64,000 bases of DNA, taken from Octopus sinensis. Lineage: Eukaryota. The DNA is taken from contig NC_043012.1 in NCBI RefSeq assembly GCF_006345805.1, positions 13,826,001 to 13,890,000 on the forward strand, written 5' to 3'. Position 1 is the stretch's first letter. The number at the start of each line of letters is the position of its first letter. Made by a program: the position numbers and the translations under genes. A model generated the notes under the pieces. That model worked only from the letters and a program-made list of their open reading frames with translations. It had not been told where the DNA came from and searched no databases. Below, piece after piece: positions 1 to 64,000 of this stretch.

Positions 1-870
1 AGACTGTCTTACAGCGATAACACATAATTACTGTCAAAGAATCATTGAATATGTCGCGGCTCTAGAGCATGGTTGCGCATCACTAACCTCGGCCTATCCT
101 GTCCTGCAATCAGCGGGTATGGAGAACAAATGTAGAGCCTGGCCGGTGTAATGCGTCCCTTCAATCTACGGAAGCCAGGAGCAGTCCTCCCTCTCCAGTT
201 AGATGAGTACCGAGACGAGACACAAGGATCAGACGGCAATACATGGCAGGGATGATGCAAACTATCACCATCTGCGACCGATGTTTTCGGGATAGCTTTC
301 TCTCGACCCACTTCTATATGAAGTTGACCACCCTATTCGCCATATCTTCACACTCCTTCTTTAAGTGTATAGAACTGAACCAAACCAGACACAGAACAAT
401 TTAACCGATCCAGCCCTTACAAGGCTATTAAACAGCGGGGACCATCTTATATAGGCACCGGGATAGGAGTATTCTGAAATCACTAATTTTCGTTCATGTT
501 TCCGTATTACGTTGCCAGAAAGTCGCACCGATCACCTCGATATGTTTCGTGCCCGACACTATAACAAAAATATTATCTGCCGACGCCGACACAGATTGAT
601 ATTCCGCATTGTACATCGCACCGTATGTTCCCTTTCCCCAAACGCCTTCAGATTCAGCATTAATGTCTCGAGAATCAAAACATACGCTATGGAGGAGATT
701 GTAAAGCCTTGCCAGCCCGAACGCATAAAGATGAAGGGTAACTGTTGATGGCTAATTACCCTGACCAGCGAAGAGATATGTTTAAACAATGCAGCGATCC
801 AATCTCTGAAACCAAGGCCAAAACGGCCTATATATGAGACAACTATCAAGTACCGATGTCAAAAGTTTTC
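1..870 (-). mobile_element. Decayed Tx1/L1-clade non-LTR retrotransposon, reverse transcriptase and thumb region
   Basis: Frameshifted minus-strand translation gives FRDWIAALFKHISSLVRV...SGWQGFTISSIAYVLILETL (RT domains 3-4), SVSASADNIFVIVS (degenerate YADD), GSVKLFCVWFG and KWVERKLSRKHRSQM..IIPAMYCRL. This is the typical Tx1 RT order, with stops and frameshifts. Confidence 0.75.
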
Positions 871-1738
871 GATTATATTAATTTTATCGGAGCTCTAATC
901 GAGCCAGAATCATTATTTACACTGTCTATGAGATATCACACGAAAGGGAGGTGTCGTGAATAGATCTCTTTAGGATGACAGATATCTAGACACTTTACTA
1001 GTCCCCTGTCAATAATCTTAAACAGTGCATTGAAAAATAAATAATGGGACCACGCTGGTACTGAGTGGATTAGAATTTCTGGAAATTATCCATGAGTTAC
1101 AGGCATAAAATCTTCTGAAACAGAGAAGCCAATTGATTTTCGTCGATGCCCAAAGTATTAATACAGATTGCTTACATGGAACCTCTTCATACACCTTTGC
1201 CTCGGTTCTCACACCACGAATATTTTATAGTGTTATTTAAATGATAGCTTATAGTACATAAATAGCAACTGTTGGCGAACTGAGGCCAACATTTGAAAGT
1301 GAATGCAGACAAATAGGGAACGAAATTAAACTGGATGGTTGAGATTCTATTGATTTTTATCAGCAATGTCTGCATTTGAATTATCATCAGTTTGGTGGAT
1401 AGCATTAAATTTTGAAATATATATGTATTTAATAATCAATGATTAAAACAATTTTTGGGGTGGGGTTCATATCGTATATTTATATGTGCGTATAAATTGC
1501 TTTAATTGTATGACATGACGCAATTGGTGCTTACAAAGATTAGGGAAAAACGGAATATAATCACGATACGTTGTCAGATTCGTCATAGAAAATTATTTCA
1601 ACAGCCCAGGATCAATCTTTTCGACATATTTCAAATTCTCTTACTCATCATCATCATGTTCATCATTCGTCAGTATCAACTTTATATTCTTTATAGAATT
1701 CATAGTCATTATCGATATCAATTATAATTGTAATTTAT

Positions 1739-2085
1739 ACAGGATGGCAGAGGACGGACGTATTTGAAAAGTTCACGAAATCAATAATTTTACCAGCAAA
1801 CAAATTTTATTGACATTAATGTGTTTGTATTGAATTCATATTTATTAAAATTAACTGTGAAAAACAACATCCATCATGTGGTGTCCGTTTTCATTGATGT
1901 CTGAAGGTGTTCTTAGAAGCTGGCCTCCAATCTTTCCAACAATGCTCTGTCGTTTCGGGCGACTTCCATGAGAATAGATTCCTTGAAATCGTCAAATGTA
2001 CGTAGCTTATGTGCATACATACGCGCCTTGGGGTTTCCTTAAAAGATATAATCGTGTATGGAAAAATCAGGGTACTCAGGATACA
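1739..2085 (-). mobile_element. Tc1/mariner transposase C-terminal relic (rosa/DD41D-like) with terminal inverted repeat remnant
   Basis: Minus frame PDFSIHDYIF*GNPKARMYAHKLRTFDDFKESILMEV...NENGHHMMDVVF resembles the PDLxPxDFFLWGYLK...G.HL C-terminus. The element ends in ...ctgccatcctg followed by TA near 1739. Confidence 0.65.
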
Positions 2086-2901
2086 CAAGCCTGAAGAATC
2101 AGGGTACTCAAACCTGAAAATGAAGCGGTCTTCATTGTCTTCAAGAAAGGACGACAATTTAGAAATTTAGAAATTTAATAACACAAAGCCTAATTTTTCA
2201 GAGCACTCTTTATTCAAGCAGATAGTGAAAGTTCATTATACGACACACGAACAAATGAATATAGGGATTCATTAATTTGCTCGTAAATGTTTAACAGTTT
2301 CATTACGGTGCAAACTCGTAACATTCCCGAATAGTTTGTGTTATAAAAATGCATGTACCTGACTTCATACGTGAAGGACACACGTAGTGTGTAGTTAAAG
2401 ATTGAAGTGAGACATTTAAAAATATAAACACTGTGTTGGATGATAGCTTTCTGACTTTGTTGAAATATAGCTTTCAGTTACTGAATCTGAATTTAATGTA
2501 AATAAGCAACTTAGATTCCATTCCGTCATAAGCAGTCATAACTCAAGTATGACTTTTGCTTGAAAATGGCCTTCACTTGAAAATTAATAGCGCTTATAAA
2601 TCGATGGACCAGTCTGTATTTTTCACTGGACTGGAAGTTTATAAGCTAACAGTTTTACGTATATATTGTAGACGACCTCCAAACTAAATTTCATGCAATA
2701 ATGTTTCATCAATAGACAGATGAGAAGATTAAAAATTATTAAAAATTGGCTCCAGTCAGACAGAATTAAGTGCAATTGAGACAAGTAAGAGTTTAAATAG
2801 CGTAACGTTTGTATTGTTAGTTTTTACATCTTAACCTCAATGTGAAATCTCGTACTTATTCAACATTTATAGGAAAAAGATCTATGCACAGTATACGTTA
2901 T

Positions 2902-2962
<61 letters not shown>

Positions 2963-2965
<3 letters not shown>

Positions 2966-3268
2966 ATATTCTGGGGCCTGTGAAAATTCTACGGAAGGAA
3001 AATGATTAAGAGAAGCTATAGAAGGAAGAATCAATGATTGTCGTTTTTTATGTTGCTATTTTATTTCGTTTCCAGTCACAATAATATAGCATATAATTTT
3101 AAAATGTCCCCATCCTAAGCACTTTATAGTTATCTCTTTCTCTCAACCCTTTCAAGAAACTTTTTAATCATGTTATCCCTCCTTCATGTCTTTAACCTTT
3201 CTCTGCCTGCTCTACAGCCTCTACCACCGCTATTCTTAATACATTAGCTGATAATATATATATATATT

Positions 3269-3306
<38 letters not shown>

Positions 3307-3768
3307 TATTTATACACGTGTGTGTGTATGTGTGTGTCTGTGTGTGTGTGCGTGTATTCATAGGCTGCGTGCCTACACATTCATTAGTACGCCAGCTAAC
3401 TTGCTTAGTGGCATTCCGACCCTTTGTACGCTGTGACTTCAAACTCCCGCGTGGTTTACTTCGCCTTCAAAGTCAATAAAATAAGCACCAGCCGAGCAGT
3501 GGGGTCGAATACATCGAAACTGGTGGCCCAATGCCAAAGTTTGAGAAATATATATATATTCCCTTTTTTTATTATTTTAATTGTTTCAGTCATTTGACTG
3601 CGGCTATGCTGGAGAACCGCCTTTAGTCGAGCAAATCGACCCCAAGACTTATTCTTTGTAAGCCTAGTACTTAATCTATCGTTCTCTTTTGCAGAACTGC
3701 TAAGTTACGAGGACGTAAACACACTATCATCGGTTGTCAAGCGATGTTGGGAGGAAAACACAGACACA

Positions 3769-3813
<45 letters not shown>

Positions 3814-4629
3814 ATATTCTGGGGCCTGTGAAAATTCTACGGAAGGAAAATGATTAAGAGAAGCTATAGAAGGAAGAATCAATGATTGTCGTTTTTTATG
3901 TTGCTATTTTATTTCGTTTCCAGTCACAATAATATAGCATATAATTTTAAAATGTCCCCATCCTAAGCACTTTATAGTTATCTCTTTCTCTCAACCCTTT
4001 CAAGAAACTTTTTAATCATGTTATCCCTCCTTCATGTCTTTAACCTTTCTCTGCCTGCTCTACAGCCTCTACCACCGCTATTCTTAATACATTAGCTGAT
4101 AATATATATATATATTTATATATATATTATATATATATATATTATATATATATATATATATACATATTTATACACGTGTGTGTGTATGTGTGTGTCTGTG
4201 TGTGTGTGCGTGTATTCATAGGCTGCGTGCCTACACATTCATTAGTACGCCAGCTAACTTGCTTAGTGGCATTCCGACCCTTTGTACGCTGTGACTTCAA
4301 ACTCCCGCGTGGTTTACTTCGCCTTCAAAGTCAATAAAATAAGCACCAGCCGAGCAGTGGGGTCGAATACATCGAAACTGGTGGCCCAATGCCAAAGTTT
4401 GAGAAATATATATATATTCCCTTTTTTTATTATTTTAATTGTTTCAGTCATTTGACTGCGGCTATGCTGGAGAACCGCCTTTAGTCGAGCAAATCGACCC
4501 CAAGACTTATTCTTTGTAAGCCTAGTACTTAATCTATCGTTCTCTTTTGCAGAACTGCTAAGTTACGAGGACGTAAACACACTATCATCGGTTGTCAAGC
4601 GATGTTGGGAGGAAAACACAGACACACAA

Positions 4630-4655
<26 letters not shown>
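2963..4655. repeat. Tandem direct duplication, about 848-bp unit (copies start at 2963 and 3811), junctions inside (CA)n
   Basis: ctcatattctggggcctgtg... starts at 2963 and again at 3811. The copies appear identical apart from the internal (TA)n/(CA)n tracts. Confidence 0.9.
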
Positions 4656-4660
<5 letters not shown>

Positions 4661-4800
4661 TATATCCAAATCCACTCACAAAGCTTTGGTCGGCCCAAGA
4701 CAATAGTAGAAAATACTTGCCCAATGTGCCACGCAGTGGGACTGAACCCGGAACCATGTAGTTCGTAAGCAAGCTACTTACCACGCACCCACCCCTGCGC
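4433..4800 (-). mobile_element. tRNA-derived octopus SINE (family A, internal microsatellite), near full length
   Basis: Minus-strand head ggtaagtagcttgcttacgaac..ggttccgggttcagtccc (A/B-box like), body ...gtcgatttgctcgactaaaggcgg...gactgaaacaa. Homologous copies at about 13345-13690, 31268-31612, 47995-48150, 51400-51600, 55025-55385, 59735-60122 and 60510-60700. Confidence 0.8.
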
Positions 4801-4802
4801 CT

Positions 4803-4846
<44 letters not shown>

Positions 4847-5422
4847 ATCACCTGACCGACCAAGCTATCAGATGTTCCTACACATCGCTGGTCACAACAG
4901 GGATAGCCACAATCCCCTGCCGGAGCCTCCACCTATGAGAAGAAAAGCTACAGCGTCGATATAAGGACCAAATGCTAATACTTCCGTAAAATCTCACAAT
5001 GACGACAATGGAAATGGTCCCGAGTCTCTAGCCGCTCTACCAAAGAAGCTAGTGGCCCTTTTCCAACATGTACAAAATTTTTAGAGTATTGAAATATACT
5101 ACTTCCAAATTAACACCCAATCAATTAAAGGACTAAGGACATAATATTTATTATTAACATAACACTTATGAATTAAAATAAATAATCTGCCTTAGGGACA
5201 TAATTTTTATGGAATTATTATATATTTTTCATTTTATTTCGAAATACTGTGGGACATTCTTTTGTAGGTATGACATATCTTTAATTTAACGACGACACAG
5301 ATAATAACATTATGTGTGTGTGTGGTTGGATGTAAAACTGCAATAAACTCCATTTCTTCATATTGCTCTAAGTATTACTTCAATATTATTTTACATTTTA
5401 CATTTTACATGAAACGAACATG

Positions 5423-5805
5423 CCTACAAATCTGTAGACTCTTTTGTGGATAAACCGGAAATAGTCGATTAACAAGTTGAGTTCTTAAACTCACAGCTGC
5501 CACCAAAAGCTCCACCTCATTGGCTTCCATGCAACCTTTCTCAACCAAAGATGTGCAATGGCACAAGACTTGTTGTAAAGGAATTAATAAGAAGTATCAT
5601 ACAGGCCACAAAAATGTCTGGCTGTGCAAGAAATGTTTATACCACACAGTTCATTAAGGACAGACTTTGCGAGTTACAGGCTTGCAATTAGAAGACGACT
5701 GTTTCTCACACGATCAGTTATATGTTGGGACATCCAGTGTGAGGGGCAAGAACGATCTTTTCATTTTTACCCCTACTGGTAAAACCCCGAAACATTGTCT
5801 ATACA
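5423..5805 (+). mobile_element. Helitron PIF1-type helicase C-terminal relic (internally deleted)
   Basis: YKSVDSFVD...[15 protein letters not shown]...[13 protein letters not shown]...[11 protein letters not shown], then [28 protein letters not shown]...LFIFTPTGKT. These match the Helitron RepHel motifs LCNGTRL and GQ.L...G.....CFSHGQLYV..SRV. Confidence 0.85.
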
Positions 5806-6199
5806 TACGTTTTTACCATGAGATCAACAAACTAAAATTTTAAGAATGATTATTAACTTTGAACTGATATTGTCAACGTCACACTATCTTCGTTTAACAA
5901 AAATTATGTGTATGTTTGTTTGTTGTAATAGTTAAGTTCAATAAATTATACGACATATGTTTTTAGTTTTCCCCGAACATTTCTTTACTTATGTTGTACT
6001 AGACATAAGCCAAAGTCTCTGCAATGTTTGCTTCATTTATAGACTGAAATACTACAGATCATAGATCAGACGTTTATGTACACCCATGATAATACTGGCC
6101 AGAAGAAAAGAGCTCTATTGTCTATATGGAAGTTAACAACTATTTCATATATATATATTAGATGCAATTATAACTGAATAAATTTCAATATTCATAGTA

Positions 6200-6244
<45 letters not shown>

Positions 6245-7157
6245 CAAGAGTTCTTGCTCCTTCTTCAGTAACTCATCCTACACATCGAAATATTATCGAA
6301 GGTTAAAAAATTGATAATGATTGTATATACATATTGAAGTCTTATAAGCATTTTATATACTTTGTAGTATATATTCTATATATACTGTGATTTGAGTATG
6401 CATGTGTATATTTATATGCGTATATGTGTATGTACTTTATGTAAGCAGGGGTGATAGTTGATGACTGTTTGTTATATGAGTTTTGTGGTCGGAGAATTCG
6501 TTTGCCTCACTCATTAAGGTGACGATAAATTACTACGGTTTTGTTCACTTCAATTACAATATCTGGTTTCAATTAAAATCCATCAAAATGTAGTTGTACC
6601 TGGATAGACACAGATATTTTTATATATACCAAATGTTATGGTTTGGTCCATATATGTACCAAAGAAACTATTTAAAATGTCATGAGATGGAAATCTCAAA
6701 ACAGCAGACATAATAATCTTTGATACTCCACGACATCACTTTGATATTCTGAAGAGGAGTTCATTAAAGGCTTGTGCACTTTCATACAACCCAATGCATT
6801 CCTCTTTGTTGCAGCAGAGAAATAATCTTGAACATATAATTCATAAATATCGCTGATCAGATTGTCTGTTTTACGCCAATAAATCTTACGTGAAATGTCG
6901 TACATATCTTCAATTATGAAAATGTTTGCTATCAGTCTTGAAATTCAAATTCCAGCATTATTTGCGTAAACCTTAACTCACTCAATTAATACTTTTTTTT
7001 ATTAAAGACCAAAGTTTTCGTGTGGATTGCACCATCTTTAAAGAAATACTGAGCCAACATTAAATGTTCTGTTATTCCCCCTGGACGAACGTAGCATTTC
7101 GCAGATCATATACTAGGTTTCCAGAGAAATATTTTGAAATAAATATTGTTGAACTTG

Positions 7158-8360
7158 TTACTCCAGTGGTGTAAATAACAAAGTGGTAAATAATATTGAA
7201 AATATAATCGATATAACAATACCAATTTTCAAGAATATGGCATCCAGTCTTACGTAGTCGGAGATACAATTTCTCTTTTTCTTACTTTGAAGTTCCTCTG
7301 CAATTAGTGATTCGGATTTTACCATGGAAATCATTGAAATATCTGCAACGTTCTTACTTTGAGATTTGTTTTTGTTGAGGTCTGTCGAAACCGATTTCTT
7401 TTCCCTAGATGACCGATTAATATACAACTTGCTTATAACCACCGATCCAAGCGTGACGATACCACTTAACATTGACAATAACATTAAATACAACATGAGA
7501 AGTGAAGGATATCTTGAATTTTTTGGTGTATTCTTATCGATTTCGACAAGATACAAAACGTTTGATAAAAATATGGTCGTGGCTAGAGAAACTTTCTCTC
7601 CTGATTCAGGCGGAAGAACAAATACGAAAATGGTTAAAATAGTCATCATTACAGTCGGAATCAGCATAGCTATGATTCCTATCGTAGGTTTTCGTCGGAG
7701 ATACATCACCGCAGCTGCCTGACTACCCTCATCATTTTCTGCAGATACCACTCCAAACATGTTGACATCCCACTTGTAGTTTTCTGTAACATTTAGATTT
7801 TTGTAATACATTGTTTGTATTCTCGTTTGACGAATAGAATGCACAGCAACGCACATATGTATTTCGCATCTATGCTCATCAAATGGATACGTATAAGCGT
7901 TCACTTGGCAATAGGTCTCTACGTACTTAAGAGACCACATCTCGACAGTTCCATCATGATAAATCTTGACTTCTTGATCGGTATTGGCATCATCTGGTTC
8001 ATTCACTGAATTACACATTATAAGAGATGGGGTCCATATTTCATGTCTTGGCAGATTTATTTCTGTAATGTTGTTATAGTCCGATGGTTTCCAGATTAGA
8101 TATGCGTCGATCCAATATGGCGCAATCATATACCGAGCCATGAGTATGTTATTTACGAAGTCCAAATCATAGAGTGTGTGAAGATCCAAATCAGTATATA
8201 TATCGACAGAAGTGATCAAATTAATAACAGGTCTTATATCTTTTCTGTAATTCAACAGCAGGTTGTCTTTCAATCGTATTTCATCCTCGTGCGTCGGAAG
8301 AGATTTTACTGTTAATATAATCGAAGTCAAACTGAAAACAAAATATGTTATGAACATCAT
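7158..8360 (-). CDS. Divergent Cys-loop ligand-gated cation channel subunit, cephalopod chemotactile receptor (CR)-type; single coding exon, 400 aa from first ATG
   Basis: Signal peptide, Cys-loop C-x13-C (CQVNAYTYPFDEHRC), M1-M4, and the cation-type M1-M2 linker PESGEK with M2 9' Leu. No loop-C vicinal Cys and no loop-B Trp. The ORF is uninterrupted; the track's 8366 start is a TTG and the first ATG is at 8360. Confidence 0.93.
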   Translation of the reverse strand: MMFITYFVFSLTSIILTVKSLPTHEDEIRLKDNLLLNYRKDIRPVINLITSVDIYTDLDLHTLYDLDFVNNILMARYMIAPYWIDAYLIWKPSDYNNITEINLPRHEIWTPSLIMCNSVNEPDDANTDQEVKIYHDGTVEMWSLKYVETYCQVNAYTYPFDEHRCEIHMCVAVHSIRQTRIQTMYYKNLNVTENYKWDVNMFGVVSAENDEGSQAAAVMYLRRKPTIGIIAMLIPTVMMTILTIFVFVLPPESGEKVSLATTIFLSNVLYLVEIDKNTPKNSRYPSLLMLYLMLLSMLSGIVTLGSVVISKLYINRSSREKKSVSTDLNKNKSQSKNVADISMISMVKSESLIAEELQSKKKRNCISDYVRLDAIFLKIGIVISIIFSILFTTLLFTPLE

Positions 8361-8366
8361 TATCAA

Positions 8367-8960
8367 TTATATTTCAAGAAGGATTAAATATTAGTTTATC
8401 TCAACACTTGTGATAAGTGTTTCTGGTAAATATCGATATGTTTTAGTATTGTAATGTTTATATTAAATTTTGCGTAAATGAGCGTTATTCACTTTGTTAT
8501 TGATACAAGGTAATATAGGGGAAGTTCTCTAGATAACGATAGAGCTGAAGCATGCAACAGTAGCATAAAGCCAACTTTAAATGCAGTATACAAACAACGA
8601 ATTATCGTAAAATGCTCAGTATTTCTTTTCGAAAAGTATTTTTGCAATGTATGATACCTATATGAAAATGTTCTGGTCAATGTATTCCTTTAAATTATAA
8701 GTTGTATGTGTGAAAATAATTTACCATATGAAAAGTGAAAGTTGTTTAATTATTTCAATTTATATATTTCCTCCAATGTTGTTATATAAGTGGTTATTTT
8801 GTATTTCATCCTTTTTAGATACAAGTACAAATATGTATTTCAGGTATAATAATTCCAGTCTCAAAACTGAAAAACCATCAGACTGTCTTCTTTGATATAA
8901 ATGAAGAAATGTTTTCATGCCATAAATATACGGGATATCTCGGCGATTCAGCAACCTGAA
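8367..8960 (-). promoter_or_regulatory. 5' flank conserved with paralogue; candidate 5'UTR exon(s) and splice acceptors
   Basis: Collinear blocks shared with 20637-21200, e.g. aacaacgaattatcgtaaaatgc 8593-8615 versus aacaacgaggtatcgtacaatgc 20840-20862. Homologous minus-strand tttYtttcAG at 8956-8957 and 21194-21195, and tatttacYAG at 8423-8424 and 20673-20674. Confidence 0.5.
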
Positions 8961-9057
8961 AGAAACAAGTTCTAGAAGATATTATATGTATGGATATTTT
9001 TTTAAAACCCTATCATGACAATAACGTTTCAACAATGCAAACAAGGATAATAATCCG

Positions 9058-9320
9058 TTCTACTATAGGCACAAAGCCTGGATTTTGTGGGGAGGGGGAC
9101 AGTCAATAACATCGCCCTAGTCGTCAAATTATCGATCCCGATAGGATGAAAGGCAGAGACGACCTCGGCGGAATTTGAACTCAGAATGTAGCAGGGTACG
9201 AAATACCTATTTCTTTACTGTCCACAAGTGGCTAAACATAGAGGGGACAAACAAGGACAGACAAACGGATCAAGTCGATTATATCGACCCCAGTGCGTAA
9301 CTGGTACTTATTTAATCGAT
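9058..9320 (-). mobile_element. Octopus tRNA-derived SINE family B, dimeric (two subfamily tails)
   Basis: B-box gagttcaaattcc on the minus strand, body gtcgatataatcgact, and the junction gaaatacc|tatttcttta. Other copies at 39820-39985, 41680-41838, 42198-42387 and 43040-43192. Confidence 0.8.
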
Positions 9321-9963
9321 AACTTGTCTTTAAAATCCTCGAAAACCTGTAGTTGAGTAGAATTCAATAACATTGTTTCATTGTTTTCTATTTCCGTGAA
9401 AGGAAAAATAGTTTCTGTACAAGGTGGAATAAATCAGTTGTAGAAATTAGTCAAACCGAGCAAATTCTCGTAACTTTGTTAAAGAAGCGGGTGGAATATC
9501 TCGAATAGCATCAATTTTATCCTGCAATGGATGTATTCCATCTTTTTTCATTACATGTCTCAGAAAATTGATAGAAGAAACTACAGAAATACTTTCGTTT
9601 ACATTAAATATTACAACGTATTGTGACAGGCTAGTAAAAAGCTATTCTAAACGAAGGACATGGATTCTAGTGTGTTTTTCCAGCTTTTGCTGTTTCTTCT
9701 CTTTCTTCATATTTGTTAGGTACTATGACTTCTTTTTTTTTTGTATTTGCCAGCTTCTTTAAAGACTGAAAACAGTATTTTGTTTTGTTCGTTTTTTGTG
9801 GCTATGTTTATTAGTCTTCCTTGATTCTGTTGTAGTTGTTGCTGTAATCCTATGGTGATGGTTTTCAATTAGGTTTCTAGCTGTATAGGGCTTCTACCTC
9901 CTTCGATACGTTGTATGTATAATTTTGTTTTTATGTCAGAGTTTGTGGGGTGTGTCTCACATT

Positions 9964-10331
9964 ATGTGATACGCTCAGTGACACACTCAGACATGCACAC
10001 ACAAGGTGACAGAGGTAAACACATACACACACACACATGCACGAACACACAAGCACATGATTATGTATGTTTATACAAAAGTATAACATACATATACGCA
10101 TACATGCATGCACACACTTACATGCATACATACATACATATATGTGTATGCATACACACATACACACATTGACGCACGCACATGCACACAAACAAATAAA
10201 AAGAACGCAGCTTGGATAATGAACAGAGTGAACGATTAATGAAAAGCTTGGAAGATGCAACGAAAATTTTAGAAAAATAATCAAATGAGTGCATACTTTA
10301 TCGGTTTGACTCTCCCCTGACACAACAAAAC

Positions 10332-10422
<91 letters not shown>

Positions 10423-10541
10423 TAGATATATAGATATAGATATATAGATATATATGCATATATATGCATATATATATACATACATACATATATATATATA
10501 CATACATATATATACATATATATATATATTATATCTATATA

Positions 10542-10586
<45 letters not shown>

Positions 10587-10671
10587 ATGTAGGGTATATA
10601 TAATATATGTATGTATGATATATATTATGCATATATATGCATATATATCTATATATCTATATCTATATCTA

Positions 10672-10714
<43 letters not shown>

Positions 10715-11084
10715 GTTTTGTTGTGTCAGGGGAGAGTCAAACCGATAAAGTATGCACTCACTTGATTATTTTTCTAAAATTTTCGTTGCATCTTCCAAGC
10801 TTTTCATTAATCGTTCACTCTGTTCATTATCCAAGCTGCGTTCTTTTTATTTGTTTGTGTGCATGTGCGTGCGTCAATGTGTGTATGTGTGTATGCATAC
10901 ACATATATGTATGTATGTATGCATGTAAGTGTGTGCATGCATGTATGCGTATATGTATGTATGTTATACTTTTGTATAAACATACATAATCATGTGCTTG
11001 TGTGTTCGTGCATGTGTGTGTGTATGTGTTTACCTCTGTCACCTTGTGTGTGCATGTCTGAGTGTGTCACTGAGCGTATCACAT
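9964..11084. repeat. Inverted duplication, arms about 500 bp, (TA)n-rich spacer about 10480-10620
   Basis: 9964 atgtgatacgctcagtgac... is the reverse complement of ...gtcactgagcgtatcacat ending at 11084. At least one substitution separates the arms (tcaaatgagt vs tcaagtgagt). Confidence 0.9.
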
Positions 11085-11252
11085 ATATATATATACACAC
11101 ATTTGTAGATATATATAAAATCATCCGCTTCCGATCATTCCTTCTCCGTCCGTTTTATTTTCCCCTATCTCATCTCTCCCAATTTTCCTTCTCAATCCTT
11201 TCTGTCTCCGACGTTCCTTATATATATATATATATATTATATATATATATAT

Positions 11253-11302
<50 letters not shown>

Positions 11303-11531
11303 AAACGTCGGAGACAGAAGGATTGAGAAGGAAAATTGGGGATAGGGGAAAATAACGGAGAAGGAAATGATCGGAAATGATCCTTATATATATATATATA
11401 TAATATATATTATATAAGGAAACGTCGGAGACAGAAAGGATTGAGAAGGAAAATTGGGGAGATAGGGGAAAATAAAACGGAGAAGGAAATGATCGGAAGC
11501 GGATGATTTTATATATATCTACAAATGTGTG

Positions 11532-11545
<14 letters not shown>
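11081..11545. repeat. Three copies (one inverted, two direct) of a 90-130 bp purine-rich unit separated by (TA)n
   Basis: ggaaacgtcggagacagaaaggattgagaagg occurs at about 11300 and 11418, and its reverse complement ends at about 11220. The copies differ by scattered indels. Confidence 0.85.
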
Positions 11546-11572
<27 letters not shown>

Positions 11573-11575
11573 CGA

Positions 11576-11806
11576 CAGAGTTGGCCAAAAGTCACCCGAT
11601 AGAAAATCAAAATTCCATAAATACTATTTGTATTTTGTGTATTGACTCTAATGGAAAAATGTCTCTCTCAAGGACTTCAGTTCGAACGCTTTTTCTGATG
11701 TTACATATTTATAGGTTTTTATTAAATTCTTTCAGTTGTTAAACATAAATAAATATTGGAATAAAATGGCTTTGATTTACTGTCTGGTGACTTTAGGCCA
11801 ACCCTG
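11576..11806. mobile_element. Tc1/mariner-type MITE, about 231 bp
   Basis: 21-bp TIRs cagagttggccaaaagtcacc (11576) and ggtgactttaggccaaccctg (11786-11806), with 2 mismatches. TA follows the right end. Confidence 0.75.
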
Positions 11807-11989
11807 TATATATATATATATACATACATATATACATTTGTATTTATGTTAAAAGTCATATTAAAATACAGATATACAATACATGAAATTATATATTATG
11901 TAAGAAATGTTTTGTTTATGTAATCGAAAATATTTTTAACTTCCTGCGAATGTGTTCTGGCTGTCTCTGATCGTCACGTCGTGGTGGCT

Positions 11990-12520
11990 GATCTATGTCT
12001 GTAATAATTCTGTCAACTCTGCTGTACCTCTAGGTTCCACTCTATTCTCTTAGTCCTACATATCAAATACATCCAGGTTTTCAATTTGAACAGGGCGTAT
12101 GATACCTCTAATACCGATAATATAGGCAAATGGGAACCATTGACGCCAGTGACGTGACATCTCCAAGTATCATTATAAGTCTACGGTTTCAGGACGTTGT
12201 ACCAGATGTCATTTTGGAGATGAACGAAGATGCATATGTCTATGGGAAGTACTTTAGAATGGAGATAATATGGGCGATGAGAGGAAGAGATATAATTATG
12301 TATGAAGTGCCACAGAATATGTAAGATAAGACTTGCCAACACCGAATCGCTAAAATCATTATGGAAACGGCAGATAGGAAAGATATTGGATATAGTTTAG
12401 GTATATCTTAGTAGCGTTCTCTACTAATATCATTACCGGTAACATACTGAGCACACCGCCCATGTATAAAATTATGTTAGAACAACACTCTTCGCACATC
12501 ATCGTTAGTCTATAAATAAG
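11990..12520 (-). pseudogene. Possible highly decayed class A GPCR-like relic
   Basis: Frameshifted hydrophobic segments CSNIILYMGGVLSMLPVMILVE, then ERY (12419-12411) with a Trp exactly 26 codons after the Arg (ILAIRCW), then further hydrophobic stretches. Many stops. Confidence 0.22.
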
Positions 12521-13022
12521 ATATTTACCTAATTTCTTCGGTATATTGTAGATGTTGAACCCTTATTTTTTGCATAATAATTTCAAAGCAAAATTAAGAG
12601 AATTAAAGAAAATACTGCAGACAATATGTTGTGTCATTACTATAAAAAATTTAAACGACAGCAAAGAAAGAAATTTAAGAAAAAAAGCAAGTCATGAAAT
12701 TCTGATACTGACCATATATTGAAATCAAAGTGAATTCAGATTTTTCTGTGCACTGTAGACACACAATAGCTACACAGAGTGATATTCTTAAAAAACTGGA
12801 AGGTTATATATGAACGTGTGGGTGACGCACACCCCAATATGCTAATGAATATGTATACGTATATATGTGTGTGAGTGTTTGTGTATGTGGACTCGCGCGT
12901 TTGTGTGTGTACTTATATAGATAAAGGGTGTAGGGTATATATATATGTATATATATATATATGTACATGCATACACATATATAAGTGTCATTTATTATAT
13001 ATCATATATATATATATATATT

Positions 13023-13054
<32 letters not shown>

Positions 13055-13488
13055 ATATATATATATTATATATATTATATTTTTGTGTATGTGTTAGTCA
13101 TATGAATATTATATTCAAAGCATGTAATTGAAAGACACCTCTGTGAAGTTGCCAACATGCAATAAATTGAACACAAACAATAGCGTAAGTAAAAGTTGAT
13201 ATAGTCAGCTTCTTTTCATTTTCAAAGTCAGTTCCGCCTATATTGACTGAAAAATATGTTGTGCGTATGTGTGTGTTTGTTTGTATGTATGCGTATGTGT
13301 GTGCATGTGCGTGTGTATGTGTGCGTGTGTGCATGGTTGAGATTGTGGTTGCGTGGTAAGGAACTTGCTTTCGGCTTCAGCCCCGCTGCGTGGCATTCTG
13401 TACAAATGTCTTCTGCGATACCCACGTTCCGAGCAGGGTCTTGTGAGTGGATTTGGTAGACTGAAACTGACAGAAGATCCTCGTATAG

Positions 13489-13572
<84 letters not shown>

Positions 13573-14629
13573 GAAATTGAAACCGATAGAATAAATAAGA
13601 TGTCTTGGATTTTATTTGTTCGACTAAGACTATTCTAGGCGGTGCTGCAGCATGGCAGCTCTCAAATCACTGAATGAAGGAAAATAAGAACATATATATA
13701 TATACATATATATATATAGATATATATATATATATATTATATATATATTATATATATATATATATATATCTATTATATATATATATATACATACACGTTT
13801 ATATATTTGTTGTGCAAGATTTTTTATGTGAAGTCGTGTGGTGAAACTTGAAACATATTGTTGTATTTAGGAATGGTCATTTTGCCAGTTTAGCCAATAA
13901 AACACACGCACTATATATTTGGTGTTACTTTACTTCAGTGTTATTTATTTTTTACATTAATCTTAATCTTATTTCGGCCAGAGTTCTTTCGTCACGCTCC
14001 TGTGACCGCATCAGTGGTCCTTTGTTTTCTTCTTTCTTATTTGTGTCTCTCCTTACTAACCGTCAGCCATTTTGTATTTCCATTGTATGTCTTCATTTGC
14101 GCATGCTTATATCTCTATGTGCGTCATAGATGTCTTGGATTTTATTTATTCGACTAAGACTCTTCTCGGCGGTGCTGCAGCATGGCAGCTCTCAAATCAC
14201 TGAATGAAGGAAAATAAGAATATATATATATATATATACATATATAAACACACAAACACGCACACACGCAGACACACACACTCACAACATACATATATGT
14301 ATATATATGGGATCGCGTGGCGTCTACTCTGGGATAGACTGGTGTTCAGTTAAGTGGGAATGTGGGGCTGCTCGCCTCGCCAAGTAACTGACATTATTCA
14401 AAGGATATGTGTTCATCGACATATAACAAGATTATCGTAATATGTGAAGCTGGTGCCTGAATGTTTCTAGCTTCAAGCTATCACGAAAGGTTAGAATTGT
14501 TACATTTACGGTGGTAGTAGTGTAACTATTCAGGTAAAAATATGCAAAAGAAGATCATCATGGTATACTAAAACCGCTTTGATTTTAGAAGAGTCAACGC
14601 ATGGAGATAGTTCTTACAATGAATTTTGG

Positions 14630-14945
14630 TAAAAATCGATGCACAGGGAGTCATGAAGTTCCGCTTTTTGCAAGACAAACGAGCGGCGGAAACCTATGGA
14701 GATAGGAAAGAAGCCTTACTCCACATTGAAAATCAAGGTGTCAAGGTTTCGGGCTGATCATTTTGAGATCTTAGATCTCAAAGTAACCAGTCGGCGACCA
14801 CAAAAGACAAACAACGAGTTGTTCACGACACGATACTCGAGGACCGAGTATCATGACCGAGTAGTTGATAATCTGCGGATTTCCCGCCATAGAGTTGGTC
14901 ACATCATCCACATTCTGGACATGAGAAAGCATTCCGCAAAATGCA
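14630..14945 (+). mobile_element. Mariner transposase N-terminal (HTH) relic
   Basis: KIDAQGVMKFRFLQDK..PYSTLKIKVSRFR...VVHDTILEDR...ISRHRVGHIIHILDMRKHSAK resembles mariner KIEYRAVIKF..PSYSTVKKW..F...ISKERVGHILHEEL.MRKLSAR. Confidence 0.75.
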
Positions 14946-16374
14946 GAAGAGAAGTGCATCAAAATGACGGCATTAAATGTGTTTTGCGACCGGTTTGCTG
15001 CGGTAGAGCCTCATTTTATGGCTCCTTTAGTCGCTATGCATAAATCTTGGCTTGATTATTCTGTTCCACAAACAAAGCAGCAATAATGTACTTTAATAAT
15101 CACCAAATCTATAATCATTCATTGTGTAAATACATTTTTGAGAGGGACTTCCTCTATAAAACTCGGAGTATAATCGTATCACAGTCAGGTTCCACTTAGG
15201 AAATTATATCAACAGCAGCAGCATTTGCTTCCTTTCTCTAATCATGCACTTCCTCCTCCACCTCCACCGTCTCCATCGCTCCTCATGCTCTTTCTTCTAC
15301 ACCCTCTTCTCCTCCTCCTCCTCCTCATCATCATCATCACCATCACTAACACAATTCCTCAGCATCTGCATCTTTGTCTTTGTCGTCATCATCGTGGCTG
15401 TTGGCGTCAATCGTAATTTTGATTTACATACAGATATTTAATAAGACATAGAAACAGCAATTTTTGAAATCAGTCTTTATTCGATAAAGTAATTTTATTA
15501 TGGAAAACACGGACAAGTGATTAAGCTTTATTCCAAATTGTGTATAAATATCTAGATTTCATGGTGCTACAGAATCACAACATTTTACAATAGTTTGTGT
15601 TATAATAATATACATGTATTTGACTTCATATATAAAAATAATACTCGCTGTATACAGTATAATGAGAGACATTTAAATATGTGAATAGTGTGAACGATTA
15701 TTGCTTTCTGACATTGCAGAACTGCTCTTCATTGTTTCTGATCCCTATTTAAGAGGGAGTTGGTTTTATTCATAGTCATACAGTCCCATTACTCATTTAA
15801 ATATTAAAATTGTTACGTACGATGATAAAATTTCTTCTTTCATAAATGTATTTTACTTGGTGAACATAGCGCTGATACATCGATATTCCAGTGTTTCTAG
15901 TCATTGGATCAGTGGTTTGTTATCTAACAGGTTTATTTATTTTAGATAACGTCCTAAGTTTCATGCAATAATCTTTGATAAATACACTTACTAGAAAATG
16001 ACCTCACACGCATTAAAATTCGTAAACCTTTAGTTTCAGAACTGATGTTTGCATTGTTACAATGTTACACATTAATCTCAACATGAAGTATTGTGCTTAT
16101 TCTCTATTCAGTAAAGGAATTCTGTACATGTTATCCGGTAACTGTTAATGCTCTAGCCGCTCCGCAAATATTAGGAAAGCAATTGATAATATGAGTTAAA
16201 GGCTTATAAGTATATTTGTGTTAAAGAACTATTTATCATTACAGTACAGCTATAGAATGAGGCTCTATTAGGAGATCTTTCACGGACATAAAAAGAAAAA
16301 AAATAGAACCCTATGTAAACTAGTAAATGTTTTACCATAAATAAATATGAAAATTATTTAGTATAAAGAAGAGG

Positions 16375-17021
16375 CGGCTCGGCAGGGGTGAAACCATGGT
16401 AGGTGAGATGAAGCGCGTCGCTAAAAAAGTGTTGATGTGATTTGACGAGATCCTCACCGTGGATTCGGTTAGGCAGAACGGCAGGCTTCATGCATGTAAT
16501 GTAGGAGACTAGCACGAAGGTAGCAGGTGTCATTTACGGCGTCAGAAACCACCTTCAGTCATGGTATTGGCTGAAATTGCATCTGATGGGTCCAAGTCAC
16601 TCTTGATCTCCATTGATGCTGATGTCAAGAACTCCAGCCCAAGCATCCAATTTGATACAGAGGTACTGCGAAGAACATTTCAACGGGATTTTAGAGACAA
16701 GACACTAAGGCCTCCCTCTATCCCATGAACTTTGCTATTTGGTATTTCTGCTCGCTCCTATTCAAATGTATCAGATCTGAAGAAAGCCCTTCTGCCTTCA
16801 TGAGTCAATGTGGATGAAGTGGTTATGCGGCGCTCATGCAACTCAAGGACCACTAATTTGAAGGCTATGATCAATACGAAAGGTTATCATTTTGAGATGC
16901 AATTACTGCAATTAATTGACCATTTAACATAGAACGTGTGTGCTGAATTTCATTACCCTACATTAAGTGTATTTTGAATAATTAAGAAATATCAATGGGT
17001 AAATCTTTCTGGGACACCCTG
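16375..17021 (+). mobile_element. Tc1/mariner (maT/DD37D-like) transposase relic with right TIR
   Basis: FDEILTVDSVRQNGRLHA...RRQKPPSVMVLAEIASDGSKS..., LYPMNFAIW, SDLKKAL...LKAMINTKGYHFE. The element ends in gggacaccctg followed by TA at 17021-17023. Confidence 0.8.
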
Positions 17022-17440
17022 TAGATACAGAAAATATCAGTCAAATTAATATAACCGAAATTGCATGATAACACAACGTTATGAAGGCAAAGCAAAATTG
17101 CTTAAATACAAAGTGAACTAAAAATAATATCTCTAGTAGACGAACGCATACAAAAACAACATAAAATATTCTGTAAAAAGCTAGTTTGGTATTCTTCTAG
17201 TGACGTCAGTGGATAACGAAAGACAACAATATAATCATATGACGTGTACGTTGCTAGAAACGTAAGGGTTTCTACGTAGCGACAATTAGATGTCTATATA
17301 TTTAATATGCTAAAGAGTTTTAGAAAGATTTCCAGTATTTATTTGAAGGTGAGAGACATATATCTAAAGTTGTGAATGGCGCATCATATCAGAAAATATT
17401 CCTTGATTCAGTGTTTTATCATATATATATATATATTATA

Positions 17441-17498
<58 letters not shown>

Positions 17499-17579
17499 TT
17501 ACTTAGTATTAACATAATCAATTTTTGTTGTTTTTGGTCCTCAAAATTATAAAAAACTGTAGACTTATAATTATTATTA

Positions 17580-17611
<32 letters not shown>

Positions 17612-17631
17612 TATTATTATTATTATTATTA

Positions 17632-18179
17632 TTGAGTGAGCGAGCAGAGCATGCCATCAAAGTGACACTGGGGTAAATATTACGAAGCCCAGTATACCCA
17701 TCATGACTACCCGTCTGATAAGGGTACACCAGGCACATGCATCACAACCATATGTGCGCGACATGGTGATCTCATATCAAGATAAACAGCACATGACCTT
17801 GCAGGTGGGGCCAGTTAGATTTTCTTCAGATCGAGTAACCCATCAAAAGGTCCCTGAATAAGGGTTGTTTTTTAAGGATGTTGAACGAAACACCCGTTTC
17901 AGAGGTGAATTATTCAAACCCCAAAGAATCCCTCTCAACACATGGCTATGATGCTCCTCCACTACTTCTGCTCGTGATCAAGATGCACATATCGTCAGCC
18001 ACTAAGGGACATGCTCAACTGGTTAAAGTCAAACAACTGACAAGCAAATCTGTGGTATTGAGGCAGAATATTTGCTGTAGGCCATCTTTTATACCAAGAC
18101 AAAACGTTGTACATGATAACACTTCCAATCAGTTAAGATCAGAAGCCATGAGAGCCACTGCCTGGTACTGCATCAGGGC

Positions 18180-18180
<1 letters not shown>
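17632..18180. mobile_element. Non-coding interspersed repeat embedded in (ATT)n arrays, probably the 3'UTR of a TAA-targeting non-LTR element
   Basis: About 550 bp of higher-GC sequence bounded on both sides by long (ATT)n. Resembles a common octopus repeat from memory; no ORF with homology. Confidence 0.45.
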
Positions 18181-18258
<78 letters not shown>

Positions 18259-18266
18259 CATTATTA

Positions 18267-18309
<43 letters not shown>

Positions 18310-18391
18310 CATTATTATCATCATCATCATCACGTCATCATCATCATCATCATCATCATCGTCATCATCGTCATCATCATCATCATCATCT
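18181..18391. repeat. (ATT)n grading into (ATC)n trinucleotide array
   Basis: Directly visible. Confidence 0.95.
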
Positions 18392-18897
18392 GAAACCATA
18401 GCCATATGGTTGGAAAGCAATATTCTTACCACACAGTCATGCCCATACACACACACATACACACACACACACACAACACACATATGTATATATATATATG
18501 TACCGAAGAGATTATGTAAAATGTCATTCGGTGTAAAACTAAACTCAAAAGACGTTAAAACACTCTTATTTTCTGTCACTTATTTCGTTACAATATTAAC
18601 TATGTTTCAATGCTCACTTTCATATACCGAATATGAATTTGTTACCTGATTGTATACTTCGACGCATCCTCATATGCTTGCATTTCATATAATATCACGT
18701 AACCTTAGATATATAATTCATAAATGTCGCTGTTTACAGTTGAATCTTTTACGGCATTAATTTTACGAAATTAATTGCTGACCAAATTACAATTATGAAA
18801 GTTTGATAATCTCATGCTTGAAATTAAAATCCAGCTTTATTTGCAAAAACAATAACTCCCTTCATTGCTAATTTGTTCCAATACACTGGAGCATAAA

Positions 18898-19509
18898 AAT
18901 GGCACATGTAATTATTTAATATCAATTAGATATCTCTATTAGCGATCGGTACTAATTTTAAGAAGTACAAGGCAAATTCTATAAATATTTCGATAACACT
19001 GAAACTCCGTCGTGATCATAGAATGTCCAAGGAAATATATAGGATATATGAAAAATAACAAGATAAAAATTATTTGTAAATTAACAGACACGGCATAAAT
19101 ATTGTTGGTCTTGTTAGTCAAGCGGTGTAAATAACAAACCTAAAAACAATATTGAAATTATAACCAATAATACGATGGAAATTGCACATGTAATTATTTA
19201 ATGGCACATGGCACAAATTATTTAATGGCACATGTAATTATTTAATATCAATTAGATATCTCTATTAGCGATCGGTACTAATTTTAAGAAGTACAAGGCA
19301 AATTCTATAAATATTTCGATAACACTGAAACTCCGTCGTGATCATAGAATGTCCAAGGAAATATATAGGATATATGAAAAATAACAAGATAAAAATTATT
19401 TGTAAATTAACAGACACGGCATAAATATTGTTGGTCTTGTTAGTCAAGCGGTGTAAATAACAAACCTAAAAACAATATTGAAATTATAACCAATAATACG
19501 ATGGAAATT
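18898..19509. repeat. Tandem duplication (period 326 bp) of the last codons and 3' flank of the second CR gene
   Basis: 18898-19183 equals 19224-19509; the identical ORF-track entries 18939..19121 and 19265..19447 confirm the offset. The 40-bp junction 19184-19223 is built from pieces of atggcacatgtaattattt. Confidence 0.9.
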
Positions 19510-20618
19510 TTTAGAAATATGTCATCCAGTCTTACGTGATCGGAAATACAGTTTCTCTTTATCTTACTTTGAAGTTCATTATCATTAAGAGTTTGCGATT
19601 TTACCGTGGAAATTAATGAAGCATCTGCCACTTTGTTATTTTGAGTTTTGTTTTTATTTTCTTGAGATGATTGATTAACATGCAACTTGCTTATAACCAC
19701 CGATCCAAGCGTGACGATACCACTTAACATTGACAATAACATTAAATATAGTATGAACAGTGAAGGATATTTCGAATTTTTTGGTGTATTCTTATCGATT
19801 TGAACAAGATACAAGACGTTTGATAAAAATATTGTCATTGCTAGAGAAACTTTCTCTCCTGATTCAGGAGGCAGAAGAAAAACAAAAAGAGTTAAAATAG
19901 TCATCATTACTGTTGGAATCAACATAGCTACTATTCCTATCGTGATTTTACGTCGTAACTGCACTGCCACAAATGCTTGACTGATGCCATCGTTTGTGAC
20001 ACTTGCTTTACCATAGAAATGAATATCCCACTTGTAGTTTTCTAAATCATTCATACTCGAGTAATATACATAATTTAATCGTGTTTCGTCGGGAACATGT
20101 AAAGCAACACAAATGTCTATTTTACATTCATGGTCATCAAATGGATACGTGTATGCGTTCACTAGGCAATATGTCTCCATGTACTTAAGGGACCACAACT
20201 CAACTGTTCCGTTAGAGTGAACGATTACTTCGCGATTGATATCGCTATTATCTTCCTCATTCACTGAATTACACATCATCAGAGATGGCGTCCATATTTT
20301 ATTTTTTGGTATATACATATGACTAATGTTGTTATATTCCAATGGATCCCAGGTCAGATATTCATCAGTCCAACTTGGGATGAACAAATACCGAGCAATC
20401 AGTAAGTTATTTACGAAGTCCAAGTCATACAGCGTGTGAAGCATCAAGGAAGCATCTATCTCAACAGGTGTAGACAGATTAGTAACAGGTCTTATATCTT
20501 TTGTATAATTCAAAAGCAATGTTTTTTTCAATCGTTCTTCATCCTCGTGCGTTGGGTTGGAATTTACTATCAATATCATTAAACTCAAGCTAAAAGTCAA
20601 ATATTTCATGAGCTTCAT
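19440..20618 (-). CDS. Second divergent Cys-loop channel subunit, chemotactile receptor (CR)-type; single coding exon, 392 aa from first ATG
   Basis: Signal peptide, Cys-loop CLVNAYTYPFDDHEC, PESGEK, M1-M4, no vicinal Cys or loop-B Trp. Paralogous to 7158-8360. The track's 20636 start is a TTG; ATGs are at 20618 and 20609. Confidence 0.93.
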   Translation of the reverse strand: MKLMKYLTFSLSLMILIVNSNPTHEDEERLKKTLLLNYTKDIRPVTNLSTPVEIDASLMLHTLYDLDFVNNLLIARYLFIPSWTDEYLTWDPLEYNNISHMYIPKNKIWTPSLMMCNSVNEEDNSDINREVIVHSNGTVELWSLKYMETYCLVNAYTYPFDDHECKIDICVALHVPDETRLNYVYYSSMNDLENYKWDIHFYGKASVTNDGISQAFVAVQLRRKITIGIVAMLIPTVMMTILTLFVFLLPPESGEKVSLAMTIFLSNVLYLVQIDKNTPKNSKYPSLFILYLMLLSMLSGIVTLGSVVISKLHVNQSSQENKNKTQNNKVADASLISTVKSQTLNDNELQSKIKRNCISDHVRLDDIFLKISIVLLVIISILFLGLLFTPLD

Positions 20619-21629
20619 TTTCTTTAATATCTTCAAGAGTTAAATATTGGTATATACTTGTGTTAACGGTTCCTAGTAAATATTGACTTGTATCAATTTT
20701 GTAACCGTTTTTCTACACTAAATAACTGTTGTACATGTTATTATTGATACAACAAAATAAGATATATAGAGTTTTCGAGAACACGACAGATTTATAGAAT
20801 GCATCAAATACACAAATCTCACTTTATAGGCACTATATAAACAACGAGGTATCGTACAATGCAGTGTATTTATTTTTAAATGAGTTGTGAAATGTAGAAT
20901 ACTGCATGAAGATGTTATATTTTTTCTGGTTAAATTGATTATTAAAATAAGATGTAAATAAGAATATTAATGTTCCACTTGAAGAGACAGGGATATTTAA
21001 TCATTTAATTATATATATTTCAACCAATGTTCTGATAGAAATATTTATGTAAGTCAGCTTTTATACTTATAAGGCTGCGAATTCGAATATATATCGGGTG
21101 TTATAACCCCGTTCACATAGCAATATCACATGGAAAAATTGAAGAGATTATTTGGTGCCAAACATGTTCGTGGTAACGAGGTGACTCGGCAATCTGAAAT
21201 AAATAAAAGTAGGTAGATAAACATGCAAATCAATGCTTGAAAATCCATTATCATTTACTAACGTTTCAGCTACATAAACAAGGCAACAAAGGTACTTACA
21301 GCAAGATATGCAAAGGAATAACAGCTTAAATTTCGTTGAACGTTTTCATGCCATTGAAAAAAAATTATCATCTTCAAGTACCTATTTTTTTTTACATTGA
21401 TTACCGTGTGAAACACAATCTTTTTAACACTTGTTTTAGATTAACGTTTGCTCTTGATTCTGTATCCAAAATGACCTTAGGTTTTCTGTATAACATTAAC
21501 CTTTCGAGGATTCCTTTGCTTTGCTTGAAAACCCATAAATATACGGCATCTAACAATAACATTTTGCTTAATTGTAATGTTTGTGCAAATTTATTCTTTC
21601 CATAGTAACTATATTGTTACAGTAATATA

Positions 21630-22200
21630 AATTGTGGGCAACTACTTAAATAAAAATTTGCTCTCATAACCTTTCCTAGTGTTCAATCTGTGGACAATTT
21701 CGGTTATGTTCCAACAATTGTCACCCATATTATTTACATCCATTCTACCAAGATACTATTCCTCCATGACTTTCAAGTATTGGCAGAAGCTTTCACCCTG
21801 CTCATCGCTGACCTTACCGAGGTTTCTGGGAAGTGAGCAAGATGGCTACGCAGAAAATGAAAACTTCGTGCTCATGCAATAACGGAGTGTGTTGTAGCTC
21901 CCTGGTGGTATCTCAGCAATTTCGGTGTAATTCTTTGCTCGTGTATTTCTAAGAAAATTATTAACAAAGTCTTTTCGAATTCTCACATTGTCTCACTAAA
22001 ATATCTTTGATAAGCTGTCGAATCTATGGACCATCAATCAAATTGACTTTGTGGGGGTCTTTCAATTGACAGGCCAGGATATGACAAAGTGGATAATTGA
22101 AACACCCGCCTTCAGTCGGAAATGTTTTAATGAACCGTTTCATGAAGTCCCGTTTCATGTTCAGAGGATAAGAATATAATTTCTGTGGGCCGAGATACAC
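21630..22200 (-). mobile_element. Chapaev3 (CMC superfamily) transposase C-terminal relic
   Basis: PQKLYSYPLNMKRDFMKRFIKTFPTEGGCFNY...DGP*IRQLIKD...FVNNFLRNTRAKNY...NLGKVSDEQGESFCQYLKVMEE*YLGRMDVNNMGDNCW matches the Chapaev3 motifs LHIKLGLMKQFVKAL and SDEQGERFHQD..ME.RYQGRW....M.DYCW. Confidence 0.8.
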
Positions 22201-22211
22201 ACACACATACA

Positions 22212-22303
<92 letters not shown>

Positions 22304-22323
22304 ATCTATCTGTCTATCTATCC

Positions 22324-22380
<57 letters not shown>

Positions 22381-22619
22381 GCTAGCTAGCTAGCTAGCTA
22401 GCTACATGAATATATACATTCTATTATTTTATTCTTCTATACATTTTAGTCATGTGACTGCGGTCATACTGGAACACCATTGTGAATTTCTACTCTGTCC
22501 GCCTCCATCTTATGTGGCTGGCTTCTTCTTGAGGGTGGGATTTCGTGCCACCTCCTTGGATATGATTGTTTTTTTTTTTTGTTTTTTTTTACGAAGGGTG
22601 AGCGCTAAGCAGGAATAAG

Positions 22620-22875
22620 TATAACTGCAATGTTACTATCAGTCCAAATATGCTTGAGGTGCGTTCGAACTGGGATATAAACCATTCATTGTGTTTTGTT
22701 ATGGAGAAAATTTCTCTTTTTTGACACGGATACACCTTTATTCTCTTAGTGAATACTTTCTGGAGTGACTCAATTACCGTAACGTTTTGTTTGGCGTGGG
22801 GAGGCCACAGAGCCAACGGTCTGATGACATCTTTCTGTCTGGTCCTGAATGTTCTGAGTATCCAGGAGTTCATCC
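22620..22875 (-). mobile_element. CR1-group LINE relic (post-RT region), same family type as 52450-54658
   Basis: MNSWILRTFRTRQKDVIRPL..LWPPHAKQNVTVIESLQKVFTKRI versus MSSWILRTFRSRKQGVIIPL...LWSPHTRQNISRIESPQRALTKQI. Confidence 0.75.
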
Positions 22876-23568
22876 TTCGGGCTATATCGCAAAATGGACA
22901 AAAGTAAAGCGACTAAGTTTGTACCCACGTGGTTATATTTTTATGAAGACCAGCTCCATATTTCCTACATTCAAATGAATAATCGAAGAAGAATCTATGC
23001 AATATGTTAATGGCTAAACAAAATTCAAATTACGCGTAGCCTAGATAGTGATTTATTCTTCTTATATCTAAAAATTCAACTGAAATGCTGAATTGCAAAC
23101 ATATGGACAAATTTCTATTGGCGACTTGTAGAACACCACCATCTCTGGATTCAGCAGCTGTATTGCAGATATTAGCCTTCGTCTGTTGAATCTACACTAT
23201 ATAGCTTTCAGATTCTACGGTCAAAGGGGACATAACTCTAATATGTTTTTGTTACTCTTTTTGTTTCTGTTTCTGCGTTTTTCAACATCCCAACTTCTGG
23301 TATTTTCTTTTCATTTCTCTTTTTCTATTGTCCCGACTTGTAATTTGTATAGGTCATGAGCCCAGAGGCGGCAGGTTATTGGAAAAACTAGGCGTGTTTT
23401 ACAAGCCGCCAAGATAATATTTTCAATATATGAAACATTTAGTACCTCAAGACTAGAAATAGAGCAAATAAAACAATAGCTATCACTCACCAGATGGAGT
23501 ACATTTTCTTGTTGATCTTACCTTAACGGAAAACTAAATTATATAAAGCAGCAGGAAAGAAAGATAGG

Positions 23569-23636
<68 letters not shown>

Positions 23637-23744
23637 CAGGCAGGCAGACAGATGGATAGATAGATAGTTAGATAGATAGATACATACATACATACATACA
23701 TACATGCATACATACATACATACATGCATACATACATACATACA

Positions 23745-23775
<31 letters not shown>

Positions 23776-24104
23776 CCTATAGCGTTACCAGTGACACAGA
23801 AACAAATTCCATCTTATACATATGCAATATATGCATAGCATTTATCCAGATTTTATATCAGTATGATTAAATTTACTACATTGTAAAAGCCATCTGGTTT
23901 TTAATTGACAAAACGTGTATTTTGCGTAATTCTCTGGATAATGGAGACATCAAACAACCAACAAATTTATTGGCAACTATTAACCATATGCAGGCGCTGG
24001 TGTGTGTGTGTATTTATTTAGATATAAATATATATATGTATATATATATATATATATGTTTATATATATATATATATATACACACATATGTCTGTATGCT
24101 TCTC

Positions 24105-24140
<36 letters not shown>

Positions 24141-24142
24141 CA

Positions 24143-24200
<58 letters not shown>

Positions 24201-24799
24201 CCCTGTATATGTATAAAAGCAGGAATATATTTCAACTTATTTTTCCGAGAGCACCAGCGAATAACGGTAAAAATAATATTTTCAACCAAAACATTCCACA
24301 ATTTTCAAGTTTAAAAAGAAGAGTTAAGTCCCCTTCAAGCGATAAGTAAGTTTTTGTTAACACATTTGGTTGTTTGTTTTTTCCATCGAGGAAAAAAGTG
24401 TTTTGTAGATATACGGGAAACACACACACATACACACACGCACGCACGCACACACACACACACACACGCACATACACACGAACATGTATGCGTACAAAAA
24501 CCATGTATGTACGTGTGTGTGTGTGTGTTGTGTGTGTGTATGCTTACGACTTAGTTGTGATCTGAACATAACAGCTTCTGACACGGAGGATCGGGAGTCC
24601 TTTTGGGCATTCTATTTTCCTTGCTGGAAGGCTTCCCAACACATGGGCAAAAGGGGTTAGATGATGCGGGTGGTGTTTTCAAAGGGCTAGCATGAACATC
24701 CTGATCACCTCTGCCGATCAAACTCCCAACCCATGCACTCCCATCGCGACATCGATTCTGCAGAACTGGATTGCGTGTGAAAACCAACCTTAAAGTATA

Positions 24800-25180
24800 A
24801 ATATAGATTTTTTTAAATCAGCAATGTTGTGTTCGGTTAAGTCCTATTAGGGGTGAAAAATCAATACACTGATTCCTTATGGGATTTTCCATTTAATCAT
24901 GATAAAAAGAATCGATAAACCGATTTCTTATAGGATTTCCCAATAAAATTGGCTACACCCCATTTTCAACCATAACGTTTTCAAATGTTGTTGCATTTTC
25001 TTCAAACTTGATGTTAGCATTACCTAGGACCCATAGGATCTTGGAATGCTTTAAAATCGAAAAAAAATCGAAGAGTGGAAAACAAATCTACTAACGTAAT
25101 CCCTGGGAAAGCCGGGCTATACTTCTAGTATATATATATATATATTCTAATCCCGGGCAAAGCCAGGATATACTGCTAAT
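24800..25180 (+). mobile_element. Non-autonomous Helitron-like relic with two tandem 3' terminators
   Basis: Short GC hairpins followed by CTAG/CTAA: ccctgggaaagccgggctatacttctagt (about 25101-25129) and cccgggcaaagccaggatatactgctaat (about 25152-25180). Confidence 0.45.
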
Positions 25181-25225
25181 ATATATGTATCTATATATAT
25201 ATGATGTATAATATATAATATATAT

Positions 25226-25264
<39 letters not shown>

Positions 25265-25715
25265 ATATACATATATATATATATACATAAACATATCATA
25301 TATACAAATACACGCGTACGCGCACAAACACACGCATTATGTTGGCATAAAGTCATTTTTGAGATTGGTGATAGGTACTGTAGTGTCTGCAACAATTTCC
25401 GACAGGGAATTTTCCCCCTGGTGTTTTCGTGTGTGTTTATTGTAGAACATTCACTGAGAATTTACTTTCTCTTGTTAGTCCTATTACATCTCAGTGACAA
25501 TCTGAACTTTGCTCGGATAGAACGATGACAGGAATCTAGCGGCAAGAACGTGTTATCATCTTTACAGTACATTTCATTAATTTTTCATTTAGTTATAAAT
25601 GGTGTTCCAGTATGACCGCAGTCACATGACTAAAATGTATAGAAGAATAAAATAATAGAATGTATATATTCATGTAGCTAGCTAGCTAGCTAGAATAGAT
25701 AGATAGATAGATAAT

Positions 25716-25757
<42 letters not shown>

Positions 25758-25781
25758 GGATGGATAGATAGACAGATAGAT

Positions 25782-25881
<100 letters not shown>

Positions 25882-26009
25882 CTCGGCCCACAGAAATTAT
25901 ATTCTTATCCTCTGAACATGAAACGGGACTTCATGAAACGGTTCATTAAAACATTTCCGACTGAAGGCGGGTGTTTCAATTATCCACTTTGTCATATCCA
26001 CGGGTTTCA

Positions 26010-26420
26010 TATAAATGATTAAGTTTTCAGGTTTCATGCATTTTTCTTATACTTCCAAATAATTCTCTGTTTTGTCATGAAAGCAAATATCGTTAAGCTC
26101 CTCTTTTCCAATCTTTACATTAAAGTTTCCTGAGACGAGAGTTAAATCATGCTTTTTGTCACAAATTTCAGCAATTTCTAATCCTTCCATATTTGTAGGA
26201 ATGTAACAAGAAATTATGGTTATTTTCAGATTACTATTGAAGTCGCTGTCTTGGTGTAATAGACAAAATACAGAGCAAAGATACTGGCGCTTATGGACTT
26301 TAACTGATACCTACTGCTCCTATAGGCGAATTGTTTTGAGCTTTCTCAGCTGAAGTAGACTCAAATTCGAAGCTTTTCCGTAAATCATATTTGATATATT
26401 TCTTCAAGAAATATTGTTTA
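26010..26420 (-). mobile_element. RTE-like LINE apurinic endonuclease relic
   Basis: SAEKAQNNSPIGAVGIS*SP..SLLCILSITPR and ISCYIPT...LTLVSGNFNVKIG (APE motifs ISCYSPT and GDFNAKIG). Confidence 0.7.
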
Positions 26421-26755
26421 ATTATATTTCCTTATTTATTTATCTATCATTTTATTATTGTTGACCTGATTTTATTATTGTTTTTCGATTAAATTCAAAT
26501 TTAATTGTAATTCGAATTTAAATTGTAGCCATGAAACGTACGTAGTCTTTTTACTTGTTTTATATTGTCTATTCATTTTTAAATCATTTTTATACTTTTT
26601 GTGATCACGTTATATGCTTTGAGATATATATATATATTTATTTATGATTTAGTTTATGTCTATCATTGTTTGAATTGCATAATAGTGGTTTTTCTCTAAT
26701 TTATATATTTATTATTATCATTATTACTATTATTATTATTATTATTATTATTATG

Positions 26756-26790
<35 letters not shown>

Positions 26791-26962
26791 CATTATTATA
26801 TATCAAAATTAGCAAGAGAATATCATGTGGTGATGCCGTACGACCATTTCTAGCGGCTCCATTTAATTGAACAATGCAATTATTACATCAGTTTAAGTGC
26901 TGTGCTATATTCAGCTGCATAGATAAATAAATAGAATTTATATATAATATATATATATATAT

Positions 26963-27009
<47 letters not shown>

Positions 27010-27239
27010 CATACATACATACATACATACATACATACATACAAAGACAGATAGAGAGTGCACGAAGGCAAGATAATTTTTGTCTGTAACGTAATGAATT
27101 GCACGTTTTGTGTGTGAGAATTAGAATATGTGTAAAGAATTATATATATATATATATATAATATATATATATATCCGTCTTTCTGTCTATGGATGTAGGT
27201 ATCTATCTATCTATCTAATATATCTATCTATCTATCATA

Positions 27240-27278
<39 letters not shown>

Positions 27279-27289
27279 TATAAATTAAG

Positions 27290-27480
27290 TTCGTTGTCGA
27301 AATCAGTGCGAATCGCAGATGCTGCTGCACTCGCTTACGGAAACGACTTCCACGCAGGATTGCAAAAGCGGCAGGATCGCTGGGACCGGTGTATTGCTGC
27401 GCAAGGTCACTATTTCGAAGATTATGTCAAAACTTAGGTACATAACTTATTTTTTGTTAAGCGTAAGTAGACCGGGACGC
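27290..27480 (+). mobile_element. Mariner 3' relic
   Basis: NDFHAGLQKRQDRWDRCIAAQGHYFED is a typical mariner C-terminus. A TIR-like ccgggacgctttt follows. Confidence 0.7.
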
Positions 27481-27490
27481 TTTTAATACC

Positions 27491-27723
27491 TATTTCTTTA
27501 TTGCCCACAAAGGGCTAAACATAGAGGGGACAAACAAGGACAGACTTAGCTATTAAGTCGATTATATCGACCTCAGTGCACAACTGGTACTTAATTTATC
27601 GACCCCGAAAGGATGAAAGGCAAAGTCGACTTCGGCGGAATTTGAACTCAGAACGTAACGTCAGACGAAATACCGCTAAGCATTTCGCCCGGCGTGCTAA
27701 CGTTTCTGCCAACTCGCCGCTTA
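27491..27723 (-). mobile_element. Full-length SINE family B copy with 7-bp target-site duplication TAATACC
   Basis: A-box tggcagaaacg and B-box gagttcaaattcc on the minus strand. taatacc at 27484-27490 and 27724-27730. Confidence 0.85.
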
Positions 27724-28594
27724 TAATACCACCTCGTATATTGTTACCCTACTCACCCTCACTTATGTATAAGTAAACATAAATTTTATTCAAGCTAAAT
27801 TCATGAACATTCTTTGTCGGCTCATTTAAGTAAAATATACGTTTCTTATAAGTGTATGCATAATATACTTCTACAATAAATTTGGAATTGTAAACATGGG
27901 AACTTTCAGGAAATATAAAACTCCTCCATATTCTTAAACAAATGATCATCTAGATACATGTATGCAAAATCTGTATCACCATTATATACACGTGTGAGTG
28001 TTCGTGCGTTTGGACGTGTGTGTGTGTGCGTGTGTGTGTATGTGTGTGCGGGCGTGTGTTTATGTACGTATGCGCGCGTGTTCTTATAAATACGTGCTTA
28101 CGTATATAATTCAGATCCTATTTTGTATGTTTTACTGACTTAATCAATACCCATGATGATAATTCGCTATAGCGTATATTGAGAAACAACTTAGGAAATA
28201 TTATCAATGTTAGATAAATAGGAATTACTATGCAGGTTGGTAGCTGGATGAAATGGAATTATGAGAAAGTTATGAACCATATCGTTTTATCTGTAATCCA
28301 AAGCAAACACAACCGTATATTCATCTTCTATATTTTTGTCTAAATATGTTCTCTTACATAAATCTAGTCTTACTCAAGGGAAGACGCGTTATAGATGAAA
28401 AATAAATCATGAAAAAGAAAAGAAGAAGAAAATAAAGAATTAATTTAGGAAAAGGAAAGAAAAAGGATGGAAATGTTTTTTTGAAAATTTTCAAGAGATT
28501 GTAAAATAGCAGATTGAAAAATAACAAAGTGATATTGTGCTCATGTAATTATATATGCAAAGACTGAAATATTAGCCATGGTTCTATGTCCAGT

Positions 28595-28865
28595 TCCTCT
28601 GAAGAAGAAGAAGAAGAAGAAGAAGAAGAAGAAGAAGAAGAAAAAGAAGAAGAAAAGAGAAGAAGAAAAAGGAGAGAAGAAGAAGAAAAGAAAAGAAAAA
28701 GAAAACAAAAGAAGAAGAGAAGAAAAAAGAAACAAAGAAGTAAAAAAAGAAAAAGAAAAAGAAAAAGAAGAAAAGAAAAAGAAAAAGAAAAAGAAAAAGA
28801 AAAAGAAAAAGAAGAAGAAGAAGAAGAAGAAGAAGAAGAAGAAGAAGAAGAAGAAGAAGAAGAGA
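28595..28865. repeat. Polypurine (GAA)n/(GAAAAA)n array
   Basis: Directly visible. It explains the poly-K, poly-E and poly-F ORFs. Confidence 0.95.
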
Positions 28866-29111
28866 AGAATCTCTACAACGATCTTCTGGACATACGATAC
28901 ACGAGATAAGAGTTGTTGCACTTGAAGGATAAAATTAACTCTGTGTTAATAAGCTATCAGTTTCCGCAAGACCGTCATATTGCTATATTCCTTAAATTAT
29001 TGAAGTCTGTATTTCTGGTAGTCTTGTTTCTTCGTACCTTGATACCGAGATATTTATTTCTCTTTGTGGTAACAATCGAACAGTTACCACATGCATGCAT
29101 ATATATATATA

Positions 29112-29185
<74 letters not shown>

Positions 29186-29329
29186 ATACACACACACACA
29201 CTTGTTTTATTTACATTTCCTGAGCGCCATACTAATACAATTGTTTGTTTGTATTCCACCTGCCTTCGTCTTTTGTTTATTTCCGTAAACCTGCCTTCGT
29301 CTTTTGTCTATTTTCATAAAGCTTCCCGT

Positions 29330-29375
<46 letters not shown>

Positions 29376-29618
29376 TATATATATGAGATAATGGTGTCAA
29401 TGAGATCCAAAAGTGTCAGGCAATGCTGAAGAAGTGCTATAGATAGACCAAATTAAGTTCCAGATTCGGTAATATTGCGAATAAAGGGTTCAACGTTGGT
29501 TCTATGTCAGCGTGTGTATATAAGAATTTTTTGCGCAATGAGATGAAAAAAAAACAAGGCTGTATAGATAGTAGAGCATTTATTGATAGAAGGTCTTACA
29601 GCTGTTTCTAGAATATCC

Positions 29619-29673
29619 GTCTCCGATGAAGGGATATTATTATTAATTAACATTCTAGAAACAGCTGTAAGAC
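29619..29673 (+). ncRNA. Degenerate type I hammerhead ribozyme motif inside a 190-bp inverted repeat (29537-29726)
   Basis: Stem I gtct/agac; core CCGATGA (U4 to C); stem II gggat/attct; GAAA; palindromic stem-loop III acagctgt; GUA triplet. Confidence 0.5.
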
Positions 29674-31213
29674 CTTCTATCTATAAATGCTCTAATATCT
29701 ATACAGACTTGGTTTTTGATCTCATTACGAAAACAAAAATATATATATATATATATTGTGAGTTTAGAGGGATATGTTAGCTGGGCGGATACCGTAGCCG
29801 CTATGAGTTGTGTTTTAAGTTATGGTTAAACGCATTGATTAGTATTTAGTGTCTATGACTATTGAGTTGTCACTGAAGCTGTTAATTCCTCCGATGGGTA
29901 ATTCCGTGTTCGCTTCTGTGGATGGAAACATTATTGAAGCGAGACTAACTGGTGAACAGATGGACAGACCTTGAAAGGAACTGCATAGAAAATTGTGCTT
30001 GCATGTGTATCTGGCCATACTGTGTGCAATAGAAACACGTGTAGGTCTTAATATCCATAAGAATATTCTGTATGAAATTGTAAAATAAATTTTGAAGAGG
30101 AACAATTCTCCATATTCTTGTGCATGTATATGTGCATGTATATGTGCAAACATAAATATATGCATACATAAATATATATGTATGTCTCTACTCACACACT
30201 CTCATACGCATGCATGCGTATCCTAAGTTGTGCTAAAGACTAAGATTATGTCATTCGATGACATGTAAAGCATGCCTACAGCTGTCAAGTGACTTCTAAA
30301 AATTAAAATTAATCCATTCATTATTTTATAGATTATTAATTTTAATTAACTTAAAATTCAAATTTTGTGCACTGCAGTTCTCTTCTAAACGTGACATTTT
30401 AAACAATGACTTTTTTCTTGTCATTAGAGTACAATTTTAATTAATTAAATATCTCTTCTCTCATTTCGTCGAATATTACTTTCAGGTCACTCTTAATATT
30501 TTCAATTTCGATGTCTTCCATGCTGATTTTCGGTGTTTTTCTCACATATTAAAATAACAGTTTCTTTGTTATTCTTCTTCAAACCTCAGTTTGGCTTCTT
30601 TATAAATACATAACAAAATCGTGAATTTTCTTATAATTTAACCAAAATCTGAATCTCTACGCATTTGTCGAGATTGAAGTCAACTGCATAATATTTCTGC
30701 AGTTCGCAATATTTTCAGCGATAAACTTATTATATGAGCAAAATAAGAACGTCATGCTTAATGAATATCGATATCGACGAAGATATTAGAAAAAGACGCA
30801 GAGAAGTGGATAAACTTTTTCTATGACAACTCGTTAGCTTGTCACATGAATAATGCTTCATTCAAATGTGTCATTGCTTGTTTGCAGAGCATTAAGGCAA
30901 ATATATATTTATACACTATAAGCAACTCATAAAATAATTCGATACAAATGTCCACATATTTTACGCTGTTTGCGCTGTCCTCACATTCAAACCCAAACAT
31001 TCTCAAATGTTCCTATTGGAGCGTCCCGCGCGAATGCCTAGCAGCACAGGATGTCGTTTCCAAATTTCTGGCAGAGCGAACTGTGTGAGAGCGAAGAGCG
31101 GTTTTTCTCTTCGACGGTGCCCAGCTGTACTGTTTAGACAACAAAATTGAAAACAAGCAATGTGCATGTGCGAAACAATATAAAAAGGTGACAATTTATC
31201 CATCGCAACCTCT

Positions 31214-31263
<50 letters not shown>

Positions 31264-33835
31264 TCTTTTATTCGTTTATTTGTTACAATCATATGACTGC
31301 GGCCATGTTGAAGCAGCGCTTTTAGTCGAACAAATCGACTCCAGGACTTTGTAAACCCAGTACATATTCTATCGGTCTCTTTTACAGAACCGCTATGTTA
31401 CGGGGACGTAATCACACCAACATCGATTGTCAAGTGATGGTGTCAGGACAAACACAGACGCACAAACATACGCACACACAAGCACACATTCACACACACA
31501 CACATATATATACGACGAGCTTCTTTCAGTTTCGATCTACCAAATCCACTCACTCACAGTGGTACTGAACCCAGAATGAATGTGGTTGGGAAGCAAGCCT
31601 CTTACCACACACCTATATATATATATATATATAATCATTGGCATGCAGTGGAAACATGCAGGTTATGCACTGCACGTCCGTTTATTTTTTGTATAACTTG
31701 AAAATTAATGTAAGAAGGTAATGTATGTATAACAACACGGGAAAGTTGTTCAAATCAATGGAAACTGAGCTAAAATAGTTACTTCAAAGGAAACCCGTCC
31801 AGATTTGATACTTTGCTGTATTTACATGCTATATTCTGCTTCATCTAGGCATGCATAAAAAAACGCGTATGAAATATCTTGTCCTCCCCTTCCTATCTTT
31901 CAGTAACTATCATTTCTCTCCTGCCTATCTGCAAGGTCAATGCATGTATGATTTTTTATTTCGATAAAATAACTACAGAATGTATGCTTTGAGAAAAATT
32001 ACAGTTTTGGTTTCTCCCCTCACTTTTCATCAGTTCTTCTTTGGCAACAATTCTTTAATAGATGTCTTTAATGCGACAGGCTAAATGGTTGAATGGGTTT
32101 TTAACTCGTAAATATTCTGACCAAAACATATCCCATAATTCTTAATTAATCAGCTCAAATGTTGCTGTGGCTTTGGAATTTCTATTTCGCTCTGTCGTAA
32201 GTTTTGTAATTATTATCATTCACCAACCACTGTATTGAACAAATTTTCAAAAATTCTGGAATCAAAAATATAATATAGCTTTCGTCGCTATACTAAAATT
32301 ATCTTTGCGCTTTGTTGAAAACGGTTTCCAGTTCACGCATACACCCGAAAACACGTCCTGTATTACTTTCATAACTATCTTTAGGATTTTTTAAATGACT
32401 GAAATGTGTGTTATGGAAGAAATGTTGAAAAATGGTTTCTCAAAAATAGAATTTGAAAGGAAACAATTAATCATAAATGTTGGTTGATCAACACTGAAAT
32501 TACCTGATTCGCGAAGCCACAGCAAGAAATTCACGAGACAATCTCATTTGAAGTTCATTTGTATGAAAAGAAAAGGTAAACTTGTAGTGCTACGCTTAAT
32601 ATAATATTCTGCTGGCTTTGCGTGCTGTTTCGTTTTGAAAAAAATAACTGTTTGGAATGATAAAGATTATGATGATTTAAATAATTTATTTATGGCTATG
32701 CTAAAACATGAACGTTCTCAAAGGCATACATCTTGAAACGTTCGGGAATGTTCGCATAGACTTACAGTTAGATGCGTGTAAAAAAAAAACAGAGCATGCG
32801 TTAGACGAAACAGATCCATTCTGCAACGATTGATTGAGGTAGTTACTTTTTAGGTCGTCGGGTATTATCATTTCGAGGTCATACTGAATCTGAAAGATCT
32901 AATAATCGTAGAAATTATAAAGAACGCTTATATTTAATCAGTAAATATGACGAAAAATTGGCAAGCTATCTAGATATAACATCTTTTTCCGGTCTATCAC
33001 TCAAGCAGCCTGTTCTAACACTTACCGCATTCAGAACATTAACAGACAATGATGCTCGCACACAACGACATTGAAACATACACATATGAATATAAACACA
33101 CTCACACATTCACTGATGTGTGTGTGCGTGTGTGTATTCATATAAATCATTTTATATAAATCATTTTCGTTTACACTCTTTCAAATTTTCATTCACCTTT
33201 AGGTAAGTGTAATTTACGTCCTCGTTTTCGCCTTCCATGTTGCGATATTTCATATCATTGTTACTCCCAGCAAATGAAAAGAGGCGCTAGGTTTTTGCTT
33301 AGTGTATTTAGGGCGTTTTACGATGTTGACGTTTCGTTGTCTTTCATTGTGAGTGTCTTTATGTATATGCGTGTATGATCAATGTGCGCGCACGAGACGT
33401 AGTCTTTTAATGTACGGATTTCAGTAAGTATAAGAACAAGCTGCTCGCATGACTGTCAGTTATTTTCCCCAAATTGGTGAGATAAAGTAACTGATTTGTC
33501 TTTGACAGCATAGCAGTCTAAAACCATGGCCATATAACGTAACTGTGTTCTCTTAGATAATTCCAAAATGACTCGGCTCAATCAATAAGTATTATTGCAT
33601 GACAAACCTCAGAAATCACTGCACGCCAATGAGATATATATATATATATGTATGTGTTGTATGTATGTATGTATGTATGTATGTATGTATGTATGTATGT
33701 ATGTATGTATGTTTGTATGTATGTATCTATGTATGTATCTATGTATGTATCTATGTATGTATGTATTTTGTATGTATGTATGTCAGAAATACAGGTCAGT
33801 TTCTCCTCTACAATATTTTGTAAATATATTTCCTT

Positions 33836-33902
<67 letters not shown>

Positions 33903-33912
33903 TTATAGAAGG

Positions 33913-33963
33913 AGCTTCTACAGGACTAGAACTGTTTCATTCAGATGAAATCTTCAGGAAGCT
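33913..33963 (-). ncRNA. Type I hammerhead ribozyme (copy 1, family 1)
   Basis: Exact reverse complement of 35790-35840. Confidence 0.8.
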
Positions 33964-34445
33964 GGCTGTCAAAATAAGTTCAGGTATTTATGCATTTAGG
34001 CAGATTTAATGGAGTGGTGGTGGCAGGGGGGACGTTTTTTGGGTAGGTTGGTATTTAGGAGATAAACAGGGCACAAGCTTTGTTCTTAGGGGAGTGGTCA
34101 AAAGCCAGAGTGTTTTTTTAAATGAGAAGAATCAGTGAGAAAATAAATAAATGAATAAATAGAATAAATGAATAGAAACCCCAAGAATAGTATTTCAAAC
34201 AGATTATGGGATGGGATTTTAGGTAAATTAGAAGACAATTGCTTTTAGGTGGTCAAGAAGAGGTAGGCAGTTTGTTATTGTTAGGTGGAGGGAATAAATA
34301 GATAAATATACATGAAAAAACATTAAAAAAAAATAAAATAAAAAATAAAAAAACATTAAATAAATATACATACAAACACACATACATACACATGCGAATA
34401 TACATATGCCTACATACATTCGCACATATATATACATACATACAT

Positions 34446-34477
<32 letters not shown>

Positions 34478-35789
34478 ATACACCCATATATATATACATA
34501 TATATACATATATACATATATATATACATGTACATATACATACATACACCTACATACACACACGCACATAAGTATACATACATAAAAATCCCCATGTACA
34601 TATAAACATATACATAATTATGCATATATAAGCACATACATAAATATACATATGTACACACAAACACACACATAAATATATACACGCATATATAAACACA
34701 TATCCACATATAAAAACATATGTGCATATAAATACATGTACATATATATAAGTATATATACGCATATAAATACATATATGCATATATAAATACACACGCA
34801 TACACACATATGCATATATATATACATACATAAACATATACATATGCATATACATACATATAAATATATACACATGTACACACATACATACATAAATACA
34901 TACACACACATACAAACATATGTATATACATATATATATATATACGCGTATACATACATATGTACATATATAAACACAAACACATATACACGCATACACA
35001 TACAAATGTACATATACATATGCACATATACATATATATGCACCCATATACATACATGTGCATATATACATATGTATATATATATATATGTGTATATAGT
35101 CTTAGGAGAGAAGGTAATTGGGGGTGATGAAGGAACGGTGGTGTGGTGTGTTTGGGGTTTTTTGGGTGGGGTGTCGTCAATCGGGTGGCCGGGTGGGTCT
35201 GTAATTTTTGTAGTTTGCATAGATTTTGTGCATACAGTTTCAGGAGCGTTCCGAGATCTTGTTGAGGAGAGGGCCTTTGGCGGATAAGATCTCCAAGCTC
35301 TCAGAAATGCAAAGGTCACAGCAAGTATGCCCTCCCGTGTAAGAACGCGCTCTCTGGAGTAGTCTCCACTTGATCTTGAAGAGGATGGGGTTCCTTTTAA
35401 GGTGCCAGATATGTTTTTGGTGCCAGATATGTTTTTTCATGTATATTTATCTATTTATTCCTCCACCTAACAATAACAAACTGCCTACCTCTTCTTGACC
35501 ACCTAAAAGCAATTGTCTTCTAATTTACCTAAAATCCCATCCCATATATCTGTTGAAATACTATTCTTGGGGTTTCTATTCATTTATTCTATTTATTCAT
35601 TTATTTATTTTCTCACTGATTCTTCTCATTTAAAAAAACACTCTGGCCTTTTGACCACTCCCCTAAGAACAATAGCTTGTGCCCTGTTTATCTCTTAAAT
35701 ACCAACCTACCCAAAAAACGTCCCCCCTGCCACCACCACTCCATTAAATCTGCCTAAATGCATAAATACCTGAACTTATTTTGACAGCC

Positions 35790-35840
35790 AGCTTCCTGAA
35801 GATTTCATCTGAATGAAACAGTTCTAGTCCTGTAGAAGCT
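35790..35840 (+). ncRNA. Type I hammerhead ribozyme (copy 2, family 1)
   Basis: Stem I agcttc/gaagct; CUGAAGA 35796-35802; stem II ttc/gaa with ATCT loop; GAAA 35815-35818; stem III acag/ctgt; GUA cleavage triplet 35832-35834. Confidence 0.8.
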
Positions 35841-35922
35841 CCTTCTATAAAATAAATTACTTTACTCTGCTATGTATTGAGTACCTTATTTACTGTGGTG
35901 AACCCCGACTCAACCCGCGACC

Positions 35923-35994
<72 letters not shown>

Positions 35995-38341
35995 CTACCA
36001 AACAAACATGATTTTTTATTGAACTCAACAAACTTTTTGGACTCCCATTCTCATTACTGTCTTAATATTTTCTTAAATATTTTCTTTAAACTGTTTTTAA
36101 CATTTTCTTATTAACCTCAAAGAATGTATATCTGTATTTTAATAGTTTTGTGGTAACCAGTACTTAACACAACAAAGCTCATACAAAGCTTTACATTTTA
36201 CTTTTGACAATCTTTTTCTAAAAAGGTGAAATATGTCAAGTGAATAAACAACTTTACAATTGCATTTTCAAACCCTCTTTCATACACACACATATATATA
36301 TATCTATCCATATATATATATATATACACACACATATATACATATATATATAGATATATACACGTATATATATTATATATATATATAGATATAGATATAT
36401 TTATATATATATATATATATATAATATATATATACATATATGCATATACATATACACATATACATACATATAATTATTAAACTTACTGCTAATAATTCGA
36501 TATGTATATTAATTATATATATATGTGTGTGTGTGTGTATTAATTTAATTTTTACTTTTAGTATTTCGATTTATTTATATATAAATATAAATATAAGCAC
36601 ACACCCTCCACACACATATATATATATATATATATATACACATGTAAAGGATGATTTAAGTACGTTTCATTTATTCGTCTGAAAAAGAGTGACTTTTTAT
36701 AATAAGTTACTGACCGTACGTGACTGTACAAATATTTATAGGGAGATGATTTGTTCATATTCGCATTTTTATCTTCGTAACGTCCTGGTTATATTTACTG
36801 CCAAGTCAACTACCTCTTTTTAGCTTGTCATTTTCTAACTGCAGGGTGCTCATTGATACGTCACCTGGATTGAACGAGTTACTACACTCTTGTCTCTTAA
36901 AAGCTTGAGAAATGCCGAAAGAAATAAAAATTTCGGTCAGGAGAACCTGTGTAATTGTGTTTCACAAGGCTTTTTGTGAGTTTTTTTAAAAAATATAAAT
37001 ACTTTATTCTCTTAACACACAGGATGGTATACAAATTGTTTAAATCTTAGTAGTCTGTTTATATATATATATATATTGAATTTTGCAGCCGGTATGATTC
37101 GTTGGAGTATAACGTTACACCTGGAAAAATTTTATTATATTGTGCAAGTATGTTTTTTTTTATGTCTAGTAGTTTCCAATACATGCCACCCGTGTCCACT
37201 CTACTGATGTCGTTCAAGAGAAATTTTTTCCATGCTGGATTACAAAGCGCAATCATCTGATCAGGAACAATTCTCACCAGGCATTTTATTTACCGCGTTA
37301 ACTGTTCTCTCAAACCAATTACTACACACACATATCCTCGCTCGTGTATTCGTGATTCTTCGGATATGCTTGCATATCTATAATTTCACTGGTATTTTAA
37401 ACTCGTTTTTGTGTTGTAGATTAAAGTCTTTAGAGAAGTAGAAATTTGGAGTGAACTGTTCCTGCAATGTGAATTGAAATTGGATTGCTGCTGATATTTT
37501 AAGAGATTTTACATTCTGTTCACTGACATTTTGCAAATTAATGACCGATTAGTAAAAAAAACAAACAAAAACAAACTACAGGCAATTCCTTTCACTACGT
37601 CAAAGTACATCTAAACGCATATGTCTCGATCAAATAAACGATTCTAGCTTTTTTTTCTATATCCATCAAATGAATGGAGAGTGGTGAAAATTTGTAGTAG
37701 CTCTATAATTTCACGGAAACTCTAATATAATTCAAATAGGATGTCATGATCAATAAGATTGTTTACAATATGATTTGGTTCTATATACATCTACAAAATA
37801 TTATGGCTCTTGACTCATAACAAGCGCCTACAAGAAAGCAAATACGTGCTCACACGCTCGCATGCACGCACACACACGCACGTACATACAGTAACACACA
37901 CAAACACACATATATACACATGTATCCACTGACAGATATGCTGAGACACACTGTTACGCACATATTTACATACGTTTAAAGACACATATATGTGTATGTG
38001 TGTGTAATGTGTGTGCGTGTATGTGTATGTTAGTGCGTGAATGTAAGTGTGTGAATGTTCTATTTCCAGCCTAACATTTATTGTGTTCTTTCACTGTTGT
38101 CTCTTTCATTTACGGAAATAATGGTTTGCTTTTGATGTTACGAGCCAATTTGAAAATTACTTTCGAAACAGAAAACAGGTAAATAACGGTAAATAAGTCT
38201 TGAAGCAGGCTTGCCACAAGCAATCATAAACGCAAGAAAAGCAGAAGATTTGACAATAGCACTGGCACGAAAACAACAAGAAATAAAGCAAAATTCGAGT
38301 GAAACTAAAAATATATAGACATGCATATATATCTATATATA

Positions 38342-38409
<68 letters not shown>

Positions 38410-38599
38410 ATAATATATATATATATTGTGTGTGTGTGTGTGTGTGTACAGTGTGAATGTTTATATTCCAAGACTATTTTTATTTACTATTGAATTTCTA
38501 ACAAATAATACATTTTTAGCTCTTGGTCCCTACCCAGTCTAATCTCCTGTAGTTTCTCTCTATCGTACTCTCTTTCAAAATTAAGGTAAACAAATTTCC

Positions 38600-39190
38600 T
38601 TTTTATTCTTAAATATTCTCTCCTTCATTTTCTACAATGCTCTTCCATCTATCTTCTAACATACACTTGTCCGTGGCGAAAAGTTCTACTCCAGTACTGT
38701 TCTAACCTCCTCCGCGGAATTCATAATTTCTCCGTTCAAATGATTTTGAAGACTGCAGAGTAAATGATAACCAACCGAGGAAACGCCCGACGAGTATGGT
38801 GGGTGGGGCATCATTTCCTATACAAACTGCTCCAGCCTGTGGAATGTCATTTTCGCAGTTTGTCACCTAACATTATCCCGAGGGAAGAACACCTTTAGTC
38901 TTGAAACCGAAGATGGTCGATTTGTTTCTAACTCAGGCTTGAATGTTTGTTTGAATTGACAAATCCAAGCTTTTCTGCTAGTTCCTCAATAGTTACGATC
39001 TTCTAGGATGATGCTTGTCCTCTATATTCTAGTTTCCGACTCAGAATTTCTGGAACCACCGTTGTCTCTAGCTTACGCGCATTGCCCGATCCCCATATAT
39101 TGCATTGATATCCCTCGCACTTTCTGTGATGTTGCCTTTATTGAACTCATAAAGCAAGATATGCCGAATATGCTCCTTTGTCACTTCCAT
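38600..39190 (-). mobile_element. Internally deleted mariner transposase relic
   Basis: MEVTKEHIRHILLYEFNKGNITESARDINAIYGDR...RQRWFQKF, then MMPHPPYSS....YHLLCSLQNHLNGEIMNSAEEVRTVLE. Confidence 0.85.
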
Positions 39191-39984
39191 TATAGCTTCG
39201 ATAAAACAACTATTGAAATCGAACTGTAAATTTACTACGTGTTTTTATAGCAAGTTGATAGTGGTAGTTTATCCCATCCCCTCCGACTTTTAGTTCATGC
39301 AATTGTAAATGCAATATTATTCATGTGAGGACACTATATATATATATATTATATATATATATATATATATATGCACATACGCGTATATATGTATGTATAT
39401 CAAAATGCATTTTTTAAATATAATTATGAGTATAATTATAATTAGGATTCAGCAAAAAATTCGCTTCACCACATACCGAAATTTAGAATCAGCAGCCAAA
39501 ACTAGCTATTTCTCTACCATAAGAAATTCTCCCAGACAACAATACTCAACAACCCACGTAGTGGTCTCAAATTTAAAATCTTGAAATACTGTACTGAAGA
39601 GCGAGAATGATAGAGTGGAAATGTGATTTTTGCACTTTTCACATCTATTAAACTCCGAAACGCCTCTGCAGTTAATCGATGCCGAGTGAATTCGTTATTT
39701 TTTTCTCTTTGCCTACGTGGGTTTTTGAGTAGTGTTGTCTGGGTGATTTTCTTATGGCAGAAAAATAGCTAGCTTTGGCTGCTATTTCTAAATTTTGTTT
39801 TTGTAATATTCATACGCAAGAGTAGTCAAGTCGATTACGTCAACTGCAGTACATTCCTGGTACTTCATTTATCGAGCCCCAAAATATGAAAAGCTAAGAC
39901 AATCTCGCCAGAATATGACCTCTAAAGGTAGCGACGGCCGGAATACAGCTAAGCTTTTCACTGGCGTGCTAACGATTCTGTGAG

Positions 39985-40062
<78 letters not shown>

Positions 40063-40142
40063 TCTTTCTCTCTCTTTCTCCTGTATATATTTACGTATGT
40101 ATGTACATATGTATGTATGTATGTATGTAATGTATGTATGTA

Positions 40143-40832
40143 TGTAGAATTAGGTAAGTTAACTATGTTTGTGACATATTTCAACTTCTAAAAGGCAAAT
40201 GAAATGCAATTACCGTAGGGAGTTACACTTTCTTATGGTAAACAGGTGTGAGAACACCATGTTCGTTCAATGTCCCCATATATTATGAATCTCAGACATC
40301 GATGTTTGAAAACAATTGGCTCTCGTCAATGAGATGTACTTAAGAGAGGCAACACAGAATGAACTTAAAAAGGCCTAGCTTTATATATAATTCAAACCAA
40401 GGTAAATAATGAAGTGTCGGCGCTAAACAGTGTGTAAGTATGAGCAGAATTAGGCAAGTAGAAATACGATTGTGACATATTCCAGCTGCTAATAGGCGAC
40501 GTCTGGGATTTCTAATAGATGGCGACACTGTTTTCACACCTTTTTACCATAAGAAGGATATATTCTCCACGGTAACTGTAGTGTATTTGCCTTTAAGCAA
40601 TCGAAATAGGTGACAAACATATATCAACTTACCTAATTCTACTCTTACTTACACACTGCTTAGCACTGACACTTCGTTATATTATATATATATATATATA
40701 TAATATATATATATATATATAGATGTGTGTGTGTGAATTTTGTACGTATGTACGTGCGTATGTATATATATATATATATATTATATATATACATACGCAC
40801 GTACATACGTACAAAATTCACACACACACACA

Positions 40833-40907
<75 letters not shown>

Positions 40908-41048
40908 CGAAGTGTCAGTGCTAAGCAGTGTGTAAGTAAGAGTAGAATTAGGTAAGTTGATATATGTTGTCACCTATTTCGATTGCTTAAAGGCAAATAC
41001 ACTACAGTTACCGTGGAGAATATATCCTTCTTATGGTAAAAAGGTGTG
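40143..41048. mobile_element. MITE-like relic with diverged internal repeats; its right end (40536-40682) is duplicated in inverted orientation (40903-41048) across a microsatellite spacer
   Basis: agaattaggtaagtt-type motif at about 40145, 40447 and 40944, plus its reverse complement at about 40630. The arms are nearly identical. Confidence 0.6.
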
Positions 41049-41506
41049 GGCATTTGAATTATAACGTCGGATGTAATCAATTGAACCACACGCGTATTTA
41101 TCGTTATGGTAAAATCTGGCGTGTGATTGAGTGGATTTCATCCAGATAGTTTTGGCTGACGAGCTACAAGTGGATTTTTTTGTAAGTAAAATTACATTTA
41201 ATTCATTAATAGCGAAACAATTGTCCCAAAATAATCTGTATTTTTGTTATTTTTTATTTGCCCTGTCCGTGTGAGCTAACAATCGTACTGACTTTCATGG
41301 AAACATGTATTTTTGTGGTTGAAACCTTTTGGATTAACTGGTGCTAGAGTGAGCCATATAGTGACCACTCTCTTATATTTATTTTGTAAAAATATTATAA
41401 TATATTATAAAATATTATAATAATCCAGGTTTCTCGGAGCACTAGGCCACTTGGTGTTGAATAGATATACTATTAAATTAGTATCTAATTCTCTCACCCT
41501 TATTAA

Positions 41507-41578
<72 letters not shown>

Positions 41579-44500
41579 GTGTGTGTGTGTGTATTTGTGT
41601 TTGTGTGTGTGTTTCTATGTATAAAGGAATGCATGCAGATAGGTGTGTTTTTTGTAGAGTAATTCGAAATATTTAGGGAGGGGGCCAGTCGATCAGATCG
41701 ACCCCAGTACGCAACTGATACTTAATTTATCGACCCTGAAATGATGAAAACAGAGTTGACCTTAGCAGAATTTGAACTGACACTGTAAAGGCAGACGAAA
41801 TGCCGCTAAGCATTTCGCCCGGCGTGCTAACGTTTGCGGTCGATAGGTATTAATATTTTTTTTAGATTTTAATTATTTCTGTGTTAAAACAAGTACTTTC
41901 ACACCTAAAAATTGATAAATTAATAAATATAAATAGAATAGAGTACCGCACTAATATTAATTAAAATATATTAATGGGAAATTTGTAGTTTACCATAGAT
42001 GAGTAAACAAAGAATAGCACATACTGTGTAGAAAACGAAACTCTGGAGGCGAGTGTGTGGTATTGTTTTGCATTTATGATAATATAAATATATACAGTAG
42101 AGTACTGTTTCTACTTCGAGGATTTTCACCAATCTCAGGAGATTTTGGAACATAGCATCCCGTGGTAATCGAGGGATTGTTGTATATACGTATATTATTT
42201 TCTACTCTAGGCACAAGGCCCGAAATGTTGGGAAGGGGGGCAGTCGATTAGTACGTAATTTATCGACCCCGAAAGGATGAAAGGCAAAGTCGACTTCGGC
42301 GGAATTTGAACTCAGAACTTAAGGACAGAGGAAATGCCGCTAAGCATTTAGCCCGGCGGGATAACGTTTCTGCCAGCTCCCCGCCTATAAAATATATACG
42401 TATATTCTGAAAGCAATTTGATCAAGTGTCTTCAGCTTATAATTTACAGAGGAGTTATTTGTTTTTATTTCAAGTATATAATTTTTTTCTATCTTTACAA
42501 GGATGTTAATTCACATTTATGTGAAGGCACGTGGCTTATTCATTAAGATATTCGGCTCACGATCACAAGATCATGAGTTCGATTCCGGGTGGTGGGTTGT
42601 ATCTTTACTTTCACGTTATTTCTCTCCACTGAGCTGCTGTCATATTCCGTGTCACGCTAAATCTCTTTGAGGACTAGGTTAAGTGTATGCGTATCTGTGG
42701 AATAGCCAGACACTATACGTTAATTTCATGAACAAGCTTTTCCCTTGATCGGAGTGTCTATATTTCACTGTTCTACATTTCAGTTTTGTTAACGAACCGT
42801 CTTGTCGATGAATATTAAACGAGGATGCTACCCTGATACACCCTTTCTTAATGATATCACTTTGTTGATATCACCCCTGTTGTACTCTTTCGCCCCAACT
42901 TTCTCTCACTCTTTCTTCCTGTTTAAGTAACGCTGCGATGGACTGGCGTCCCGTCCAGCTGGGGGGGGGGATACATACGCCACAGAAACCTGGAAACCGG
43001 GCCCATGAGACTGGTTAGGCTTGAAAAGGGCGAAAGAAGAATATTTGTAAGTATCTTCATGTGGTACTTATTTTATCGAACTCGAAAAGTTGAAAGTGGA
43101 CCTCGGCTGAATTTGAGCTCAGAACATGGTGACGGACGAAATGCCGTTAAGCGCTTCGCCTGGCGTGCTAACGATTCTCCCAGATGGCCGCGTTAGTGAA
43201 TCAAATTATTACAAGTAAATTGCATAATAGTAAGCGTGTTATCTGAATATTTTGAATGACCGTATGTAGGAAGTACTTTCGTTCGTCGCGTTTCGTCTAC
43301 TTGGTGGTATGCTTTATGTATAAAGTATATCTGCGTCACTCAAGGCTGGAAAACAGTTGAAAATATCCAAACACTGTGTTCTGTTATACATAATATTGAT
43401 TTCAAATGTGCCCTCTCTATATCTTTACAAGAATTAAACCTACAACATCGGTATGACGCATCGGCTCACCCATAGTCCGTGTACATATCTTTGCTCGTCT
43501 GCAATACGCTCATTACATTCCAACGGAGTAGAAATTTGTAAATTTATTATCCTGAATATATTTAAATATTAGTCTATAATATGGTAAAATTATTACGTCT
43601 TCTTATATAAAACCAATGTCTATCTGTTGATAATTCGAAGACAAAAGATATAAAAAGAGAAAGACATCAAGTCGAAGTCATAATAAGGTTTGAAATATTC
43701 GTAGAATTCCTGTATATTTCAAACTTCTCTTTAAATCAAAAATATTATCTTGTAATTATATTTCTGCAGAAAAAAAAATTTTTTTTCTGTGTCGAAACAA
43801 CTCATAAAAATGCCTGCAATATTTTTTAATATGTATTGTCTTCAACCATTTCTGTAACAATTTGTCTCAAGAGAAATCTAGTTGAATTATGGTAGGAAGT
43901 AATTCAATTTTTACGAAAAAAAATATCTTTTCTTCAGGCAGCAAATATTAAATGTTAGATATACGCTACCATCGAGTACAGAAAACAATTATATTTTAGT
44001 ACAGCTATATTGCTTATATTTTGTTTCGGTGTCGTGACTGCATTCCAGTTTATTTGTTTATCATTCACTCTTTTACACTCTTTTACACCTCAACACAACA
44101 TAAGCTACTGATTTTGTGTTTCCTGTAAAAAAAAAAAAAAACTTTGCTTAATCTGTATTATCAGTTCCAGATCATAATGGGTGCAGGTAATATTTGAGTT
44201 GCTGGATATGCGCAGATAAAACCGTAGCAGCTTTGTAGAAGAATCCCAGAAAGTATACGTATGTTGATCTTACATATTTCGAGAAATATTAGCAGTTCAG
44301 CCAGTGAATACGTTACATGAGACATTTCATGTAATTAGAAATTTATTGAAAATTCTCTCGAAGCAATTAAATTGAAACCGATTTTCTATATTATTATTCG
44401 TGGAGCTATTTGATATTTTAATTAATTACGTGGATTATTATTCTGAGCAAGATTAACTGGGATATACTAGGATGGCTTTACAGTATTTCTATTAAATATT

Positions 44501-44741
44501 GGTTTCCAATTTTAGCACAAGGTCAGTAGTTTTGGGAAAGTATATAGCTATACTGGAGGATGGTGATCTTTTGCTTTTTGTCTTGCCTGATCCATTTTGT
44601 CCTTCTGTGGTACCACAGAAGGACAAAAGGGAGACGGCAGGATTAAAGGACACACATGGAAGAAAGAGGCACTGAAGGATCACAGAATGTGTGACGAAAG
44701 AACTTCGAGAGAAAAATGAATTATCAGTAATAATAATCCTT

Positions 44742-45413
44742 TCTACAGAAGGCACAAGGGTATGAAATTTTGGCGGAAGGCCTAGTCGATGGAATCGACC
44801 CCAGTTTTTCACTAGTACTTAATTTATCGATTCCGTAACGATGAAAGGTAAAGTCGACCTCGGCGGAATTTTATCTCAAAACGTAACGGTAGACGAAATA
44901 CCTATTTCTTTACTACCCAGAAGGGGCTAAGCACAGAGAGTAGAAGCAAGGACAGACAAACGGATTAAGTCGATTATATCGACCCCAGTGCGTAACTAGA
45001 ACTTATTTAATCGACCCCGAAAGGATGAATGACAAAGTCGACCTCGACGGAATTTGAACTCAGAACGTTGCGACAGACGAAATACCTATTTCTTTACTAC
45101 CCACAAGGAGCTAAACACAGAGGAGACAAACAAGGACAGACAAACGGATCAAGTCGATTATATCGACCCCAGTGCGTAACTGGTACTTAATTTATCGATC
45201 CCGAATGGATGAAAGGCAAAGTCAACCTCGGCGGAATTTGAACTCAGAACGTAGAGGCAGACGAAATACCTATTTCTTTATTACCCACAAGGGGCTAAAC
45301 ACAAAGAGGACAAACAAGGACATACAAACGGATTAAGTCGATTATATCGACCCCAGTGCGTAACTGGTACTTATTCAATCGGCCCCGAAAGGATGAAAGG
45401 CAAAGTCGACCTC
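44742..45413 (-). mobile_element. Head-to-tail array of about 3.7 SINE family B bodies, period 184 bp
   Basis: The junction gacgaaatacc|tatttctttac recurs at about 44899, 45083 and 45267. The units differ from one another by scattered substitutions. Confidence 0.85.
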
Positions 45414-47924
45414 AAGTATAACAATAATTATTCATATCGTATCACAGAAAATTTTCAGACAATCTATGTTAGCTGTTTCCAACATACATCCGTCCGTCGA
45501 AATATTTTTCTGCCTAATATTCTTAGGTGTGTCGTATGGTGACATCTTCAGGAACCTACCGTTTAGGGTCCTACCTAAAACAATTGTTGCTTAATTTTCT
45601 GTTGGATTCCCAAGCGTTGGCAACTAACACTATGGATATTATACTACCATTTACTCCTTTGTCTACCCTCTTGCTATCCTACTACTTGATGGCTGGTCTT
45701 GAAGAATCCCTTCAGCGATTCTTTCTGCGACATTCTAATAACATGACTGCCTACCGCGCTGTGACATAGAGGTATGTCAATGATGATTAATAACTAGAAG
45801 TGTTATGTTACGATATTTTTCATGATTTTATGAAGGATTAAAGTTAGCATTTACCACGTTCGCTATATTATACCTCCCGATGTTATCAAACGAACTGATT
45901 TTTTCCTGTTCACTTTATTTAAGTTTATAGAAGTCATTTACTTGTTTCTCAATTATCAATTGTTACATTCACTCTAGATTTAAAATGTAATTCAAAGTAA
46001 CATTACTTTATGGAATCAAAGAAAAGTTGTGTTACTTCACATAGCTTGCTAGATGCACAATATTTTCGTTAAGTGGAGGTAAAGTAAGCTAGAATAAGGG
46101 ATATGATTATTGAATGACTTTTGTCTAATTTATATTGTATATTTTGAAATATTTTATAAAATCAAAATAAATTACGTTTTCCACAGCATTATGCACATGA
46201 GAAATTTCAAATATTAGATCCAAACTCTTAATGCAAAGCTCGGACTCACATGGAAACTAAATTAATAAAATACAATTAAGCTCTACATTGCCTTTTATAG
46301 TGTAGATTTTACTGAGTTGTCGTCATCTTATGTATTTTACTTACTGTGTGTGTGTGTGTGTGTGTATGAATAAAATCGATAAAATAAGAACCAGATAAAG
46401 TCAATGTAATCGTCAAAAAGTATTAAAGCACTGGCTAATGTTTATTCTGGCTATAGAACTGACTGGGCTGCAGATATGCGACGAAAATTTCGACAACTCA
46501 GGAAAGAACTTACGCGTGATTTTATAAGTTTTGAGTTTTAATATATCGTTAAGTTGGCTTTTCGATTACATAAGCTGTGTGTGTGTGTCTGTGTATGTGC
46601 GTATAAGGTGGGAGAGTTAATGACATAGATTGATAGAAAGCGATATACAGATATCCATATACATACAGCTTCTGTGTTCAGTATTGATTTTATGTGAAAA
46701 TCGTTTATTGAAATAAACGTTAGCATTCATTTCCTACTTTTGTAACGAATGCAAAGTGTTTCTTTCTACAACCACAGTCATCTCACCTGCACTAATCACA
46801 AAACTTTTAATGTATTATTTGTGTTTAGAAGGCTTAAGTCTTGATATATCTCTACAGGATTTTCACCAATAAATCCCATCGGACCATTAACTTTTAAATG
46901 AAATCAATACAAATATTACTGCGTTAATATGGTTTTACTTTTTTTGTTCTCTTAAACGTAATCTTCAGGAAAGTATATGCAATTTAGTTTCTGAAATACA
47001 CAAAAGCTAAATAAAAGGTTTTATTAAAGTATTACACGTGTATTTCAAAGAGAGTAAATGTTACACTTAAGGCAACTGAGACAATGTTAAAGGAAGCTTT
47101 GATACTGTTGTTTAAAATATCGATGAAGCTTTCAGTAGAATTGGAAGCATTTAGTCACGGTTTCGTATTGATCTAACGAAAACAAAACACTCATTCATAA
47201 AAGTGAGTTTTTTTTATTTTCTTTCTTCTTAAAGCAAAATTGTCAATCCAATGAATTGCTTTCACGAAATCTCTTAATATTGAAACAGTATTTATCTTTA
47301 ATATTCCCGTCCTAACACAATCACAGTTTCTGCAACTATCACAAAAACACATGTACACATACTACTAAATTATCTGTGGATACAAAAAAAAGCAAATTAC
47401 CTCTGTATTATCTCTAAGATTAAAAGCTTTCCGGCTTTGTCAATCTTTTGTTTAATATATGATATATACTCTGTATTCAATATATCGATTTCTTCACTAC
47501 TTTGTTTCTTAGAAACTGTGTTGTCAAGGGCATTATTATCGTGGATATTTTCTTGTTGCTTATTATCGTATTAGATGCTATTGTTAATCCCGGAGTGGTT
47601 ATCAGAGACATGCTAGCCTTTGTGTTGGAAATACGTTGTTGTTGTTTATATTCATGTCAGCCCTAATCAAGTAAACACTATGAAATCGTGACCGTCCTGT
47701 CTTTTTTACACACACACGCACACATACGTATTTATGCATATGCATATGAATATACATATGTACGTAAATATAATTATGTACATCTTCCAATATGCCCTTA
47801 GTGTCCTAATAGTAAGCCTCTCTCTTGAAGATAGTATAGCTGCTATAGATAAAGCGTTCACATAGAGTATATCGTGTCGGCTTGGTTGCGCTGTAGATGC
47901 CGTTGGCAGTGGTGTGTTATTTGT

Positions 47925-47982
<58 letters not shown>

Positions 47983-48154
47983 TGTGTAGACAGGCCGCAA
48001 GCGTGGCTGTATGGTAAGAAGCTTGTTTCCCAACCACATGGTCCTGAGTTCAGTCCCACTGTGTTGCACTTTGCGCAAGTGTCTTTTACTATAGCCTTGG
48101 GGCGACCAAAGATTTTGAGTAAATTTGGTAGGGGAAACTGTAAGAAGCCCATCG

Positions 48155-48182
<28 letters not shown>

Positions 48183-48185
<3 letters not shown>

Positions 48186-48432
48186 AATGCGCCCTTTTAA
48201 AGCCTAGGCAGCCTCATGGACCCGGTTTCCCGGTCTCTATGGCGTATGTGTTCCCCAGCTGGATGGGACGCCAGTCCATCGAGGCGTTACTCATTTTTGC
48301 CAGCTGAGTGGAATGGAGCGACGTAAAATGAAGTGTTTTGCTCAAGAACACAACGCGTCGCCCGGTCCAGGATCGAAATCATAGTCTTACGATCGTGATG
48401 CTGACACCCTAACCACTAAGTCACGCGCCTCC
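48183..48432 (-). mobile_element. tRNA-derived SINE family C with V/Meta-like core
   Basis: Head ggaggcgcgtgacttagtggttagg...ttcgatcc and core cgatggactggcgtcccatccag. A related interrupted copy lies at 42523-43032 (+). Confidence 0.7.
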
Positions 48433-48452
48433 ACACACACACAATATATATA

Positions 48453-48485
<33 letters not shown>

Positions 48486-48676
48486 CTTATATATATATAT
48501 GTATATATATATAATATATGATATATATATATATATATCTTATTATATATATATGTATATAGTATATATGTATATATAATATATGTATATATATATTATA
48601 TATATATATATATATGTATATATATTATATATATATATATATGTATATATATATAGTATATATAATATATGTATAG

Positions 48677-48728
<52 letters not shown>

Positions 48729-48738
48729 ATATGTTATA

Positions 48739-48780
<42 letters not shown>

Positions 48781-49153
48781 GTATATATTATAGGTTATAA
48801 AATGAGATAGGGGTTGAAAATTAACCCACCATGGGATAATATATATCCAATATACTGCTAGATAGGTACCCAACAAAATTAATACATAGATGTTAAAAAT
48901 TGTCAAACAATCAGTTCATCTATTGCATTATATGGGTAAAGGTAATAATATTACCGTAAATTAATACTACAAAATTAGAGAATGGAGAAATATACTTAAA
49001 TCAGTAAAACATCAACTATCCGATGATACTCAATCCATACTTTAATACACCATTACATATGAGTAAAGGCAATACATAAAATGAAATGAGATATACAGTA
49101 ATAGTAAAAGATAAAGAGATATAAGTAAAAAATTTTCAAATATAATATGCAAA

Positions 49154-49285
49154 TAAATCAAAACTGACAGCTGTTTCGGCAGTGAGGACAGTCATACCTC
49201 ATTTAACCTATAAGCCATAAAGGCAGGTATAAATGAGGCATTAACAAGGATGCCCCACGGCCTCTTCAGAGAATTAAATTAAATT
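49154..49285 (-). ncRNA. Type I hammerhead with extended stem II (copy 1, family 2)
   Basis: Reverse complement of 51019-51146. Confidence 0.7.
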
Positions 49286-49615
49286 TGTTATAATAGTGAA
49301 AAATATTATACAATCATATACATATAAATATAAAAATATAAAAATGTAAAATATAAAAACTTATACATCATAAAGCTAACTTAATATAATATAATAACAT
49401 TTGTACAAAAAAGGAAGGTAAACAGAACAAAATAAAACAAAATATATAATGGTGTATATATAATATCAATAAGTACCGATATTATACATATTGGCTAATA
49501 GTTTTTTTTATATATATAAAAAAAAAGGCTAACATATATGGAGATGAAAAATAATAATTAAATCCGTGGTACAGTTCATAAGATTCTAAAGCTATAAAAG
49601 TTAATAAAAATTACT

Positions 49616-49669
<54 letters not shown>

Positions 49670-51018
49670 TATAATAAAAAATAGATACAGTTAAGTTAGC
49701 ACCAAGTCCATCCTTACAAGATCGAAATAACTATGAGTTAAGAAATGCTGACCACTAGGTAAAGAAAATATAGATTAATTCGATTGGCTATTGGTTTGAA
49801 ATTTAAATCACAAAAGGAAATTATACGGTTGGTTAGTCAGGGAACGCCAATATTCACACACGCATCTACAGATCAATCGCACATACACACATAGTAATAT
49901 GCATATGCATACACTTATACACATACATAATTACAAGCAACAACTAGCACATAGATAAACAAAAAGGGAAGCAACTATGCTACAATTTAGTCCTTCAAAA
50001 TTATAATTGTGCCTCAATAATAAAAGAAGAACCATCCATGCATTCCATAAAATATTTAATTTAGATATAAATATATTTTTAAATATCAGTATGTTACTAA
50101 GTCAGATACTTATTTCATGGGTAACTTAAAGTTTATAACACCGGTTTGTTGCAGAGTAAAACATACGGTTGTTAGATTTATCGTGAGTTTGTTATGGTTT
50201 TAAGTACGCTAAATTATAAAATATAAAATATAAAATATATATTAATTTAAATATTATAAATAAGTCACTTATTAACTTAATAAATATAGTGCCATAATAT
50301 ACCAGTTTAGGCATTAAAGAATAGAAGGGGAAGTATTAATGTAAACGCTTATGAGAACATCATAGAAATTATAAATAAATTTTATATTATAAAGACTTAA
50401 GATGAAAAGAGATAAAATAAATAAGAAGGAATAAATACGAAGGAATAAATACGGTTATACACATAATTATAAGTACAAACCAATATATATGTATTCATAT
50501 ATTATTAAAATTAAATAAAAATAAATGATAGATATGTATGTATAAAACTACCCCAGTATAAGTAAATAAGTAAAAAATAAATAAAAAATAAATAGGTAGC
50601 AAATTAGATGACTTGATATGTATGTAAACATCTACACTTAAATAGGCAAATAAATAAATAAATAGAAGACTAGGTGCAAAAATTGATAATATTACAATAA
50701 AATGGAAAATAAATAAAAAATAATATGAACTGTACCACGGATTTAATTATTATTTTTCATCTCCATATAGTTAGCCTTTTTTTTATATATATAAAAAAAA
50801 CTATTAGCCAAATATGTATAATATCGGTACTTATTGATATTATATATACACCATTATATATTTTGTTTTATTTTGTTCTGTTTACCTTCCTTTTTTGTAC
50901 AAATGTGTATATATTATATAAGTGTAGCTTTATGATGTATAAGTTTTTATATTTTACATTTTTATATTTTTATATTTATAGTATATGATTGTATAATATT
51001 TTTCACATTATAACAAAT

Positions 51019-51146
51019 TTAATTTAATTCTCTGAAGAGGCCGTGGGGCATCCTTGTTAATGCCTCATTTATACCTGCCTTTATGGCTTATAGGTTAAAT
51101 GAGGTATGACTGTCCTCACTGCCGAAACAGCTGTCAGTTTTGATTT
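51019..51146 (+). ncRNA. Type I hammerhead with extended stem II (copy 2, family 2)
   Basis: CUGAAGA 51032-51038; stem II ggccgtgggg/cctcactgcc enclosing a further hairpin cctcatttatacct/aggttaaatgagg; GAAAC-AGCT-GUC 51124-51135 (palindromic loop III); weak AT-rich stem I. Confidence 0.7.
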
Positions 51147-51328
51147 ATTTGCATATTATATTTGAAAATTTTTTACTTATATCTCTTTATCTTTACTATT
51201 ACTGTATATCTCATTTCATTTTATGTATTGCCTTACTCATATGTATGGTGTATTAAAGTATGGATTGAGTATCATCGGATAGTTGATGTTTTACTGATTT
51301 AGTATATTTCTCCATTCTCTAATTTGTA

Positions 51329-51391
<63 letters not shown>

Positions 51392-52001
51392 GAATATATG
51401 TGTGTCTGTGTGTGTGTGTGTTGTGCGCCAACCATCATTTGACATCCGATGCTGGTGTGTTTATGCATCCCGTGAATTACCAAAGGAATAAGTTCTAGGC
51501 TTACAAAGAAGAAATCCTGAGTTCATATCTGCGACTAAAACCCTTTAAGGCTTCGTTCCAGCATGGCTGCTGTCAAATGACTGGAATAAGTTGAATAAAA
51601 TAATATATATATGTATTATGTATGTATGTTTTCGTTGTGTGTATGTGTGTTTGTGTGTATGTGTGTGTGTACCTGTGTGTTTGTGTGTGTGTTGTTGACG
51701 AATCCCTCGTTTGCAAGTCCTTCCTTCTTTCTATGTACTCATTTATGTCTGATCCTCAATTCGCTAGCAAAACCGACTTTCTCTTTTCTCTTTATTTTTC
51801 TTTTTTTTTCTTTCTTTTTCCGCTCTAATGAATTTCCACAAATTGCGGATAATTATTTACGGTGATAATTTTTATTATTGTAATAATTAAGCCTCATTAT
51901 GCCAAAACAGCGCGAAAAGAAACAGCTGTTAGATGAGATACTGTCTTACTTTTGTAATCAATAAGTAATAATTTTACCTGTAGTTTCTTATTTTCCTTTT
52001 T

Positions 52002-52090
<89 letters not shown>

Positions 52091-52255
52091 CATACATATA
52101 TATACATACATATAATATATACATACATATATACATACATATATATATACATACATATATATATATATACATACATATATATAATATACATACATTATAT
52201 ATATATATACATACATATATATATTACATACATATATATATATATACATACGTAC

Positions 52256-52294
<39 letters not shown>

Positions 52295-52449
52295 CATACA
52301 TATATACATATATACATATATACATATATATACATATATACATATATATACATATATACATATATATACATATATACATATATATATACATATATACATA
52401 TATATATACATATATACATATATATACATATAAACATATATATAAACTT

Positions 52450-54658
52450 AGATAATCTTAGATATGTTTCGACCAAAGATTGGTCCAGGCCATGTCTAAC
52501 TTAATAGCACCACCTGATAGGATTATTCGAATCCTGTTTAAGTCAAGTTTTGTTTGAGTCAAGTTTTGTTCAAGTAGTGAGTTCTTGTTGGGTGAGTTGT
52601 ATCCAGTTTTGTTCAAGTAGTGAGTTCTTGTTGGGTGAGTTGTATCCAGTTTTGTTCAAGTAGTGAGTTCTTGTTGGGTGAGTTGTATCCAGTTTTGTTC
52701 AAGTAGTGAGTTCTTGTTGGGTGAGTTGTATCCAGTTTTTTTCAAGTAGTGAGTTCTTGTTGGGTGAGTTGTATCCAATTATGGGTGGCTTATCTGGTAT
52801 TCTTTGAAGGAATCTATCCAGACTGTTTAAAGTTGATGGGATCCTTTTCCTCTTTGATCTCCCTCGGGACAATGTTAAATAGAGCAGGGCCTGTTGAGGA
52901 AAAGAAATTATGTTGCAGTGTACATGTATGTTGTGATCTTGAATTAGGCAGGGGACGTATATCCCGTGGTCCAAGTCTTGGATGAACCTTGAAGCTAATG
53001 TTTAGGTCGTTTGGGCAAAGTTGGCGGTATATTTTCCACATCGTACAAATGATGTACCGCTCACGGCGACGCTGGAGGGAGTAAAGTATCAAGGCTTTAA
53101 GGCGATCCCAATAATCGAGAGCAGCCATGCCTTCAATTTGTTTAGTGAGTGCTCTCTGGGGTGACTCAATTCTGGAGATGTTTTGTCTTGTGTGAGGAGA
53201 CCACAGTGGGCAGCAGTATTCAAGGTGTGGCCGTAAAAAGGAGGAAAAAAGTGGTATGATGACACCTTGTTTTCTGGACCGGAAAGTTCTTAAGATCCAG
53301 GAACTCATTCTACGAGCTATATCGACCTTCTTGTTGATGTGTGCACTCCAACTGAGATCGTCATCAACAATTACACCCAGGTCTCTGATATTGTTAGAGA
53401 CTGTGAGCGGTTCCCCTGAAGGAAGAGAGTATGGTTGTTTTAGTGAGGAATTTCTTCCAAAATGCATCAGCTCAAATTTTCCCTCATTCAGTTGCATTTT
53501 GTTTCTGTCTGCCCATTGACTCACATCATATAGATCAGACTGGAGTTGAGTTCGGTCTGCTTCTTCATTGACGATTTGCTGGAGCTTAGTGTCATCAGCA
53601 AATATTTTCACTTTGCAGTAATGTACGACACTGGAAAGGTCGTTTACGTAAATTATGAAGAGTAGCGGACCCAAAACAGTTCCCTGGGGAACACCGCTGG
53701 TGACTTTTGCTGGGTTTGAGTGAACTCCATCAACTACAACATGTTGTGTTCTATTCGCCAGGAAATACTTAATCCAGTGTAGAACTTTTCCACGGATTCC
53801 AACATTGGCCAATTTTGAGAGTAGGATGTTATGGTCTACCCTGTAAAACGCTTTACTGAAGTCAAGATATATGACGTCAGAGTTCGAACCTGTTCCCAAG
53901 GCTTTGAGTACATCTTCAATGTGGTGTAAGAGCTGTGTTAGACAGTCCCTGCCACAGCGAAAGCCATGCGGATTTGCATTTAGGAGTTTGTGGGTCTCCA
54001 GGAAGTCAGCTATCCTTGATCTTAACACTCTTTCAAACACTTTAATGATGTGGGAGGTGAGTGAGATTGGGCGATAGTTGACTGCGAGGGATCTGTTTCC
54101 CTGTTTGAAAACCGGGATGACCGACTGGGATAGAAACTGTTTCGGTATATAACCTGCGTCTAACGAATTTCTCCAGAGGTTGGTCAGAGGGACTGCAAGT
54201 TGGTATCTACATTCCTTCAGGAGACTAGCGGGAAATCTATCAGGGCCTACAGCAGAGTAATGTTTGACCTCATTTATTGCTGCTACGATGTCAGTGGCAG
54301 TGAAGGTTATGTCTGAGATTTTGTGTTGGGAGTCAACTTCGTTCGTTTCCCTTACGTCAATATCAGTGGGAACACTAAAGACAGAGCAGTATTGTTTCTG
54401 CAGTATTTCTGCCATTTCTTTAGCATCATGTTGGGGAATGCCGTTATCATCAATCAATGGCCCAATGGGTGAGGCAGTGGTTCTATGCTTATTTGCATAA
54501 GAATAGAACACTTTTAGGTTCTGTTTGATGTTTTTGATTACCTATTGTTCCTCCACAGCTCTTTGATTTTCAATGGAGGTTTTCATGTTGGTCTGCAGAT
54601 GAAGTTTTTCCAGCTCTAGTCTTTTCATTGTTGTTGAATGTGGATGTGCGTGTGGGGG
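52450..54658 (-). mobile_element. 5'-truncated CR1-group LINE with nearly intact reverse transcriptase (ORF 52814-54511)
   Basis: NYRPISLTS, YLDFSKAF, SGVPQGTVLGPLLF, FADDTK and HLEYCCPLWSPH motifs. One upstream in-frame stop, a frameshift near 52820, and D to Y in AF(D)RVDH. Confidence 0.92.
52569..52786. repeat. 43-bp tandem repeat, 5 copies, at the LINE ORF end
   Basis: ttcaagtagtgagttcttgttgggtgagttgtatccagttttg at 52569, 52612, 52655, 52698 and 52741. Confidence 0.95.
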
Positions 54659-54671
54659 AATATTTTAATTA

Positions 54672-54753
<82 letters not shown>

Positions 54754-54767
54754 TATATTATATATAT

Positions 54768-54807
<40 letters not shown>

Positions 54808-54879
54808 CACACACACATATATATATATATATACACACACATATATATATATATATATATAACACACACACACACACAT

Positions 54880-54923
<44 letters not shown>

Positions 54924-56952
54924 CATATATATATATATATATATATATATAATTGTATGTAATATATAACATAATGATATTTATTCTCCGGTTTGAAGCG
55001 ATATTATATATATAATCTAATTGTTTTACTTGTTTCAGTCATTTGACTGCGGTAATGCCAGAACACTGCCTGAAGGGGTTTTAATCGAACAAAACGCCCC
55101 CCAGGACTTATTCTTTGTAAGCCTATTCTATCGGTCTCTTCTACCTAATGTAAACACGCCAACATCGGTTGTCAACCGATGTTGATGGGGGACAAACACA
55201 CACAGAGACACACACATATATATATATACGATGAACCTCTTTAAGTTTCCCTCTTCCAAATCCACTCACAAGGCGTTCGTCCTCACGAGGCTTTAGTAGA
55301 AGACCCTTGCCTAAGTTGTTACGCAGTCGTACAGAACCAGGAACCTTATAATTGGGAAGCATGCTATTCACGACACAACCACACACCTTCACACACACAC
55401 ACGCATGCACACACACGCACACGCAGGCCTGTATCCTCACTCATTACACATAGTCTCGCCCGGTATACTGTCGCTACTTCGTTCTCTATAGATAAAACGG
55501 ACTTTTATTCATTAATAGTTTCCAGCTATCTTTATGATCTACCTCCGCCACATCCTGTATTTCTGTTGTCTCGATATCTCTATAAACTGTTGGTACTCGA
55601 GAAATATACACATCTGTTTACTCGAAAAAGCAATTAGACTCGACTTTGGAAACTCTTATCCTTCTCACTTTGAAATTGTTCATCATTACAAAGGAAGACG
55701 ATAAGTAGGTTTATGTATATGGCAAATTGGAATTCTTAAAGTCTAGGAAATGAAGAAAAAGAAGAATTATATTTTTGAAACGAGAGATAGTGCATCGATA
55801 AAGGTAAAGAATTTATCATGGGTTCAGGAGAGAGGTTTTGTGGAATGAATACATATGGAAATTAGGTTGGGAATTGGATCGTTTTGCGTGTGTGTGTGTG
55901 TTTAGATAGAAAGGAGAGATTGTCGAGATGTGATAAACATCAAGTTGATGTTCCTCGTGAGAGAGAGGAGAGAAAGGTAAGGGTACTTTTGTTGTTGATT
56001 CTAGTGTGTGTAACCTTTTGGTTCCATGAGACAGACATTTTTATTACTCTGCTCACGTAGAACTTCATAACAGTAAAGAAATGTCCGCCAGAATTGCTAG
56101 AAAATCACTTCATGATTGGTCTTATCAGACATCACTACAGTTATATTCTTAATTCAATTGTTTCTAACTATGGCATAAGAGCAGCAACTTTGAAGAAAGG
56201 CGTTCAGTGGAGTTATTTTATTATAACGAATACTAAATAAAGTAAAGCTAACTTTGGAGAGATTTAAATGCAGAATAAAAGAACCGAAACTAATATCAGA
56301 AAGCATTTTTTCAGACGCCTTAGCGACACTGCCAATCCACCGGTTTGTATATTCGTAATGCTGTGCACTTATTGAGGGTAATGTAATTTACTTCACAAAA
56401 ACTTTGCCTCTATGTCAATGTAGGAACACCATGTGGCTTATCCATTATTGTTTTTGTTTTTTTTTTTAACCCAGATCAGTTCCGTTGAACGAAGCCTACG
56501 TTCATAACACACTCTATCCTTCTACATTTGGTATATATTTATGCTTTTCTGTTGTTGAGGTTTTTTTAGATCTCTCATTTTCCAGTGTGCCCATTTTAGT
56601 ATGTTAGGTTGTATTCCGATATGAAGAAAATTTGATTACTATTTCTCTCTAACTCTCTCTCTCCTCTTTCACTCCCCCTCTATCTCTCCTCTTTCACTCC
56701 CCCCTCTCTCTAACTATCTATCTATCTATCTCTATCTCAGCAATGTTGCCTGCCTATATATTCCAGTGAATTTTAAAAAGAATAACGTATTCTATACATC
56801 AACTGCTGTTGTTCATATTCCTATGATTTTTATAGCAGCTGTTCTACTTGTAGCTCTACTTGCTGTTTACTAACGTCAGCTTCCATTAAACATACGAAGA
56901 CATTCCAGTTATGTCCACGTATCAAACATATTATATTCTGAAATAAAATACC

Positions 56953-57003
<51 letters not shown>

Positions 57004-57197
57004 ATATATATATAGATATAGATAGATAGATATATATAGATATAGATATAGATATAGATATATAGAGATATATAGATATAGATATATATAGATATAGATA
57101 TATATAGATATAGATATAGATATATATAGATATAGATATGTATATATAGATATAGATATAGATATATATAGATATAGATATGTATATATAGATATAG

Positions 57198-57230
<33 letters not shown>

Positions 57231-57675
57231 ATATTATATTATATAGATAGATAGATAGATAGATAGATAGAGATAGATAGATAGATAGATATAGATATAT
57301 ACATACATACATTTGATTCTCTGTGTCAAGAATTTCTAATAGGAGATATCTTACATATCTCTCTTATTAGGAAATGAAACACATACGGGTGGGTACCCAC
57401 AAATAGCTGGAAACGTTCTCAGTGGGGTAAAATCGTTATAATTCAGGCTTCTGCCTCTAGGAGCCGAGTGATGCAACCCTCAGGTATTAGTCTGTCGACT
57501 GGAATCGTCAGGGGAGGTCGTACACCACATTGAACGTCCTTGCCTTGCAATGCTTTTCTCCTGTTCGTTGAATTTGGCGATGGCTGTCCCCGTCGGTGAG
57601 CAAGATTATTCGGAGGGCGCATCAAGTGACTTGAACATTATATATATAATATATATATAATATATATATTATATA

Positions 57676-57719
<44 letters not shown>

Positions 57720-57914
57720 GAAATTTTGAATTTAGTCCACGGACCCTAAGAACTAACTATGCATACCACCAGGGATCCGTGGACCCCAGGTTGTTGACCA
57801 CTGATACACAGAGAGAGTAGGGGGGAGTAAGACACCGACAAACAGACAGAGAGCGGGAGAAAGAGAGAGAGAGAAAGATATAACTTATTTCATGTATTCT
57901 ATATCACGATAGTG

Positions 57915-58113
57915 AAGAAGAAGAAGAAGAAGAAGAAGAAGAAGAAGAAGGAGGAGGAGGAGAAGAAGAACAAGAAGAAGAAGAAGGAGGAGGAGGAGGA
58001 GAAGAAGAACAAGAAGAACAAGAAGAAGGAGGAGAAGGAGGAGAAGAAGAACAAGAACAAGAAGAACAAGAACAAGAACAAGAAGAACAAGAACAAGAAG
58101 ACCAACAACAACG
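57915..58113. repeat. Mixed (AAG)/(GAG)/(AAC) trinucleotide array
   Basis: Directly visible. It explains the poly-K/E/N and poly-L ORFs. Confidence 0.95.
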
Positions 58114-59009
58114 AGGGGGATGAGTGGGTAGGTAATCAGATCATGAACCTGACAATGATTTCCATGACAATTATTCGGAATGGGAGACGGTGAAAAATTC
58201 TGTAATGTTGTTGTAACATTGTTGCTGTCGTCGGTGAGGCCACTCCTGCTGCTGCTGCTGCTGCGAAATTTATTTTTATTTCTCAAGTTCCAACTTGTAA
58301 TGTCTGACAGGATAGAACGTATGTAATTACATCTAGCTCTGTGACCACGTACATGATTAGAGTAAACGAATGTATATGTGACCTAGGTGGACTGTAAAAT
58401 TATATTTATCGTGTATATGTTGCAGTTAATCTTAATGTACCACTCTGTACCTGACATTCCTTTCAAAATCAGTCAACGGATAAAATGAAATACTAAAAAT
58501 AAGATCAAAGTTTCAGATAATGTTTAAAATTGTTCGATTTCAATCATCTTAAGAAAAAGTAATGCTTATCGGTAAGGGTTTTCTATTTTATTTGGTTTTT
58601 CTTCAAAAACTTACTGTCTCCTGTCAATATTGAGGAATTTGGTTTCTTATTTCCAGCTTCCGTCCCAAGAGAGTAGTCGACATAAGAGCCTTGTCACTTC
58701 ATGTTTACCATAAACCATACATGTAATTACGTATGCATGCCTATATGCATATATATACATATATCAGTGTGTTATGCATACATGTATGTATGTATGTATG
58801 TATGCATGCATGTATGTATGCTTCTTAATATGAGACTATCAACAAATAAGTATATAGTCGATACGGAAGTTAAATAAAAATGATACTCTGTGTTTGTGCA
58901 TACACATACACACACACACCACACACACTTATATATATATATATATATATATTATATATTATATATGTAATAAAATATATATACCATATATATAGATATA
59001 TATACATAG

Positions 59010-59052
<43 letters not shown>

Positions 59053-59059
59053 ACATATA

Positions 59060-59100
<41 letters not shown>

Positions 59101-61021
59101 ATGTATTATATTATTTATATTTGTATACATATATATATAACATATATAATCTACATACACGTGCGAGCGCACCTTACACACCTATATATATATATATTAT
59201 ATAATATATATATATATATATATTATACATATATAACTACATACATACATACATATATAAACAGAGAATGGCTAAGAGATAGAGGGGTAGGGAGGGAATG
59301 AGACAGAGAGAGGAAAAGTAAAGAAGTAGTTGAAAGTTTACACTTGATATCGAAGAATTTGGTCTTCTGGCTGGCATCGCCAGTCAGTATCCCATGAGTC
59401 TTAATCTTTATGAGTTTAGATTTAGCTTTCTTTCTCTGTTCTTTTCTATGTTATTTTTAAATCAAACAATGTTAAAGTTGGAACATTTTTAGTATGAATA
59501 TTACCCATGATTTATGCACTGTCTGTACAGATAATTACTTGAGAAGCATACGTTATGAGAGCAAACTTACTAACTATAATAAAGGATTTTGTCTGCTAGC
59601 AGTCGTTTAGTCTTATATCATCTTGCAGCAGATCTCTTATGACACCAAGAAAACTTTCTTTCTTTAAAGGAAATTGTGATGGAAAGATTTCATTCCAAAC
59701 TCAAGAGATTCTATTGTAATATATTTATCTTTTGTTCTTTGTTTCAGTCATTAAACCGCGGCCATGCTGGGGCATCGGCTTGAATCTTTGAATCGAATGA
59801 ATCAAATGAATCGACCCCGGTACTTATTCCATCAGTCTCTGTTACCAAACCACTACGTTACGGAGACGCAAACACACCAACACCGGTTGTCAAGTGGTGG
59901 TTACGGGGAAAAGCACAATCCTAAAAACACAGATTTACTGCTGAAGCGAATGATATACGTATATGCAACGGGCTTTTTTCAGAGTCTGTCTGTCTACAAA
60001 ATCCACACACAAGGCTTTGGTCGGCCCCAGGCTATAGTAGAAGAGAATTAAACAAGGTTCCACGCAGTGGGACTGAAACAACAATCACATGGTTGGGAAG
60101 CAAGCGCTTTACCACACATCTGTACCTAATATGTATGCTAACAATGAATGCTACATTATTTGAGAGAAATTTAGAAAAATGTTGTAAATCTTCTGCAATT
60201 CAATGTGAATATTTAAACAATGGCGACGTGTGATAAATTTGTTAAACTAACGATTTCTTCAACTATGTTTTACTTTTATATTCAAGGAAAAGTTAAGTTA
60301 AACAGATGCGACCTTTTATTTACCCAGTAGAATTTCGCTCGTATTTCTTTAAGCATCCAAAGCTAAAACTACACACATCACTATCATTGAGTCCTATCAT
60401 TGATTCCAATCTTTATGATGCTCTTTTTACTGCTGAAGTGAATGATTTTTACAGTTGTAATACCTTATATTCTTTCTTTTATTCTTTAATTCTATTATTC
60501 TTTTATATTCTTACTTGGTTCAGTCATTAGGCGGCGGCCATAATGTGGTAGGGCATTAGTCAAACAAATCGACTCCACTTCTCGTTTTATTTTAAAATCT
60601 GCTCCTTGGTCTATCGAGCACTCTTGTCAAACCGCTAAATTACGGGGACGTAAACAAACTAACACCAGTTGTCATGGGGTAGTGGGGCAAGCACGAAAAC
60701 AAAGCTACACACACATGCACACATCCATGTATACGTACATACTTACATACACACACAAACACACACACACAGATATATATATATATGGTAAATGAAAAAG
60801 TGGAAGATGGAAGATACGAAAATATTCATTAATCACGACAATTGTTTTGACGCATCGATCCCTCACGGGTAGGATATTGAACAACTACCTGAGGAGCACC
60901 CGATGGTGCAGCTATGTCTCTTCGAGTGATAAATAGATATAAGTCGTTAAAATAACGGTTACGCAATGTATCTTCTCATTTCGTGTAAAATAACAGTAAA
61001 AAGTAACATAACATGAGGATT

Positions 61022-61233
61022 TGTATCACGTGATCACGTCACTGACTAGTCTAACAGATGTTGCTAGACATCGCTGGTCACAATGCGCTTCGCATTGTTT
61101 TTAACCTTCAAATGTCGCTACTCCGCTGGCTAAGCGAGCATGCCAACAGAAGGAAGAGTGAGAGAAAGTCGCAGCGAAGAAGTATAGCATCGATCGCCAC
61201 CATCCCCTGCCGGAGCGTCGTGGAGCTTTAGAT

Positions 61234-61235
<2 letters not shown>
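61022..61235 (-). mobile_element. Octopus SINE family D, 3' portion (related fragment at 4838-4935)
   Basis: tatcacgtgatcacgt...cagatgttgctagacatcgctggtcaca...cccctgccggagc is shared between the two loci. Confidence 0.7.
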
Positions 61236-61278
<43 letters not shown>

Positions 61279-62060
61279 CCGCTATGTATTTTGCCCAGCG
61301 TGTTGACAGTTCCACCAGCTCGCCAGTAATAATATTTACCTCTCCTTATATTGAACTGTAATCCGTAATTTTATTATGTATAAATGCTTCACATCATAAA
61401 CAAATTTCAAAGTATAAGATTTCTTTACTGGCTATAATTCCAACAAACAACTCTCCAGAGGTTAAACCCGAGCTTAGAAACGCTTTCATATTTACATAAG
61501 AGCAGATGTATAATGGGTGTGAGTGTGTGCGTACGCGCAAATCTATGTTTACGTCTTTGACAGTCGATAGTCTCTATCTTAAAGAAACAATCACCTTTAT
61601 TTTACACCAGCAAAATATCGAGTCACAAATGAGAAGCGTTAAAAAGCTTATCGTGATAAGATCATTTTTCTCATACGAAAATTCTTGTATATTCTTGCCT
61701 GCACAGTTTTCTTATTTTTAATCTAATCTACTTAATTATACGCCTACGTCTTCTCTTTTTCCTCCTCCTCCTCCTCCTTCATCACTTTGTGTCTGTAACC
61801 CAATCCGCCCCCGCGCGCAAATACAAACACTAAATATTACCTGATACGAGTAGACTATAATGTACTGACATTAATTTGGTTTCTCAATAATTAATGAATC
61901 GCTGCAAAACTTAATAAACAATCATCACGCACATACACACGCATCCAAACAAACATACAAGCTCACACACGCTCGCGCTCGCGCACACAGAAGAATCTAT
62001 ATATATATATATGTATATATATGTATATATATATATATATGTATAATATGTGTATATATA

Positions 62061-62106
<46 letters not shown>

Positions 62107-62155
62107 GTATTATATATATATATATTGTATATATATATATATGTACATATATATG

Positions 62156-62220
<65 letters not shown>

Positions 62221-62589
62221 GCATATACACGCACACACATACATATATAAACATATATATATCTCTGTATTGCGTGCGTGTGCGTGTCTATGGGATTCTT
62301 TATTAAATTATACGGCGAGCAATTTATTTGATTAACGTTGCGAAAACACAATTAGTTTTATAAAATGATTATGTTACACAATAATTATATTCTTCTTCAG
62401 TTTCATCAAGCTGTTGGAGGTAGACAGAAGATTTTCGGAATATATATATATACGTCAATAATTACTTACTTTTCTTAATTAGAGAAACAATATTTTACAT
62501 TTCTTAGGGAAAATCTCAATATTTCTTGGCTTCAACTTCGTACAAAGCAGCGACCGTCGATCATTATTTCTACTATCACCTTTGGAATC

Positions 62590-62825
62590 AAAGAAAGTAC
62601 AGAACATGTTATGCCCATCGCTGCTGGGAAAACAAGGATGAAACATCCAGCGATTTCCGGCAATGGAAACTAACGCTTGGACATACAGTTATCGGTGTTC
62701 CAATACGAACATATATAGATCAACTTGTGGAAATCAATGGATATCCGGTTGAGGATATGAAGACTGCTATGGAAAATAAAGACATTTGGCGTAAAAGAAT
62801 TGCAGTGATTCATACAAATCAATAG
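62590..62825 (+). mobile_element. RTE-like LINE C-terminal relic
   Basis: YAHRCWENKDETSSDFRQWK...GVPIRTYIDQLVEINGYPVEDMKTAMENKDIWRKR resembles AGHCWRSK.E..SD.L.W...GRP..TYIDQL..DTG...EDL..AM.DR..WR.R. Confidence 0.75.
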
Positions 62826-64000
62826 ACAAATACACAATCTTGAAACTATTTGATATGCATCATGGATACCAGTCGTTTTCCACTGATGTAACTGTTATAT
62901 GTGGTGTTGTAATTTCGGTTGGGTATAATGATATAAGTCCGTAAACTTTTGAAAGTCTATATTAAATTATGAGTAGCACACAGTTCGCAGCAGAAACGTA
63001 AATTTTATAGTGTGTGGCTACTATTTTCCCTGGCTTAAAAATTATTTTATCGTTTCCTTTTGCGGAACCCATACGTTTCTTGTCACAAACAAGCCTACAC
63101 CGGCTTCCAAGTGGTGGTGGTGATATTGGTGATGGTTTGGGGATAGAAGCACAAAATAAACACAGAGACACAACGTGTATGTGTGTGTTTATGTGTGTGT
63201 GAGTAAAATTTTTCGTAAAAGATAAAATCTTTAGTTTTCAGTCATTTACATCCAAATAAACGAACACATGCTTCTAGTGATTTATAAGACGTGATTGGAT
63301 GGGCTATGTTGTTCGATTCATCTACTTTTAGGATCAATAAACGCATGTATATATTAAAACAATTCAAATAATAAAATTCAAATGAGGTAAGAATTCTATT
63401 CGAGTACATAATGATGGCATAAAACCATAAGAAACGTGTATGTGCGCGGAGATGCATGTAACCGAGGGAGATTAAAAATTGTAAATACCAAATATCATGA
63501 AAGGTAAAAGTCAGTTGTTTGGCGAGGGAGACAATCGAAAATATGATGAATACTAGCTCCAACTTTGGGGTCACAACTATAAGCCTTGTTAAATAGCTGG
63601 TTAATCTTCAGGCCTTTGGTGTGAATGATTTGCATTGATTCATGCAAGTCTATAGACAAATAGGCAATCTTGAAAATATGTCATGTGCATCATGGATACC
63701 ACTGGAGACTGTTATTCACGAGAGAGAGAGAGAGAGAAAGAGAGGGAGAGAAAGAGAGAGAGAGAGAGACTTTTATTCAGTTTGTGATGAAACGCACTCC
63801 ACTCGCAGAATACTATATATTATACGGAAAAATGTGTGTCATTAGCCAGCTGGAAGAGATGTCTTTCTGGATCTCTAAACGACAGTAGCACCGTCCTGTA
63901 TAGGACGCCACACTTGGTTGGCAATTATATGTTACGATTCCTCATTGCTAGAGTTTACATCTCGCTCAGAGATTTAACGTAGCTAATGATATCAAGATTT

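What the first reader, a model, noticed from the sequence alone, without database searches (positions are those of the whole stretch)
7158..20618. Tandem pair of intronless, non-cholinergic Cys-loop receptors (cephalopod chemotactile 'taste-by-touch' receptor cluster)
Seen: two same-strand genes about 11 kb apart, each with an uninterrupted ~1.2-kb CDS, signal peptide, Cys-loop, GEK cation filter and four TM helices. Established: canonical nAChR genes are multi-exon, and octopus carries an expanded, tandemly arrayed set of ACh-insensitive nAChR-like subunits expressed in suckers that act as chemotactile receptors. Inference: these are two members of that array, derived from a retroposed ancestor. 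The family is known, but the ligands of these particular paralogues may not be.
Basis: partly seen in the sequence, partly recalled or inferred. Interest (0 to 1): 0.8.

Follow-up and report, generated by a model that had tools for sequence, protein, structure and literature searches.

The report
Two octopus chemotactile receptor genes

Summary
Two uninterrupted minus-strand ORFs, CRa (7158-8360, 400 aa) and CRb (19440-20618, 392 aa), lie 11,079 bp apart. Each has a signal peptide, a C-x13-C Cys-loop, a GEK ring and four TM helices. Their best solved relative is Octopus bimaculoides chemotactile receptor CRT1 (E 1e-149, full length; AF2 model TM 0.95, rmsd 1.7 A). Canonical nAChR and 5-HT3 chains score only 1e-34 or weaker.

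The acetylcholine-binding residues are gone: Y93 is Cys, W149 is Ala, Y198 is Gly or Ile, and loop C is 7 residues shorter and lacks Y190, C192 and C193. Both genes fall inside the octopus CR clade. The region is colinear with the O. bimaculoides CR array on CM046615.1. The window's left end overlaps an O. vulgaris CR locus at 98.6% identity.

CRa is under purifying selection (dN/dS 0.30). CRb is a mosaic: its first ~825 nt are 96-98% identical to a neighbouring paralogue, which indicates gene conversion. Residues lining the CRT1 ligand pocket differ at 4-6 of 7 positions, so ligand tuning probably differs.

Intronless structure, tandem arrays and a retroposed origin are already published for this family. 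These are new members of a known kind, of modest interest.

The parts
7158..8360 (-). CRa: single-exon CDS of a chemotactile receptor (400 aa + stop). It is the ortholog of the O. bimaculoides gene behind protein P0001.
   Evidence: ORF. Pfam LBD + TM. CRT1 E 1e-149. 89% aa identity to P0001, with colinear flanks. dN/dS 0.30.
8301..8360 (-). CRa signal peptide (MMFITYFVFSLTSIILTVKS)
   Evidence: Hydrophobic N-terminus. It ends where mature CRT1 numbering begins (offset 20).
7866..7910 (-). CRa Cys-loop, CQVNAYTYPFDEHRC
   Evidence: Aligns with Torpedo alpha1 C128-C142.
7593..7601 (-). CRa GEK ring (-1' Glu) at the cytoplasmic mouth of M2
7176..7682 (-). CRa transmembrane domain M1-M4, with a short (about 35-residue) disordered M3-M4 loop
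   Evidence: AF2 helices 227-248, 254-277, 287-324 and 359-395; pLDDT below 50 at residues 325-366. Hydropathy.
19440..20618 (-). CRb: single-exon CDS of a second chemotactile receptor (392 aa + stop). It is the positional ortholog of O. bimaculoides P0005.
   Evidence: ORF. Pfam. 66% identical to CRa. Flanks colinear with L002.
20559..20618 (-). CRb signal peptide (MKLMKYLTFSLSLMILIVNS)
   Evidence: The N-terminus matches annotated O. vulgaris P0003 at 19 of 20 residues.
20124..20168 (-). CRb Cys-loop, CLVNAYTYPFDDHEC
19851..19859 (-). CRb GEK ring
19458..19940 (-). CRb transmembrane domain M1-M4
19794..20618 (-). Approximate tract of CRb (CDS nt 1 to about 825: signal peptide, ECD, M1-M2) shared at 96-98% identity with the paralogue P0003. 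This is the inferred gene-conversion tract.
   Evidence: Sliding-window identity. pS 0.044 in codons 1-275 against 0.40 in codons 276-end.
8361..19439 (.). 11,079-bp intergenic spacer made of microsatellites and dispersed repeats; no further CR

Best explanation
CRa and CRb are two functional members of the cephalopod chemotactile receptor (CR) family. CRs are nAChR-derived subunits of pentameric cation channels that no longer bind acetylcholine.

By homology with CRT1, each subunit is secreted into the membrane through a 20-residue signal peptide. Five subunits assemble, as homomers or as heteromers with other CRs. The channel is opened by poorly soluble contact chemicals that bind the remodelled orthosteric pocket at the extracellular subunit interface. 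Cations then pass a pore with a -1' Glu (GEK) ring and a 9' Leu gate, depolarising sucker chemosensory cells.

The genes belong to a tandem array that arose by DNA-level duplication of an ancestral intronless (retroposed) copy. Within the array, the extracellular halves of non-adjacent paralogues are being exchanged by gene conversion and then diverge by amino-acid change.

Shown here: gene structure, domain architecture, loss of ACh-site residues, clade membership, synteny, purifying selection on the pore, and the mosaic history of CRb. Inferred from the family: the ligand class, ACh insensitivity, sucker expression and pentamer composition.
For: - Closest relatives: CRT1 is the best PDB sequence hit for CRa (E 1e-149, residues 1-399), then squid CRB1 (7e-44), then 5-HT3A and nAChR (1e-34 and weaker). 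The AF2 model of CRa (pLDDT 76.7) best matches 8eis CRT1, with target-normalised TM-score 0.95, rmsd 1.7 A and E 9e-42.
- ACh site: the alignment was anchored on Torpedo alpha1, whose numbering checked out. Y93 is Cys, W149 is Ala, Y198 is Gly (CRa) or Ile (CRb). Loop C is 7 residues shorter and lacks Y190, C192 and C193. The same changes occur in CRT1.
- Pore: the PPESGEKVSLA ring and 9' Leu are kept.
- Tree: in the NJ tree CRa pairs with O. bimaculoides P0001 (bootstrap 100). CRa and CRb sit in an 8-member subclade (93.5) inside the octopus CR clade that contains CRT1. Torpedo, Capitella and Bulinus are distant.
- Synteny: window 30970 to 2169 is colinear with O. bimaculoides CM046615.1 37.80-37.85 Mb, in the gene order P0005, P0001, P0004.
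- Selection: CRa against its ortholog has dN/dS 0.30. M1-M3 has omega 0.10-0.17 for both genes.
- Introns: CR genes P0003, P0004, P0005 and P0031 span exactly 3 x aa + 3 nt. The outgroup genes span 14.9 kb and 4.6 kb.
- Mode of duplication: paralogue homology runs about 430 bp upstream of the ATG. The copies therefore arose by DNA duplication, not by separate retroposition events.
- Literature: CRs are intronless, tandemly clustered, not gated by ACh and activated by hydrophobic molecules (PMC11526382; PMC13174522; bioRxiv 10.1101/2025.03.03.641191).
Against: - There are no expression or functional data for these two genes.
- Neither protein is in the 5.8-billion-protein collection, so no one has annotated them in this genome.
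- Of the seven residues reported to line the CRT1 pocket, only W122 (and L153 in CRb) is kept. CRa has Asp and Glu at two pocket positions, so a 'greasy pocket' is not guaranteed.
- The tree is neighbour-joining, has only three non-cephalopod outgroups, and uses sequences picked by similarity to CRa.
Confidence: 0.88

Rival explanations
1. They are ordinary acetylcholine-gated neuronal nAChR subunits, or 5-HT3-like receptors, as the automatic names of their O. bimaculoides orthologs suggest ('acetylcholine receptor subunit alpha-like 2', '5-hydroxytryptamine receptor 3A-like').
For: The Pfam domains and overall fold are shared with nAChR and 5-HT3A.
Against: - The loop-C vicinal Cys pair and Y190 are deleted. 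Y93, W149 and Y198 are replaced.
- CRT1 scores 115 orders of magnitude better than any nAChR or 5-HT3 chain.
- The genes are nested in the CR clade.
- They are intronless, unlike the outgroup genes.
Confidence: 0.02
2. One or both copies are silent or decaying duplicates, that is, intact-looking ORFs that are no longer used. CRb is the likelier candidate.
For: - CRb against its positional ortholog has dN/dS 0.82, and about 1.1 in the ECD.
- Neither protein is annotated in any database searched.
- Tandem chemoreceptor arrays commonly hold pseudogenes (established knowledge).
Against: - Both ORFs are complete, with no stops or frameshifts over 1.2 kb.
- M1-M3 is strongly constrained (omega 0.09-0.17) in every comparison.
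- The high ECD ratio for CRb is explained by the gene-conversion mosaic, which makes P0005 a poor ortholog for that half.
- CRa has omega 0.30, and a 74% identical relative (P0002) from Logan assemblies of unidentified source groups with CRa and P0001.
Confidence: 0.07
3. They are CR-family subunits that work only as modulatory partners in heteromers, or in a tissue or task other than sucker prey or surface sensing (for example mate sensing by the hectocotylus, or internal chemosensation).
For: - CRs form both homo- and heteropentamers (PMC11526382).
- CRs are enriched in hectocotylus tips, and CRT1 also senses progesterone (bioRxiv 10.1101/2025.10.28.685082).
- Pocket residues differ strongly from CRT1.
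Against: Nothing in the sequence argues for or against this. It is a sub-case of the main explanation rather than a contradiction of it.
Confidence: 0.15

Closest known systems
Octopus bimaculoides chemotactile receptor CRT1 (PDB 8EIS, 9E6B-9E6D)
   Same: - Full-length homology: 60% (CRa) and 57% (CRb) identity.
- Same length class (about 400 aa), same fold, same shortened loop C, and the same loss of Y93, W149, Y190, C192 and C193.
- Same extra Cys pair (aa 116 and 170), same PPESGEKVSLA pore mouth, short M3-M4 loop, and an intronless gene.
   Different: The residues lining the CRT1 ligand pocket are Y39, Y58, W122, F124, L153, L191 and F192. In CRa they read D, M, W, L, V, E, G; in CRb they read M, L, W, L, L, G, I. 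CRa has Glu where CRT1 has Gln at M2 17'. The two genes belong to a different subclade of the array.
O. bimaculoides genes for P0001 ('AChR subunit alpha-like 2') and P0005 ('5-HT3A-like') on CM046615.1, and O. vulgaris P0003 on OX597828.1
   Same: - P0001 is the positional and phylogenetic ortholog of CRa: 89% aa identity, dS 0.17.
- P0005 is the positional ortholog of CRb.
- P0003 is the next gene in the same array. It lies about 9.7 kb beyond the window's left end and shares the 5' 825 nt with CRb at 96-98% identity.
   Different: - The window genome is not O. bimaculoides: flanks are 85-90% identical.
- The annotated 459-aa P0001 model carries extra 5' exons, although the intact intronless ORF (MMSITYF...) is present in L001.
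- The CRb-CRa spacer is 11 kb here against about 26 kb in O. bimaculoides.
Squid chemotactile receptor CRB1 (PDB 8EIZ)
   Same: Same family and fold (E 7e-44; Foldseek E 2e-25).
   Different: Only 28% identity over the Foldseek alignment. It belongs to the decapodiform branch, which is tuned to bitter, more soluble compounds (own knowledge of Kang et al. 2023; not re-read here).
Canonical nicotinic acetylcholine receptor subunits (e.g. Torpedo alpha1, human alpha7)
   Same: Cys-loop pentameric channel fold, a GEK cation ring, a 9' Leu, and four TM helices.
   Different: - About 22-27% identity.
- The ACh aromatic box and the vicinal Cys pair are missing.
- Loop C is 7 residues shorter and the cytoplasmic loop is much shorter.
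- Single-exon gene.

Membership tests
Cephalopod chemotactile receptors (CRs) | Cys-loop pentameric ligand-gated channel subunit: N-terminal ligand-binding beta-sandwich with a C-x13-C loop, plus four TM helices | tested here: met
   Pfam PF02931 + PF02932. Cys-loop at aa 151-165. AF2 secondary structure. Foldseek hits to pLGICs.
Cephalopod chemotactile receptors (CRs) | Falls inside the CR clade with characterised CRs (CRT1), apart from canonical nAChRs | tested here: met
   NJ tree with 200 bootstraps. PDB E-values are 1e-149 for CRT1 against 1e-30 for nAChR. Caveat: distance method and few outgroups.
Cephalopod chemotactile receptors (CRs) | Loss of the acetylcholine-binding determinants (aromatic box; loop-C vicinal cysteines) | tested here: met
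   Y93 is Cys, W149 is Ala, Y198 is Gly or Ile, and Y190, C192 and C193 are deleted. The same pattern holds in CRT1.
Cephalopod chemotactile receptors (CRs) | Intronless coding sequence | tested here: met
   Uninterrupted ORFs align with CRT1 residues 1-399. Relatives P0003, P0004, P0005 and P0031 span exactly CDS length.
Cephalopod chemotactile receptors (CRs) | Located in the tandem CR array | tested here: met
   Two same-strand copies lie 11 kb apart. The region is colinear with the P0005-P0001-P0004 array of O. bimaculoides CM046615.1. A third copy lies next to the window in O. vulgaris.
Cephalopod chemotactile receptors (CRs) | Cation-selective pore (-1' Glu ring, 9' Leu gate) | tested here: met
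   PPESGEKVSLATTIFLSN in both genes. Selectivity itself was not measured.
Cephalopod chemotactile receptors (CRs) | Hydrophobic orthosteric pocket that binds poorly soluble ligands | tested here: inconclusive
   W122 is kept and L153 is Val or Leu. Y39, Y58, F124, L191 and F192 are replaced; CRb's replacements are all non-polar. CRa has Asp at 39 and Glu at 191.
Cephalopod chemotactile receptors (CRs) | Not gated by acetylcholine; gated by terpenoids, steroids, bile acids or microbial metabolites | not testable with these tools
   Needs electrophysiology or Ca imaging.
Cephalopod chemotactile receptors (CRs) | Expression in sucker chemosensory epithelium | not testable with these tools
Canonical nAChR alpha subunit | Vicinal Cys192-Cys193 in loop C and the Y93/W149/Y190/Y198 aromatic box | tested here: not met
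Processed retrogene (each copy an independent retroposition) | No homology to paralogues outside the transcribed region; poly(A) remnant and target-site duplications | tested here: not met
   Paralogue homology extends about 430 bp upstream of the ATG and into the 3' flank, so the copies arose by DNA duplication. Poly(A) remnants and target-site duplications were not searched for. A retroposed common ancestor remains compatible, and the literature supports it.

The most novel reading that the evidence does not exclude
Two readings go beyond what is published and are not excluded.

1. The CRa orthogroup (CRa, O. bimaculoides P0001, Logan P0002) keeps an Asp at CRT1 pocket position 39, and CRa also has Glu at 191. 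It may therefore be a CR lineage that has left the 'greasy pocket' rule and senses cationic or polar compounds.
2. The extracellular halves of the two flanking paralogues (CRb/P0005 and P0003/P0004) are repeatedly homogenised by gene conversion that skips the middle gene, and are then re-diversified by amino-acid change. Domain-level shuffling would then be a source of receptor diversity in the array.
Probability: 0.2. Interest if true: 0.5.

Novelty: new member of a known kind. Interest (0 to 1): 0.25.

Why it matters
The result adds two intact, apparently unannotated chemotactile receptor genes to the repertoire of an O. vulgaris-like genome. It pairs them with their O. bimaculoides orthologs, which carry misleading automatic names.

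It also gives concrete predictions. Both receptors should be ACh-insensitive cation channels, and their ligand tuning should differ from the only well-studied receptor, CRT1. The conversion tract in CRb is a natural domain swap that could help map which half of the protein sets ligand specificity.

None of this changes the current picture of the family.

Tried and rejected
- Exact look-up of CRa in the assembly index found nothing, and no identical or near-identical protein appeared in the homology search. The source genome could therefore be placed only indirectly, by the 283/287-nt overlap with O. vulgaris L004.
- A Biopython BLOSUM bootstrap run timed out. It was replaced by a vectorised Kimura-distance NJ tree.
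- Three literature calls failed on term format. The primary papers (van Giesen 2020, Allard 2023, Kang 2023) were not in the searchable library, so secondary sources and two later preprints from the same groups were used.
- Positive selection in the CRb/P0003 extracellular domain (pN/pS 1.93) was tested and is not significant (Fisher p 0.09), so it is not claimed.
- I first read the window as coming from a species closest to O. bimaculoides, because CRa has no close O. vulgaris or O. sinensis protein. I dropped this after the end overlap with the O. vulgaris locus. The orthologs are simply absent from those gene sets.
- The direction of the gene conversion could not be resolved: CRb's tract is nearer P0005 by pS but nearer P0004 by total identity.
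- The tRNA scan found nothing.
- I did not run a second homology search with CRb. Any CRb-like protein would already have been found through its 66% identity to CRa.


Full report
**Observation.** The window carries two long uninterrupted ORFs on the minus strand, at 7158..8366 and 19440..20636.
- With the first in-frame ATG, the coding sequences are CRa 7158-8360 (400 aa) and CRb 19440-20618 (392 aa).
- In-frame stop codons lie just upstream of both ATGs, and the genes are 11,079 bp apart.
- Both proteins match Pfam Neur_chan_LBD (E 1e-31) and Neur_chan_memb. They are 66% identical to each other.
- A tblastn of both proteins against the window finds no further copy, only a 23-residue fragment.
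- An AlphaFold2 model of CRa, built on a 31-sequence alignment, has mean pLDDT 76.7. It shows an N-terminal helix, a beta-sandwich and four long helices at 227-248, 254-277, 287-324 and 359-395. The short M3-M4 loop is disordered.

**Identity.** The best solved relative of CRa is the Octopus bimaculoides chemotactile receptor CRT1.
- 9e6b scores E 1e-149 over residues 1-399 with no gap larger than one residue; 8eis scores 6e-145. Squid CRB1 follows at 7e-44. 5-HT3A and nAChR chains score 1e-34 or weaker.
- By structure, the model's best match is 8eis, with target-normalised TM-score 0.95, rmsd 1.7 A and E 9e-42. All other hits are at about 1e-25.
- In the 5.8-billion-protein collection, every hit down to 29% identity is a cephalopod protein. 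The nearest non-cephalopod hits are nAChR-like proteins of Capitella and Bulinus, at 27-28%.
- A neighbour-joining tree (388 columns, 200 bootstraps) pairs CRa with O. bimaculoides P0001 (bootstrap 100). It puts CRa and CRb in an eight-member subclade (93.5) nested among octopus CRs, including CRT1. Torpedo alpha1, Capitella and Bulinus lie far outside.

**Non-cholinergic character.** I took the Torpedo alpha1 sequence from a PDB alignment. I checked that the transcribed numbering returns Y93, C128, C142, W149, Y190, C192, C193 and Y198, and then aligned it with the CR set.
- In CRa and CRb, Y93 is Cys, W149 is Ala, and Y198 is Gly (CRa) or Ile (CRb).
- Loop C is seven residues shorter and lacks Y190, C192 and C193. 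CRT1 shows the same pattern.
- The pore mouth PPESGEKVSLA (-1' Glu) and the 9' Leu are retained.
- The proteins therefore keep the cation-channel machinery but lack what is needed to bind ACh.

**Ligand pocket.** Two preprints list CRT1 pocket residues in mature numbering: Y39, Y58, W122, F124, L153, L191 and F192. An offset of 20 reproduces the five positions first tested, and the alignment confirms all seven.
- At these positions CRa reads D, M, W, L, V, E, G.
- CRb reads M, L, W, L, L, G, I.
- Ligand tuning is thus very likely different from CRT1. The CRa pocket is also less uniformly hydrophobic. This is an inference from alignment only.

**Gene structure and origin.**
- Each CDS is a single exon, because it aligns end to end with the CRT1 protein.
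- The related genes P0003 (O. vulgaris), P0004 and P0005 (O. bimaculoides) and the distant CR-like P0031 (O. sinensis) each span exactly 3 x aa + 3 nt.
- The Bulinus and Capitella outgroup genes span 14.9 kb and 4.6 kb for proteins of about 380 aa.
- Homology between paralogues runs about 430 bp upstream of the start codon and into the 3' flank. The present copies therefore arose by DNA-level tandem duplication.
- Retroposition can apply only to their common ancestor. This is what the literature already states (PMC11526382 and PMC13174522).

**Genomic context and source.**
- The window is colinear, in reverse orientation, with O. bimaculoides chromosome CM046615.1 at 37.80-37.85 Mb, at 85-90% nucleotide identity. 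The gene order there is P0005, P0001, P0004.
- CRa is the ortholog of P0001: 89% aa identity, dS 0.167. CRb occupies the position of P0005.
- The first 287 nt of the window match the first 287 nt of the O. vulgaris locus L004 (OX597828.1) at 283/287. The alignment stops exactly at both sequence ends.
- The window therefore abuts the P0003 gene of an O. vulgaris-like genome. P0003 is the positional ortholog of P0004 (L004 and L003 are colinear) and should lie about 9.7 kb beyond the left end.
- Neither CRa nor CRb is present in the protein collection or the gene index, so they appear to be unannotated in that lineage.
- In O. bimaculoides the annotated 459-aa P0001 model has extra 5' exons, although the intact intronless ORF is there.

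**Selection and mosaic history.**
- CRa against P0001 gives dN/dS 0.30: 0.10 in M1-M3 and 0.42 in the extracellular domain. This indicates a functional gene.
- CRb against P0005 gives 0.82 overall, but this comparison is confounded.
- A sliding window shows that CRb nt 1 to about 825 are 96-98% identical to O. vulgaris P0003, apart from a dip to 83-91% around nt 450-750. Its flanks and its 3' third follow P0005 at 89-95%, and are only about 70-77% identical to P0003.
- Synonymous divergence between CRb and P0003 is 0.044 in codons 1-275 and 0.40 in codons 276-end.
- The same 5' tract is also unusually similar between P0005 and P0004 within O. bimaculoides: pS 0.125 against 0.293 in the 3' part.
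- The middle gene (CRa/P0001) stays at pS of about 0.4 to all of them.
- The simplest reading is repeated gene conversion of the signal peptide, ECD and M1-M2 between the two flanking paralogues. The direction is unresolved.
- Within the tract, amino-acid changes outnumber silent ones (ECD pN/pS 1.93), but not significantly (p 0.09).

**Mechanism.**
- Shown: the architecture, the pore motifs, the loss of the ACh site, the family placement, the constraint on the pore and the array context.
- Inferred from CRT1 and the family literature: assembly into homo- or heteropentamers, gating by poorly soluble contact chemicals at the subunit interface, cation influx, and expression in sucker chemosensory cells.

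**Rivals.**
- Canonical nAChR or 5-HT3 subunits, as the automatic names suggest, are excluded.
- Silent or decaying duplicates are unlikely, given the intact ORFs and omega of about 0.1 in the pore region.
- A role as heteromer-only subunits, or in another sensory setting such as the hectocotylus, cannot be told from sequence.

**Novelty and verdict.** The family, its loss of ACh binding, its intronless genes, its tandem clusters and its diversifying ligand pocket are all published. What is new here is limited to:
- two unannotated members of an O. vulgaris-like genome and their orthology assignments;
- their pocket residues;
- a clear gene-conversion mosaic.

I rate this a new member of a known kind, with interest 0.25.

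Noticed in passing
window 19794-20618 (CRb CDS nt 1 to about 825): CRb is a mosaic. Its 5' two-thirds are 96-98% identical to the non-adjacent paralogue P0003 (pS 0.044). Its flanks and 3' third follow the positional ortholog P0005 (pS 0.13, against 0.40 to P0003). The same tract is also homogenised between P0005 and P0004 in O. bimaculoides. This points to recurrent gene conversion that skips the middle gene.
   Followed up: yes
window 18898-19183 and 19224-19509: A perfect (100%) 286-bp tandem duplication with period 326 bp. It covers the last 70 nt of the CRb CDS plus 216 nt of 3' flank. O. bimaculoides has a single copy. It is either very recent or an assembly artefact. It explains the 23-aa CR fragment at 19117-19185.
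   Followed up: partly
window 1-287: The left end of the window overlaps the start of O. vulgaris locus L004 (OX597828.1, about 57.40 Mb) at 283/287 identity. A third CR gene (the P0003 ortholog) should therefore lie about 9.7 kb beyond the window. The source genome is O. vulgaris-like but not identical to assembly GCA_951406725.2.
   Followed up: partly
L001 14183-15376 (O. bimaculoides); equivalent to window 8320-8335: The annotated 459-aa O. bimaculoides protein P0001 has about 70 extra N-terminal residues. Its match to the intronless ORF begins just after the TTTTGTTTTCAG motif inside the signal-peptide coding region, which looks like a splice acceptor. The intact intronless ORF starting MMSITYF is present, so the extra exons are probably an annotation artefact or a 5' UTR splice variant.
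   Followed up: partly
CRa and CRb aa 116 and 170 (window 8013-8015 and 7851-7853 in CRa): An extra cysteine pair is conserved in nearly all CR-clade proteins and absent from the outgroups. One Cys replaces Torpedo Y93 (loop A). The other lies five residues after the Cys-loop. It may be a CR-specific disulfide; I did not check this in the structure.
   Followed up: no
window 7548-7550 (CRa M2 17'): CRa and its O. bimaculoides ortholog have Glu at M2 17' (LVEIDK), where CRb and CRT1 have Gln (LVQIDK). This adds a charged ring near the outer pore mouth and could alter conductance or Ca permeability.
   Followed up: no
window 52814-54511 (-): A 565-aa ORF with a reverse-transcriptase domain (RVT_1, E 3e-29), probably a non-LTR retrotransposon. 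It is flanked by a 43-bp tandem repeat (52562-52777) and long TA microsatellites. A 365-bp piece nearby (52741-53103) is 95% identical to a copy in the O. vulgaris locus L004.
   Followed up: partly
window 44794-45413; also 9126-9319, 27518-27725, 41676-42385: A dispersed element of about 184 bp with a tRNA-like core (GGCGGAATTTGAACTCAGAAC). It occurs as a 3.4-copy tandem array and as single copies, one of them about 800 bp upstream of CRa. It is also present in the O. bimaculoides loci. ARAGORN calls no tRNA.
   Followed up: partly
window 20637-64000: There is no CR-like sequence in the 43 kb upstream of CRb. This is either a large gap in the array or its edge in this genome.
   Followed up: partly
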